NCBI RefSeq assembly: GCF_021028975.2
Contig: NC_059428.1
Location: 8,432,001 to 8,496,000, forward strand
Reading direction: 5' to 3'
DNA: 64,000 bases
Origin: Sphaerodactylus townsendi
Lineage: Eukaryota
A program made the position numbers and the translations under genes. Under the pieces are notes generated by a model. That model was given only the letters and a program-made list of their open reading frames with translations. It ran no database searches and had not been told where the DNA came from. Shown in pieces: positions 1 through 64,000 of the stretch (position 1 is its first letter; every line of letters starts with the position of its first letter).

Positions 1-50
1 AGGATGTTCTCCTGGCCCTGGCGCAGCGTGTCCAGCTGTACCTGCAGCAC
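1..50 (-). CDS. TRIM3: TRIM3 coding exon 5 (partial)
   Basis: ctgcag|GTG CTG CAG GTA CAG CTG GAC = [16 protein letters not shown]. Confidence 0.9.
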   Translation of the reverse strand, partial: MLQVQLDTLRQGQENI

Positions 51-3000
51 CTGCAGCAGGCAGAGGAGGGATGGCTGGCAGCCGTGGGGGAAGGACCCCC
101 GGGGCTCCGAGGGAAGCAGGCACCGACCCATACCCCATACAGCTGCCGCCGCCGCCAGCTCAGGGCCCTTCTCGGGACAGGGAGCGCGCCCCCCTTTGCG
201 CTGGCCAACAAGCCCACGTGAACGGGCACGTGACCCCAGACAAGGCTCCGCCCCTTGGCCCCAGGCCACCCCAAACGGCTCCAGCGGAAACGGTCCAGGC
301 AGAAGAGTTTCTTCTGAACTGAAAAGGGTTTGCAAAGATTGTCCAGAATGAGAGAGTGGGGTGGAGAAAATGCCCCCAGAGCCCGCCCACCCAAATCACT
401 CAGCCACAGACTGACGGAAGCGTTTCTTTCCACAGAGGTCTGGTCTCTGGTGGGATTTGCTACCCAGCTCACAGGCTTCCAAAAAAACCCTGGATAAATG
501 CAGCAAATAAATCTAAATGGAACCTCCATGCAGAGAGAGAAGGCATTTCTGAAAGCATGGGATGCTGGGGGGGAGGGCAGGGGGGGGGGCTGTCATTTCA
601 AACCTTGCTTAGGACGTCCCCAGAGGCAGCTGCTGGATCCAGGGGACGCAGGACTAGAAGTTCCCCCAAGACAGATGCCTCTACGCTAGGCAGCAAAGCC
701 CTCCAGAGTCCAGCAAGCCTTCCCAGTCAAAGTCCAAAGGGCGAGGGGGCCAGGCAAGGGAGCTGGGGGCCCAGAGGGGGCAGGGAATGCCCCCCCCACC
801 TTCTCCAGCCCAGCCAACTCAACGGGCCTGCTCAGGGCTGCTGACCTCCACGTAAGGTCGAGCATCCTCTTGGAACGGCAGCCGACCTCCCGACCCCCCC
901 TGGAGAAAATGGCTGCACTGACCCAATCATTGGTCACCTCAAGACTGGACGGCTGTCACTCGCTCTACAAAGAGCCGCCCTCAAAATCACTGCCGGGAGA
1001 AAACGCCCTCCAGGCAGTGGCTGCAGCCTGGGCCCCCACCGAAGACGAGGCACCCAGAACCAAGGCCAGGCTCCTGGCAGAGGAAGCTGGGACCGAAGCC
1101 CCCACTCTGGCCCACCCAGGTCCTGCCGCAGGACCTCTGCCTCGGTTGGATTCAGTTCCAGCCAACTCTGCTGCAACCACTTCATCAGGGCTCCCAGGCA
1201 CAGGGATAGAACGCCCAGGAAGGAGCCCGGCTGGCCACCTGTGCACAGGTACAGCCGAGCGTCACCTGAATGTCGATGCCCCTCTAGCCCAAAGCTCTGG
1301 ACTAGCCAGGCGAAGGAGCGCCTGTAGGCATTAAAGAGCACTGGGGAGGGGATCGCCCCCTGTGGGACTCCGCACACCAATGGATGTTGTGTCAAGACCC
1401 CATCCCCTGACACACACCCTTTGTTCCCTATTCTGTAGAAATGAGGACAGCCAACGAAGGGCTGCCCCACCTATCCCAGCGTCAGTAAGGCAGTGGGGTC
1501 AACAGGTGGTGTCAAACACTGCCGATAGGTCTAGCAGCCACCGCAGAGGAGAAGAAGAAGAGGAGTTTGGATTTATATCCCCCCTTTCTCTCCTGCAGGA
1601 GACTCAAAGGGGCTGACAATCTCCTTGCCCTTCCCCCCCTCACAACAAACACCCTGTGAGGTAGGAGGGGCTGAGAGAGCTCCGAGAAGCTGTGACTAGC
1701 CCAAGGTCACCCAGCTGGCGTGTGTGGGAGTGCACAGGCTAATCTGAATTCCCCAGAGAAGCCTCCACAGCTCAGTCGGCAGAGCGGGGAATCAAACCGG
1801 TTCCTCCAGATTAGATACACGAGCTCTTAACCTCCTACGCCAGAGCTGACCTGCCTCAACCCAGGTGTCTCTGGAGGCTGTTTGTGAGGCCAGCCAGCGC
1901 AACCTCCGTCCCACGGCCAGGCCTGGTGCTGGAGGGAAACGGGCCTCGGACCGACATGTCCTCCGCAGCTGACCCCCCCTCCCCCAACTGGGCGGGAGCT
2001 GGCAGGACCCAGAGGAGGCTACTTCAAGCGCAGTCTTGCTCCGGCCTCTTCCTATTCCGCCAGGAAAACTCCTGTGGGGATGGACAGATTCATAATAATG
2101 TCCCTTAAAGGGGCCTGAACCCCCCACCCGGCACTGGCTTCGGCCTGTAGGCAAGTGGTTGGCTTCCAGCTGGCAGGATCCAGTCAATGTTCCACCTGAG
2201 CGAGGAGACTGAGCGGGCCCAGCCTCGGACCACAAGGCAGCCGAGGGGCCTCCAGTGCACTCGGTGGGTCAAGACTGGCGAGGAGGCCGCAGCAGAGCAA
2301 CAAGGTTTTACGTGCAAAACAGCTTGCAAAAATGCCTCCCGGCTGACGGTCCAACCGCTCTCCTTCCGGGCGTCATGACTCCGTGAGCTGGCAGGTGCCG
2401 CGCAGGACGCCCGGGAACTCTTCCTTTGCAGCCTTCGCTGCTGTCTCCCAGGACTGCACAGCCCTCCCACCAGGTGGTCCGGCCACTTCCTCATCCCACC
2501 GGCTCCCGTTCCTTCAGGCCCAGCCCCTTGGGAGGCCCGGGGGCCATTTTGGAGTGGGAGCCAAGAGGGCAACGGAGCAACGTCAGTCGTCTGGGAGGAG
2601 ACCCCACACACTTCAATAGTTCAACACTATAATGGCGACATTCTGTAATTGTGACCTGGCCTTGTGTTATTTTTAACTCATTTGCACTGTTCTGATGTGG
2701 TCAGTGTCTACCGGATCCTTTGGGGGCGGGGGGCAACTGAATCAACATCTCAAAATCAGTAAATCAAATAAAGGGATTTCCTGCTGCGGCCCCTCCCCTC
2801 GTCCTACAAATCCCCAGGAATTTCCCAGCCCAGCGTTGGCAACAGGGCGGCCTGCAGGCCTTACTTTCTGCTTCGCCCCACAGAGGGCCTCCAGGTCCCG
2901 GACGAGCCCCCCTTTCCGCTGGTGCAGGGCCTTCTCCAGCTCAGCGAAGGTGCTCCCGATCTCGGCCACGGCGTCGTTCTTGCGCTCCATCAGCTGCTGG

Positions 3001-6000
3001 CTGATCTCGGACACCAGCCCGATAGCGGCAGTCAGGTGGGGCAGCCTGGGTGGGGGTGGGGAGGAGAAAAGAGCCTCAGCACACCAGCCGGCCCCGATCC
3101 AAGCCACCCCCTCCCTCAGCCCCCAGCCCTACCGGCTCTTGATGGCCTCCAGCTGTTGGCGCAGAGAGGCCTTGTGCTGCTCCACCACGTCCCGCAAGGG
3201 CACCGTCATGTGCTCACGGTGCTCCCCGACCGTGCATTCGTGGCACATGGCTGTTTCGCACGACTCACAGTAATACTCCATCATCTGGGGTGGGGGTGGG
3301 GGGGAGAACACAAGAGAGAACAGAAATGAATGATCCACCCAGCCAGCAAAAGCAAGCCCTGGGTCGCCCCCACCCGTGCAGAAAGGGGCAAGGCCACGCG
3401 TGCAGATCCTCTAGGGCCGTGGTGGCGAACCTTTGGCACTCCAGAGGTTATGGACTACAATTCCCATCAGCCCCTGCAGCAATTGACCATGCTGGCAGGG
3501 GCTGATGGGAATTGTAGTCCATAACCTCTGGAGTGCCAAAGGTTCGCCACCACGGCTCTAGGGAGAAGAGGGCCCCCCTGTGCCTGCTCTGGTGTGACTC
3601 CCACTCCCCCCCCCCCGCAAGCAGCAGCAGCGCCGCTGACCTTCCCTTCGTGGTTGGGGCAGGAGAGCGGCTGGCCAGGCACGGCGCTGACGGAGTCCAG
3701 CATGGCGGCAGCGGCATCCTCGTGGCTGGCGCTGTCCGGCTGGCGCTGCAGCACCTCCATGAGGTTGGTGATGAAGAAGTTGTTCTGGAGGGCAGCCACG
3801 CCCTTCTCGGGCAGGATGGAGGTCTGGCGGCACACGGGGCAGGAGAGGGTCAGGCTCTGGGGTGGGATATAGTTCTGCAGGCACCTGGGGCACAGCGGGC
3901 GAGAGGAGACCAGAGGGAGGGGTCAGCTGGCCGCGGGGAGGAGCCAAGGAGGACGCAGCAGGCAGGGGCAGGGATGAGCCGCGGGAGGGGCGGGATAGCA
4001 GAGGCGGGCAGCAACACAGAGAGTGGCCGGGAGGGCGGGGGGGGGAGAGACAGATAGGCAGGCCCCCCCTGCCGTGTAGGCGCTGGCAACCAGAGGCGTC
4101 CAGGGAGTTGCAGTCTCTCCAAGCCAGGAGCCCCCCCCCCCCACACACACTCTCGACTGAACAAGTTTCTGTCTTTTGTAATCCACCTGGAGTCTAAGTG
4201 AGAAAGACGAACTATAAATGCAGCTGTTTCATAATAAGAAACCATCACCCCAGCAGGCGGTTTCTGAGAGCCCCAAGATCAGGAGGGGAGCCAACTGTCC
4301 GGAGCTTTCGCTGTCCTGGTTTCTTTTAAATGAAGACAGCCGTATTATATCGTTATCATAATATATAATGTACTATTATTGTATTATATTGTTTTACATG
4401 CCAGCCTGAGTCCTTTAGGAAATTTCGTGGGGTAAAAATGTAACAAATAAACAAACAAACAAAACCTCGCCTGGGCGGGGAGGGGGGGGAGGATTTAGGT
4501 GAGTCGAAATGCTCAGGAATCTCCTGCCCTGAAAAATTGCAAGGGAGAATTAGAACCCTGCACACAAAACTCAAACGTGACCCGCTCGCAAAGCACCACG
4601 AATGCAAGGGAAGTGTGATAATCGGCCTGTTTCTCACACTGCCCCGTGCCACCCGCTGCCCACAAGGGGCACAATGTGCAAACCCCCTTCCGACGCGCAC
4701 CATTGAAAGGGGGCCTTTGGGGTCTCGCCTGCCACAGCACTGCGAGACGTTTTGGCAGCTTCTCCCCCATTCCTGCTCACAGAGTCAGGGATCCCAGTAG
4801 AAGCCCCCTCCCATCTCAGGGGACACCCCCCCCAACTGCTTCCAGCTGCAGGGACCTTTCTCCGTCTGCTGACCAGGCCCTGGACCACAAAACACACAAG
4901 CCACCCATGCCCCAGGGGCCACTGTCCCAGCTGGCAAACATGCCACAGAAGCAGACCACGTAGTCAGAAGGGCATGGAAGAGCAGGACTGTGACTCAAGA
5001 GCCTCTGGAACAGGGGTCTTCAAACTATGGCCCTCCAGAAGTTAATAGACTACAATTCCCATGAGCCCTACCACTTGGCCATGCTGGCAGGGGCTGATGG
5101 GAATTGTAGTCCATGAACATCTGGAGGGCCATAGTTTGAAGACCCCTGCTCTGGAAGAACCACAGCACGTCCCCTGACAAACCCCTGGGAATTAACCACG
5201 TGATCGCCACAGTACCCTTCTCCCTCGAAACTGGGAGGAGGACCAACCGGGAGTCCCAGCCGGCCAGCCAGGCCAGTGTGCCCTTGAGGTGCCAGAGGCC
5301 ACGGCAAGGGAGCCCACCCAACCACAGGTAGGCAGGCCACCCAGCCCACAAGGCCACGGCTGGTCCTGGCCAAGAGACGCCTCCCGCATGAGAACAGCTC
5401 GGGTGGTTGCTCCACTGCTGCTGCAGCTATTGGCAGGCAGAGCAGCAACAGGCCTCTGGCCGGCAGGGCTCCCCACACCGGCCGTTCCGCCCCACCCCAT
5501 CCTATGTACGCACACAGCAGCATCGTCACACAGCTGTCCGCCTGACAGGTCCTCTGAATTGCCTGTTTCATTTTTTAAAACAGCCTCCACCCCTTTCTGT
5601 GAGGAGAGATGCCTATCCCCTTATATCTGGGCAACAAAAAGGACTCAAGATGTACTCCTTTAAAGGAGAGCTGGCAGTTCAGACAGCCCAACAGACTCCT
5701 GGGACATGACAGCGCTGTGACATCGTGTCAATCACCAGTTAAGAAAAAAACACCGGGGGGGGGGGGGCAGAAGCCGTGGGGAAACCTGCCTTGGGGGCGC
5801 TCCCAGAGGGAGAATGCGGGAACCTCCCCAGCCCCTCCCTGTGTGGGGAACACCCCCGTCTCCGCAGCTTCTCAAGGGGAGGGGCACACGTGGACCTCCT
5901 GGGGGGAGGCAGCAGGGCCAGGTAGAAGCAGCACCTACAGCCGTGGTGGCGAACCTTTGGCACTCCAGGTGTTATGGACTACAATTCCCATCAGCCAATT

Positions 6001-6893
6001 GGCTATGCTGGCAAAGGCTGATGGGAATTGTAGTCCATAACATCTGGAGTGCCAAAGGTTTGCCATCACTGACCTACAGCCTTGTTCGAAGCCGCCTTCG
6101 TCTGAGTCAGCTGCCTGGTTGTCTGACCAGGAGATGCTCCTTCCACGTGCTGAGCAGAGCCCCCCCCCCCCCCGGGCCCCTCCCCTCTTGTGCTGGTCTG
6201 AAGCCAGCTTGAGAAAAGGGCTCGGCCAGACTCATGTAGAAACCCAGTGGGGCTCAGGGGGCACCTCTCTTGGCCAGGGGCTGGCAGGGATCAAACACAG
6301 GCAGAGACCCCTTGGGCCGTGCTCCCCCTCCTCACTGCCACTCTGGTGGGCAGGCCAGGCTCAGCAAGTCCAGCGGGGCCTCTGCAGGTCACCCCCGTCA
6401 AACCCGGCCTCCCTCCCAGCCATCTTGGCCTTGCCTGGTGCAGCTCACGGCCTCTGGGAAGCCGGCCTTTGGAGAGGAAGGCGCCTCGGCCTCCAGGCCC
6501 CTGTGCCACGGCCACAGCTTCTACGAGCCCAGCTCGGGGGCAACCCGGCAAATGCCCATCATCATCTGTCCCTTCCTCAGCGGGTGACTCCCCTCAAGAA
6601 GGCCCAGGGGAGGGGGGCATTTGCCGGGCGACTCCTCAAGAGCGGCGCCGTCTGGCCTTCCCCCGCAGCCCCCAGGCTCCCGTGGCTGCTCCCTCACTGA
6701 AACCAAACCCGAGTGTGGCCTGGGGGGGGGGGCTTCCTGCAGGGTGTGCCCCCCCCTCTCACCTCTCACAGAAGGTGTGCAGGCAGGGCAGCACCTTGGG
6801 GTTGAGGTAGCGGTCCAGGCAGATGCTGCACACCAGGAACTGCTTGTCGATCTGCCGCACCACCGGGCTGGAGCTGGACTCCCGCTTCGCCAT
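1..6893 (-). CDS. TRIM3: Tripartite motif protein 3 (RING/B-box/coiled-coil part), gene-level span; runs off the window's left edge
   Basis: Exons 6763-6893, 3641-3884, 3133-3284, 2865-3045 and 1-50, all GT-AG and phase-compatible. They translate to [64 protein letters not shown]...[21 protein letters not shown]...[19 protein letters not shown]. Synteny with ARFIP2 supports TRIM3 over TRIM2. Confidence 0.95.
800..2400 (-). mobile_element. Decayed L2-clade LINE (reverse transcriptase region), interrupted by a SINE
   Basis: Minus frame reads [18 protein letters not shown]...[10 protein letters not shown](YADD-like)...LYL, an L2 RT signature; LVTSRLD motif nearby; ends approximate. Confidence 0.7.
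1549..1842 (-). mobile_element. tRNA-derived squamate SINE
   Basis: Head TGGCGTAGGAGGTTAAGAGC...GGTTTGATTCCC (A/B boxes) and (TTC)n tail; near-identical to copies at 11579 and 27977. Confidence 0.85.
2865..3045 (-). CDS. TRIM3: TRIM3 coding exon 4 (coiled coil)
   Basis: [18 protein letters not shown]...CGAKQK, cccag/gtaag flanked. Confidence 0.95.
3133..3284 (-). CDS. TRIM3: TRIM3 coding exon 3 (B-box)
   Basis: [25 protein letters not shown]...AIKSR, AG/GT flanked. Confidence 0.95.
3417..3555. mobile_element. Palindromic hAT (Charlie-like) MITE
   Basis: Near-perfect inverted repeat; 8-bp TSD CTCTAGGG at 3409-3416 and 3556-3563. Confidence 0.9.
3641..3884 (-). CDS. TRIM3: TRIM3 coding exon 2
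   Basis: ccccag|G TGC CTG CAG ... GGG AAG|gtcagc; CLQNYIP...CPNHEGK. Confidence 0.95.
5011..5148. mobile_element. Palindromic hAT MITE
   Basis: TIR CAGGGGTCTTCAAACTATGG; TSD CTCTGGAA on both sides. Confidence 0.9.
5941..6071. mobile_element. Palindromic hAT MITE
   Basis: Same family as 3417; TSD ACCTACAG on both sides. Confidence 0.9.
6763..6893 (-). CDS. TRIM3: TRIM3 first coding exon (RING start)
   Basis: ATG at 6893; MAKRES...CLHTFCER; donor AG|gtgaga. Confidence 0.95.
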
Positions 6894-6899
6894 GGCGCT

Positions 6900-8100
6900 G
6901 CTGGTCCCGGGCCCCCTGGAGGGCACCCACCGCCGCGGGCCTGCGTGGGGAGCGGGCACAGAGTTGAGGCCAGGCCCCCCAGGCCACCTAGGGATCCCCC
7001 TGCCCCACCAGGGCCTCCTCTGATCCACCCCCTAGGCAGGGCAGCCCCCCCGCCCCCCCCCGCGCCGCCCACACGCAGATCCGGCCCCGGCCCCAGCTGG
7101 GCATCTCCGGGTTCTGCGCGCACACTCGGCCGGCCAGGGGCCCAGCAGCAGCAGCAGCAGCTCAGCCGCCGAGGGGCGTCCGGCAGCCAGGCCTCCTGCA
7201 GCCCCGGAGAGAGGCCAGGCCCGGCGGGGCCCCTCCTCCCTCCCGCGGCCGCCCCCTCCCTCCCTCCCCTCCCCCCCCAGCACCGGCCCGCGCCGCCCCC
7301 CGGAGGCCTCCCGCCCCCGCGCCGGGGACCCTTCCGGGTGTGCAGCCGGGGCGGGCCGGGCCGAGCTGTCCTCCCCTTCCCCAGGCAGGCCAGGCGGGCA
7401 GGCAGGCGGGCAGGCGCGGGGCGCCAGGGCGGGGGCCGGACGCGCGGCCCAAGCCCCCGCTCCCGCCAGGAGCACCCCCCGCCCGCCCGCCCGCCCGCCC
7501 TGGCGCAAGGCCGCGGCCTCCCGGGCCGGAGGGGGCGCGGGGTCGGTGGGACAGGCGGGCGCGGTCGCCACTCACCCGAAGGGCTGCCTAGCAGGGGGCG
7601 GCCGGAGCCCGCAGCCGCATCGCCCCGGGGCCGGGGGGCGGGGGGAGGAGCGGCGGGGGTTGCCGCACCGGGCGGGCGGGCGGGCGGGAGGGCGGCCGCG
7701 GCTCGGGGCTGGGCGGGCTCAGCGCATCCCCGCAGCGGCCGAGCCGGGCTGGAGCGCACCACCGCCGGCGCCGCGCACGGGGGGGCGGGCGGGCGGGCGG
7801 GCTCTTCCGTGGAAACCCCGCACGCCTCCGCCGCAGGCCGGCCTGGGTGCGCGGCCGCTGGGAGGGAGGGCCGGGAAGAGCCGCCGCCCTGGCCGTGGCC
7901 GCGCCCCCCTCCCCGCCGCCCGAATGGTCGCGTCCGCCGAGCCCCGCCCCGCAGAGCCCCGCCCCGCCCGCTCAAGGCCCGCCGCCGCCGCTGCAGTGCT
8001 GGGGGGGAGAGGGCGGCGGAATTGCGACCCCGCCCCGCCTCGGTGACAGAAGCCGGCCCGAGAGGAGAGGCGTGGCGTGGCGGAGGAGAGGGGCTGGAGT
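6900..8100 (-). promoter_or_regulatory. CpG island; proximal TRIM3 promoter and non-coding first exon
   Basis: Very dense CpG and GC boxes directly upstream of the ATG exon; candidate donor G|gtgagt at 7570-7576. Confidence 0.75.
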
Positions 8101-8477
8101 GGGGGGGGGGTTGATGCTGGTTGCTATGGGAACTGCATCCCTGCCCTGGGTACCCGCCGAGGATGCTGCAGGGAGAGGGGATTGGCAGGAGGGGGAGTGG
8201 GCTGCGCAGCCTCGCCCCCCAAGACATTCTGTGCTGGTGGGGGGCTTCCTCGAGGGAGGCTCCTGCAGGCCCAGCCTCCCCCCCTCCCCCCCCCCACAGC
8301 CCTCTGTCTCCAGGGCAAGTGGCAGACCAGGCCCAAGTGCCGCCTCCCTGGCAACAGAGGCGGGGGATGGAGGTTGCCTGGGCTTACTCACAGGTCCCCC
8401 CTCAGCATTTCACTCATCCTTTTTAGCAGGGGCAACCCCAGAGCTGTCCGCAGCTGGCGGCTCCTCCCCTTCCCCTG

Positions 8478-9715
8478 GGGTTCAGGCAAACTGGAATTTG
8501 GCGCCACCCAGGGTGCCCCCCCCAGGGCAGCCACCCTCCCCCACTGTGACCAAGCAATGATTTTTTCCACCAGGTTGTTTCAAAGTCACCATCACATTAT
8601 AGAACATGTCCCAACTCACAAATCTGAACACAGCAATGGGCCATGCCACACAGCAGAAATAATTTTTTGGGAAAACATTTTCAAAATGCTTTCAAAATGT
8701 TTTATTACTGCTATGAAAACATTTTATGGTGTTGTATCCAGTCCCCCCAACTGGGGGAAACAGCATCACTTTCAATGTTGTTTAAACTGGGAACCCCAGA
8801 TTCTCCCTTTAAGGTGGATTTAAAAGGAGAATCTGGGCTCCCTAGTTTAAACAAGTGATGCTGGAATCCACCCCCCAACAGCATCATTTTCAATGGTGTT
8901 TAAACTAGGGAGCCCAGATTCTCCTTTTAAATCCACCTTAAAGGGAGAATCTGCAAACAACATTGAAAGTGATGCTATTTTGGGGTTGATTCTCCCCCAC
9001 CCTGAAACAGCATCACTTTCAATGTTTAAACTGGGGACCTCAGATTCTCTCTTTAAATCCATGTCAAAGGCGGGGGGATTTAAAAGGAAAATCTGGGGAA
9101 ATTTGGGAGGTGCCTGCTGTCAGGGGTGCAATTGTTAAGCTAGCAGCACCAAACTTTTGGGGTATCTTTAGGAGACTCTCCTAATGATACCACCCATGTT
9201 TGGTGAAGTTTGGTTCAGGGGGTCCAAAGTTATCAATCCTCAATGGATGATGCGGCACCCCCTTTGGGGGTCCATAGCTTTGGACCCCCTGGACCAAACT
9301 TCATAAAACCTGGGTGGTATCAGTAAAAGATTCTCCTGATGATGCCTCCCAGGTTTGGTGAAGTTTGGTTCAGGGGGTCCAAAGTTATCCACCCTCAAAG
9401 GTGTAGCCTCATCTCCTATTAGCTCCCATTGGAAACAATGGGGGATGGGGCACCCCCTTTGGGAGCCCATAACTTTGGACTCCCAGAACCAAACCTCACC
9501 AAACCTGGGTGATAGCATCAGGAGAGTCTCCCAAAACATCCCTGAAAGATTCTTGGTGTCTGCTAGCAGTGTAAAAAATTGTGCCCTCTGCAGGCCAAAA
9601 ATGGAAAAAACACTGAAAATACAAAAAATCCCAAACGAACCTGCAGTTTTTGCGCCCCCCACAGGGCTGCGCCCAGGGCAACTGCCCACTTTGCCCAATG
9701 GGAGGAACGCCTCTG
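8478..9715. mobile_element. Non-autonomous hAT-like DNA element with internal inverted subrepeats
   Basis: Shares long internal blocks with 11330-12320 and 30949-31426; ends ...ACGCCTCTG; left end approximate. Confidence 0.65.
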
Positions 9716-11329
9716 CTTCCAGAGCTCTCTCCTGTCCCCCTCTGAGCCATAGCATCAAACTGGAAGGGCTCTTGCTTCCTTTCCTGGCTCAGAAGGGACA
9801 GGTCATGCTGCTGCATGTGCGTGTGTGCGTGCGTGTGTGTCCCTGCTGGTGCCATCGTGGCCCCTGAGGGATCGGTCACAACCTATTGCACAGTGCCAGT
9901 GGTGGCGTCACACATTCTCCACTCACTGCCCACTCGTGGGGCATCTAAGAATCTTTGGGGCACAAGTTTAGTCAGAGACGGAAGGGGTGGGCTTGGATCC
10001 TGTGTGGGTGGGGCAGCTCTTTGTGCCCTGCTGTGCCCCCTTGCAGAGGGGCCCCTAGACTGGGGCGAAGCCCTGCTGGGCTGCAGGAGGCCCCATACCA
10101 CCACCATCCACTCACAGGGGCTGGAAAGCCTTCGGATGCGTGGGTGGGGGTCCAGAGCTGCCTGGAGGGGGGCAGGGGGAGGCAGGGAAGAGTCTCCAGG
10201 CAGAAGCCACATTCTGGTCTGCCTCCTTCCCCCCCCCCCCCAACCAGGCCTTTTGCAGAAGACAGGGCCCAAAGGGGGTCTGGCCTCATGCAGTAGAGCG
10301 TCCCGGCAGGACTGGGGGGCTTCCCTCCCAGCGGAGGCTGCCCCCCCTTCTCAAGACCCCTGTTTGCTCAGCAGGCCGGTCTGTGGGAAGTAAAGGGGAG
10401 GTCGGCCGGCCGTCCTCCCCAGCATGCACCAAAGGCATTATTCTGTAAGCCCCTCCCCCACAGCCCCGCACCAGACCCACGGATCATGGCCCTTTCCTCC
10501 TCACCTCAATCCCTCTCCCCCCCCCATAGTCTTACCCGGCCATCGCCAGACCAGCACGGCCGTCTTCCACCACCTCCTGGGCCGCTGGAAGTCCCTGTGC
10601 ACAGAAGCAGCATGTCAGGAAGACCGGCACAAGGCCGGGGGGAGCAGCTGCCGGCCCACCCCCATTCCCTGTGGATCCCCCTCCTCTTCCACGTCCACCA
10701 GTGGCTCTTCCACATGGTCATGTATTTCCCCCCCACCCCCGAGCTTGTATTGCCCTATTCTGTGAAGCCCCGCCCCCTAGCCTGGGTCAGGACAAGGTGA
10801 GGTTTGCGAAGCTGTCCCCTCGCTGCCCCCCCCACCCCCGTGACTAGGCCTTGTCATCCCCGGCGCTACAAGGTGTGTGGAGGGAGAAACACAAGAGTTG
10901 GAAGGGACCTTTGGGTCATCTAGTCCAACCCCCTGGATAATGAAGGCAATTCACAACTCCCCCCCTCCATTTGCACGCACGCACGCCTCCAGAAGCCCCC
11001 CCCCCCTGCCCAGAAGATGGCAACAAACCATCCCTGGCAGATTTGGCCCACAGGAAAATCCCTCCAAGGCCTCCAGATCATGGCAAGCGGCATCTCCCTT
11101 GGCCCTGAGAGCCCCTCCCCAGGGACGTAGGTATAGATTTTTTATGGGGGGGGGGTTCAGGGGTGGGGCCACACCACCACCTGCCCCTAAGGCATGGCCA
11201 TGCCTTCCAAAGCCCCGCCCCCGGCCTAGCGCTTATAAAAGCAGCTCTCTGAGGCCAGGGACAGCAGACTCCACTGCCCTCCCCCAGTTGGGCTCCCAGC
11301 CGGCAGTTCCTTCTGCCCTCCCCTCTGGG

Positions 11330-12320
11330 CAGAGGCACAGAGGGAAAATGGAGCCCAGTGCAAAATCTGACACACACACACACCCCGGGCAGCCACTGTA
11401 ATGCTGGAATCCACCCCCAAACAGCATCACTTTCAATGGTGTTTAAACTAGAGAGCCCAAATTCTCCTTTTAAATCCACCTTAAAGGGAGAACCTGGGGT
11501 TCCCAGTTTAAACAACATTGAAAGTGATGCTGTTTTGGGGTGGATTATCCCCCACCCTGAAACAGCATCACTTTTAATGTGGCGTAGTGGTTAAGAGCAG
11601 GTGCATTCTAATCTGGAGGAACCGGGTTTGATTCCCAGCTCTGCCGCTTGAGCTGTGGAGGCTTATCTGGGGAATTCAGATTAGCCTGTGCACTCCCACA
11701 CATGCCAGCTGGGTGACCTTGGGCTAGTCACAGCTTTTCGGAGCTCTCTCAGCCCCACCCACCTCACAGGGTGTTTTTTGTGAGGGGGGAAGGGCAAGGA
11801 GATTGTCAGCCCCTTTGAGTCTCCTACAGGAGAGAAAGGGGGATATAAATCCCAACTCTTCTTCTTCTAAACTGAGGACCTCAGATTCTCCCTTTAAATC
11901 CATGCTGAAGGGGGTGGATTTAAAAGCAGAATCTGGGAAAATTTGGGGGATGCCTGCTGTCAGGGGTGCAATTGGTAGGCTAGAAGCACCAAACTTTCAG
12001 GGTATCTTTAGGAGACTCTCCAAATGATACCACCCAGGTTTGGTGAAGTTGGTTCAGGGGGGGCCAAAGTTATGGACCCTCAAAGGTGTAGCCCTCATCT
12101 TCTATTAGCTCCCATTGGAAACAATGGAGGATGGGGGCACCCCCTTTGGGAGTCCATAACTTTGGACGCCCTGAACCAAACCTCACCAAACCCGCGTAGT
12201 ATCATCAAGAGAGTCCCCCAAACAATCCGTGAAAGTTTGGTGCTGCTAGTCCAAACAATGTGCCCTTGCAGGCCAAAAACCGAAAAAACACTAAAAATGT
12301 TTTAAAAACCCACGAACGGA
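11330..12320. mobile_element. Second copy of the hAT-like composite element, carrying a nested SINE
   Basis: Starts CAGAGGC..AGGGAAAATGGAGCC; same internal blocks as the 8740-9640 copy. Confidence 0.7.
11579..11867 (+). mobile_element. tRNA-derived SINE nested in a DNA element
   Basis: GGCGTAGTGGTTAAGAGC head and (TTC)n tail; host sequence AATGT/TAAACTG is contiguous in the copy near 9021. Confidence 0.85.
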
Positions 12321-13750
12321 GGGGCGGGGCTTCGGACATGGACCAGGACTCCTTGGAAGAGCTTTGTGGACGGACAGGCGCTCGGGGGTGTGCTGGCCCC
12401 CAGGAAGGATGGGGCCAGTGCCCCAGGGCCTCCGCTTCGACCTGCCCCTCCCGCCCCCACTCGTGGAGGAGCGCAGAAGTGGGTACCCGCGGTTGGGGCA
12501 TGGGGGTGGGGGCAGCTGCCCCAGGAATGTTTCCGGCCTGGTTGTGTGGAGGCGCATCCCCGCCTTTGGAGAGGAGCTCCGACGGCTCCTCAGCCCCCGC
12601 CCCCCCCCGCCACTCGGCTGCAGAAGCTCCCCCGCCCCGCGGGTTCCAAGCCACCAGCCAGCCCCACTTGGAAGCAGACGGGCGGGCGCGGCAGGCAGGC
12701 GGGCGGGCGGGCGGGTGGCCCGCCAGCTGCAGCAGGAGAGGAATGCGGCCGGGCCGGCTCCCTCGGCGGAGGCTCCGGCTCCAGCTCCGCCTGCTCCCTC
12801 CCTCCCTGCCTCCCTCCGGCTGAAGCCCACGACCTGGACGGCGGCCGCTGCCTTTCCCGCGCGGCGGGGGCGCCCTCGGGAGGGAGGGAGGAGGGCCAGC
12901 CAGGCGGGTAGGGCGCCCCTCCCCTCGCCCGCGCACGGAGCTGCCGCGGGCCTGCCTGGGACCGGCAGCGACGCCCCCCCCCCCCCCGCCAAGCCGCCGC
13001 GTGTGGCCTCCCCGTCACCCGCGCCCGCCCCCTCCGAAGCGCGGCGCAGCCCTGCCAAGCGCCCCCCTCCCCGCCCCGGAGTGGGCAGCCGGTTCCCTGC
13101 TCCCCCCCCCGCCCCCCGTCCGGCTGCTGGACCCCCGTCGTCGTCGTCGTCACCTGGGCTGTGGCCAGGAAGCGCCTCCCGGACCGGAGGGGCGCAACTC
13201 CGGGCAGGCAGGGGCAGGGCAGCAGCCTGGGCGCCGGAGCAAGCGCCGGGCCAGCCCCGTCGAGGCCAGCCCCGCAGAGGCCGAGCCAAACGCACACCCC
13301 GCCCGCCCGGCGCACCGGCTGCCTGCCTCCGCCGCCAGGTCGAGCCAGCCAGCGCGGGGGCTCTTCCGACCGGGGGCCTCCCCCCCCCCGCACCCTAGCT
13401 CCCCGGGGAGCCGTCGGGCACTCTGCCCGTGGCTCCCGCACTGGGTGGGGGGGCAGAGCCGCATCTGCTCCGGCGGGAACCCCCTCCAGGGCCTTGGCCA
13501 GATTCAGCGCGCTCAGACCAGTGGCAGGCAGGACCAACCCAGCCCGAGAGACCCCCGTCCCACCAACAACCCGCAGCCCCCCCCCCCCCGTGGAAGCTCC
13601 CATGTTGGCGGTGGGGGGAGAAGATACCTCAGTTCTGCTGGTGTCGAGGTCAGGAAGGGGGGGGAAGCACTGGATCCAGCTGTGAGGGTTCCTGGCGCCC
13701 GCCCACCCCCCCCCCAGGGTGGACGAAAGTTGATGCCCAGCTGCCATTCT
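12300..13750. promoter_or_regulatory. Second CpG island (orphan, or distal TRIM3 promoter)
   Basis: Dense CpG; candidate minus-strand donor CAG|gtgacg with exon end at 13154; no recognisable coding exon. Confidence 0.55.
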
Positions 13751-14675
13751 GAAGTGAGCCGCCCTCTCCAAAGCTGACCCCCGACAATCCCCTGGGAGGA
13801 GGAACAGCGAAGAGAGACCCCAGGAATGACTGCTTGGGGCACAGACCCCGGCCTCTCCCCAGGAGACTGTCCAGGCAGTGGGGGCAGCGGATGGATTGGC
13901 TGGCCTTTCACAGTGCCAACATTGTGCAATTGTGGGTCAACTGTGTGGGCTTCGTGTGGGGGATGCTGTTTGATGATGTTGCAGAGTCTCCCTTGTAAGC
14001 TGTGCTGCTGCCACATGGTCAGACAAATAAAGATGCCGAAGGGAACGGCCGGGAGGGTGTTTTTCCAGGCGTCTCACACTTCTAACCTTAGCTGCTGAAG
14101 CTTTACAAAGGGGGAGGGTCTGGACTCTGGACTAGGTGTGTGCCGAGTGGACTGGGGCAGGAAATCTCACAGCAACCCACAGCCTCCGCTTAGATCGACC
14201 CCCCCCTCTCCCCCAGAGATGCCAGAAACCCCCTGGTCCCTGCTGCTAACAACCTCATAAGGCTACCTGCATTACTTTCTTTCCTTAGCCTTTATTTGGC
14301 ATAAAACAAATAAAATAAAATCCTATCAAAAATACAGAACTTATAATAAAAGCAGTATTCAAATATGTAGCATAAGTGCAGGCTACTGGATATACATCAC
14401 TTCCAATAAAAATTATGCTACCGTTTCACAAGTTGTGAGATCAGAATTATCCAGTAAAAAAAGGAGTCTGCAGGGAGCCTCCATTTCATCAGGAATCAGA
14501 GAAAACATATTAGAATATTTTAATCTAATATTTGCCGACTCGGGGCAGAACAATTGATGTATCAATATTTCAATTTGTTGTTTGTTACAAGAGCAGAACT
14601 CCCTTTCACTCGTTTCTACGTTGTTGAATCTACCACGCAATAAAGCAGAGGGGCTACTGGCATTACCAAATGGGA

Positions 14676-14830
14676 AGGGGGCTCGGCCTAGTTGCCACCC
14701 TGGTAGGGGCTGGGGGGGGGGCTCGGCCCAGTTGCCAGCGGGGGGGGGGGGCTCAGCCTAGTTGCCAGCCTGGGGGGGGGCTTGACCCAGTTGCCAGCCG
14801 GGGGGGGGGGGCTCAGCCTCGTTGCCAGCC
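14676..14830. repeat. G-rich minisatellite, about 5 units of G(n)CTCRGCCYAGTTGCCAGC
   Basis: Direct tandem units visible in the sequence. Confidence 0.8.
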
Positions 14831-16337
14831 TCCCACCAGCCAGCACCAGAGCCCCCTCCTGCTGCTTCCAGCTCTCCTGCTCCAGGGACGGTGAACTGGG
14901 TCCCTGCTGCCCCCACCCTATCCTTTGGACAGTGTTCCCAGACCTCAGGCTGTGTCACTTAAGGAGCTCCTCCCCCCAAGTGTGCAGGGTCCACACAAAG
15001 ACTCAGGCTCCACGGGGGGGGGGGGAGGGGAGGTGGAAACCTGCAGCCCCCTCCCCATCCCTGTCCTTAGGCTGGACGATGTGTGGACAACAGGCCAGTG
15101 TTACTTGAATGTCCTCCGTTCTCAAAGTCGGGGCTTCTCCCGCACCCCTTGCTCCTCTATTGAGTCTGGGGGCCCTGTGAGGGGACCCACGGGATGGCGG
15201 CCCCTGCTGGAGGCAGACACCCCCAGGCAAGCAGAGGGGACAAGAGGAGCCGGTTGTAACCCTGCCCAGGGAAGGTGGAGAGACAGAGGTGCGCACGAGG
15301 AGGACCTTTGCACTTCATGAGACAGGCTGCGCCACTTGGCTCTCATCCCTTGAAGTGGGAGAGGAGAAACACCCCCCCCCCCATTAGCAGGTCATCCTTC
15401 AAGGGGTCTGTGCTTGGAGCAGGACGCCTCATTCGCGCGCCCCTCCCCACCACCTGTGAGACTGCAGAGGGTCCCAAGTTCCTAAAGACTGACACTCTGG
15501 GGCAAGTCCTTGGTGGGGGTGGGGTGGGGAGAGAAACACCCTGGCTCAAGGAAGGGGGCTGCCATCTCCCTCCACGGGCCAGCTCCCAGGGACCCCCCCC
15601 CTATCAAGCATGGGGGGGCATGAATGAGAGAAACTGGTCAGGAGGCTGGAACTGATCCAGGGAAGGTGCACATAATCTCACTGGACTTTGAGACTTCAGC
15701 TGTTTATAGGCTGCCTCTCCCTGAGCCTCCAGGTGCGTTGGATCGTGGGAGTGGAGGCAGGTCAGCACCTCCCTGAGACCAGGGCCTGGAGCACGACCTG
15801 CACATATCAGGGAAAACTTTGCTTCAGACGTGGTGAGAAGAGCCTCTCTGCCCTCGCCGCATCCATCTGGAATTCTACACATTGGGGGGCCCCACTGAAG
15901 CCAGGCTGGCTGACCGCCCCGTGTCGAACTGTGGACACTTTAGCCAGGTTGCCACCAAATGAAATACTGAAGACAAACTCTTTGAGTTGGAGTATGATGT
16001 CTCGATGGCCCAGGCCAGCAAGTTCTGCTCGCCAATCCCCCTCGGTATTTCATACGACTCCTGGGGCATGGCCAAATATCTGCTTCCACTTCCTGACCCT
16101 AAGTTGCTTCGTGCTCTAACTGCAGCTAGGTCTGACCCTCTGCCGTGAGACAAGCCACGTTCTGCTCCACTGTCCTCTATATGAGACAGCTCGATTAAAA
16201 CTTCTGCTACCTCTCTGGGGCGGTTCTGAAAACTGGACAGATGAACAAAAGACATCGTTTCTTTCGAATAATATTTTGGGTGCAGCTTTAGAGCAAATAG
16301 TTAGGTTCCTTAGTATAGTTATAAGTGTTCTTAATTA

Positions 16338-16570
16338 TCTTGGACAGATTTATGGAGACATCAATCTATGGCTCCCAATCTTGATCTTCCTTGATCTGAG
16401 ATGGCAAATGCCTTAACAGACCAGGTGCTCGGGAGCAGCAGCCGCAGAAGGCCCTTGCTTTCCCCTCCTGCAGGTGAGCTCCCAAAGGCACCTGGTGGGC
16501 CACTGCGAGCAGCAGAGAGCTGGACTAGATGGACTCTGGTCTGATCCAGCTGGCTTGTTCTTATGTTCTA
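16338..16570 (+). mobile_element. CR1 LINE 3' end
   Basis: ...GGACTAGATGGACTCTGGTCTGATCCAGC...TTCTTATGTTCT tail. Confidence 0.8.
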
Positions 16571-16959
16571 ACTTTTTGTTTGGTTATTTTAACACCTGTG
16601 TTTACTTTCACTTGAGTGTGTGCCATTAAAGGTCTCGACTTGACTTGAGATAGTGGGAGTGAAACACAGTGAACAGGATTGGGCGTCCGAGGAACTGTGC
16701 AAACAGCTGCAGAAACCAGAAACGCAGCTGGGAAAAACCTGCTAGCAAAGCCCCCGGGTCCCTGCGTCAGCTTTCCGCCTGCAGAGGGCTGCGCTGCCAG
16801 AACAGGGATTTGAGGGTGATACTCGGATCCAGCGGGACTTCTTTTCTCCAAGGAAGGCGTGCCTCTGCTGTCTACTTCCATTTTCCGGAATGCAAGTGCT
16901 GGAACTTAACCCCTCCCGCAGTCTGGTGCCACCGGTCAGCATCCAATATCAGGAGAGCA

Positions 16960-17085
16960 GACATAAGAACATAAGAACGAGCCAGCTGGATCAGACCAGA
17001 GTCCATCTAGTCCAGCACTCTGCTACTCAACAGTGGCCCACCAGGTGCCTTTGGGAGCTCACATGCAGGATGTGAAAGCAAGGGC

Positions 17086-17121
<36 letters not shown>

Positions 17122-17520
17122 AGCACCTGGTCTGCTAAGGCATTTGCAACCTCAGATCAAGGAGGATCAAGATTGGGAGCCATAAATCGACTTCTCCTCC
17201 ATAAATCTGTCCAAGCCCCTTTTAAAGCTATCCAGGTTAGTGGCCATCACCACCTGCTGTGGCAGCATATTCCAAACACCAATCCCACGTTGCGTGAAGA
17301 AGCGTTTCCTTTTATTAGTCCTAATTCTTCCCCCCAGCATTTTCAATGGATGCCCCCTGGTTCTAGGATTGCGAGAAAGAGAGAAAAATTTCTCTCTGTC
17401 CACATTTTCTAACCCAGGCATAATTTTACAGACTTCAATCCTCTCCCCCCTCAGACGTCTCCTCTCCAAACTAAAGAGCCCCAAACGCTGCAGCCTCTCC
17501 TCATAGGGAAAGTGCTCCAC
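16960..17520 (-). mobile_element. CR1 LINE 3' end with ORF2 C-terminus
   Basis: YEERLQRLGLFSLERRRLRG...RTRGHPLK...FFTQR..VWNMLP...FKRGLDRFM; (TTCTTATG)n tail. Confidence 0.92.
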
Positions 17521-17738
17521 CAAAGGCCTCCGTCACTTTGCACCACTGGGATTGGTTGACATCAAAAGTGTGGCAAGGATTTTCCTTCCTGCCTCTTCTC
17601 ACCCCACCCCCACCATTAAAAATCGTGTCATGGAAAAGTCCCTCTGAGATACCCCCCACCCCCCAAAAAACAGCATTAGGTGGGAGCCAGGATTCCAACT
17701 TTGCTCAAATCCAGCCCAGGCAGTAAAGACTCAAACCA

Positions 17739-17744
17739 TTTATT
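17739..17744 (-). terminator. Candidate polyadenylation signal of the FHDC1-like gene
   Basis: AATAAA on minus strand about 350 nt after the stop codon. Confidence 0.6.
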
Positions 17745-18091
17745 CAGATTAACACATTTAAAAAGAAACAAGAGAGGGAGCTTTTAAAAACTCTGGAGCA
17801 GCAATATTGGGCAGGGGTGGGGTGGGGGGGCTGCTGCTGCTGCTGCTGCTGTCTGGGGCAAGGAGTTATGGGGAAGACCTGGGCGGTCCCGCTCTGTGCT
17901 CGGAGGCTGGGGGGCCAGAGGCTCCAATCCCAGTGGCCGGAAGGAAGGGAGGAAGGAAGGGGAAGGGATGCAGGCTGGACGGAGCAGAGAAGCCCCAGTA
18001 GGACCAGGCAGGAGCCCCCACCGAACCCCCTGCTCCTGGTCTCCCCCTCCCCAGCCTCCCCCCCCCGCCTGGGCAAGCAGCCAGGGGCCCC

Positions 18092-18682
18092 TCAGCCCTC
18101 AGACGGGGACTGTCCTTTATCTCCAACGCTCAGCCTGCGGAAGAATCCCACCAGCCCAGAGCCCTCCTGGGGGGATCCTGGGGGGGTCGCTGCTGCTGCT
18201 GCCCCTGGGAGGAGCTTCCTTTGGAAAAGAGTGGGGAAGCGGAGGCCCTGGGGGGCGCCTGGCGAAGGGAGCTCCTTGGAGGGCTCCAGCAGAGGCGACC
18301 TCAGCAACGCCTTGAGGCCCTGTCCGAAGCGCCTGCCCCGCTTGGCCTTGCTGGGGGGAGCCGACGCGGGGAGAGCTGCTGTGGGCGGCTCTTGCAGGGA
18401 AGGCTGGGAGCCGGGGGACAGCAGGGTGAGCGTGTGCCTCCGCCTGGGGGGCAACGGCCTCTCTCGGGGCTGGGGGCTGCCTGGGCAGGGGTGAGGCCCC
18501 CGCAGGGAGCGGCCGCCCTGGCCAGGACGAAGCGCCCCCAGGAAGAGCAGGTCCAGCTGCATGTCCAGCAGGTCAGGATCCCGGGCGGAGCACGTGGCGA
18601 TGGAGCGCCGCTGCCTCTTCTCCCGGCGCACCTGCTCCTGCTGCTGGCGCCGCCGCTCCGTCGCCTCCCGAGCCTGGTTCTC
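18092..18682 (-). CDS. FHDC1-like last coding exon
   Basis: [30 protein letters not shown]...[21 protein letters not shown]; TGA at 18092-18094. Confidence 0.85.
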   Translation of the reverse strand, partial: ENQAREATERRRQQQEQVRREKRQRRSIATCSARDPDLLDMQLDLLFLGALRPGQGGRSLRGPHPCPGSPQPRERPLPPRRRHTLTLLSPGSQPSLQEPPTAALPASAPPSKAKRGRRFGQGLKALLRSPLLEPSKELPSPGAPQGLRFPTLFQRKLLPGAAAAATPPGSPQEGSGLVGFFRRLSVGDKGQSPSEG

Positions 18683-21600
18683 CTGCCGGTGGGGAAGGAG
18701 GAAAGGAGGAGGGCTGCCACCTGGCCCTCCCGTTCAGACCGGCCGGCCCCTGAGGGGGATGGGGCGGGCTACGCCCTGCTACCCCAGCATGCTTTTGGGC
18801 AAGGAGATGCCCCCGCCCCCCGGCCTAGGGGTTGTCCAGTGGAGAGCCAATGGGCGCAAAGGGCACACAACATCTCCTCAAGGTTCAGTCTGTCCCTGAA
18901 AAGCAGGAATTTGGCACCAGGGCCCAAGCTGGGGGGTTTAAACCGCCCCCCCCCCGAGCCCCTGTTCCCTACACAGACAACCCAGACAACACAGACAACT
19001 ACACAGTAAGCCAGTGGAAGGGCGACTGCCCACAGCCACGTTCTGCTAGTTCCCTCCCAGTAACTTGCATCATGACTATACTGGTCAGCCACACTAAAAA
19101 CTGGGCAACTGCACTGGTCATTCAAATAAGGGTGGCCCACTGAGAAGGGAGGCAGCAGGGAGGGAGGACGAGAGGCCACCGGGGGGGGGCAACTCTTTGC
19201 GGGCAACAACCCAGCGCAGCACCCACCTGAGCCGCGAGAAGGAAGCGCTCCCCAAACGCCTGGAAGATGCGGCAGCACTCGGCCAGGCTGAAGGCCTCTG
19301 GCTCCTCGCAGAAGAAGTTGCAGAGCGTGGCCGTGGCTCGCTTCAGGTCGTCCAGCGAGGCCCCCACAAGGCTCAGCTCCGCCTCCGCCACGTGCAGGAA
19401 CGGCTCCATCTGGGCCTTCAAGTCCAGGGCCTCCAGCCCCTCCCGAGCCCCCACGACTCGCTGGCCCAGCCGATGCAGCTCCGCCGCAACCTCTGGACCC
19501 ACAATCCTGGTGGGAAGAGACGCGGATCCTTGCAGGACGGAACCCGGGGCGGGGGGGGGGGGAGCGCTGAGGAGGCTCTTTTTGCTTGGGGGGAGGAGCG
19601 TGGCCTTGCTCCACTGGGCACTAAGAGCCAGCTCTCCCCCTCTCTAACGGAAGGAGTGCCCCCCCTATTGCAGCCTTTCTGGGCAGTCACGGTGTGTGCC
19701 CACCCCCTCTAAAGGACTTTATAAAGAAAAACCCAGCAGGGGACTGACTGTTTGGGCCAATAACAGGCCACCGGGATGGTGGTGGCAGCAGCAGCAGCAA
19801 GGGGCTCCAGCAAGGTGGCAGCAGCCAGCCAAAAGGGCACTCGGCCACTGGGCCTCTAGCGGCCGAGCCAGCCTCAGGATCACGGAGCCCCCCTGGGCCC
19901 GGGGTTGGCCAGCTGCGTCCCCTGCAGTTTCCCTCTCCCTCCCTTGGGAAGGGCCAGTCGGCATCAGCCACGCAGGAGGGGTCCAGACAGGCCCTCAAGC
20001 AAAAGGGACCCTCCCAGAAAGCCCATCGTTCTGTGTCTGCTCGCGGGGAGAAAACCCTCCTGGCACAACTGGGGACGTCAAGGTTGGTGGGTTCTGACGG
20101 TCCCAACGTCCCCTGTTGCCCACAGCAACGCCACGTGCCCCTCTGCCCAAAAGATCAGCCCAGCCCCCTCCCTCTGCAGCATTCAAGACCTCCCTGGGCC
20201 CTGCTGATTCGGGGGCGCGGATGTCCAGACCTCTCACTGGGCCTATGCAGAAGATCCTCCAGCTGCAAAGTGGCCTACGAGAGACCCCACCCCCCCCACC
20301 CCCCCGGGGGCTCCCCCAAGCCCTGGAGGTGGTCATCGGTGAAAGCCCACCGAATATCCACCAAGGCCTGGAATGGCTCTATCCAGTCAGAGGTCGGCTT
20401 TGTCCATCCGGCAGGCCGGATATGGACAGGGATGCTGCTGCTGCCGCTGCAGGGTCAGGTCTTCCTGCCAAGGAGTGCCTCTGCCTCCTCCGCCAATCAG
20501 GAGTCGGTGCGCCCAGCACCCACCAGGCAGCTGGGGGTGTGGCTGGGGGTGGCTCCTCCCCTGACCCCAGGGCCTCGTGGGTGGCGGCACCGACTTCTCC
20601 TGACAAGGTGTTGCTGGAACCCTTCGCTGCAGCTGTCTTCTTGCCTGAAAGGACTGTGGGAAGGAGCGCCCCGTCCCCTGTGCCCGGCCAGCCTGGCTGT
20701 GCTCGACTGGAGCCAGGGGCAGGAAAGCACTCACATCTATTTCGCCGGGGAGGGGGTGGGAGGGACCGGCAGAAGGGCACTTGGCCCATTGGGTCATAAT
20801 CTCCTGTGGGGGCGGGTGGGCGGGTGGAGGGATGTTCAAAATAAGAAGATCTCTCAAACTTAAACCTCTCTCTCCCACCCCCCCAGATGCGTATGGGGGG
20901 GATGGCGCCCGAATACAACCCCTTCTCTGGGCACCCCCTCTGTGGGTGCTCTGAGCCCCACCCCCACAACCTGCATAAAGGGTGGGGCTCGCCCGCCCCC
21001 CCCCAATGACCAAAAGGCGTGTACGCCTCTGCACTCCCCACACTCCTGCCGCCCTGGACCAATTCAAGGGCTGTGGGCAAAACCACACCCAGGTCACAAA
21101 AAGAGGGGAATAAATGCAAACAGATACATGAACAGTGACTTGGTTCAAGTCCCCTTGGGCAGTTTTGGGAGGTCACTTCTGGCCCAGGTGAAATGCCAGG
21201 AAACCGGCGGTCATGTCAGCCATCTTCTACTCTACGGCATGAAGCCTCCGGAAGCCCAACGGCCAGGCCTCCCAGAGCGAGCAGGACCACCACCCCCACC
21301 CGCGCCCAGGCAGAGAAGGGAAGGGGGTGCCCTCCTTACCGCGAGGCCGGCCCAACATGGGGGAGCTTCCTGGGGAAGAAGAGAAGTCGCGGGTCTTTCT
21401 TCTCCGCCTCCTGCGCAAAGCAAAGGGAAAGCGTCCCTGAGTCAGTCGCTCTTTGGAGGCCGCTGGTGCGAGAGGTGGCTCCGGAGTCTGGGCCTGCGCT
21501 GGGCCAGCTGAGCCCCCTTCCCTTCCCTTCCGCCTCCCCAAGAGCCACCCTGCTGAGCTGCTGTGCAGACCGGGTCCAGAAGCTCCCAGTAGCCGTGCAG

Positions 21601-24600
21601 ACCCCAAACAAGGGGCTCCTGTTCCCCCACCTGAGAGATGACATTTTCCAAGCTGCTGAAAAGTTGGTCCAAGGTCTCATTACGGAAAGCCCAGCAAGGA
21701 AAGGGCTGAGGTTGGGCAGCGAAGGACAGCCATTCTGCGAGGGGCTTATCTCTGCCTGCGTCAGCAAGGGGGCCAAAATGCCTTTGTGGCGAAAGGGCTG
21801 CCCTCCTTCCCCTACAGCCCCCAACTGCAGCCATTCTCCCCCTTCCCCACCCCACTCCAAGAAGGGCAGCTAGTCACCCCTCTGGGAAATGGGAGCCAGA
21901 GGCCAGGGAGTGGCCGGGGCCAGAGGGCTCCGGGGCGACACTAGAACCCCTGAATCCTTTCCACAGGCATTTCTACGCATCCAATATTTATAAAACTGAT
22001 CTTTTGTATTACTTAAGTGCAACACTTCATACTCATTAAACGCCCTTTAACTTGCCTGGGCCCAGTCCTGCCTCCTGTCGAAGCCCAACTGCATCCCAGC
22101 TCTGCCTTCCAAGGTATTGAACCCCCCCCCCCCAGTTCAGCGTCATCCAGACTTGATGCGCACCTTTCTGCGCTCCCTTCTCTAAGTCATCTATAAAGCT
22201 GTTAAACGGCACCAGGCCCAAAACAGAACTCTGAGGCATCCGACCCGTCACCTCCCTCCAGGCCGATGGGAAGCCACAAAGCCTCACCCCTGGGTTCAGC
22301 CGGCCACTCAGGCCTTGATTCACCCCCCAGAGACTGGGCTTCCTGTCAGAGTCTGGGGCTTCTGTCCTGCGTCCTGCCTCATTCACATGCCTGGCAGTAT
22401 CTACGTCCTGTCATCCTGCTTGCTGCTTTGCAGGTAAAGAGGCCCCCCCAGCTGGAGGGCGGGAAGCTGAAGGGCAGGGGGTCATCACACAGCGGCCCCA
22501 AGGTCCGGCTCCCAGGCAACGAGAAGCGGCAGAGGTATCACCAGGGACATCCGGTGGGCCCCTCCCTGCGAGGAGCAGAGTGCTGGGCTGGCTGGACTCT
22601 GGTCTGATCCAGCCGGCTCTTTCTGATGGCCTCAGATGTCTGACATCATTACGCCTGAATGTGCACGGTTCCCGCTGGCATGAATGGCCGTTCGCCCAGC
22701 GACATGGGTAGCCCCATGTCTCCTTAGGCCATAGGTGTCAAACTCGTGCCCCTCCAGATGTTATGGACTACAATTCCCATCATCCCCTGCCAGCTCATGC
22801 TGGCAGGGGATGATGGGAACTGTAGTCCATAACATCTGGAGGGCCGCGAGTTTGACACCTGTGCCTTAGGCGGTACGCCACTGGTCTGGCATGACTTATT
22901 TCTAAGAAAGCCCTGCCGAGACTTCACCGTGCCTCTCCAAGGCTCACAGGCTCCTTCGCCATCCCATGTGCTCAGGGTTCAGAGGGGGCAGCCCAAAGTC
23001 AGGTCCCCCCCCCCGGGAAACAGAATCAGCACTTTCTTAGCAGTTCCCTCCCACAGACTCTGCTCCCCCAGAGACCCTGGGAAACGGCTCCTTAGAGACC
23101 AAGAAGATTTGGGGTGCACAAGCTTCTGAACCCCAGGGTGCCTTGGTCTGGTTCTCAAAAGCTCACCCCCCCCCAAAACCTGGTTGGTCGCTCTGGTGGG
23201 GCTCCCAGATCCCACCCCTCCCACCACCAGTGGCGGGTGAGGAGCAGGGCTGACAGATACAGGCGGAGAAACTCCTGGCACTTTAAGGGGTGGATCCTAT
23301 GTGGGACGGGGGTGCAATACCAGAGAGCCCCCCCTTCCGAGGCAGCCCTTTCCCCCAGGCAAACTGGTCTCTGTCGTCTGGCAAAGAGCTGTAATTTTGG
23401 AGGGTCCCCAGGTGCCCCCTGGAGGATGGCACCCCCACTCTCAGGCACTCCTGGATTCGACTCCAGCTCTTCCGCTGCCGACCAACATGGCCGCCTCCTG
23501 CCCCTGGTTTTAGGAACAGCCCCACCCAACCTTTGATGCCCACGGCCGGCCTGCTCTCCAAAGAGGGCCCCCAACGTGGCGAGCCTCCAAACCGCTTCCT
23601 TTCCCTTCCCTTTGGGACTGACTGGAGAACGCCAGGTGGGCCACGAGCGGAGCAGGGAATCGCCAAGCGCCCCCCACGACTCACCAGCGCCACGAAGTGC
23701 AGCAAGTCCACGCCAGGCCTGTTGGCTTTGGTGTCGGCCAGCCGGAGCAGCGAAGACATGTGGAAGCCGAGGGCAGAGCCGGCGTAGCCTCCCTGCGGGT
23801 GGGGCACGAAAACGGGAAGCCGCCAGTGGGACAGCCCCCGGCCAGAGCCCCCCCTTGCACAGACGCGCACCTCTGGCCCCCAGAGCCCCAAGGCCCAGAG
23901 CCCCACTGCCAGCTCCTCCGGGTCCCTGGCCAGCCGAAGGAGCCCCTGGCCCAGGCCTAAGCGGCTGGAGGAGGGGTTGTCTCCTGCCCAGGTTGCCCCG
24001 CTCTGTCCATCCCGAGCCGGGTACCTCATTCATGTAGTTGCCAGCCTCCAGGACCAGCCGGATGACGTCATGGAGCTCTTCGCAGCCCAGCAGCTCTGTG
24101 GGGGAGGGAGGGGGAGGGGCTGCGTGGGGACATCTTTGCCCTCCCCACAGTCTGGGGACTGAGGTGCTGACCTGTTGATAGGGGGTGGGGCAAGGAAGAG
24201 CAATGGGGAGCCCCCCCCTGGCCACCCCCAGCCCCCACAAGGCAGACTGGAGCGCAACCCACCCACCCCCATCCCTTTGTATTTTGCACTTTCGCAAGCA
24301 CAGCGGAGCCCCCCCTCACCCCGAGGAGGGCCCATCAGGCCCACGCCCGAGTCTCTCAGGACAGAACAGTCCAGCCCAGAGCCCCCCCCCCAGCCCCCCC
24401 AACTTTGCCCACCTGCAGCTGCCTCTGCCATGGTCTGGATGGCCGACCGCAGGGCACTGAGATGCGGGAAGAACTCCTCCTTCAGCACCAGCAGCTCCAA
24501 GCGGTGGGCATAGCTGGGAAAGGCAAAGGCAGCATGGGGCCCCCTGCCAGAGCAGTGCCAGGAAGGGCCCCCCTCGCCACACCGGCCCCCCCCCCCCCCC

Positions 24601-27600
24601 GCCCTCACCTGGGCACCTGGACCAGCAGCAGGGCGAAGACCTCGGCCTCGGAGAGCTGGCTCGGGCTCCCCTGGAACGCCAGCAGCCTCTGGACCTTCCC
24701 AAACAGAAGCAAGCGGGTCACTCCCGCTGGGGAGCAAAGCAGCGGCCCCGGCCCCTCCCCACTCCTCCCCTGCTGCTCACCTCTTCCCCGTCGGGCAGCA
24801 GCTTGGTCAGCTCCAGCAGCTTCTCTGCCCCATAGAGAGCCCCGGCTCCATCCCGGATGTCGGCCACGATTGCTTGCACAGGCCTGGGGGGAGGGACAGC
24901 GGTGGCTGGCAGGCAGGCAGGCACTGTGGGGGGACCCTCCGCACCCAGCCCACAGGAGGGGCCCCCCTGACCCAGAGCCCTCCAGCAGGGGCTCAGGCTC
25001 CCCCCCACCCCCACCCCCCGGGCCTCCACTCTACCTTTTGAACTGCTTCAGGAAGATGCCCAGGTTCAGAATCCTTTTGGAGTCCAGCAGAGAGGCCTGT
25101 GGGAGTTGGGGGGGGGGGGAGGCAGCCCAGGTGAGGAGAAGGACAACCTGCCCGCTCGCCTGCAGCCACCCTGGAAGCGCCACTCATCTCTGCACACACA
25201 GCCGAGCAGTGGCAGCTGCCTCCCTCCCTTTTGGGGAACCAAAATGTTGCCTTTTCATTCCTTGGCTTAATTTGGCAGAGTTTTGCTTTGCAATTTTTTT
25301 TTTTAAGTTTGGGGAGAAAAATCAATACAAATGTCACTGAAGCAGGAAAATGGGATGCACTTCTGGAGGCACCATCTCAAAAAGAACATCCCACAGCTGG
25401 AAAAGCATCAAGGGGGGGACTGGAGCAGGGGCCTGCAACCTGTGGCTCTCCAGATGTTCATGGACTACAAATTCCATGCTGGCAGGGGCTGATGGGAACT
25501 GTAGTCCATGAACATCTGGAGAGCCACAGCTGCAGGCCCCTGGACTGGAGAAACATTCTCTCTGTGTGGAACAGGAGCGTTTAGGGCTCTCTGGTGTAGA
25601 GAAAGGCCAGCTGGGACGGGGAGAGGTCGTGCCAGAGAAAATGATGCCCGGCGCAGACAGCAAACCTCTCCCTCTTTTCTGAAGCACGAGCAGGAGGCGG
25701 GGCTGCCAAAGGAAATGATCTGCACCATTCTTCCCCCTAACCCAGCAGGCCTCCTTCACTTCGGGAGCTGACAAACTTCGATGACTTTGAGAAGGTTCTG
25801 CAAATCCGTGGCGCACGGTTCCACCAAGGGCGCTCAGCCACAACACACGCGCACCAGAACCTTTGTGCGCTGGAGATGCCACCTCTGACTGCCGAGCCAT
25901 TCCCTTCCTGGCTACTGTGGCTGGAAACAGAGCGCCACAGACTCAGCAGGCCACCCGGTTGGCTCAGAGCTGGAGGTCTCAGCAGGCTGATCCACTGGGG
26001 CTGGGCAGAGGGCAAGCTTCCGGAGAGCCCCTCCCCCACTGACCTCGGCCTATTTATGTTCAAGGCAGTGAGGAGTGAGGGGCCCTGCCCTGCCCTGCCC
26101 ACGCACCCACCCACGGCACCTGGCCACTCTCCATTCAGGCAGGTGAGTCAAGCACATACATAGAGGAAAAGCCACACACGCCCATAGGTAAGGCACCTTC
26201 ACATTGTCTCTCCTGTGGGCCAGGGCAAGGAATCCCCCCACCTGCCAGCCAAAATATTTTGCACTGGAGAAAAGGGGCTCAGCCCAAAGGGGAAGATCCG
26301 AGCTGGTCTCTGCACCCCCCCCCCTTCCTGGGCAGCTGAGAGGAGAACTGATTTGGAGACCCCCTGCACATTCACAGGCGCATTTAGAGGTGGAGTCAAG
26401 GGTTGGGTGTGTGTGTGTGTGTGGGGGGGGGGTGTTTCTGAGTGATGCTTCTACCATCCTTTGGACAGCAGTCCTTTGGACAACTTTGCCAAGTAGGCCC
26501 ACAGGATCTAGAAATATAAGATTTCTATAAATGTTCAAGTTGCAGGGAAAAACAATACTTTTTGTAAAAAAAAACTTGAAATGGAAATATATGAAACATC
26601 CACCTACATAGCAAATCTAAACTTCTTTCACTGATTTAAAAACATAGAATGCAACCGTTATAACTTAATTAATATGTACAATTGTACTCTTTGGAGTACT
26701 TATGGAATTTGAATACATAAATGACTGTGTTTTCTGTATGAAAACTGGAAGTATCCTCAATACTTGAGAAAGGGTTCCAAACTGTTGCCCCTTGGCCAGC
26801 ATAGCACAAGCCCCCTACCCTATTTCCCCGAAAATAAGAAGGGTCTTATATTAATCTTTGCTCCAAAAGATGCGTTAGGGATTATTTTCAGGGGATGTCT
26901 TATTTTTTCCCCATGATTTTGAGCCCCCAGATCAGATCAGCTGTGCTGGGGAATCTGTAACCAGAGCTTATTTTTGGAGTAGGGCTTATATTTCAAGAAT
27001 TCTCCAAAAATCGTGGTAGGGCTTATTTTTGGGGAAGGGCTTATTTTTGAGAAAATGGTATTTTATGCCATTTGAGAGGCTGGAGAAATAGGGAAAAAAT
27101 GCCAGAGTGTGCAAAAGAAAATATAATAATTGGACAGAAACATGCTCATACATCACACTACGCTTTTTCTCAACGAAAGATAACAGGAGATTTGTGAATT
27201 AATCCACCATTTCCTGGACTTTCTGTGTTCTAGTTTGCTCCACTTGGGGGTCCTAGTGCCGACCTAGTTCTCAGCCCAGGGCTCTAGGACCCAAGCACAG
27301 CATTCCATAACAAAGACGGTCCAGAAAATGGCGGATTCATATACCATTCTACTGTCATCTTTATCTGGACATGAAGTTAAAGTTGTTAACAATGAAAACA
27401 GTGAACTCTTGGATAGTGTATTGTCCTTCAACGCACAATAGCATATTAATCGTTGCCAAAATTATTTCCATTTAAGCAAAAATATTTATTAATTTATTTG
27501 ACTTCTACGTCATCTTCCCCTTTGAACAGGCTGAGAGCAGGTTACAACAGCTACGATTTACAACATTAAAATCAACCAGAGGTAAAAACATAATCTCTGC

Positions 27601-29694
27601 ACCCCAGAACTAACAGGCAGGAGACCAATCAGGAGGGAAAGCAAATGAATCAAGGGCACAAAACAAACAGAAAAAGGGGCAGGAAGGAAGAGGGAGGAGG
27701 AGAGAGGCCAGCTGAGTCGGATACTGTTGCTGCTGTCGGCCACTGGGGCCGTGGTGGCGAACCTTTGGCACTCCAGATGTTATGGACTACAATTCCCATC
27801 AGCCCCTGCCAGCATGGCCAATTGGCCATCCCTCAGGGGATGGGGCGGTATAAAAGTTTAAATAATAAATAAATAAAAAATAAATAAATGCTAGGAGAGA
27901 GAGACAATATTCAAGCAGGCAGGAGTGCATCAAGTGCTAGAGATAATAGTCTGAAGGTGATACAGACAAGAACCCTGAAGAAGAAGAAAAAGAAAAAGAA
28001 GAAAAAGAAGAAGAGGAGGAGGAGGAGGAGGAGTTTGGATTTATATCCCCCCTTTTTCTCCTGCAGGAGACTCAAAGGGGCTGACAATCTCCTTGCCCTT
28101 CCCCCCTCACAACAACACCCTGTGAGGTGGGTGGGGCTGAGAGAGCTCCTAAAAGCTGTGACTAGCCCAAGGTCACCCAGCTGGCATGTGTGGGAGTGCA
28201 CAGGCTAATCTGAATTCCCCAGAGAAGCCTCCACAGCTCAGGCGAATCAAACCCGGTTCCTCCAGATTAGATACATGAGCTCTTAACCTCACTACGCCAC
28301 TGCTTTAAGAAGCAGCCGTGGGGAATGAACCGCGGTCCTAGATGTCTCTACACTAATGAACAAGAGCACGGGAAATAAACAAGACCAACTTAACCTCTTA
28401 ACCGGGCAAAGCAAATATGGGATAACGGGCAGCACTGAAACCTGGTGGTGGGACGAGTCTCGTGGTCGGAATGTAATAGTGGAGGGGCATCACATATATT
28501 TAGAAAAACAGACCCACTAGGAAAGGAGGAGGAGGAGTAGCATGGCAAGTCAGGGGTGATTGCACCTGTGAGCAGGTCCAGGACTTAAATCCTGGAAGCC
28601 AGGCTTACAGCAGCTGGGTACAAATTCAGGGGAAGAGAAACAAGAGTGATCTCATGGCAGGGGTCTCTCACAGACCCCCCAAGCCAGACTGAAGAGCTGG
28701 ACGATGCCTTCTTGGAACAGATGGCCAAAGGTTCAGAAAGAAGGTCCCGGTAGCAGTAATGGGAGATTTCAATTACCTGATATTTGCTGGGAATCCAACT
28801 CTGCTGTCAAGACTACAAGACCAACAGATTCCTCCCTGGCCCGGCGGGCAGCTTCATGGTCCAGAAGGCGGAAGAGGACCAACTACCTTAGATCTATTCC
28901 TATCCAGCAATGATGACCCGGTTAATGGGGGGCAGTGGTGGGGGCCCCAGAACAAGGGAGAGACCGTCTTCTCAGGCAGTTTGTTCATCCTGGGCAGAAG
29001 CGGGCAGTGGGGCGCCGCCGCCACAGACAGGAGCAGACCCCGCCCCCGCCCCCCCCGTCAAGACTCCAGAGCAACCGAGTCACCTGAAGACCGAGGGGGA
29101 GGAACCGCCCGTCCCGTCCCTCCGAAGGCAGGCCGACCGAGCAGCCGCCCGCCAAAAGCGCAGGCCGGAGCGGAGGCGGCCATAGGAGCCGGGCAACAGC
29201 CAGCCAGCCAACAGCCCCGGCCCGACGGCAGCCCCGGGGTGGAGTCACGGTTCACGGGGAGGGGGCTCCCGGCCGCCAGGACTCCCCGCCACGTCGGGCC
29301 TCTCCCGCCCCTTCCTCACCTGGTGGGCGGACGGACCACGCAGGCTCCCCCCGGCCGCTCCCGACGGCTGCCCGAAGAGCTCGTCCAGCAAGCGCCGGTC
29401 CAGGCCGAAGCCGCCCGGCCTGCTGCTGCCGCCGCCCGGCGTGGTCCAGAGGCTGCTTCGGCCCCCGCGCACCCGCTCGGCCGGCAGCACCTCCCAGTGG
29501 AAGGTGCGCAGCTTGCGACGGGCGGGCGTCGGGCTCCGGGCAGGCGGCGGCGGCGGAGGGGCCGGAGGGCTGGGCCCGGGTCGGCCGCCTGGGGCCCCGC
29601 GGCCCGGGGGAGGAGAGGCGGGGGAGCGGTCGGGGGTCGCCGCCGCCTCCTCCCGGGCCTCGGGCGACGACGGGGCGTCCCGCACCAGCACCAT
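18092..29694 (-). CDS. FH2 domain-containing formin, FHDC1(INF1)-like paralogue; 10 coding exons, 1848 nt, 615 aa
   Basis: Exons 29320-29694, 25035-25096, 24781-24883, 24609-24694, 24413-24513, 24025-24095, 23685-23792, 21340-21410, 19227-19506 and 18092-18682. All are GT-AG and join in frame with no stops. Motifs: polyproline FH1, [70 protein letters not shown]...ECCRIF. Confidence 0.92.
19227..19506 (-). CDS. FHDC1-like exon 9
   Basis: [13 protein letters not shown]...QMEPFL...[33 protein letters not shown]. Confidence 0.9.
21340..21410 (-). CDS. FHDC1-like exon 8
   Basis: [23 protein letters not shown](R). Confidence 0.88.
22050..22400 (-). mobile_element. Decayed CR1 RT fragment
   Basis: [29 protein letters not shown]; further fragment [11 protein letters not shown] at about 22875-22930. 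Confidence 0.7.
22730..22863. mobile_element. Palindromic hAT MITE
   Basis: TIR CAYAGGTGTCAAACTCG; TSD CCTTAGGC on both sides. Confidence 0.9.
23685..23792 (-). CDS. FHDC1-like exon 7
   Basis: [36 protein letters not shown]. Confidence 0.92.
24025..24095 (-). CDS. FHDC1-like exon 6
   Basis: [23 protein letters not shown] (GNYMN post motif). Confidence 0.92.
24413..24513 (-). CDS. FHDC1-like exon 5
   Basis: [33 protein letters not shown]. Confidence 0.9.
24609..24694 (-). CDS. FHDC1-like exon 4
   Basis: [28 protein letters not shown]. Confidence 0.9.
24781..24883 (-). CDS. FHDC1-like exon 3
   Basis: [34 protein letters not shown]. Confidence 0.9.
25035..25096 (-). CDS. FHDC1-like exon 2
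   Basis: [20 protein letters not shown]. Confidence 0.9.
25426..25542. mobile_element. Palindromic hAT MITE
   Basis: TIR CAGGGGCCTGCA; TSD GACTGGAG on both sides. Confidence 0.9.
26818..27058. mobile_element. Non-autonomous Tc1/mariner (pogo/Tigger-like) element
   Basis: Imperfect TIR CC.TATTTCCCCGAAAATAAG / CTTATTTTTGAGAAAATGG flanked by TA on both sides; internal GGGCTTATTTT repeats. Confidence 0.65.
27749..27830. mobile_element. Truncated (half) hAT MITE
   Basis: Left arm only of the 3417/5941 family. Confidence 0.75.
27977..28303 (-). mobile_element. tRNA-derived SINE with expanded (GAA/GAG)n tail
   Basis: Same family as 1549-1842. Confidence 0.85.
28330..28990 (+). mobile_element. 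Decayed CR1 endonuclease fragment
   Basis: CLYTN, ETWW and VMGDFNY(P)DICW motifs of CR1 APE endonuclease. Confidence 0.75.
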
Positions 29695-30330
29695 CGTCCG
29701 GCAGGCGCCGCCGGCCTCCTCCTTCCGCGTTCTCGACGGCGGCCCGCGCTCCTCGGGGGTCTAGCCGGCGCCTGAGCCAAGCCCCGCCCCGCCCCGCCCC
29801 GCCGGGGGCTCCCGCCGGCCCCTCCCCCACCCGCGCGGCGGCGGGTCAGTCTCCTCTGAGCAAGGCCGGCCTTCCCGGGCGACGACGGGGCTCCAGGCGC
29901 GGGGGGGCACCCTCCGGATTCCGCCTCTCCTCCTCGGCCCCAAGGGCAGCCGCCTGGGCATGTGCAGAGTGCGCAGCCCTCGCAACGGCGCTTGGGCCAT
30001 CATAGGATCCCCCTTTCCCAGGCGCAGGACCGGACGGACGACAGCCCCAACCTCCCGGGCGACGCTGCCTGCCTAGCCCCGGGCCTCCACCCCCCCCCAC
30101 GTGCCCGCCGCCTGGGACAGGGGCCGTTTGGAGGCCTTTGCGGCGGACTCGGCCCCTCTTGGCCACCCGCGGCTTAAGGGGAGAGAGGGGGGGTCACGGG
30201 GGGGGGGCTTCCCAGGGATTCTCCAGTTCTCCACAGCCGCTGTAACCAGCACAACTTTACACCATTGTGGGGGTGGGGAGAGAGACTTTAATGGCCCGCA
30301 GATGCGCCAGAGGTCACTGCACCCCCCCCC
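29000..30330 (-). promoter_or_regulatory. CpG island and promoter of the FHDC1-like gene
   Basis: Dense CpG and GC boxes (GGGGCGGGGC repeats around 29780-29800) covering and upstream of exon 1. Confidence 0.7.
29320..29694 (-). CDS. FHDC1-like exon 1 (FH1 + FH2 lasso)
   Basis: MVLVRD...[10 protein letters not shown]...[25 protein letters not shown]...LDELFGQ; donor CAG|gtgagg. The start codon choice is less certain than the donor. Confidence 0.85.
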
Positions 30331-30948
30331 CCGTCTCACGGCAAGAGCCACAACAGAGCTGACAGCGCGGGGGGGGGGGAAGGTTCAGCTTTGGGCAAAA
30401 GGTTCCCCCCCCCCCGCCCAGGAGGGAGTCGTCTTGCGTGTTCCGGCCCCTGCGGACCTGTCCCGTGGCACTTGCAACCCCCCCAGTGAAGAAGAGGCCC
30501 CCCGGGGACCCGCCCCACAGCCCAGCTCAGGGGGTCATGTACGGGGCCGCCCCCGGACTGAGGGCAGCACAGCAGGTGGGGGGGGGGGAGCCCTGGCCTG
30601 CACGGACAAGCCTGGGGGAAGAGGCAGGACTCGCAAAAGCACTGCTGGAAGGTCCAGCAGAGCAGCCACTCCACGCCCCGCCCCCAAAGGACCAGCCCTG
30701 CAGCCCAACCACACACCGGCACTTGGCCTGGCTGCACCTGCCCACCCCACCCCCTACGGAAGAAGAGAGCCCAGCGGCAGGGTCAGAGCCATGACTCACG
30801 TCAGCCTGTCTCCTTGGTGCAGGGGCCAGCAGCTGAAAGGAGCCCCCTCCCCACCAGCTTGCAGGGGTGAACTTCAGGCAGAAGGAGTGAGGCGCGTGTC
30901 TGGGGGGGTCAGTGGGCTCTGCTTGGGGGGGGGAGGGTGACAAGCCCC

Positions 30949-31426
30949 GAGAGGCGTAGTAAGGGGAAATGGAGCCTGGTGCAAAAGATTAGTGCCCCCC
31001 CCCCCCCGCTGTCAGGGGTGCAATTGTTAAGCTAGCAACACCAAACTTTCAGGGTATCTTTAGGAGACTCTCCTTATGATACCACCCAGGATTGCAGAAC
31101 TTTGGTTCAGCGGGTCCAAAGTTATGGACCCTCAAAGGTCCAGCTCTTATTAGCTCCCATTGGAAACAATGGGGGATGGGGCACCCCTTTTGGGGTACCC
31201 CCATAACTTTGGACCCCCTGAACCAAACCTCACCTAACTTGGAAAGTCCCACATAAAATCCCTGAAATTTTGGTGCTGCTAGCCTAAAAACTGCCCCCCC
31301 TTGCAGTCCAAAAATTGAAAAAAACACTTAAAAATAAAAAACCCACAAATGAAGCTGAATTTTTGCACCCCCCAGGCACGTGCCCAGTGCAACATGCACC
31401 CCCTCCCCCTTGTAGCGACGCCTCTG
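30949..31426. mobile_element. Complete short copy of the hAT-like composite element
   Basis: Termini GAGAGGCGTAGT.. / ..AGCGACGCCTCTG; 8-bp TSD CAAGCCCC at 30941-30948 and 31427-31434. Confidence 0.85.
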
Positions 31427-31691
31427 CAAGCCCCCCCCCCAGGTCACGGTCACCGTCCAGGGAGAACTTCCTCTCCTCAGCCACCCACCCCGGCAGGCAG
31501 GCAGGCAGGCGGCGGCAGCAGGCTGAAGGCAGAAATCCCGGTTCATGATGCATGTTGTCAGAAGAGCCCCCACCCCCAGGGCCTCCCAGCAGCAAGCCTT
31601 CCCACCCACCCCACCCCCTCCAGAAAACAGGGCGGCGTGAAGGCAACTGCCCCCCCCCCCCCAGGACAACAGCCATCTCTGCTTCGTACCG

Positions 31692-31697
31692 TTTATT
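31692..31697 (-). terminator. Candidate ARFIP2 polyadenylation signal
   Basis: AATAAA on minus strand about 720 nt after the stop codon. Confidence 0.55.
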
Positions 31698-32412
31698 CTG
31701 GAATCTTTACAGACTGTAGTAGGCATTGGGGGGGGGGGCTTCACTGGGCAGGAAGAGGAGCTGGACCCTCCCCCACGCAGCAGTTCCCACCCCCCTCAGG
31801 AACGTCAGAGGGGGCTACTGGCCTTGATCCCTCCCAGAGCCCCTCGGCCCCCGGGCAGGGTCTGGCTGGAGCTCGGTCCATAGTCCCAGGGCGCTCCAGG
31901 CTCCTCACACACCCACCCCCCCCCCCCCCCCCCAAATAGCAGCAAATGAAGACCTACGAAGGCCTTCTCCAGCCCTCAGCCAGAGCCCCCTCCCCCCCCC
32001 GCTGCAGGGCAGAACAGTGGGAAGAAACAGGACCTCTCCCACCCCCTGCCAGATTCTGGCCAGGAAGGGGGCGGGGAGGCTCTTCTGCCAGGCCCCCCCC
32101 CCCCCCAGTCCTGGCTGAGGGAGGGCTGGAAATGTCTTTGAACGGCGGGGGGGGGTGTGGGGGGAGGCTGCCCAGGCCTCCTGGAGCGGAGGAGGCAGTG
32201 CCTTTCTCCAGGAAGCGCCCCTTGGAGCACTCCGCTAAACCAGTGCTTAGAAAAAAAGCGAGGGAGGGCCACAGCAGGGGGGGCAGGTGGAGTACAGGCC
32301 CTCAGCTAGGAGGTGGGGGAGGAGATCCCCTGCTGGTCCCGGCAGGTCAAGAGTCCTTGGAGTCCCTTGGAGCAGAGGGCAGGGGGGGGAGCATGGCCGA
32401 GGGAGCTCAGGT

Positions 32413-32570
32413 TCACTGCTCTCTCCAGCCAGGAGGGCTTGGCCAGGCGCCGGGCTCTTCAGCTTGACGCTGAACTGCCGCAGGCTCTGCTCCAGCTGCT
32501 GCTGGTTGCCGGCGAAGTAGGCGGAGATGGCGTTGTGGAAGAGCAGCAGCTGCTTGTGCATCACCTTCAC
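32413..32570 (-). CDS. ARFIP2: ARFIP2 last coding exon
   Basis: [38 protein letters not shown].../KPSWLE/EQ*. Confidence 0.85.
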
Positions 32571-35500
32571 CTGGGGGGGGGAGGGAGGGAGCCGGTCAGC
32601 CGGAGGCCCCACCCTCCTCGCTGGGCAACCCACATCCCCACAGGAGAAGTCCAGCCGCCTCCTACTGCAGCCCCACCCAGCTTGCTGGCGGGGGGCAAAG
32701 GGTGCTCCTGGGAGGTGTGGGGGTGAGCAGCCGCTCCCCCACCCGCACCACCGCCCTGCCTTGTTCTCCCTCCAGGAACTTCAGCTTGATGACCGCGTCG
32801 GCCACTTCCGCAGCCTTCAATCATACTTGGCGGAGGTGGGCTGGGGTTAGCTGGCGTCCAAAGCGGTGCAGAAGGGTGCATCCCCTGTGAACCCCGAGTC
32901 TCAGTTCCTCCAGGTCTGTGCGGTAGGCATCGTACTCCAGCCTGTGGGATGAGGGGGGGGGGGCAGAGGAGCAGGCGAGTGAGGGAGAGAGGGAGGTCTT
33001 GTATTCCTGCCAGTCCCAGCTGGTGCCCCCCCTAAAAAGCCTGGCCCGGCAGGGCCCCACCTGGCCGCCTCGTAGTGCTTGACCGTCATGAGGGTGTCCT
33101 CCATGGTCTTGTTGACCAGGGTGTTGATGCTGGACACGAAGAAGTTGACAGCCCCCAGGAGCGTCTCTCCGTTCTTGCAGAGCAACTTCTGGGTTTCTGC
33201 GTTGTACCCAAACTCCTCCTGTGAGAGAGGGGAGCCAAGGGGAGGGGGGTTGGTTGGGAGATGCCCAGAAAGAGCCCCTTTCCCTAAGACCCCTCACCCC
33301 TGACTCCACAGGCCTTCTGCAGGAGGCCAGCCCCCAAGCTGTTCAGGCTGCTGCGTCCCACGAAACCTCCCCACGTCAACAGTGGTGCACGTGAGCTCGC
33401 CCGTTCCATCCTCAGCTTCTGCGGGGGGGGGGGGCAGAAGAGGCCCACCCTCTGACTTTGCACCAGCCGCATTTTGCAGGCATTTCATCTTCCATGCAAA
33501 ACCAAGGCCAAGTTTCAGGCTCAGCAGGAGGATCACAGGACACACCCACACACCATACTAGGCTGTGCCTTGCTGTGCTTTGGGTGGGGTTGCGGGGTGC
33601 GGTTGGATTCAGTGGGATAGCAGCATAGGGCGGCCCCTTCTCTGCCCTTCTGGAACAGGTGCAAAATGGAGGGTCTTTTTTGATGGGGGCTGTTTGGTTC
33701 TGGAACTCCTTCTGTTGGATCTGCATTCCCGAAGCTTCCTGCAAACCTCCCAACCCCCGTTCAAGCTGGTGGGAGGCAGCTGCTAACTCCCTATGAAGAG
33801 TGAATCTACCACTAGAGCCTGCTGCTGTGTCTGGGGATCAGGAAAGGAGCTGCAGGTGATATCTCAACCGAATACTTGGCCTGGTAGTAAGCACAGGACA
33901 CCAGAGGAGAGCAGGGCGAGAAGGCAGGCCCTGGCAGAAAGCCCGGAAGGGCCCACGGACAAAGGACGTCTGGCAGGGAAGTGTCAGGATTCGCAAGAAA
34001 AGATCGCAGAGACCATGCTGCTGTGTGAGATCGAGGATGACTCACTAACATCCTTGGTACAAGATTTTGCAGAGTTTCAGGCAAGGGAGCTTTCTGCCGC
34101 ACCTTGGGCATAACCAGCCTTGCAGTAGGGGCTGGAGAGGGACCGAGTCTGGCCAGTGTCCTGCAAGCGCCGTGTGGTGTACCATTGTCTCTCCCACAGG
34201 ACAGGAACTGTGCGCACATGCGTCGTCTTGTAGTAACTGGCTGGCTTGAGAATTAAAATAATAATTCACTTGGTTTGCAAGAAACTTTGATTTCAGCGAG
34301 CCGGACCAGAGTTTTTTCTGTCAGCTAAGCAGGCCATATGGAACAGGATGCCGAGCACCTTCGCCCAGACTACTGGGGAGGTGTTGGCTCAGAATCTGGA
34401 GTTCAGACTGAGAACCAGGTAACTCCTCCAGGAGAAGAACTGAAGGCAACTGGGCTGACTCATTGCCAGCTAGGGGCCAAGTGCAATTGGTCAAAGAACT
34501 TCAAAAGGGGAGTCTGCAANNNNNNNNNNNNNNNNNNNNNNNNNNNNNNNNNNNNNNNNNNNNNNNNNNNNNNNNNNNNNNNNNNNNNNNNNNNNNNNNN
34601 NNNNNNNNNNNNNNNNNNNNNNNNNNNNNNNNNNNNNNNNNNNNNNNNNNNNNNNNNNNNNNNNNNNNNNNNNNNNNNNNNNNNNNNNNNNNNNNNNNNN
34701 NNNNNNNNNNNNNNNNNNNNNNNNNNNNNNNNNNNATATTTGCTATTGTAACCAACCATTTCATATTTAAGTTTTAGTTGTTATAGAAAAATAATCATTC
34801 ATATAGATTTTATATGTCAGCACGAGGATTTCAAGCTCACTGTTTCAACTCTCTCCTTGGAAATGAGATAAGCAATCGTCCCACTCGAATGCTTCCAAGA
34901 CCCCCAGCCCCACCCCCAGATCACAGAAGCTTTAAACAGTCAGCCCTGCCTCTTTTTTTAAAAAGGCAGTCATTATTTGCACATTATTTGCAGGAGAAAT
35001 GTCCCAAGTGCGCACCTTGTTGATAAGCAGGTACGGGAAGAGTTCTAGGCGTTGCTTTGTGATGTCAGCTTGGAGATATCAATGAGAATTTTTTGTTTTC
35101 CACAGTCCAGCCCCTGCCTGCTCATTTGAGATGGCGGAGTAACACGTTTGACGCACGGAGCTGTGAGCTACAACTGTGGGCAAGACCTTCAGGAACCAGC
35201 CAGAACTGCCAACTTCTGGGCTGAGAGTTCCTCTCCCGCCACGGAGAGCCCAGGGTCTCGCGGCTGGAGGGCATCAGGCTGAGGACGGTGGAAATAATCC
35301 CTGTGGAATTCTACCCCCCTCCTCTTTTCCCTCCTGTAAGGAAATTCAAGGCCGCTGACAAGCTCCTTTCCCTTCCTCTCCCCACAACAGACACCTTGGC
35401 CAGAGGCAGGTGGGGCTGAGAGAATTAGGAGAAGGAGCATGACTTCTGGCACCAAGGTCACCCAGCAGGAATGTAGGAGTCACGGAAGCTGCATCTGGTT

Positions 35501-38500
35501 CCACCAGATAAGACTCTGCAGCTCATCTTGGAGGGGAGTGAGAATCAAACCCGGTTCTCCAGATTAGAGTCCATCGCTCTTAACCACTACACCACGAAGC
35601 CCCTCCATTGCCTGATGAACCAAATTCCTCCCATCTTGAGGAAACCTCTCTGAGGTTGGGGGCAGAAAGTCTTTCAGTAGTGGGATACTTGATCATTAAG
35701 AATGCTTCTCCTATCCTAACACATTAGTGCTGAATGTCCTGTTTTGTTAATTGTTCAGAGTGACGGTCCGCCTGGAGTCCGTGTGAGAAAGGCTACCTAT
35801 AAATAACGTGAGCAAATGGAGTGGAAGGTTTACCCAACTGGACAGAAAAGAGCAGTCTGTTCTGGCAAAAGATACACAGGCAAACAAGAAGGCAAGGAAC
35901 CAGACAATCGGAGGAAGGAATGGCCACAGACATAAAGACAAATAGTGAGCATTTCTTTACATCTGCAGGAAACCAGCTAGGGATGTGTTGCGCCTTTGGG
36001 TGACCAAGGAACGAACGGCTTGCTTAATGGAGCAGAGAAGAAGAACTCAGTATCTGCACAAGATGTGGAACGCGTACCAGCCAGCATGGTGTAGCGGCTA
36101 AGAGCAGGTAGATTCTAATCTGGTGAACCGGGTTTGATTCCCCACTCCTCCACATGAGCAGCAGACTCTTATTTGGTGACCTAGATTTGTTTCCGTGCTC
36201 CTACACATGAAGCCTCCTGGGTGACCTTGGGCCAGACCTAGTTCTCTCAGGACTTTCTCAGCCTCACAAGGGGTCTGTTGTGGGGAGAGGAAGGGAAAAG
36301 CAGTTTGCAAACCTACCTTGAGACTTCCTACAGGAGAGAAAGGTGGGGTGTAAATCCAAACTCTCCTTCTGCTACCTATCCTGGAGTCACTGGGAAGAGA
36401 GTCTGAAGAATAGAGTCAATTTGATGGCTGATAGTCAAACCGAAAACTGTTCAGTTTGTGATGAGATCCACTTGGAGGTTCTCACTCAAATACGAACTTA
36501 TTCACCTACTAACAATATGTAACTTGCTGCTAAAATCAGCCTCGATTCTGGATGACTGGAAAATAGAAAACACCACCCCGGAGGTGCCAGAGGGGAGCCC
36601 AGAAACTTCTTGAGGGTCAGGCAGGTCTAGCATCTACCGCGCAGTTCCTCTGGAGGAGCCACTTCGCCGAGGGGAAACCAGTCCAAGGGCTTCTGCGGAG
36701 GGCAGCCCTTGGGGTCCTTGAGGCGGGTGAAGAAGAGCAGGGACGGAGGGCGATTGGGTAGGAGACGGCCTCTGCCTGGGGTGCCAGAGGGCTTTTGCCA
36801 AAGGGCCTCACCAAAGACTCCCGAATCAGCTGGGCAATCAGGGGATAAGAGGTGGACTAATCTTGTGGATTCAGACAGCAGGAAGTAGGAATAAACAGGA
36901 AGTTCTACCACTTGGTGTGAGGGAACCGTAAGCTTGTGACATCCCACAAGGATCAGTATCAGGGCTGAATTGCTACTTAATTAGTTCATGATTATTTGGA
37001 ACTGGAGGAGGCCGGGGTGAGACATCACGGCAGCAGCCAAGATTCAGGGATGGTGGTGAGAGCCGGGCCCGAAGAGCTCCAGGAGGCCTCCCTGAAGCCA
37101 GGCAAGAGAGCAATGACGCTGACAAAGCGAAGCGTCATATTGGAACATTCCTAGTGGAGCATACACAGGTTAAAAGGAGGGACTCAGTGTCTGGCGTTTG
37201 AGCCAGTCCCACCTGCTTGAGAATGGAGCACGAGGCCCTCGCAGCCCAAATCTTCATCTCAGGCTCAACTGGCTGAGACCGAGATTGGAAGAAATCTTGT
37301 GGATGGCTCAATGAAAAGGCCAACCCACTGGCTGGAAAGGGCGGACCCCATGCGAGGAATTATTACAAAGGGAGGGAAAATGAAATGGAACGGTTGGGAA
37401 ATAGGTGTAGAGCAGACAAAAGGAAACGATGCCAGCGATGGTGGAAAAGCCCAGGGGGCTTCAAGAGGGGATGAGACCAAAGGGGGGAGGAGGAGGAGGA
37501 GGGGTCCGAGCCCTTGTGGCCAGGCAACCACTGAGTTCCAGTGCCAGGCCTCCCAGAACAGGCCAGATGAGTGGCTTGTGAGGGCTCCTGGCCCCGCTTC
37601 CCTCCCTGCCCACCACTCAGAGGCCTCCAGGCAGAAGCTTGTCTGGTAGAGTCCCCACTGGACACTGTTTCAAGATGCGGAGAGGACTCTTGAGCTGAAG
37701 GAGGAGTTCCAGAGGAAGCCAACCTTCCTGTCTGACGGAAACCCCCGGCCAGTGCAGTCAAGATGTGGGCGTGTGGCAGGGTCACCGCTCAAAAGCAGAG
37801 CGCTGCGGTCTCGGGCCCGTCTCCCAACGCCTCCTCACAGCCCTCGGTCTCCTCTGCCAAACCACTAAGCGCTCAGCTCTTGTCAAAAAGAGACGGGGAA
37901 CTTGGAAGGGGTGGGGGGGTGAACTGCTGAAGGAAAAGGGGGGGGGGAGGAGCAGGAAATGCCTCAACCGCCTAGTCTGCTCCACCCCCACCCTCCTTGT
38001 AATAGTTGCATGTCAACCTCCAGCACAGGGGTTGGTCGGCCCTGCCTTACTGACCCCCAGCGACCCCCCTCCAATCACTACAATCAACCTGGGCACTGCT
38101 CCTGGAAGGTGTTACGGAGTGGGGGGGGGCAGAGGGCCAAGGGTGCCAGACAAGCCACACACACACACACACCCTCCCTGTCAGACAGGTAAGCAGAGGG
38201 GCAGGAGGGAGGACTCGGCCACTCTGCCTCCGGGCCCCCCGGGAGACCCACCAAGTCCCCCAGTGTCAGGGGACGGCGCGCACCTGGAGCTCCGGGGACT
38301 TCTGGCTGAGGTCGGAGAAGGCGTCTGCCAGGGCGTGCTGGGTCTGGACCAGGCTGTAGCCAAAGAGGTGGCTGAGTGAGGGGCCAGCCAGGCGAGGCCT
38401 TCGTACTAAGCTTAGTGTCCCGCAACAGCTCGATCTCGTCTCCAGCTCAGGTCAGGAAGTGCAGCGAGCCACATTAGCAGCTCGAGAGCAACTGCTTCGT

Positions 38501-39947
38501 GCACTGGGGGGTGGGGGAGGTGGGCTGAGCAGGCAGAGCAGGCTACCTTGAGCCATGAGGCTTCCTCGTAGCCCACCCACGTACAGGAAAAGCGCACCTT
38601 ATGCGTGTTGATGCCCCCCACTTCTTGACCACATCGAACTTCTCTACAGCGATCCCAGCCTCCTGCATCGATCAGGAGCCTGGCTGGGAGTAGAACAAGT
38701 GGAGCCTGGAATTCACATGGGGAGGGGGGTCCAAACACGAGCGCTCACAGCCCCAACCCCCCTGCTCTGGCTGGGAAGGACAGAAGAATGGAAAGCAAGG
38801 CCCACAGAGAATTCCCTGCCCCACCCCACCCCGATGTGGTGACCAGGCCTAAACAAGCCGTCTCTCCTTCCACGCCCCGCTTAGAATGGTACCTGAAGCT
38901 TGGCCAGTGACAGCAACCCTGGCACAGCTATCTGGCTGGCAGGCAGGACTGGGGAGATGAGTGGTCCTTGGGGTGGGTGAGATGGAAGAAGAGACCCTGA
39001 AATGAAGGGGGCCGCCGGGGGGCAGGACACCAGGGGGGGGTGTGGAGAGCGGGAGGGGAGCCATGGAGAGGGTGCCAGGTGACACAGGGGAGGGAGGTGA
39101 GTGAGCCAGAATGGACGAGCAAGGGGCATGAGGTGACAGCCGCACGGACCAGCTGGGCAACAGGGCCCCGGGCCGAGCACTCGGCTAGCTGGGCAGCTTC
39201 CTTCCACTGGGGCTGTGCAGCCGCTCAGGTCACTCCTGGCAGAGCCCGGCGACCTGTAGCCCCCTTGGCTGGTCCGAGGATTTATCAGAAGGGAGGGCTG
39301 GGAGACAGACATGCGAGAGGCTGATCAGGAGGCAAAGAATCTTCCTGCAGCTTGCAGTGGCATACGTGGTCCTCCTGGACTCTGACCTTTGATGGAGCTG
39401 GTGGGAATGATGCCCTCCGCCGTGCCTCCGTAGCCCCCAGACACGATGCTGGTCTCGTTCAGGTTGGGCCCCGACACCATCACCTGCTGCAGGTCCTGGG
39501 GAGAAGTGGCGAAGAACCAGGTGAAAGGCCGGGCTGCCTCCTCTGGAATCGGACCAGCTTCAGAGGCTCTCAGGGGCTCAGGCAGGGAGGGAGTCTTCCT
39601 CCGCCTCCCCGCCCCCCAGCCAGTCCTCTTAACACAGATGCTGCTAGGGGGGTTGGGGGCAGCCCAGCCAGCTGCCTGCTCGGACTTAGCTGTGGCCAGA
39701 GCCCTCGGATGGGGCGCTGCAGCTTTGCTTCCAGCAACAGGTGAGCCAGCGAGGCCAGAGTTCTCCCGCTCTCCCAGCTGCCCAGACCCATCTGGCTCCC
39801 GGCCCAGCCTGCCCCCGCCTGCTGCCCTTTTACTGCCTGCCCTTTTACCTGCTCCAGCCCGTCATCCTCCTGGAGCCGCCTGGAGTCTCCGTTGCCGTGG
39901 ATGGGGATCTCCATGGTGGCCGCTTTGCTCATCAGCCGGTCAGTCAT
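32413..39947 (-). CDS. ARFIP2: Arfaptin-2 (AH/BAR domain), gene-level span; four exons carry indels in this assembly
   Basis: Exons 39849-39947, 39387-39495, ~38598-38705, ~38284-38503, 33061-33218, ~32760-32941 and 32413-32570. Translation includes [78 protein letters not shown] and [23 protein letters not shown]. Confidence 0.92.
32760..32941 (-). CDS. ARFIP2: ARFIP2 coding exon 6 (indels as assembled)
   Basis: [13 protein letters not shown]...IKLKFLE/ENK. Confidence 0.8.
33061..33218 (-). CDS. ARFIP2: ARFIP2 coding exon 5 (intact)
   Basis: [52 protein letters not shown](R). Confidence 0.93.
34520..34735. other. Assembly gap (216 N)
   Basis: Run of N inside an ARFIP2 intron. Confidence 1.
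35305..35596 (-). mobile_element. Older tRNA-SINE copy
   Basis: GCTCTTAACCACTACACC head (reverse strand) and family body. Confidence 0.7.
36078..36370 (+). mobile_element. tRNA-SINE copy
   Basis: TGGTGTAGCGGCTAAGAGC...GGTTTGATTCCCC head; AAATCCAAACTCT tail. Confidence 0.8.
38284..38503 (-). CDS. ARFIP2: ARFIP2 coding exon 4 (multiple indels as assembled)
   Basis: CTKQLLS...EIELLRDTK...[24 protein letters not shown] spread over several frames. Confidence 0.8.
38598..38705 (-). CDS. ARFIP2: ARFIP2 coding exon 3 (frameshifted as assembled)
   Basis: ..[19 protein letters not shown] with a G-homopolymer 2 nt too long; acceptor position approximate. Confidence 0.75.
39387..39495 (-). CDS. ARFIP2: ARFIP2 coding exon 2
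   Basis: [36 protein letters not shown]. Confidence 0.92.
39849..39947 (-). CDS. ARFIP2: ARFIP2 first coding exon
   Basis: [33 protein letters not shown]|gtaaaa. Confidence 0.92.
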
Positions 39948-40339
39948 GCTCACCAGTCACAGAGGCAGAAAGGAGGAGACCCTTCACTACCCTGGGCCAA
40001 CCCCCCCCTCGCGCTTGAAGTGCCCAGCCCCTCCTCCCACCCCCACCCGACAAAGCTCCTCAAAGGCCCTCCTGCCCCAGAGGCACAGGACAAATAGAAG
40101 CAGGGGAAGGGGAGGCTCACCCACCCTACTCCAAGACAGCAGGGGCACCCCTCCTAGTCACTCTGCCTGGCCATAGATGGGTGGGAGGCAGGGCAGGCAG
40201 CCCAAGTGCCAGGAAGCCCCTCCCTCCCCCCATCTCCCCCCCCCCATCCAGCTACTCCAAAAATGCAAGGAAAGAATTAGAAAAAGCAGAGAGGAAGCAT
40301 TTATCTTGCAAAATGAAGAATGAAATTATTTGGGTGCTG

Positions 40340-40510
40340 TGTGGTTTCCGGGCTGTATGGCAGTGTTCTAGCAGCATTCTCTCCTGACGTTTCGCCTGCA
40401 TCTGTGTTTTAGCATCTTCCAGGGTTATGTGGCTGGCATCTCAGAGGATCTTGAATCCTCTGAAGATGCCAACCACAAATGAAACGATCAGGAGAGAATG
40501 CTGCTAGAAC
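40340..40510. mobile_element. Penelope-like terminal repeat remnant arranged as an inverted pair
   Basis: GTTCTAGCAGCATTCTCTCCTGA ... TCAGGAGAGAATGCTGCTAGAAC; contains CTGAAGATGCC...GAAAC. Confidence 0.7.
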
Positions 40511-40536
40511 TGTTTCCTTATTAGCTAACTAACTAA

Positions 40537-43500
40537 TATATTGTATGGTTTAAGAGTCTGCAGCTGTTGCATAATGGTGAGTAATTAGTAAGTGTGTTAT
40601 GTTAGGCACAATGCAGAGTGTTAACTAATATTATTGAATTAGCAGCTATGGAATAAAGTACTATGTTTTGTTCCTCCGACTCCTGTTTCTTGAGACATGA
40701 CAATTGGCGACGAGGATAAACATGACCGAGTCTAGCAAGTTTTGTGAAGACAAGGACTGTGAGTAAATTATGGCCTTTCAAGGGCAGCTGGAACAACTGG
40801 TGGAGTTTCCTTTGAGTGGCAGAGTTATGAGGGCGATTGGAATTTATCTTTGGCAAATGGCATAACAGACCCAGAAAAGGAAAAGAGCGTGTTTTGACCC
40901 TCTGTGGTGAAGAGGTGTTTGACCTGCATCTCATGATAGCATGAGGGCATAAGCAGCACAGAAATACTGACTGCATTAAGGAACCATTTCATTCCCAACC
41001 GTCAGAAATAGCCAAGGCAGTGTTTTTATAAACGTGATCAGGAGGGACTGAAAGCATTTGCAGATTATGTTGCAGTCTTGCGGCCCGGTTAGCACAACAA
41101 TGTAATTTCAATTTGGAAGAAATGTTAAGGGATCGTCTCTGGTCTGTGGCCTGAGAGAGGCACCATTGCAAAAGTTGCTGCTGGCAAAGGAGCAGACTTG
41201 ACTTTTCAAGCGACATACCAAAGCCTTGAATTTTGAATTTGCTGCAGCCTCTCTACTTGGGAGGTGCGCGACAAGCCAGAACCCACAGAGATTGCAAACA
41301 GCTGGCAGTGGGACTGTAGACCCGGGTAATGGTGAAATTCCAGAGACTGCAGCATGGTGCAATGAGATGGGAAGACCACCACAACAGAATGTTCCTGAAA
41401 TGTGAGTTGTGGTGCGTTTATGAAGAGGAGAGAAGGTGTAAATTTAAAGAGGCACAATGTTTCTGTTGCGTTGGGGCCTTATTGGGAGAGTGTGCGAAAA
41501 AAAGGCATCAGGGCCAAGAAGACATGTTCACGGCTCATCTGCCACACTCTGTGGATACCTTGCTGTCTAATAGCAGCTGGCTTACAGCCAACCCCACATG
41601 AACTGATGTGATAGTGTTTACGCAGCTGATGTAATTAACCACATTACAACCACGAATTCGAGGCGTAAGTTGTCGGTGACTGTGAAGATCAGGATGTCCC
41701 TTATTGTGATGGAAGTGATTCTGGTCAGCATTCTCCATGATTTCATAGGACACTTATAAAACCTTATTTACCCACAGAATTTAGTTGGACATTCAATCTT
41801 GTGACTTACCACTTACGGATTATCAAGGACATAGGAATTTATGTGGTTGGCATGTGTAATGTCCATGTAAATATCATATATGTTTGATGGATGTTTTGAA
41901 ATTGTATGTGATGGAAGGCCGGGCGAGCCTCTTGGGGTTGGACTGGTTTGGGAGGTTGGGAATTGCAATTACTGGAATTCGCTGAGGTTAGCAAGTTAAC
42001 ATGGGAGGTGCTGGAAAAGAGGTAAGAGTGTGTTTGCTGGGGACTGGGGCAGTATAAGGGTCCATCTATATCATTAATATCTTGATCCTTCAGTACCCCC
42101 AATGCGTCTAAAATCCATGATATTCCATTTTGCTAGCTCTAAAGTGGATGCAGAACTAGATGGGTTATTGGAACAGGGAATATTGGAGCCAGTGGTAAAT
42201 GCAAAGTGGGAAACTCCAATTGTGACCCCCTGAAGGCCAATGGGGATGTCGCATTTATTAGCACATTATAGAAGTGCACAATTAACAAGGCATTGCAGAA
42301 ACATCCGTGCCAGTGCCAGTTGTCAGTCAGTTGTTAGCAGCGGGGAAAGGTTTTGCAAATTAGATCTGGCGCAGGCATGCCAACAGCTGGAAGTGGATGA
42401 TGCCACTGCAGAAGCCCAGACTATAGTGACTCACAGGGGCATTCAGGTAAAGCGTACGGTACAGATAGCTCTGGGATATTCCAGAGTTTGATGGAAGAAA
42501 TATTAGAAACTTGCGAGTCATGCGTACGATGATGTCTTAACGATGGTAGATTGCAACTGTGAGAACTGATGACGCTGAGATGCGGGGAAAGTACTGCAGT
42601 GCTTCTCAGATGTAGGGTTCGCGTGTCGAAATGTCGTGTTTGGAGTAAGCATAGGAAGTAGAGTTTTGGATACATGGTAGATGCAAGGGAATCACCCGAC
42701 ATCAGCAAAGGTGAGGGCCATCAGGATGCCCCAGCACCACAGTCAAAGCAAGAGCTACAGGCATTTTGGGATTGCTAAATTTTTTACCATTCATTCTTAA
42801 AGCATAAGGCCACAGTGGCAGAGCCACTGCACCGTTTGTTGAATGGCGGGCAGTGTGGCAGTGGACAAGTCAACATGAGCATTCCGAGATCAAAAGATTG
42901 TTGTCAGTGTATTGGTTCATTGATGAGGAGGAAGCCATTGATTTTGGCGATGCGATGCCTCCCGTGTGGAGTTGGGCAGTGTTGAGCCATCAATTGGAGG
43001 GATATCACGGGGCTCCAGTGCGCGTGGGGCGTTGTCTGGCCCGGAGGCGTAATTATCGCGCAAATAGATAAGAGCAGTAATAGTGGCTGGGAGTTAAGAA
43101 GTTTCATGATTCGTGTATGAAACCGACGTTACAGACCATAAGCGCTGTTGGGATTATTTTCCTCAGGAAGCAGACACCTGTGTCCCCTAGAGATATGCGG
43201 TGGGCAATGTTTCTGAATGCATATGATTATGTCTTACAGCACCAGTAGGAAGTGGGCATATGAGTAGCGTTGAGTGCCGAATTACCGAGGGAGGAGGAAG
43301 ATCACTCCCACTTTTGGAAGGTTTGATGTTGGAATCATTATCAGAGCCTCAGTGCAAAGCGACAGAAAATGTGAAGAGGTCAGCTAAGGACCCAGTGCTT
43401 GCCGAGTCTTGAATTGGGCATGGAAGGGTTAGCCATTGGGTAAGTTAAGAGGAAAATTTAGACCATTTGGAATGAGGCGGCCACGGATATCCGTCCACAA

Positions 43501-44852
43501 AGGGGTGCTTACTGTGGGAAATAGAGTAGTGATCCCAGCAGCTTTAAGGATTGGGGTGCTGGGGGCCTTGCATGTAGGGCACCCACCGGTGTAAGTGAGA
43601 ATGAAGGCATTGGCCGTGGTGCTGTTGGCCAAAGATGGATAGCCAGAAACTCGAAATGGGTGGCCAGGTGCAGGGGAGTGTCGAATAGCATGACCTGCCC
43701 ACCTCGAACCTACCTATCAATGGAGTCCACAAAAGACGAGTAGTCAAGGGTACATATTATTGATTTTGCAGGGCCTTTCCAGGGCCAGGTGTTTCTCATT
43801 GTAGTGGATTCATATTCCAAATGGCTGAAGTAGTGCCGTATGTCAATGACATCACAAGCAGTAGTGGGGCACTGCGTAAGTTATTTGCAGCATAGCCTCG
43901 GTCACGGTGGTATGGGATAATGGGACAGCGTTTGTATCTAAGAATTTGAAGTATTCCTGGCTAATGGTGTTGTCGCCAGATTTACCTCGGCCCCTTGCCC
44001 TTTCATCCGACTCTGAATGGGCAGGCAGAAAGGATAGTGCGTGCAACAAAGGATGCATTGCGGCGAATAGTAGAGTTGGCACCGTTAGGTTGGCGAATTT
44101 TTTGTTAACACAGCACATAACACGTGCACAGCCACGGGAGGAGTCCTGCTGAGTTGCTAATGAATCGGAAACTTCCGGCGTTGCTGGACGAATGCATCCC
44201 GATTCAGTTATTGATAGTCCTTGAAAAGAAGACCAAGTGTTGAAAGCACCTCGGACATTTGATAGGGATGACCACGGTGTATGTCGAAATTATGGAGCAA
44301 GGTCATGTTGGTCCCAGCATTGAGGCCAGCCAGGGGCCACTTAATCTTATAGGGTGGAAACTGAAGAAGGGCAGGTGATCCGCGAACATGTTGACCAAGT
44401 AAGGAAGAAGTGCCAGGTCAACAGTGAATCAGGAACCCCAGGTCCTTGAGGGAATCTAGAGATTAAGGGGCAGATATGGAGCTGCAGGATGAGGAAAGCA
44501 ATAAATAGTCAATTGTCGAGAACCTGAAGTAGGTATGAATGAGGAGATGCAGGATAAAGGAAACAAAGGTCAATTGTTTTGCAGAACCAGGAACAAACAC
44601 AGACTCAGGAGCCAGAAGCGGGAGCTGGGGCGATAGCGAAAGAGAATCCCACAGATTATTACAGGAGTTGGGGGAAGGGGTGCCAATGTATTGTATGGTT
44701 TTAAGAGTCTGCAGCTGTTGCACTGTAATTGGTAATTAGTAAGTGTGTTATATTGAGCACAGCTGCAGAGTGATTTTTAAGCTATGTGTGAGTAGCAGCT
44801 ATGGAATAAGTACTATGTTTGTTCCTCGACTCCTGTTTCTTGAGACATGACA
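40537..44852 (+). mobile_element. Full-length Ty3/Gypsy (Mag-like) LTR retrotransposon, reading frames broken
   Basis: LTRs about 40537-40702 and 44687-44852, both ending GAGACATGACA. PBS TGGCGACGAGGAT at 40705-40717 and PPT GGGGGAAGGGG at 44670-44680. RT (KLDLAQA.QQLEVD...TIVTHRG), RNaseH and integrase (IDFAGPFQGQVFLIVVDSYSKW) remnants. Confidence 0.92.
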
Positions 44853-44974
44853 AGTGGTCCGGCGTGAAAGCCGACAATGAAATTATTATCCATCCTTTGA
44901 AATTCTTGCCCAGATTCCCAAGACAGAATGAGTGAGGAGCTCTTCGAGGCCTCGGCTGACCAAGTCACTGGGGC

Positions 44975-45125
44975 ACTGTGGGCTTTCCAGGCTGTATGGT
45001 ATCCTGGTAACATTTTCTGGACATTTCACCTGCATCTGGCTGGCATCTTCAGGGGATCTGATGGGCTGTCATTTTCTCCACTTGCTTCATCAGATCCTCT
45101 GAAGATGCCAGCCCTCCAGAAACAA
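44975..45125. mobile_element. Penelope-like terminal repeat remnant (inverted pair)
   Basis: GGCTGGCATCTTCAG.GGATCTGATG ... CATCAGATCCTCTGAAGATGCCAGCC. Confidence 0.65.
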
Positions 45126-47419
45126 TCATTGCTTCTAACTAAATAAGGGAAGTGTTTTCAACACCTGAAATATCACTAAGGGATCAGGTGTTCAAAACAA
45201 ACAGATTTCATATTTTGTGAACCCTGTTGAGGCTTAGATCCAATTTTATGCCAAAGCAATTGGATCGGCCAGGATCCCCACAGGTGGGATATAAATCTTT
45301 TAAACAAACAAGAACTGCCCTTTCGCCTTCTTTTGTTTTACTGGTCACTATTTTGGTCCTTCCCTTTGAACATGTAAACTTTCAATGCTGAAATTGCGTG
45401 GAAAAACCTCTGCTTTCTTTTTTTTTTTAATAAAAGAACAAAAATTGTGGGGAAAATTGAAGCAATTCAAAGCTCACCTTGCTATAAACCTTAAACTGGT
45501 TTAAGCTAATTTAACAACATAAAATGTATAACCTGGCACACAAAATTATATGAAATCTATGTCTATGTAATTCAAGAGTAGAAATGGGTTCTCTGCTTGA
45601 GGAACCCGGCGTCCTGTATCTGGCCCTGCCGGCCGATCTGGGATGTCTCCCGGCGGGTGGTGGGATCGTCTGCGGAGCTAGCTCTCCCTTGCCTGCTCTT
45701 TGAGCGCGAGGCGGTCGATTCGTTAAAGGCGGCGCCGACTTCTGCCCTTCAGGCATTGGGGAGTCAGTGCTCTTGCTTGGGTGAGGCATGCCTGCCTCCC
45801 ATGGGAATGGAGGTGCGCTGTTCCCCCTGGGAGCTGGCCAAAGGGTTTCGCGTGGAACCCTGAGCACTGGTGGAGAGGGACAGAAGCGAGGAATAATGGG
45901 GAAGCTATTTTATTTGGAATTTTTTTGCGATACTCTGAAGGAACCCTCAATAATTGTTGCCTTTGGTTTTAGCGTTTTGGTTTGTGGTATTAGGCTCCCA
46001 GCTGGTTTTGCCTTGTTTTTTTTAGCTGTTTTCGTGAAATTTGCTGCACTGTTTGCATAAAGCATGCGCCAGCGGCATAGCCGGTTTAAGCGAGCATGGC
46101 GGACGGATTACCAGCCAGCCGGTTCCCCTGACCTCTTACATATAATACCACATTAAAAAAAATAGTAACAATATAATGCAATACTACTTATTCAACAGAC
46201 TTATTGAGCAAATATAAAGCAGTCCAGTTGACATCCATATTCTCCTCTATACCTCTCTCCATCTCATACTCTGTTATGATTTAAAGAGTTGTCTTAATAA
46301 ACCACAGCCTCTCCTCTATAAGTTAATATACCTTGTCCAACCTCCAATTCTGTTTATGCGTTTTACCATAAAGGCAGATTATGGTTGATGTGCTGATCTA
46401 TCCATCACACAATAGTGATGCCCTTTAAATTTCCACTCTTCAACTTTCGGTGTTATGTCTGACTTTACATCTGTGCATACATCATCACATGGAATAATGC
46501 AGGCATATGTGGTGTTAATGCTTGATCTGCAAAGCAGCTGGACCCAACAAATGGCGATGGGCTGGGAAATTTGCAGGACATTCATTCACAGAGGTCACCA
46601 TGGGCGAAAGCGCTACCTAGAAGTAGGCCCATATCCCTCCCGACCACCCAAGCATTTCATCTATTGTTTCCTGCCAGGCCTGTGCGTTTCTGACACAAAG
46701 GGTACGCAATTCTTGTCTGGAGGGAAATACTCTGGAGTACCCTGATGGCTATGCACTGCAGCAGCCACTGGGAGAAAGCGGCAGGGCTCAAGCCTGAAAG
46801 CCCCTCCCCTGCCTCCCCACACACACAAGATGGGTCCAGGACAGGTGATAGCGGTCCTCCACAACTGAGGAATGAACAGCCCTCTGAGGCCAGCGGGGGG
46901 GGGACTGGGAATGGCGGCCGAACCCCAGCCCCAGCTCTGCCTTTCCAAGTGACACCATCAGCTGACCCAGCCCCAGCTGCAACCCCCTCGCCATGCCTGC
47001 CTGCCTGGCAGCCCTCGCCAGAAGGACAACCTGCAATGCTTACAGGAACAGCCTGCGCTGGCGCCATGCATTGTTGGCTCGCACTCGGTGAGCTCTTCAT
47101 GCTCTTTATTTCAATTACCCCATTGTCCAGTTCAGGTGTGTGTCTGCAACCTCGCGGCTCTCCAGGTGCTCATAATTCCCATCAGCCCCCTGCCAGTTGC
47201 AGACCCCTGGCTCTGGATTCTTGCCACCACAAAACTCGGCTGAGCTTTTCCTAGTTCCTCAGGGAAGCTTCAGGAGGAGCCAGATATGCCTGCCCCACAG
47301 ATATGCTGGGGCAATCTGAGGTGATCATCCCCATAACGTTAGCTAACGCAACCCTGCCCCGCTGCTCACGATGCCTCACGAACATTCTTGCTACTTAAAA
47401 GCTGCCTCTGACTGGTTTG

Positions 47420-47850
47420 TTTGGAGGGATGCTAACATTCATCTGTCACCACTGAAAGGGGAGGAGAGCAAATAAAACAAGCAATGAGAAGAAACCCCGG
47501 GACACATTTTGATGTTACACAACAAGCGGTACGTGCTTTGAAATGATATTTACTTCCCTGGGATGACTGATGAACTTCCACCGGGATGCCCAGCCCGTGA
47601 CTTCTCTTCCCGAGGTTTGCAGGCACCACGAGGTCAGAGTCCCCCTCCTCTTTGCCACACTGGGAGGGTCAAAAGCCACTCAGAGGCGGGGTCATTCGTC
47701 ACTGGTGTTTCCATCTGTGACAGAGGGTGTAACAGACTTCTCTCTCCGTGATACCCCTCTAGAAGATGCGACCCGGCCACAGATGCAGGCAAAACCCTAG
47801 GGAACAAGATCCACCAGACCCCATGACCCACGCAGCCCCGGGAGAAACCC
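47420..47850 (+). mobile_element. Penelope-like 3' fragment
   Basis: Ends with CCTCTAGAAGATG...GGCCACAGATGCAGGCAAAAC...CACGCAGCCCCGG.GAAACCCAC; left end approximate. Confidence 0.55.
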
Positions 47851-48036
47851 ACCAGGAGCCAGTTGAATCCAGCTGCTTGAGAAGCCTTCGATGATACATT
47901 TTCCATTTGTAGCTTTGGAATAGAGGCGTGCTTCGGAGCCCAGATGGAATGAATTCCCTTCCACAGTCGAGGCTCAGAGTTGGGGCCAGCCGACATTTGC
48001 CCGTGTTCCCTTCCCCCCACCTCTCCTCCTGGATCA

Positions 48037-48268
48037 GGGGCTTGGACAGATTTATGGAAGTTGAATCTCAGATCTCCAGACTGCAAATGCCTTAGCGAAA
48101 ATGCCTGCGGGGGCAGCAGCAGCAGCAGAGAGGCCATTGCTTTCACCCTCCTGCAGGTGGAGCTCCCAAAAAACACAATTTGGAGAAGCCCACTGCGAGG
48201 TAGCAGAGAGCTATGGACTAGATGGACTCTGAGTCACAGTCCAGCTGAAGCTTATTCTTATGTTCTTA
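48037..48268 (+). mobile_element. CR1 3' end
   Basis: Same family as 16338; TTCTTATGTTCTTA tail. Confidence 0.75.
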
Positions 48269-49174
48269 GGGCTAGAATTCACCGACCCAGGATAAAAACA
48301 GTCCTTTGACATTTTTTCCACACAAGTTATCTAAATCCACACGCGGCCAAAAATCCCGGATTCTGTGCACATTCTACAAACCAATCAAGCGTGCACCTCA
48401 GTCCAGTTTCTCATTTTGTGTAATCTGTTTATTTTTGCCGAAATTATGTTTGTGGAAATCCAGTCGTGTTTTCCCCTGCACGCTGGGAAGCCAGCAAACA
48501 TAATGGAACCTGGACAGGTTCCCTCCCAGTTCCTGGAAACGCCCACCTCCAGAAGCCTACCTCACGGTCTCTGGGGCTGGGAACTGGGTCACTCCACTGG
48601 GCAGAAGCCAGAAAACGCAATCCCACAGGGGGAGGGAGTTCCAAAGCGAGGACTGCACGCGGGAGGCGGGCTGCTCGCCCCACCCTCACCCTACCTCCCT
48701 GGGTTTGGGCGCCGGGAGGCCACTGCCTCCCTGGGAGAGGAAGCCTGCTGTGATTCGTCCCACCCGAGGCTCCGCATACATGCGGAGAAAACTGCACCAC
48801 TGCCGCGGCTGCCTAAGCGTTGGCTTTTTTACGCTGGCTCAGGACCAGCCACACTCTGCAGGGGAACCAGGTGGGAAAAAAACATTTTGAAAAGACATCC
48901 CACAATGAGTCCTTACGTAGGACTTCCGAAGCTGATGCTGCAGAGGAGTCCTATGAGCCAGAGTGAGTGCAGTTCCAGTGGCCTGAAAGGGAGTGACCAA
49001 AGGGAAGCAGTTCCTGACAAAGGCAGAACCTTCATGCCAGCTGGCAGGTGGGCACTGTGGCGTTTGACAGGTAGGCATCCAAGCAGGAGCCAGCTAGCAG
49101 CTCTACCCGAGGCTCCAGGTTATTGCGAGGACTGGAGGCTAGACAGGTTTAGCACCGCTGCAGGAGAAACAAGT

Positions 49175-50060
49175 TAATTCTGCCCCCCTTCCCCAACTAC
49201 CAAACCCGGCTTTCTTCCCTCTACACTCAGCACAGGAGATACCTGCCTCTGCCATGACCTGGCCACTGGGATCCGTGCCTCCAAAGTGAGCTCACCACAG
49301 GCGTCTGAGAGCCCCTCTACAAAATTGCCGGCTGGAAGAGCTGGCAGAGGCTCCAGCTGATAGAGAAATACCACAGGCTGATAATGATTGGGAGCCAGGA
49401 GGGAGTGCGGAGGACGTGACCCCTCTCTGCAGGCGCGCCCACTGGAGTAGCTTCCGTTGCACTCTGACCTCAAAGCAAGATGCCAGCCCGACGACCTCGT
49501 GGCCCGGTGGTGTAATAATGTCACTGCTGACCCAACTGCTGAAGCGCCATGAGTAGAAACGTTGGGACGCCCAGCAGGACCCTCACGGTGCAAGCCTTCT
49601 GAGTCGCACCGCGCCCCCACTCCTCATCCCCCTGGAGTCCGCGGGTCATGAGCACTGTCTGGCTCCAGTCACGGTATAGGGACAATGGTCTTGCCCCAGG
49701 TGAGGAATTAGGCTCAGACAGCTTAGCAGCTCGCCTTGCGTAGCCAGGTGAGATCATGCATCACATGATGATCCTCCAGGTCTCACGGATCTCCAGCTCA
49801 TCTCCCTACCTACCTCCTTTGCGCCACAGCCAATGGCCAAACCCTAATAAAGGTGCCAGAGACCAGCACAGGGGCAGAGTTGTCCAGGATCCGCGAGAAT
49901 CCCAGCGCTTCCTGTTGCTGACCGCTCTCCCACACCAGATGGGAAACCTCCTCCAGCGTCTCGCGCCTATTCCTTAGCGGCGACCCTCGCGGGGATGGCT
50001 ATTACCAGGGGCCTCTGCCAGCCAGCCTGCCCTGCCTCTTCGGACACACTCAGGCTGCTG
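49175..50060 (-). mobile_element. Very noisy RTE/BovB-type LINE 5' and endonuclease fragment
   Basis: Nucleotide resemblance to RTE endonuclease segments (the ..ISAYAP.., ..KFY.. and ..GKFG.G.. regions) through many indels. Confidence 0.45.
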
Positions 50061-51699
50061 CAGCTTTTTAATGTCTGCTCAAACTTGGTTTCTGGAGTTG
50101 ACCTGGAGGCCAGTCACATGCATCCAACCTAACCTACCTCTCCAAAGTTGTTGTTGTGATGATAAAGGCAGGAGAAGGGAACAATATAGTAGCCACTCTG
50201 GGTCCCCTTTGGGGGGGCCAAAAGGCAGAACAGTCCACACAAACAAGCGATGCTCAGCGCCCGGCTGCGGCTTCACTCACCCTCCCGGTTCTGCCACAGC
50301 CCTACGCCACCGGTGGGATCCGCGCCCATGGGCCGGCTGCTTCCAGTGCTCAAACTATCCTGAAGCTGCCGCGGCTGGCGAGCACTTCACCAGAGCGCCG
50401 CCAGCCCTAATCCCCTGGGGCTCCTGCTTTGGCGTGCGCTGTGCCTGTCCCATTTCCCACACAGCAGCCCCTGCTGCCCTGCCATCACTCAAGTGCACCG
50501 CACAGATACGCGCTTGCGCTTGTCTGACAAAGGAAGTCACCGCGGCATGTATCTCAGATTTCCTTGCCAGAATTCTGATCCGCTACTCCCAAAAATATTC
50601 CGAGAAACGTTTACATCCCCTGTCATGGAAGGCACCTCGAGCGGCTCCCTTGAGTCCTGGCACCTTCGTGCCAGCCTCTCTCCCTCCTTCCACAAAGTCG
50701 CGTCCAAGGCGATCGTCATCTGTAGGGTGTTGTGGGGTTTCGGGCACTGCCATGGCCCATGTTGCCCAGCAACTACCCGGAACATGCCCAGCCACAGCAA
50801 TCAGGAGAAACCCACAACCAGCTACCCAGTGATTCCAGCCGTGAAAGCCTTCGACAATACCTCTGTCCCCTGCCCCAGCCTCTGAGTGGCAGCCTTTAAG
50901 CATGTAACCAATGGAGCCAAACAGGACTGCCCCCGGCCCCGGAGATTCCTGCCAAGGGGCAGCCGCACTCAGGACAGCCAGAAGCGCACACTGCGAAGGA
51001 CCAGCTCTCCCCTTCTACGAGGACAGGATGCAGGCAGCATTACCCAGGAGCACCTGAGCCAGGCACAAGCCCTGTGAGGAAACTGTGGCCAGGCCAACCC
51101 AACCCAACCCAACCCCCTCCCTCTCCCAAGACCCCCCCCCACAACCAACCCCTGGGAAAAGTGCAAAGATGGCCCGAGAGCCAACCCACCGCCCGCCCGT
51201 GCCCACCAGGACGGAGCCCCCTCCCCCCGGCCAGCGCTCAGCTTGGACTGTGGAGCCGGAGTGACTCTCGCCACAGCTTGAGCCTGGAAGCACTTCTGAA
51301 GCCAACAAGGTGTGTGTGTGTGTGTGGGGGGGGGGGGGGCACTGGTAAGAAGCATTGAAGAAGCAAAGCCCACTTGGCCAGATGCCGGCTGCCCCACCGC
51401 AGCTGCCCTCTGGAACAGCCGCCCACCAAGGGCCCAAGCGCAGGAGAGCTGGATTTTGGGCCTAACTTATCAAGAAGCAAAATCCTCAGCGGGCACCAAA
51501 ATGGACACCCAGGGGGCCTGGCAGTGCGGGGGGGGGGGGCGGGGGCACTTCTGAGCCAACTGCAGCCCAGGAGGGAGGGGGTGTGTGTGTGTGAGTGTGT
51601 GTGTGTGTGTGCAGCGCACTCCCCAGGAGAGCAGCAGGCCACACCAAGTCAAACAGCCTCCGTGCCTGGAGGGCAGGCAGGGCCACGCAGTGCTGCCAG

Positions 51700-53300
51700 G
51701 TGAGCCAGGTGTGCCAGCCCTGCCCAGGCGAGGCCCGCCTCCTCCTGCCCCTCCCTGCCCAGGCAGGCGGGTAGCGGGACATGATGGGCAGCGGCAGCAG
51801 CGCGGGGGGGGGGAGGGAGGCGCAAGAAGGGGGGCCGCAGCTGGCCGCCGGGCTCCCTTGGCGAGCGGGTCTCACCGGGGCCGGGCCGGCCTGAGCGGGG
51901 GGGGGGGGGCGACCGGCGGCAGCAGCAGCCCTGCCTGTCCTCCCCCCCGGAAAGCCCCGAGGAGGGTCCCCAGGAGGGCCACGGCAGGCGCGGGTCCCCC
52001 CGGCCACAGTCCCCCCTGCTCCCGGCTGCCCCTCCCCTCGCATAGCCCGCCAAGCCCCCCACCCCACCCGTCGCTCAGCGAAGCCTCCACCCCCCCCCCG
52101 GGGCCAGCTGCACAACACCTGTTGGAACACCTGCCGGCGGCCAGGGAGGCCCCTCCCCTCCCCACCCCACCCCGGGATGCTGAGCAAGGCCAGAGAGGGG
52201 GAGGAGCCAAAGGGCCGGGGGGAGGGGCCAGGGCACAGCACCCCCTCCCCTCCCGCAGGTGCTCCCTCCCGGCCTGCCTGCCTGCCTGCCCCCCCCCGCG
52301 CCGGCGCTTCCAAGGACCCTCCCCCCGCCCCGGCTCCAGACCCCCCCCCCGGCAGACAGACAGACAGACAGGCGGCCTCCCGCCACCGCCCTCGCCCGCT
52401 GGCCCCGCGCCAAGGCCACGTCTCCGCCCCGGCCCTGCGCCCCCCCCCCCCGCCGCCTCCCCCCTCCTCCTCTCCGGGCCGCCCCCGCCCGCCCGCCCGC
52501 CTCACCTGACCTGGCCTGCCTCACCTGCCGCGCTCACCTGCCGCCGCCGCCGCCGCCGCCGGGCCCGTCCCGGAGCCTGGGGGCCTCAGATCCGGCGGAG
52601 GGGGCGGGGCGGGGGTGCCGGAAGCCGCGTCACGAGCCACGGCGGCCGGACCGGAAGTGGCGGAGGGCCCCGATGGAGCTGCCGGCGGCGGCGGCGGAAG
52701 AGACCCAGCAACTGCGCAGCGTGAGCCCCGGGGGGGCGGGGGCGGGCGGGGGGAGCAGTGGGGGCGTGCGCGCGCGCCCGCTTGAGGGGAGGGGGGCGCT
52801 GAGTGACGCGCGCGCGCGCACGTGCGGCGTTGTCTCGTTGCAGCTGCGGGACTTCCTGCTGGCCTACAACCGCCTGACCGAGTCCTGCTTCCAGCGCTGC
52901 GCCTGCGACCTCGGCCACCGCGCCCTCTCCCGCCGGGAGGTGAGACCCAGCAGCAGGAGGGGGCCCGCGGGGGGGGGCTGGGGCTGGGGCTCCCCCTCCC
53001 GCTCCTCCCGCTCCTCCCGCCCGCCCGCCCACGTGCCTGTCGTGTCTCTGCAGGAGTCGTGCCTGGACTGCTGCGCGGGGAAGCTGCTGCGCTCCAACCA
53101 CCGCCTGATGGCCGCCTACGTCCGCCTCATGCCCGCCCTGCTCCAGCGCCGCCTGGCCGACCAGGCCCCCGACCCCGCCCGGGACCCCGGCCCCTCGCCC
53201 CCCCGCGCCGCCGCCGCCGCCGCCGGGCTTCCTCCCGAGTAGGGTCTGGCCGGGCGGGGGACACACAGGGACATCCCTGCAAGACCCACAGACGCCACCC
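51700..53300. promoter_or_regulatory. CpG island; bidirectional ARFIP2/TIMM10B promoter
   Basis: ETS/GABP site CCGGAAGT at 52651-52658 and CCGGAAG at 52618, plus GC boxes. Minus-strand splice donors at 52501-52540 lie about 130 bp from the TIMM10B ATG. Confidence 0.8.
52673..53242 (+). CDS. TIMM10B: Mitochondrial small Tim chaperone Tim10B (FXC1/Tim9b), 110 aa, 3 exons
   Basis: Exons 52673-52720, 52844-52939 and 53054-53242: MELPAAAAEETQQLRS|LRDFLLAYNRLTESCFQRC...E|ESCLDCCAGKLLRSNHRLMAAYVRLMPALLQRRLAD; twin CX3C motif. Confidence 0.95.
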   Translation: MELPAAAAEETQQLRSVSPGGAGAGGGSSGGVRARPLEGRGALSDARARTCGVVSLQLRDFLLAYNRLTESCFQRCACDLGHRALSRREVRPSSRRGPAGGGWGWGSPSRSSRSSRPPAHVPVVSLQESCLDCCAGKLLRSNHRLMAAYVRLMPALLQRRLADQAPDPARDPGPSPPRAAAAAAGLPPE

Positions 53301-54069
53301 TCGTCCGTGGCCAGCACTGCTTGAACGCAGCAGCCCCCCACGTGGCCCCTGGCGCCCCCCACCACACCCAGGGGCCTTTATGTGCAGCCTGGCAGGCCTC
53401 TGACTTCCTTCTGCGCCTTCCAGCCAAGGCGCCCTTTTGAACACCGTGTTCAGCCGTGGGTGGGGGCAGCTGGCCGTTTGCGCGAGTGCTGCACTTAAAA
53501 GTATTGGGCGGTCAGTGTTCCCAGTTGGCGCCACCATGTCTGCATCTCCGCCAGGTCCCGGGGCTGGCTCGGAGCAACACGGCCCGAAGGCGTGACGTTT
53601 GGAGTTGGTTCTCCGGCCACCTGCTCCTCCCACACGGCCGCCGGTGCTGCCCAGGAGTCCTGCTTCGATACAGGCTGATCCAAGCCCACATTTGCCCAAG
53701 CAGTTTGAAGGCAGTTGAAGCCACCCAGTATTGCAGCAATGCCAGCTGCTATATTCTGTTCTTCTCCACCTTGAGACCAGACCCACTGGTTTCAGTCAGC
53801 GGCAATAATATCCCCTGTTTCCAAGTAGCCCTTCTAACTCAGCATCTCCACTTCGCGCAATTTTTGTGGGGGAGTTTATCCCCGAATTATTTTCCAGCTT
53901 ATTTGACTTTGTGCTGCCTCTCGTTTGCAGCACAACACATGTGTAGTGTTTATATCCAGAGATAACCACGTCTAGTTGATTGTCTTCATTTCATCACTGT
54001 GTCAAAGGTGGGGATTTCTGACCGACCCGCATCCCTGCGAGGATGCCGTCCCCTGACCGGGGGCCTTGG

Positions 54070-54075
54070 AATAAA
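54070..54075 (+). terminator. Candidate TIMM10B polyadenylation signal
   Basis: AATAAA about 830 nt after the stop codon. Confidence 0.45.
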
Positions 54076-54295
54076 TCTCCTTCCAATAGGTTGACCACAA
54101 CTGGGTCTCGGCTCTCACTCACACAGTAGAATACCCCAGCAGAAGCAACAGCCTTAATTGTAAAGATTAAAGAAAAGGTTCAGGTGTAAGCATCAGGCAA
54201 CAGACAAACAGGTAGAGTGCCATGAAACAACAAAGTAGCTGGTGGGTGAAGGCAAGCAGGTTCTGGCATCTTCAGCTCAGCCGTCGGTGGGAGAT

Positions 54296-54521
54296 GCCGC
54301 CAGTGTCGTGCAGTAGCTGGCAGGCTCTAATCTGGACGACCGGGTTCGATTCCCGCTCCTGCTCCCCATGAAGCCTTCTGGGTATCCTTGGGCCAGTCAC
54401 AGTTCTCTCAGAATTTTCTCAACCTCACCTACAAGGTGTCTGTTGTGGGGGAGGGGATTGCATGCTGCTTTGAGACTGGAAAAGAGGTAGGAAAAAGGGG
54501 TGTCAAAACCAACTCTTCTTC
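54296..54521 (+). mobile_element. tRNA-SINE copy
   Basis: CTCTAATCTGGA..ACCGGGTTCGATTCCC head; AAACCAACTCTTCTT tail. Confidence 0.7.
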
Positions 54522-55899
54522 GGAGGGTCCCTTGCCTGTTACAGGTGTTGGGCCATGCTGGGAAAAACTTATGCCAGGTGGTTATAGGCTACCGTTTTAG
54601 GAAACTGGACCTCTGACCCCCTAACCAGTATCAGGTATAACACCCTGATCCCAAAGATGTCTCTCAAAGGGGGGCATGCTTTCTCCTCCCCACTGACTTT
54701 GCTGAGAGCACGTAAATCAGATCGCTTTGAAAGGCTATCGAAGGAGCCGACTCCAAGCGTTGCGTCTTATCTGGAGTTCAGCGGAAGAGCTGGTCAGCGT
54801 TTGGTTTGGAACTCTCCCCATGTTGCAACTGGGGTGACCCGTCAGGGTGCATGACGTGGCCAAACACTGATGTTGAATCTGTCGGGCTGATTGATACAGA
54901 GGTGACCGTTTGTCTCGACATGCTGAGTTTTTGAAATGCCCATTATATTTGCAGTGCCACTTAGCAGCAAGCAGCCTGGCCACCCCTGTCTCAGCCCAGG
55001 TGGGCATCCTGGCACCCGGACCTCTTTAAGGATCTCCGCCTCCTCTGGCTCTCGGGTTCCCCCCCTCCCCAGCCCTCCTTGTCTGCCCTGCTCTTCTCTC
55101 CACACTCCAGTCTTCTGCCAGGATGGTGCTGTGTGCTCAGGGCACCACCCCTAGGGGATGAGTCATGCTGGAACAGCCCCCACCCCCCGGCCCGTGTTTC
55201 CCCAGGAGTGCCTGAAAAGGCCTTTCCAGAATTCTGGCCGTGGTAGGTCACGTAAAAGCCGCGTCACTTCAGCTGTGCACCACTGAGACTGGCTCCCAGT
55301 TTGCTTCTGAGTCCCTTCCCAGAAGGTGCTGGTTTTGACCTGTCCAGCCCTCCCACGTGGCGTGAGCTCAGTGCACCAGAAGGATCTCCTGCTCTCACGT
55401 GAGCCTGCCTGACCGCTACAGTCACTCCTGCGATCTGAGGCTGGGTGGGCATTGTTGGCCGTGGCACCAAAATTATGGAATTCCCTCTCGGGAAAATTGG
55501 TCCTTTCTACTGCTTGTTTTCCACCCGCTGGTGAAAACTTTTGCTCCATTTACCCTTCTCTTCACGTTTTATGTTTTTACCGTTCTATATGTTTATGGCC
55601 GTGTGTTCTCTTGTTTTTTACCATGGTGGAAACCCTGAGTTAGTTGGAAAGTCTGTTCTGAAATATTTTAAATAATTGTCTAGGTCACCCTCTGAAATGT
55701 CCTCTTCAAGATGCAGTGACCAGAACGGCACAGAGAACTCCACACGAGGTTGCCCTACAGAGCAACCTCGGGGGCTTTGTTTGCAACCCTGCCCTCATCA
55801 GGGCCCGGATAGAGTTTGCCTTTTTCACAGGATCCGCAACCCCTCTGAGCCGCCCGCTGTGCCCTTGAAGTCTCCTTCCCGGCCAGGTACAGCAAGTTC

Positions 55900-56340
55900 T
55901 GACCCCAGCAGCACATGCTTAAAGTGGAGGTGTTTTGCCCCAGTGGGTTTTGTCTCGGCTTTGCCTTCACCGAACTCCGACTGCCACGCTGCCGCCCACT
56001 CGCCCGGTTTGTGGCAGTCCATTTTCACCATCCTGAATAATTTTGTGTAATGGCAAACACGGCAAACACTTCACTGCTCACCTCTACTTACACAAATAAA
56101 CAAATGGATAGCAGGAGCCCCAGTGTGGACCCCGGCGGGACCCCCACTGCTTGCTTCCTTCCGCTGAGAAAACTGCTCATTTATTACTGCACTGTACGGC
56201 CTGTCGTGCAACCAGTTTTTAATTTGTAAGAGGACCCGTCCTCTTAAACCCAGGATTTCTGATTTCATTCTGAAATTTTTGCTGAGGTCTCTTGTTGAAA
56301 GTGTTTTGAAAGTCCAGGTATATGATGTCTAGCAAATCAC
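55900..56340 (-). mobile_element. Decayed CR1 RT fragment
   Basis: VDIIYLDFQ..F, GRVLLQIKNWL and CAGTGAAG.GTTTGCCG.G.TTGCC segments. Confidence 0.65.
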
Positions 56341-57335
56341 CATCATTATTATTAGTACACACACACACACAGAGGCCTTTATTGGCATACAAAACAGGAC
56401 AGAATTTTAAAGCAAAACAAGGTTAAGAAATCCAGTTAAAATTACTAATTTCCAGTATAAAATTTGCAACAGTTTCACAAAAGATCAGATCAGAGCTGTT
56501 CAGGAGATTGGGTATCTCATAACACTCTTGCCACTGAGAACATTGCAAGAAAATGGAATTCATGTATTTCATGTGTATCTTATTGTATTTAGGGCATACA
56601 AACAGAATGGTCAAGTGTTTCAACTGTAACCAGATCACAAGAACAAACCCTTTTAGAACTTTCCCTATTCTTGAATCTTCCCTCCAGCAGAGCTGATGGC
56701 AACACCTTGCAGTAGCTGAGGCTCTCCTGTGGGTAGGATTAATCAGCAGACGAAGATATGCTATTAGTAGTAGTAGCAGTAGTAATCTGCCTTTTCATGG
56801 GGTCTCAAAGTGGATTCCAAGGATGGTTTTTAAAAAACACTTTCTACGAAAACATGACAAAATATGACATCAGTCAATCCATAAATGAATTGTAAAATAT
56901 GATGACATTTGACTCTGACAGCAAAGATTCTCAGTAAGAATACATCTGGGATTGCAGAGGGGAGGGGGCAGGCATGACCCCCATCTCTGTTTCAGGAAAC
57001 AAGGCAGGGGGGCGCGAATGAAGCCTGATCCCCAATAGGTGTTCCCTCTGGACAGGATCCCTTCCACCACATCGTCTCCCTTCACCCAAATGCCCACCCG
57101 TACCATTTGCTTTTGCCTATTTTGTGAAATGATAGAGGTTGGGGTATGTGCGTGCGCTTCCTAATGGCCTCTGGCAGACGGCTCCCCCGTGCCAGAGGCA
57201 CCACCAAGAACGCCCACAAGCAAGCATTTGGTGGCTTCACCAGCCGACGGGCAGCCCCTTCGGGAGGCTTGGCTCTCATGTGTGGAGCAGGGCCTAGTAG
57301 TGGGGGAGGGGCGTGCCTGTGGGTGTCTGGGTCTT

Positions 57336-57850
57336 TTATTTGTTTGTTTGTTTGTTTGTTGGTTGGTTTTATATACTGCCCAACCCCCTGAGGGCTCTGG
57401 GCGGTGCACAATGTAATTACATCTTACAGCCCATACAAACAAACCCCATTAAATTAGAATTAAAACACAGCGATAAAATTAACAAAGATGGCATCACGCA
57501 ATAAAACCCAATTAAAACCCTCCCAAAGAGGGAGGGGGGGGGAGCAGAACGAAGAAGTGGGTCCCATGGATGGCAAAAGGGAACTCCAAACTGGAGGAAT
57601 AAAAAGGGGCACTTAATCAGCGACTGGACACTCCAAAGGCCCAGCGGAACAACTCAGTCTTACAGGCCCTGTGGAATTCACCAAGGTCCCGCAGGGCCTG
57701 GACAGCTGGAGGGAGAGTGTTCCACCAGGCGGGGGCCAGGGCTGAAAAGGCCCTGGCCCGAGTGGAGGCCAGCCGCATCATTGAGGGGCCAGGAACCACC
57801 AACAAATTTTGTGGGCTTTGTAGGTGATCACCAGAACCTCGAGCTGTCTC
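57336..57850 (-). mobile_element. L2 LINE 3' end
   Basis: RLASTRARAFSALAPAWWNTLP...FHRACKTELFRWAF; (AAAC/AAAT)n tail. Confidence 0.8.
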
Positions 57851-59579
57851 AGGGGGATGTTATCTGAGTGACTGAGATGCATTCCCAACTCTGTGTAATT
57901 TCTTGAAATAACAAACCAATGCTGCTCAAAAGATATTTGTAACCAGCCTGCTATATGTATCCACGGCCATCTTTGCATTCTTTCCTTGATCTCTGCTTTG
58001 TGGCTTTACACTCTTTGTGGGAAAATAGGCTTCCCCTCGCACCTCTGTCCCTTGAGAAAAGAATCACATCAGTTATCTTGTAGGGCAGGGAGCCAGGTGG
58101 CTCTCTCACTGTCTACTGCCAGCCCGGGGCACCTTGGGTCCAAAGACTGTTTTTCATGAATTCTTGGGAAACTGGGAGCGGGGGGGGGGGGGGGGCTTTC
58201 AGTGGGGAATAAAGGGAACTGTGCATACCAGTTTTGTCAGAATTGGGTTTGCCAAGTATGGTGCTTCAATACCTCATCAATAAACGCTACTGATCAATAC
58301 TTCAGAGTCCGTTTGTTGACCTATGGTTCAACCTGCCAGTAACTGCTTGGAAACCAAAGGTGTGTCTGCAGAAAGGGAGGGTAATCTGGATTCTGCACCC
58401 AGTAACACTTGCGCCAGGGCATTCTGAACCAAGCCCTCTTTAAAGGCAGACCCAAGTAGAGTGCATTACAGTAGTCTAGCATCAGGGTAACCATAGTGTG
58501 GGTCCACATGGCCAGGCTCTCAGTGGCAAGGTGCCGGCGGGGGGGGGGGGGATTTCCCAAGCTAATGTGGAATTGGCAGAATGCGGGGGAGGGCGGGATA
58601 TAAATTGAATTATAAAATAAAATAAATAAATGCTCTCCCCCCGCATTAAGAGTGGCTCCAGTATGGGATGGATTCTGCTCTGATTTTCCCCATTCTACTT
58701 TGTTTAAAAACTTTGGGAAAGATCACAGAGAAGCTGGGCTTGCTAAGCTGCGGTTTTCATGTTCCTGATCATTTGACAGCCATTTCCTTCTCCTGCACTT
58801 TAAAACAACAACAACAACAACTGAATATCAATACAGCAATATCAATTCACATATCAGGTTAGTTTAATTCCCCGTTTTTTAAAAAAGACTTCACTAGCCC
58901 TTTTCATTGCAGAGATCTAAGAGGAAAGGCACATCCCCACACCTAAAGAGGCTAGAGATTTTTTTTAAAAGTGAAAGGTGGGAATTGAGAACCTGATAGA
59001 CAGATCATTGTTAGAGGGACGAGAGCCCTGATGGCAGAGAAGGACTGGTGGTGATGACTGGCAGGGAACGAGGGAAACCTGCTCTGCAGAGCTCCGGCCA
59101 CCGCGGCTGCTCTCTAGGGGCGACCCTTGCAGCCGCTTTGGAAGGACACTCTGGTGAAATGTCTTAATAATAAACTTGACTTACAGCTCTGTGGAGAAGG
59201 AAGGATGGGAAAGGTAGTAAGACTAGACAGGTGAAGAGGTAGAGAGAAGAATGTCAGGTGAGAATGTTATATCTATCGATAGATGATAGTAGGTAGAGAG
59301 AGAGAGAGAGAGATGTTTTATATAGATATAGATAGATATATGTTTGCTTTGTTTAAAATGTAACACCTCAAGCAGGAACAAAGGTTGTTTCCTTCAGCTA
59401 TGGAAGTAATCCGTGTTAAAGAGTTTACCTCGTCTATTATGACAGGGGAAGCCCTCAAATGCTGAGGAAAGTTTAAGTGGAGATAACGCTAGTATTGACT
59501 TTGTGAGTGGCATTTATGCGCCTTGATCATTTTAACTTTTTTGTCGTTAATTTGAAAACCAACAAAGAGAGTTAAAAGA

Positions 59580-60700
59580 AGAGGACGCGCCTGGTTCGGC
59601 CTGTGGGGGGAGCAGCAGCAGCAGCCCCCCCCCCTCCCAGGGCCAGGCGGGGCGGGGGCGCCTTGGTCCAGGGGCCAGTGCTGGGTCCGGGGGGGGGGGG
59701 GCGGCGCCCTGGAGCGCCAGTTGCGCGTCTCTAGCAACGGCCGGCGGACCTGCCTGCCTGCCTGCCTGCCTGCCTGGCGGCGGGGCTTGCTCGTGGGGAG
59801 CCCGTCCTCGCCCTCCGCGGCTTGGAGCCGCCCTGGTGTCCCGCGCCATGGAGTCTCCCCCGTCGGCCGCCGCCAAGGGTGAGCGCAAGAGAGTGCCCCT
59901 GAGCTGGCGCAGAGGGCCGGGCGACTTGGCCCGCAGGAGCGCCGGAGGGGTCTGCCTAGGCAGCCGCCGCCCTGCCCCTCCGGCCCCACCGAGCGACGGC
60001 CCGGGGGGGGGGGCTCGTGTGAGCGTCCTTGTGGGGCTCTTTGGGGCTGGGGGGGCGGAGCAGCTGCCTCTGCCTCGTCCCACAGAGCGCCCCCCCCCCC
60101 CGCCGCCGGGGACTGAAGCGCGCCCGAGTCGAGGAGAGCTGAGCGAGAGGGTTGCTTGCGGCCAGTCGCCATCCTACCCCGCGCACTCTGCACTCTGCAC
60201 GCGCCCAGGTGCCCTCTTTGCGCTCAGCCCCTCTGTCTCTCTCCGCAGGGAGCGAAGGAGCCCGAGGCCGGCCGCTGCAGCCGGTGGAGGGCTCGTGGGC
60301 CCGGTGTGTGCGGCGCCGCCTGGCCACTCAGCTCCAGGATACGGGCCGGGCCGAGCCGCAGCAGGTGGAGGTGCTGGTGGCCGAGCTGGTGGCCGTCTTC
60401 GCAGAGGTGTTGCAGAAGAGCAGCCGCGGGGCCTGGCTGCGCCTGATGGAGGCGCTGAGGCTGCTGGCCCCCTTCCAGCACCTGCTGGCCGGCCGGCCGG
60501 AGCTGCTGCCCTATCTGGACAGCCTCCGCTACCAGTACCGGAGCAGCCAGGCCTTGGTGTCGGACCTGGACGTGCTGGGAGCCGTGGGGCAGGCCTTCCC
60601 CCAAGACTGGCCCCTGCTGGGGGGTCCTCTGCAGGCTGCTCGCCCCAAAGACCCTGCGCCCCTGGCCAAGGCGCTGCCCTGCGGCCCGGAGCCGGTCTTT
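59580..60700 (+). promoter_or_regulatory. CpG island and DNHD1 promoter with candidate RFX X-box
   Basis: Dense CpG; GTCTCTAGCAAC at 59727-59738, about 110 bp upstream of the ATG. Confidence 0.6.
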
Positions 60701-62243
60701 GCGGGCCTGCCCTTTCCCTTTGCTCCTGACTGCGGGCTGGAAGACACCTCCGGCCTGCTGCACCCGGCCCCCATCACTTTGCAAGAGCTGCAGAGGAGCG
60801 CGGGGGCGGTGGGCAGCGTGCTCTCGCTGGAGGAGGCCCCCCATGCCAGCTGCCTGGGCCTCATGGCGCTTTCCATAGCCACAGACGTGCCCACGGAATA
60901 TTTGCCCTGTCCGGCACTGGAAGAGGAGCCCGTCGTCGTGGCAGCACAGTAAGGGCCTGGCTAGGCGGGGGTCGGCCGGCTGCCCAAGCGGGAAGGGGTT
61001 TTCCCCCTGCCCCAGAGGCCCTTCCGACGCGTCTTTCTGCTTTGTGGCAGGCTGCCTTTGGAGCCGTGCCCAGCAGCCCCTCGGGCCCTGCGTGAGAAGG
61101 TGGCGCCCGCGGCAGGCGAGGGCCCGCCCATGACAGGTCTGCAGGCCGTGGAGGTCTTTGTTAGGAACCGGCAGGCGAGGCAAATGCGCTTCTTGTACCT
61201 GAACGTGGCCTCCAGCCGGCACTTCAGGTAGCTCCACCTCCTGCCGTGACCTCCCCCCTCTGGGGGTGTGCAGGGAGAGCGCCCCCCGACCGCTGCTTTC
61301 CTGGGCTGGCAGAGGAGCTTCCCTCTTTGAGGACAGTCGGCCTCCGTGGACTGCTCTGACACTCTGCAGCTCTCCAGCCCGGGTGATTTCCACAAGTGGT
61401 CCTTTTTGTGGCTGCCCGTGGCCCTTGGAGATGCCCGGGACAGGAGGACCGGACGGGTGCCTGCTTGTGACTGAGCCGGGGGCTCCCTTGGGGAGAGGGT
61501 GGGGGGAGAGGTGCGGTCCTTTCCCCACTTCTCGCTTGCTCAGCCTGAGCTCGTCTCGTCGGCAGGCCCTACGACCTGGTGGTGGTTCCGAAGAGGCTGG
61601 CTGCCCCCCACCACTACGTCTTCTCCCCCTTTGGGGTGCTGCACGTCCACCCCGAGGAGGGCACGGAGGCCCTGGCGCTGGGCGCCTGGCACCGGCAGGC
61701 CATGCTGTGGCAGCTACTGCAGCACATCCCCTTCTTCCGCCTCTTCCTGGTCCGCAAGGCCTTCCTCCGGTGAGGCCTCCTGCTGGGGCGCCTGGGGTGG
61801 GGGCGGGGGCGGTGGTGGGGCTCCGTCTCACGGGAGGTTCTTTGGTGCCCCCCAGCTGGGCCTGCCACGTGAAGCACCTTTGCCGCCTGAAGCACCGGGA
61901 GATGCTGGGCTCCGAGCTGCTCCACGCAGTGCCCCACTTTGGAGCCGCCTTGCTGCACATTTCCAGGTGAGGGGCGTGGGGGCCCTGGGCCTGCCAGGCT
62001 CTCGGGGTGGGTGGGGCAGCGGGTGTGTGTGTGTGTGTGTGGCTCCTCCCCCAGCAGCCTGCTTCCTGCCTCCCTGTCGCTTGCAGGCTCTTGCAGGAGA
62101 TGCGGACTGCCCACTGGCTGCCCCAGAGCGCTGCCAAGTGCTGGAGCTTTGCGGAGCTCGAGTGGGCTCTTTCCCAGGAGAACAGCCACGCCCAAGACTT
62201 GCTCCACAGGTTCCTCACCCTCTCCTCCTCCATCCTGGAGCTG
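59848..62243 (+). CDS. DNHD1: Dynein heavy chain domain-containing 1, first six coding exons; continues beyond the window
   Basis: Exons 59848-59878, 60249-60948, 61051-61227, 61566-61769, 61856-61966 and 62087-62243, all phase-compatible. Motifs: LDVLGAVGQAFP, FLYLNVASSRHFRPYDLVVVP, HYVFSPFGVLHVHPEEG, LWQLLQHIPFF, AVPHFGAALLHISRLLQE. Lies next to TIMM10B as in human. Confidence 0.9.
60249..60948 (+). CDS. DNHD1: DNHD1 exon 2
   Basis: Corresponds to ORF 60152-60952; ctccgcag acceptor, CA|gtaagg donor. Confidence 0.88.
61051..61227 (+). CDS. DNHD1: DNHD1 exon 3
   Basis: ...MTGLQAVEVFVRNRQARQMRFLYLNVASSRHF. Confidence 0.88.
61566..61769 (+). CDS. DNHD1: DNHD1 exon 4
   Basis: PYDLVVVPKRLAAPHHYVFSPFGVLHVHPEEG...RKAFL. 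Confidence 0.9.
61856..61966 (+). CDS. DNHD1: DNHD1 exon 5
   Basis: WACHVK...AVPHFGAALLHIS. Confidence 0.9.
62087..62243 (+). CDS. DNHD1: DNHD1 exon 6
   Basis: LLQEMRTAHWLPQ...LTLSSSILEL|gtaagg. Confidence 0.88.
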
Positions 62244-62775
62244 GTAAGGATGGCAGCAGCCAAGAGTGGGTCTGCAAGGGTGGGGGTGGCGGTGGGGGCG
62301 GTGTGGCCAGACCCACTCCGACCAGGTGGGAGGGAGCAGCAGGGGGCTCCCTCCCTGGGACGGGGCTTTTTCGGTCGTGGCCTCACTTGTACAGGCTGCC
62401 CTTCCTCAAGACGTGTGCCTGGCCGGCCCCAACTTCACTTTCTGCTCCAGATGCAGGCCGCTCTGTTCCACTGGTTTCTCCTGCTTGGTTGTGGGGTGGT
62501 GTCGCTGCCCTGTGGGGGTGGGGGTGCAGAGAGTTGGGCTGGTTTGTGGCACTTGGAAAGAAAGAACTGCCCAGAATTCTGGGGTGCCTCAGATATAATC
62601 CCAGGCAGCGCTCTGTTCTTTGTGGCGCTGCTGTTTGTAATATTTTGTGTTTTGGCTCTGTCACTGCTGCTATTAGTAATGGGTGGTGAAATATTCCTGT
62701 GGGGTTTTTTTGTATTAGAACTGTTGGTTCTTTAATGGTGGCTGTAAGAGATCGATATCTCTTACAGCCACCATT

Positions 62776-63010
62776 GGGGCTTGGACAGATTTATGGAGGA
62801 GGAGTCGATCTATGGCTCCCAATCTCGATCCTCTTTGATCTGAGGTTCCAAATGCCTTAGCAGACCAGGTGCTCGGGAGCAGCAGCAGCAGCAGAAGGCC
62901 GTTGCTTTCACCTCCTGCACGTGAGCTCCCAAAGGCACCTGGTGGGCCACTGCGAGTAGCAGAGTGCTGGACTAGATGGACTCTGGTCTGATCCAGCAGG
63001 CTCTTTCTTA
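62776..63010 (+). mobile_element. 5'-truncated CR1 3' end; its tail resumes at 63658
   Basis: Same family as 16338 and 16960. Confidence 0.85.
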
Positions 63011-63657
63011 GAATAGAATCTTTATTGGCCAAGTGTGATTGGACACACAAGGAATTTGTCTCCGGTGCATATGCTCTCAGTGTACATAAAAGAAAAATAC
63101 ATTTGTCAAGAATCATAAGGTACAACACTTAATGATTGTCATATAGGTCTAGTAAGCATCAGGAAACAATCAATAGTAATGAAAACATAAAATGTAAAAT
63201 CATGAAATAAAATGAATGAAATGTATGAAATGTCAGCACAGGCTATAGTCATACAGTCATAAGTGGGAGGAGATAGATAATAGGAATAATGAAAAAAGTA
63301 GTGCAGTAATTATATAATAAATATATAATAAATAGTTTGACATTATCGAGAGAATTATTTGTTTAGCAGAGTGATGGCATTCGGGAAAAAACTGTTCTTA
63401 TGTCTAGTTGTCTTGGTGTGCAGTGCTCTGTAGCGACGTTTAGAGGGTAAGAGTTGAAACAGTTTATGTCCAGGATGCGAGGGGTCAGTAAATATTTTCA
63501 CAGCCCTTTTTTTGACCCGTGCAATATACAGGTCCTCAATGGAAGGCAGGTTAGCAGCAATTGTTTTTTCTGCAGTTCTGATTATTCTCTGAAGTCTGTG
63601 TCGATCTTGTTGGGTTGCAGAACCAAACCACACAGTTATAGAGGTGCAGATGACAGA
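63011..63657 (-). mobile_element. Rex1/Babar LINE 3' end
   Basis: WFGSATQQDRHRLQRIIRTAEK...DPSHPGHKLFQLLPSKRRYR...SFFPNAITLLN; (TTCTA)n tail. Confidence 0.88.
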
Positions 63658-64000
63658 CTTATGTTCTTATGATAGATTATGTTTTTAATTTGGCATACTT
63701 AGACTGTGGGAGATTTGCCTTGGCAGTAGTACGTGCGAAAAGGATCTAGCTAGTATACTCTGAACATGTGTCAGTAGCGGTAGCTAAAAAGACAAATGCT
63801 ATTTTGGGCCACAACACAAGTGTAGGGTCCAGATCGTTCAAAGTGGCTGATATCACTGTAGTCTGTTCTGGCTGGACCTCCATTGGAGTACCGTGTTCAA
63901 GTTTCACACATAGCAGTTTAAGAAGGATGTTGACAAACTGGAACATGTCCACAGGTGGGCAGCAAAGATGGTCAGGTGATAAGGATTATAAGAATTTGCT

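Follow-up and report, generated by a model that had tools for sequence, protein, structure and literature searches.

Why does a complete formin gene lie between an arfaptin gene and a TRIM gene in the gecko Sphaerodactylus townsendi, and is it FHDC1 under another address, a copy in decay, or a formin of its own? In human, as reported in earlier papers, the order is TRIM3, ARFIP2, TIMM10B, and DNHD1, with no formin (PMC4074351), as an earlier note on this DNA had stated. The reading that we favor, and to which we assign a probability of roughly 0.88, is that the gene is the S. townsendi ortholog of fish fhdc3, a functional FHDC formin that stems from an ancient duplication of an ARFIP-FHDC-TRIM cassette and that was not found in mammals.

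Structure of the gene

The gene occupies positions 29694 to 18092 on the minus strand of the window, by which we mean the whole stretch of 64,000 nucleotides that was analyzed. Its model was rebuilt by hand from three minus-strand reading frames, with the joined sequence taken from window DNA, and it describes an FH1-FH2 formin of 10 exons in which the coding pieces sum to 1848 nt, that is, 615 codons plus a single terminal stop, with GT-AG boundaries at 9/9 introns. Rebuilding reproduced exactly the coordinates, exon count, and protein length given in the earlier note.

The exons, all on the minus strand, divide the protein as follows. Exon 1 (29320 to 29694) holds the start codon, a short FH1 with a six-proline run (residues 46 to 51), and the FH2 lasso with its conserved Trp66 and Trp83, and exon 2 (25035 to 25096) encodes the FH2 knob helix with a conserved Ile (GIFL, residue 139). 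The FH2 domain continues through exons 3 (24781 to 24883), 4 (24609 to 24694), and 5 (24413 to 24513); through exon 6 (24025 to 24095), which contains the GNYMN motif at residue 261; through exon 7 (23685 to 23792), which contains the post region and the conserved Lys of DTK (residue 288); and through exon 8 (21340 to 21410) and exon 9 (19227 to 19506), the latter encoding the C-terminal third of the domain. Exon 10 (18092 to 18682) completes the FH2 and adds a coiled-coil stretch, a 196-aa tail rich in Pro, Arg, and Leu, and the stop codon at 18094 to 18092. A CpG island at 29000 to 30200 (GC, 0.74 to 0.83; CpG observed/expected, 0.67 to 0.99) covers exon 1 and the presumed promoter, and two AATAAA candidate polyadenylation sites lie on the coding (minus) strand within 17311 to 17744, 348 and 776 nt beyond the stop codon; both the island and a candidate signal had been described in the earlier note.

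The nine junctions, expression, and the polyadenylation site are predictions supported by the RefSeq model along with sequence conservation and consensus splice sites. The four sequencing runs that we found contain the introns too and so are all genomic DNA; their read alignments show no junctions, only variants and a very high-copy repeat inside intron 7. Elsewhere in the window, open reading frames at 41 to 44 kb, 17.2 to 17.5 kb, and 63.4 to 63.6 kb gave zero Pfam matches.

A gene already annotated

Is this formin uncharacterized, as had been supposed? It is not. The gene is already annotated in RefSeq with exactly the same structure, our model matching the S. townsendi entry “FH2 domain-containing protein 1-like” at all 615 residues (100% identity). 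The same label is used for its orthologs in squamates, turtles, alligator, birds, amphibians, and coelacanth, and the fish orthologs go by fhdc3; the Anolis carolinensis and Alligator database entries are even labeled “FHDC1,” and a frog ortholog is present as a spliced mRNA contig. Zebrafish has fhdc1 to fhdc5, and the yolk-blastodisc actin ring is abnormal in maternal crispants of fhdc3, a maternal-effect gene (10.1101/2021.02.19.432057). Our finding therefore leaves the annotation unchanged, given that the gene is in RefSeq already. What the labels “FHDC1-like” and “FHDC1” hide is a distinct, ancient formin, the tetrapod ortholog of fish fhdc3.

Synteny of the cassette

In the window, the formin, the arfaptin, and the TRIM2/3-type gene are co-oriented on the minus strand. 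Upstream of the formin are the last exons of an ARFIP2-type arfaptin (32247 to 33185; 40/42 identical to Arfaptin-2 in the PDB). Downstream are the first coding exons of the TRIM2/3-type gene (2742 to 6893, with its ATG at 6893), which encode a RING, a B-box, and a coiled coil, the RING and B-box exons lying at 6893 to 6762 and at 3.5 to 3.8 kb, and which run off the window. TIMM10B, recognized by its Tim10/DDP zinc finger, lies on the plus strand at 52844 to 53164, on the head-to-head side of ARFIP2, and its presence identifies human 11p15.4 as the corresponding region. Based on the company of ARFIP2 and TIMM10B, we assign the flanking TRIM gene to TRIM3 by synteny, although its two N-terminal exons score higher against human TRIM2 than against human TRIM3 (83 versus 73 bits and 72 versus 56 bits).

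How widely is this arrangement shared? The hawk Accipiter has TIMM10B, arfaptin, FH2, and TRIM in succession, and the geckos Gekko and Paroedura have arfaptin, FH2, and TRIM. Scleropages fhdc3 and an Alosa clade-3 gene each have an arfaptin directly upstream, with TRIM3 beyond the reach of the 10 kb inspected, and the arfaptins at these loci have five last-exon residues of the ARFIP2 type in common. Duck FHDC1 is preceded by an ARFIP1-type arfaptin, and so the proposal that an ARFIP2-formin-TRIM3 cassette mirrors ARFIP1-FHDC1-TRIM2 is borne out in the window, the hawk, and the two geckos on one side and in the duck on the other. The electric eel fhdc2 locus has no arfaptin neighbor within 10 kb and has an SLBP-like gene downstream; no neighbors were seen within 10 kb of Xenopus L, the X. 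laevis “FHDC1,” skate fhdc2, or a teleost gene of the FHDC1 clade.

The FH1-FH2 domain and the tail

The whole protein matches the Pfam FH2 profile (PF02181) with 214.8 bits against a cutoff of 34.8, over profile positions 4 to 371 of 372 and residues 55 to 414. Exon by exon, the FH2 matches are weak or none, and exon 9 alone gave no useful match in the PDB. Among solved structures, the closest to the protein is the FH2 of INF2 (E, 5e-46), followed by mDia1. The actin-contact landmarks W66, W83, I139, GNYMN261, and K288 are kept in an alignment with FHDC1, fhdc2, and fhdc3; we take these lasso, knob, GNxMN, and post residues to have the functional meaning assigned to them in Bni1p and mDia1. 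Only 54 residues stand ahead of the FH2, and Pfam detects no other domain, which corresponds to the inverted FHDC layout without GBD, DID, or DAD. The FH1 is minimal by comparison with most formins, its one six-proline run lying in a Pro-rich stretch (residues 24 to 56) N-terminal to the FH2.

Its sequence indicates that the gene encodes a functional member of the FHDC group of inverted formins, for which actin nucleation is predicted. In a mechanism modeled on the family, the protein would work without an N-terminal GTPase-binding or inhibitory domain, its single proline run would supply profilin-actin to a dimeric FH2 ring, and the ring would nucleate actin filaments and ride their barbed ends. 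We speculate that regulation probably resides in the short basic tail, with its conserved basophilic-kinase-like sites and C-terminal amphipathic motif. Tail motifs at residues 444, 500, and 599 occur in 18/20, 20/20, and 17/20 members of the fhdc3 clade, respectively, and in 0/8 FHDC1 proteins; they are conserved from teleosts to the gecko, and fhdc2-type formins lack them. These clade-specific motifs open a way to test how an inverted formin might be controlled without autoinhibitory domains.

Three vertebrate FHDC clades

A maximum likelihood tree of 79 FH2 domains, built with a mixture model and rooted on invertebrate INF-type sequences, which fall outside all three FHDC clades, recovers FHDC1 (support, 100/99), an fhdc2-type clade (93/86), and an fhdc3/L clade that includes the window gene (100/99). 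The last comprises 46 rows, namely, the window gene, the other sauropsids (100/100), amphibians, Latimeria, and teleost fhdc3, and it returns at 100/99 in a 33-row tree. The fhdc2-type clade is its sister (100/97), and the topology is thus FHDC1,(fhdc2,fhdc3). Chondrichthyans fall within the fhdc2 clade, and hence the split is older than the divergence of bony and cartilaginous fish; the sampled fhdc3 clade has no cartilaginous-fish member. Where the earlier note had proposed a “sister ohnologue of FHDC1,” the gene does prove to be an ancient duplicate of FHDC1, but the sister is not FHDC1, since the fhdc2-type formins are nearer.

Proposed origin by duplication and probable absence from mammals

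In the model that we favor, duplication of an ancestral ARFIP-FHDC-TRIM cassette would predate the divergence of jawed vertebrates, the simplest setting being the two rounds of genome duplication in vertebrates (2R), and would have given rise to ARFIP1-FHDC1-TRIM2 and ARFIP2-FHDC3-TRIM3. The comparison that bears on a putative paralogon covers three linked gene pairs in the same order and orientation, with a split that predates the jawed-vertebrate radiation. FHDC3 persists today in ray-finned fish and coelacanth, in amphibians, and, among sauropsids, in turtles, crocodilians, birds, and squamates. A mammalian ortholog was not found in protein-database searches and the literature, where published formin inventories cover human, mouse, and opossum; for these three species, FHDC1 and INF2 are the sole entries of the INF subtype (PMC5047451, S1 Table). 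If this model is right, then studies of FHDC1 in human and mouse sample one-third of the ancestral FHDC genes, and the zebrafish fhdc3 phenotypes would have no direct counterpart in mammals.

Given its relationship to zebrafish fhdc3, our best guess is that the gene acts on cortical actin in the egg and early embryo. Can this be carried further? We offer, as a tentative idea that is rather doubtful at present and that we did not encounter in the literature searched, that ancestral jawed vertebrates possessed three FHDC formins of which mammals kept FHDC1 alone, losing both the FHDC3 linked to ARFIP2 and TRIM3 and the fhdc2 type, that FHDC3 may be an egg and early-embryo cortical-actin formin whose retention tracks large yolky eggs, that its tail motifs may form a regulatory switch, and that its loss may belong among yolk-related gene losses. 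If true, the disappearance of FHDC3 would join those other losses, whether it dates to the mammalian stem or to therians.

Alternative explanations

Could the gene simply be FHDC1, either its ortholog or a recent squamate-specific copy that landed beside TRIM3? The database names, “FHDC1-like” in general and “FHDC1” in A. carolinensis and Alligator, would suggest so, but the idea retains next to no credibility once the two genes are compared. They fall into separate clades, each supported at 100/99, and an AU test (33 rows, LG+G4) rejects a single clade of sauropsid L and amniote FHDC1 (delta lnL, 184; p-AU, 1e-48), so that the phylogenetic check proposed in the earlier note returns a paralog of FHDC1, not an ortholog. 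Individual turtle and bird species have both FHDC1 and the L gene (the matches listed for a search with a bird FHDC1 protein were taken up by birds and turtles), the same cassette is present in birds and fish, and the neighbors differ, ARFIP1-type for FHDC1 as opposed to ARFIP2-type, with TIMM10B, for the window gene. The proteins differ too, at about 1140 aa and 615 aa, and their tail motifs are not the same. Orthology to FHDC1 is refuted by the clade support, the AU test, the ARFIP2-type and TIMM10B neighbors, and the length of 615 aa. A less remote but still unlikely alternative concerns the manner of duplication: the cassette might have arisen in an ancient regional (segmental) event and not in vertebrate whole-genome duplication, which would make the gene a paralog and not a strict ohnolog. 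The comparison does extend to only three linked genes, and the three FHDC clades, in the order FHDC1,(fhdc2,fhdc3), together with an fhdc2 locus that lacks an arfaptin within the 10 kb checked, mean that a simple two-copy picture is incomplete. Nonetheless, three FHDC, two ARFIP, and two TRIM2/3 genes are what 2R followed by losses could leave, and both the age of the split, before bony and cartilaginous fish parted, and the conserved order and orientation fit 2R.

Might the gecko copy instead be decaying or unexpressed, its reading frame out of use? One could point to its pace, as its FH2 evolves about 5.7 times faster than that of FHDC1, to its minimal FH1, to dN/dS values of 0.4 to 0.6 outside the FH2, and to the fact that the sequencing runs found are of genomic DNA alone. 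We nevertheless consider this very improbable, because the open reading frame is uninterrupted, splice sites are canonical throughout, all catalytic landmarks are kept, the tail motifs have endured from teleosts to the gecko, and a CpG-island promoter is present. Furthermore, at dS values of 0.44 to 0.51, FH2 dN/dS is 0.26 against Gekko and 0.25 against Paroedura (0.40 and 0.33, respectively, for the whole protein), with 10/10 exons conserved; this check, which the earlier note had called for, indicates purifying selection. Among five exon 9 variants in other DNA runs, four are synonymous and one is V>M. We thus retain the reading of a functional fhdc3 ortholog, with the qualification that constraint, as read from the sequence comparisons, is only moderate, given the speed of the FH2 relative to FHDC1 and the dN/dS outside it.

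Comparison with known formins

Teleost fhdc3, including that of zebrafish, the only clade member with a published phenotype, is closest to the window gene: it belongs to the same clade (100/99), lies directly downstream of an ARFIP2-type arfaptin, and has an N-terminal FH1-FH2 and the three tail motifs. The fish proteins are longer (about 780 to 1040 aa versus 615), owing to a longer linker between motifs, and two proline runs are usual in them where the window protein has one; teleosts also have a second clade-3 copy, likewise beside an ARFIP2-type gene. The nearest paralogous clade, fhdc2-type, consists of teleost fhdc2, cartilaginous-fish genes, and long frog FH2 proteins, shares the inverted layout, and has proteins of 870 to 1740 aa. 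FHDC1 (INF1) resembles the window gene in its FH1-FH2 at the extreme N terminus without GBD or DID, in its intron-exon logic, and in the arfaptin-formin-TRIM order (duck locus; PMC7409263), with about 45% identity between the FH2 domains. FHDC1, retained in mammals, has a long C-terminal region that has been described as microtubule and Golgi directed (PMC4713130), whereas the window protein has its 196-aa tail with other motifs.

Two further formins merit comparison. INF2, the best solved-structure match, shares the INF subtype in a published formin phylogeny (PMC5047451) but has an N-terminal DID, a C-terminal DAD/WH2, and an FH2 that lies about 550 residues in. PHCF, the published “lost human formin,” is present in nonplacental vertebrates and missing from human (PMC5047451); it is, like the window gene, a vertebrate formin absent from human, but it belongs to the PH-domain subtype, its locus lies between MC3R and CBLN4, and the FH2 fold is the sole kinship between the two.

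An annotated gene of the FHDC family

Based on a three-frame translation of the minus strand from 18.0 to 29.8 kb, with splice sites then read from the DNA, ten separate formin-like pieces fall into a single consistent set of splice sites (minus-strand exons 1 to 10 at 29694-29320, 25096-25035, 24883-24781, 24694-24609, 24513-24413, 24095-24025, 23792-23685, 21410-21340, 19506-19227, and 18682-18092). A scripted check found AG 5' of every internal exon and GT 3' of all exons except the last, and the coding sum is 1848 nt (i.e., 615 codons plus one terminal stop). Exon 1 lies inside a CpG island (29000-30200; GC 0.74-0.83, CpG observed/expected 0.67-0.99), and AATAAA occurs 348 and 776 nt past the stop. 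The feature is real, exactly as the earlier note described it: the coordinates, exon number, and protein length, rebuilt here from the minus-strand frames, were all exact, and the canonical splice sites, the CpG island, and the candidate polyA signal were borne out. In a local comparison, the joined model is identical at 615/615 residues (100%) to P0147, a RefSeq protein of Sphaerodactylus townsendi named “FH2 domain-containing protein 1-like,” and thus the gene had already been annotated with exactly this structure. The gene looks functional and belongs to a known family, and P0147 served as the reference protein for later comparisons.

P0147 matches the Pfam FH2 profile nearly completely (214.8 bits, residues 55-414), and its nearest solved structure is the FH2 domain of INF2 (E 5e-46), followed by those of mDia1, FMNL3, and DAAM1. 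Just 54 residues precede the domain, with a single six-proline run within a Pro-rich stretch as a minimal FH1, and a Pfam search found no GBD/DID or further domain. FHDC formins of the “inverted” type share this arrangement. The actin-contacting residues of FH2 domains have been defined by work on Bni1p and mDia1; both lasso Trp residues, the knob Ile (GIFL), GNYMN, and the Lys of DTK are present in P0147, in alignment with FHDC1, fhdc2, and fhdc3.

Intron 7 contains a very high-copy interspersed repeat (22500-22900; contig depth of 1e5-1e6 versus about 20-60 elsewhere), where rearranged joints are numerous. Similar words occur at 3290-3505, 5814-6000, and 27650-27830, and the ORF-like reading of the repeat turns up several times across the window. 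Two minus-strand ORFs (17167-17523 and 63355-63633), which had no match in Pfam, resemble the C-terminal ends of LINE ORF2 proteins of a kind common in reptile genomes.

Orthology to fhdc3

Is this gene FHDC1 itself, as its database name might suggest, or an ancient duplicate? An FH2 tree of 79 proteins (454 columns; IQ-TREE, LG+C20+F+G4 PMSF; invertebrate INF-type formins as the root; support given as ultrafast bootstrap/SH-aLRT) resolves an FHDC1 clade of birds, turtles, and some teleost representatives (100/99); an fhdc2-type clade of rays and skates, paddlefish, teleost fhdc2, and frog proteins of 1200-1700 aa (93/86); and a 46-row fhdc3/L clade that holds the window gene, other sauropsids, tetrapods, coelacanth, teleost fhdc3, and a second teleost group (100/99). 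Within the last clade, sauropsids including the window gene are supported at 100/100 and tetrapods at 96/94. A placement of the window gene inside tetrapod FHDC1 is rejected by an AU test (33-row subset, LG+G4), the constrained tree being 184 log-likelihood units worse (p 1e-48); as the earlier note claimed, the gene is a paralogue and not an orthologue of FHDC1. The closest relative of the fhdc3/L clade is the fhdc2 clade (100/97), and FHDC1 branches outside the pair. The evolutionary reading in the earlier note essentially stands as regards an ancient FHDC1 duplicate, a duplicated three-gene cassette, and absence from human; it gives way on the “sister” of FHDC1, since the nearest paralogue is of the fhdc2 type.

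The long frog proteins that cluster with fish fhdc2, apart from amniote FHDC1 (handles P0040, P0036, P0055, P0064, P0065, and P0083, and locus L009), include the Xenopus laevis protein named 'FHDC1'; database names in the FHDC family do not track orthology. Amphibians are missing from the FHDC1 clade of the FH2 sample analyzed.

The 196-residue tail of P0147 has a high content of Pro, Arg, and Leu. Aligned from teleost fhdc3 to gecko, it is free-running apart from three short conserved islands, all in exon 10 (18092-18682): an RRS..TCS-type site at residue 444, shortly after FH2; an RRHT-type site at residue 500; and a GFFRRL-type motif at residue 599, about 15 residues before the end. By pattern count, these occur (in that order) in 18/20, 20/20, and 17/20 proteins of the fhdc3/L clade, in 1/8, 1/8, and 0/8 fhdc2-type proteins, and in 0/8 FHDC1 proteins, a distribution that supports fhdc3 orthology independently of the FH2 tree. 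The three motifs may be regulatory sites of this clade, and their sequences hint at regulation by basophilic kinases.

The gene cassette and its neighbors

Upstream of the formin and on the same minus strand lie arfaptin exons (32.2-33.2 kb; Pfam Arfaptin, 40/42 residues identical to Arfaptin-2) and, beyond them on the plus strand, a gene with a Tim10/DDP zinc finger, read here as TIMM10B (52.8-53.2 kb). Downstream, also on the minus strand, are TRIM2/3-type RING, B-box, and coiled-coil exons from an ATG at 6893. Because the two N-terminal exons of this gene (RING and B-box) match human TRIM2 better than human TRIM3 (83 versus 73 and 72 versus 56 bits), we call this neighbor (2742-7028, minus) TRIM3 by synteny and not by sequence; either mammalian TRIM3 is derived or the orthology of this neighbor needs a proper tree.

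The same arrangement recurs around orthologues of the window gene (L genes). The Accipiter L gene lies with TIMM10B (opposite strand), arfaptin, and a TRIM gene (B-box-filamin-NHL), and the Gekko and Paroedura L genes lie between arfaptin and TRIM. Arfaptin is immediately upstream on the same strand of Scleropages fhdc3, of an Alosa gene from the second teleost group, and of the true FHDC1 of duck. In the last arfaptin exon, one residue pattern is common to the window, the geckos, the hawk, Alosa, and Scleropages; the duck arfaptin departs from it at five positions, with residues that we take to be those of ARFIP1. This split shows two versions of the cassette, one ARFIP1-FHDC1 and the other ARFIP2-FHDC3(-TRIM3), and the proposed mirroring holds in that arfaptin types sort with formin clade. 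Among the genes in the trim2-locus synteny figure of a Xenopus TRIM2 paper are fhdc1 and arfip1 (PMC7409263). No arfaptin was found within 10 kb at the electric-eel fhdc2 locus, which has an SLBP-like gene downstream, and no neighbor was found within 10 kb of Xenopus L, X. laevis 'FHDC1', skate fhdc2, or a teleost FHDC1-clade gene.

The last ARFIP2 exon of the window (32247-32573, minus) stays open for about 60 codons beyond the conserved C terminus of Gekko, Paroedura, bird, and fish; either a C-terminal change specific to the lineage or an unrecognized further splice could account for this. A 216-N run lies within the arfaptin gene region (34520-34735). Two more GC-rich, CpG-island-like blocks (12000-14000 and 6500-8200; GC 0.67-0.84) lie in the interval from the 3' end of the formin to the start of TRIM coding. 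The block closer to TRIM (6500-8200) spans its first coding exon, and the 12-14 kb block is a possible upstream promoter or 5'UTR exon of TRIM.

Distribution and prior descriptions

Searches were made exon by exon (Pfam with each exon; PDB and representative proteins with exon 9). Exon 9 retrieved 137 cluster representatives, at the top squamate proteins labeled “FHDC1-like,” “hypothetical,” or “uncharacterized,” and next lungfish, coelacanth, salamander, and fish proteins, including “FH2 domain containing 3”. A 649-aa agamid orthologue, searched against proteins of about 357-1136 residues, retrieved “FHDC1-like” proteins of many squamates, turtles, alligator, several birds, many amphibians, and coelacanth, as well as fish fhdc3 and fhdc2, with no mammal among the 120 matches listed (E down to about 1e-101). 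A bird FHDC1 query retrieved the true FHDC1 (about 1140 aa) of birds and turtles, and both genes are present together in Emydura, Haliaeetus, and Sarcoramphus.

In keeping with the claimed absence of the formin from human, a published human copy number variation gene list has HPX, TRIM3, ARFIP2, TIMM10B, and DNHD1 in order, with nothing between TRIM3 and ARFIP2 (PMC4074351). The INF subtype of the main animal-formin phylogeny contains zebrafish FHDC1-4 and, for human, mouse, and opossum, FHDC1 and INF2 only (PMC5047451 S1 Table). The “lost human formin” of that study, PHCF, is a different gene, near MC3R/CBLN4. In the full-text literature searched, we found no paper on FHDC3 in tetrapods, on the placement of the gene between ARFIP2 and TRIM3, or on its lack in mammals. 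The gene is not “uncharacterized,” because it is the orthologue of fhdc3, one of the zebrafish genes fhdc1-5; fhdc3 is maternally expressed, and maternal crispants over-constrict the actin ring where yolk and blastodisc meet (10.1101/2021.02.19.432057).

Constraint, rate, and transcription

All ten exons were recovered in order at the Gekko and Paroedura loci. The dN/dS ratio (Nei-Gojobori; window gene versus Gekko and Paroedura, respectively) is 0.26 and 0.25 in FH2 (dS 0.44 and 0.51), 0.40 and 0.33 over the whole protein, and 0.58 and 0.39 outside FH2. DNA runs from another individual and a closely related organism show five differences in exon 9, four of them synonymous and the fifth a V to M change. 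Along the turtle-to-bird path of the FH2 tree, fhdc3/L accumulated 1.05-1.08 substitutions per site versus 0.185 for FHDC1, i.e., it evolved about 5.7 times faster. Bird fhdc3/L has a long stem (0.43), a knob Ile changed to Val, GNYMN changed to GNHLN/GNYLN, and a skewed amino acid composition.

A 2545-nt Logan contig (SRR5149423) has an uninterrupted ORF of 554 aa that aligns over exons 2-10, with about 85% identity to orthologues of hyloid frogs, which makes the contig a spliced frog mRNA. This is indirect evidence for transcription within the fhdc3/L clade. A gecko-like contig of 2122 nt also reads through the exon 9/10 junction.
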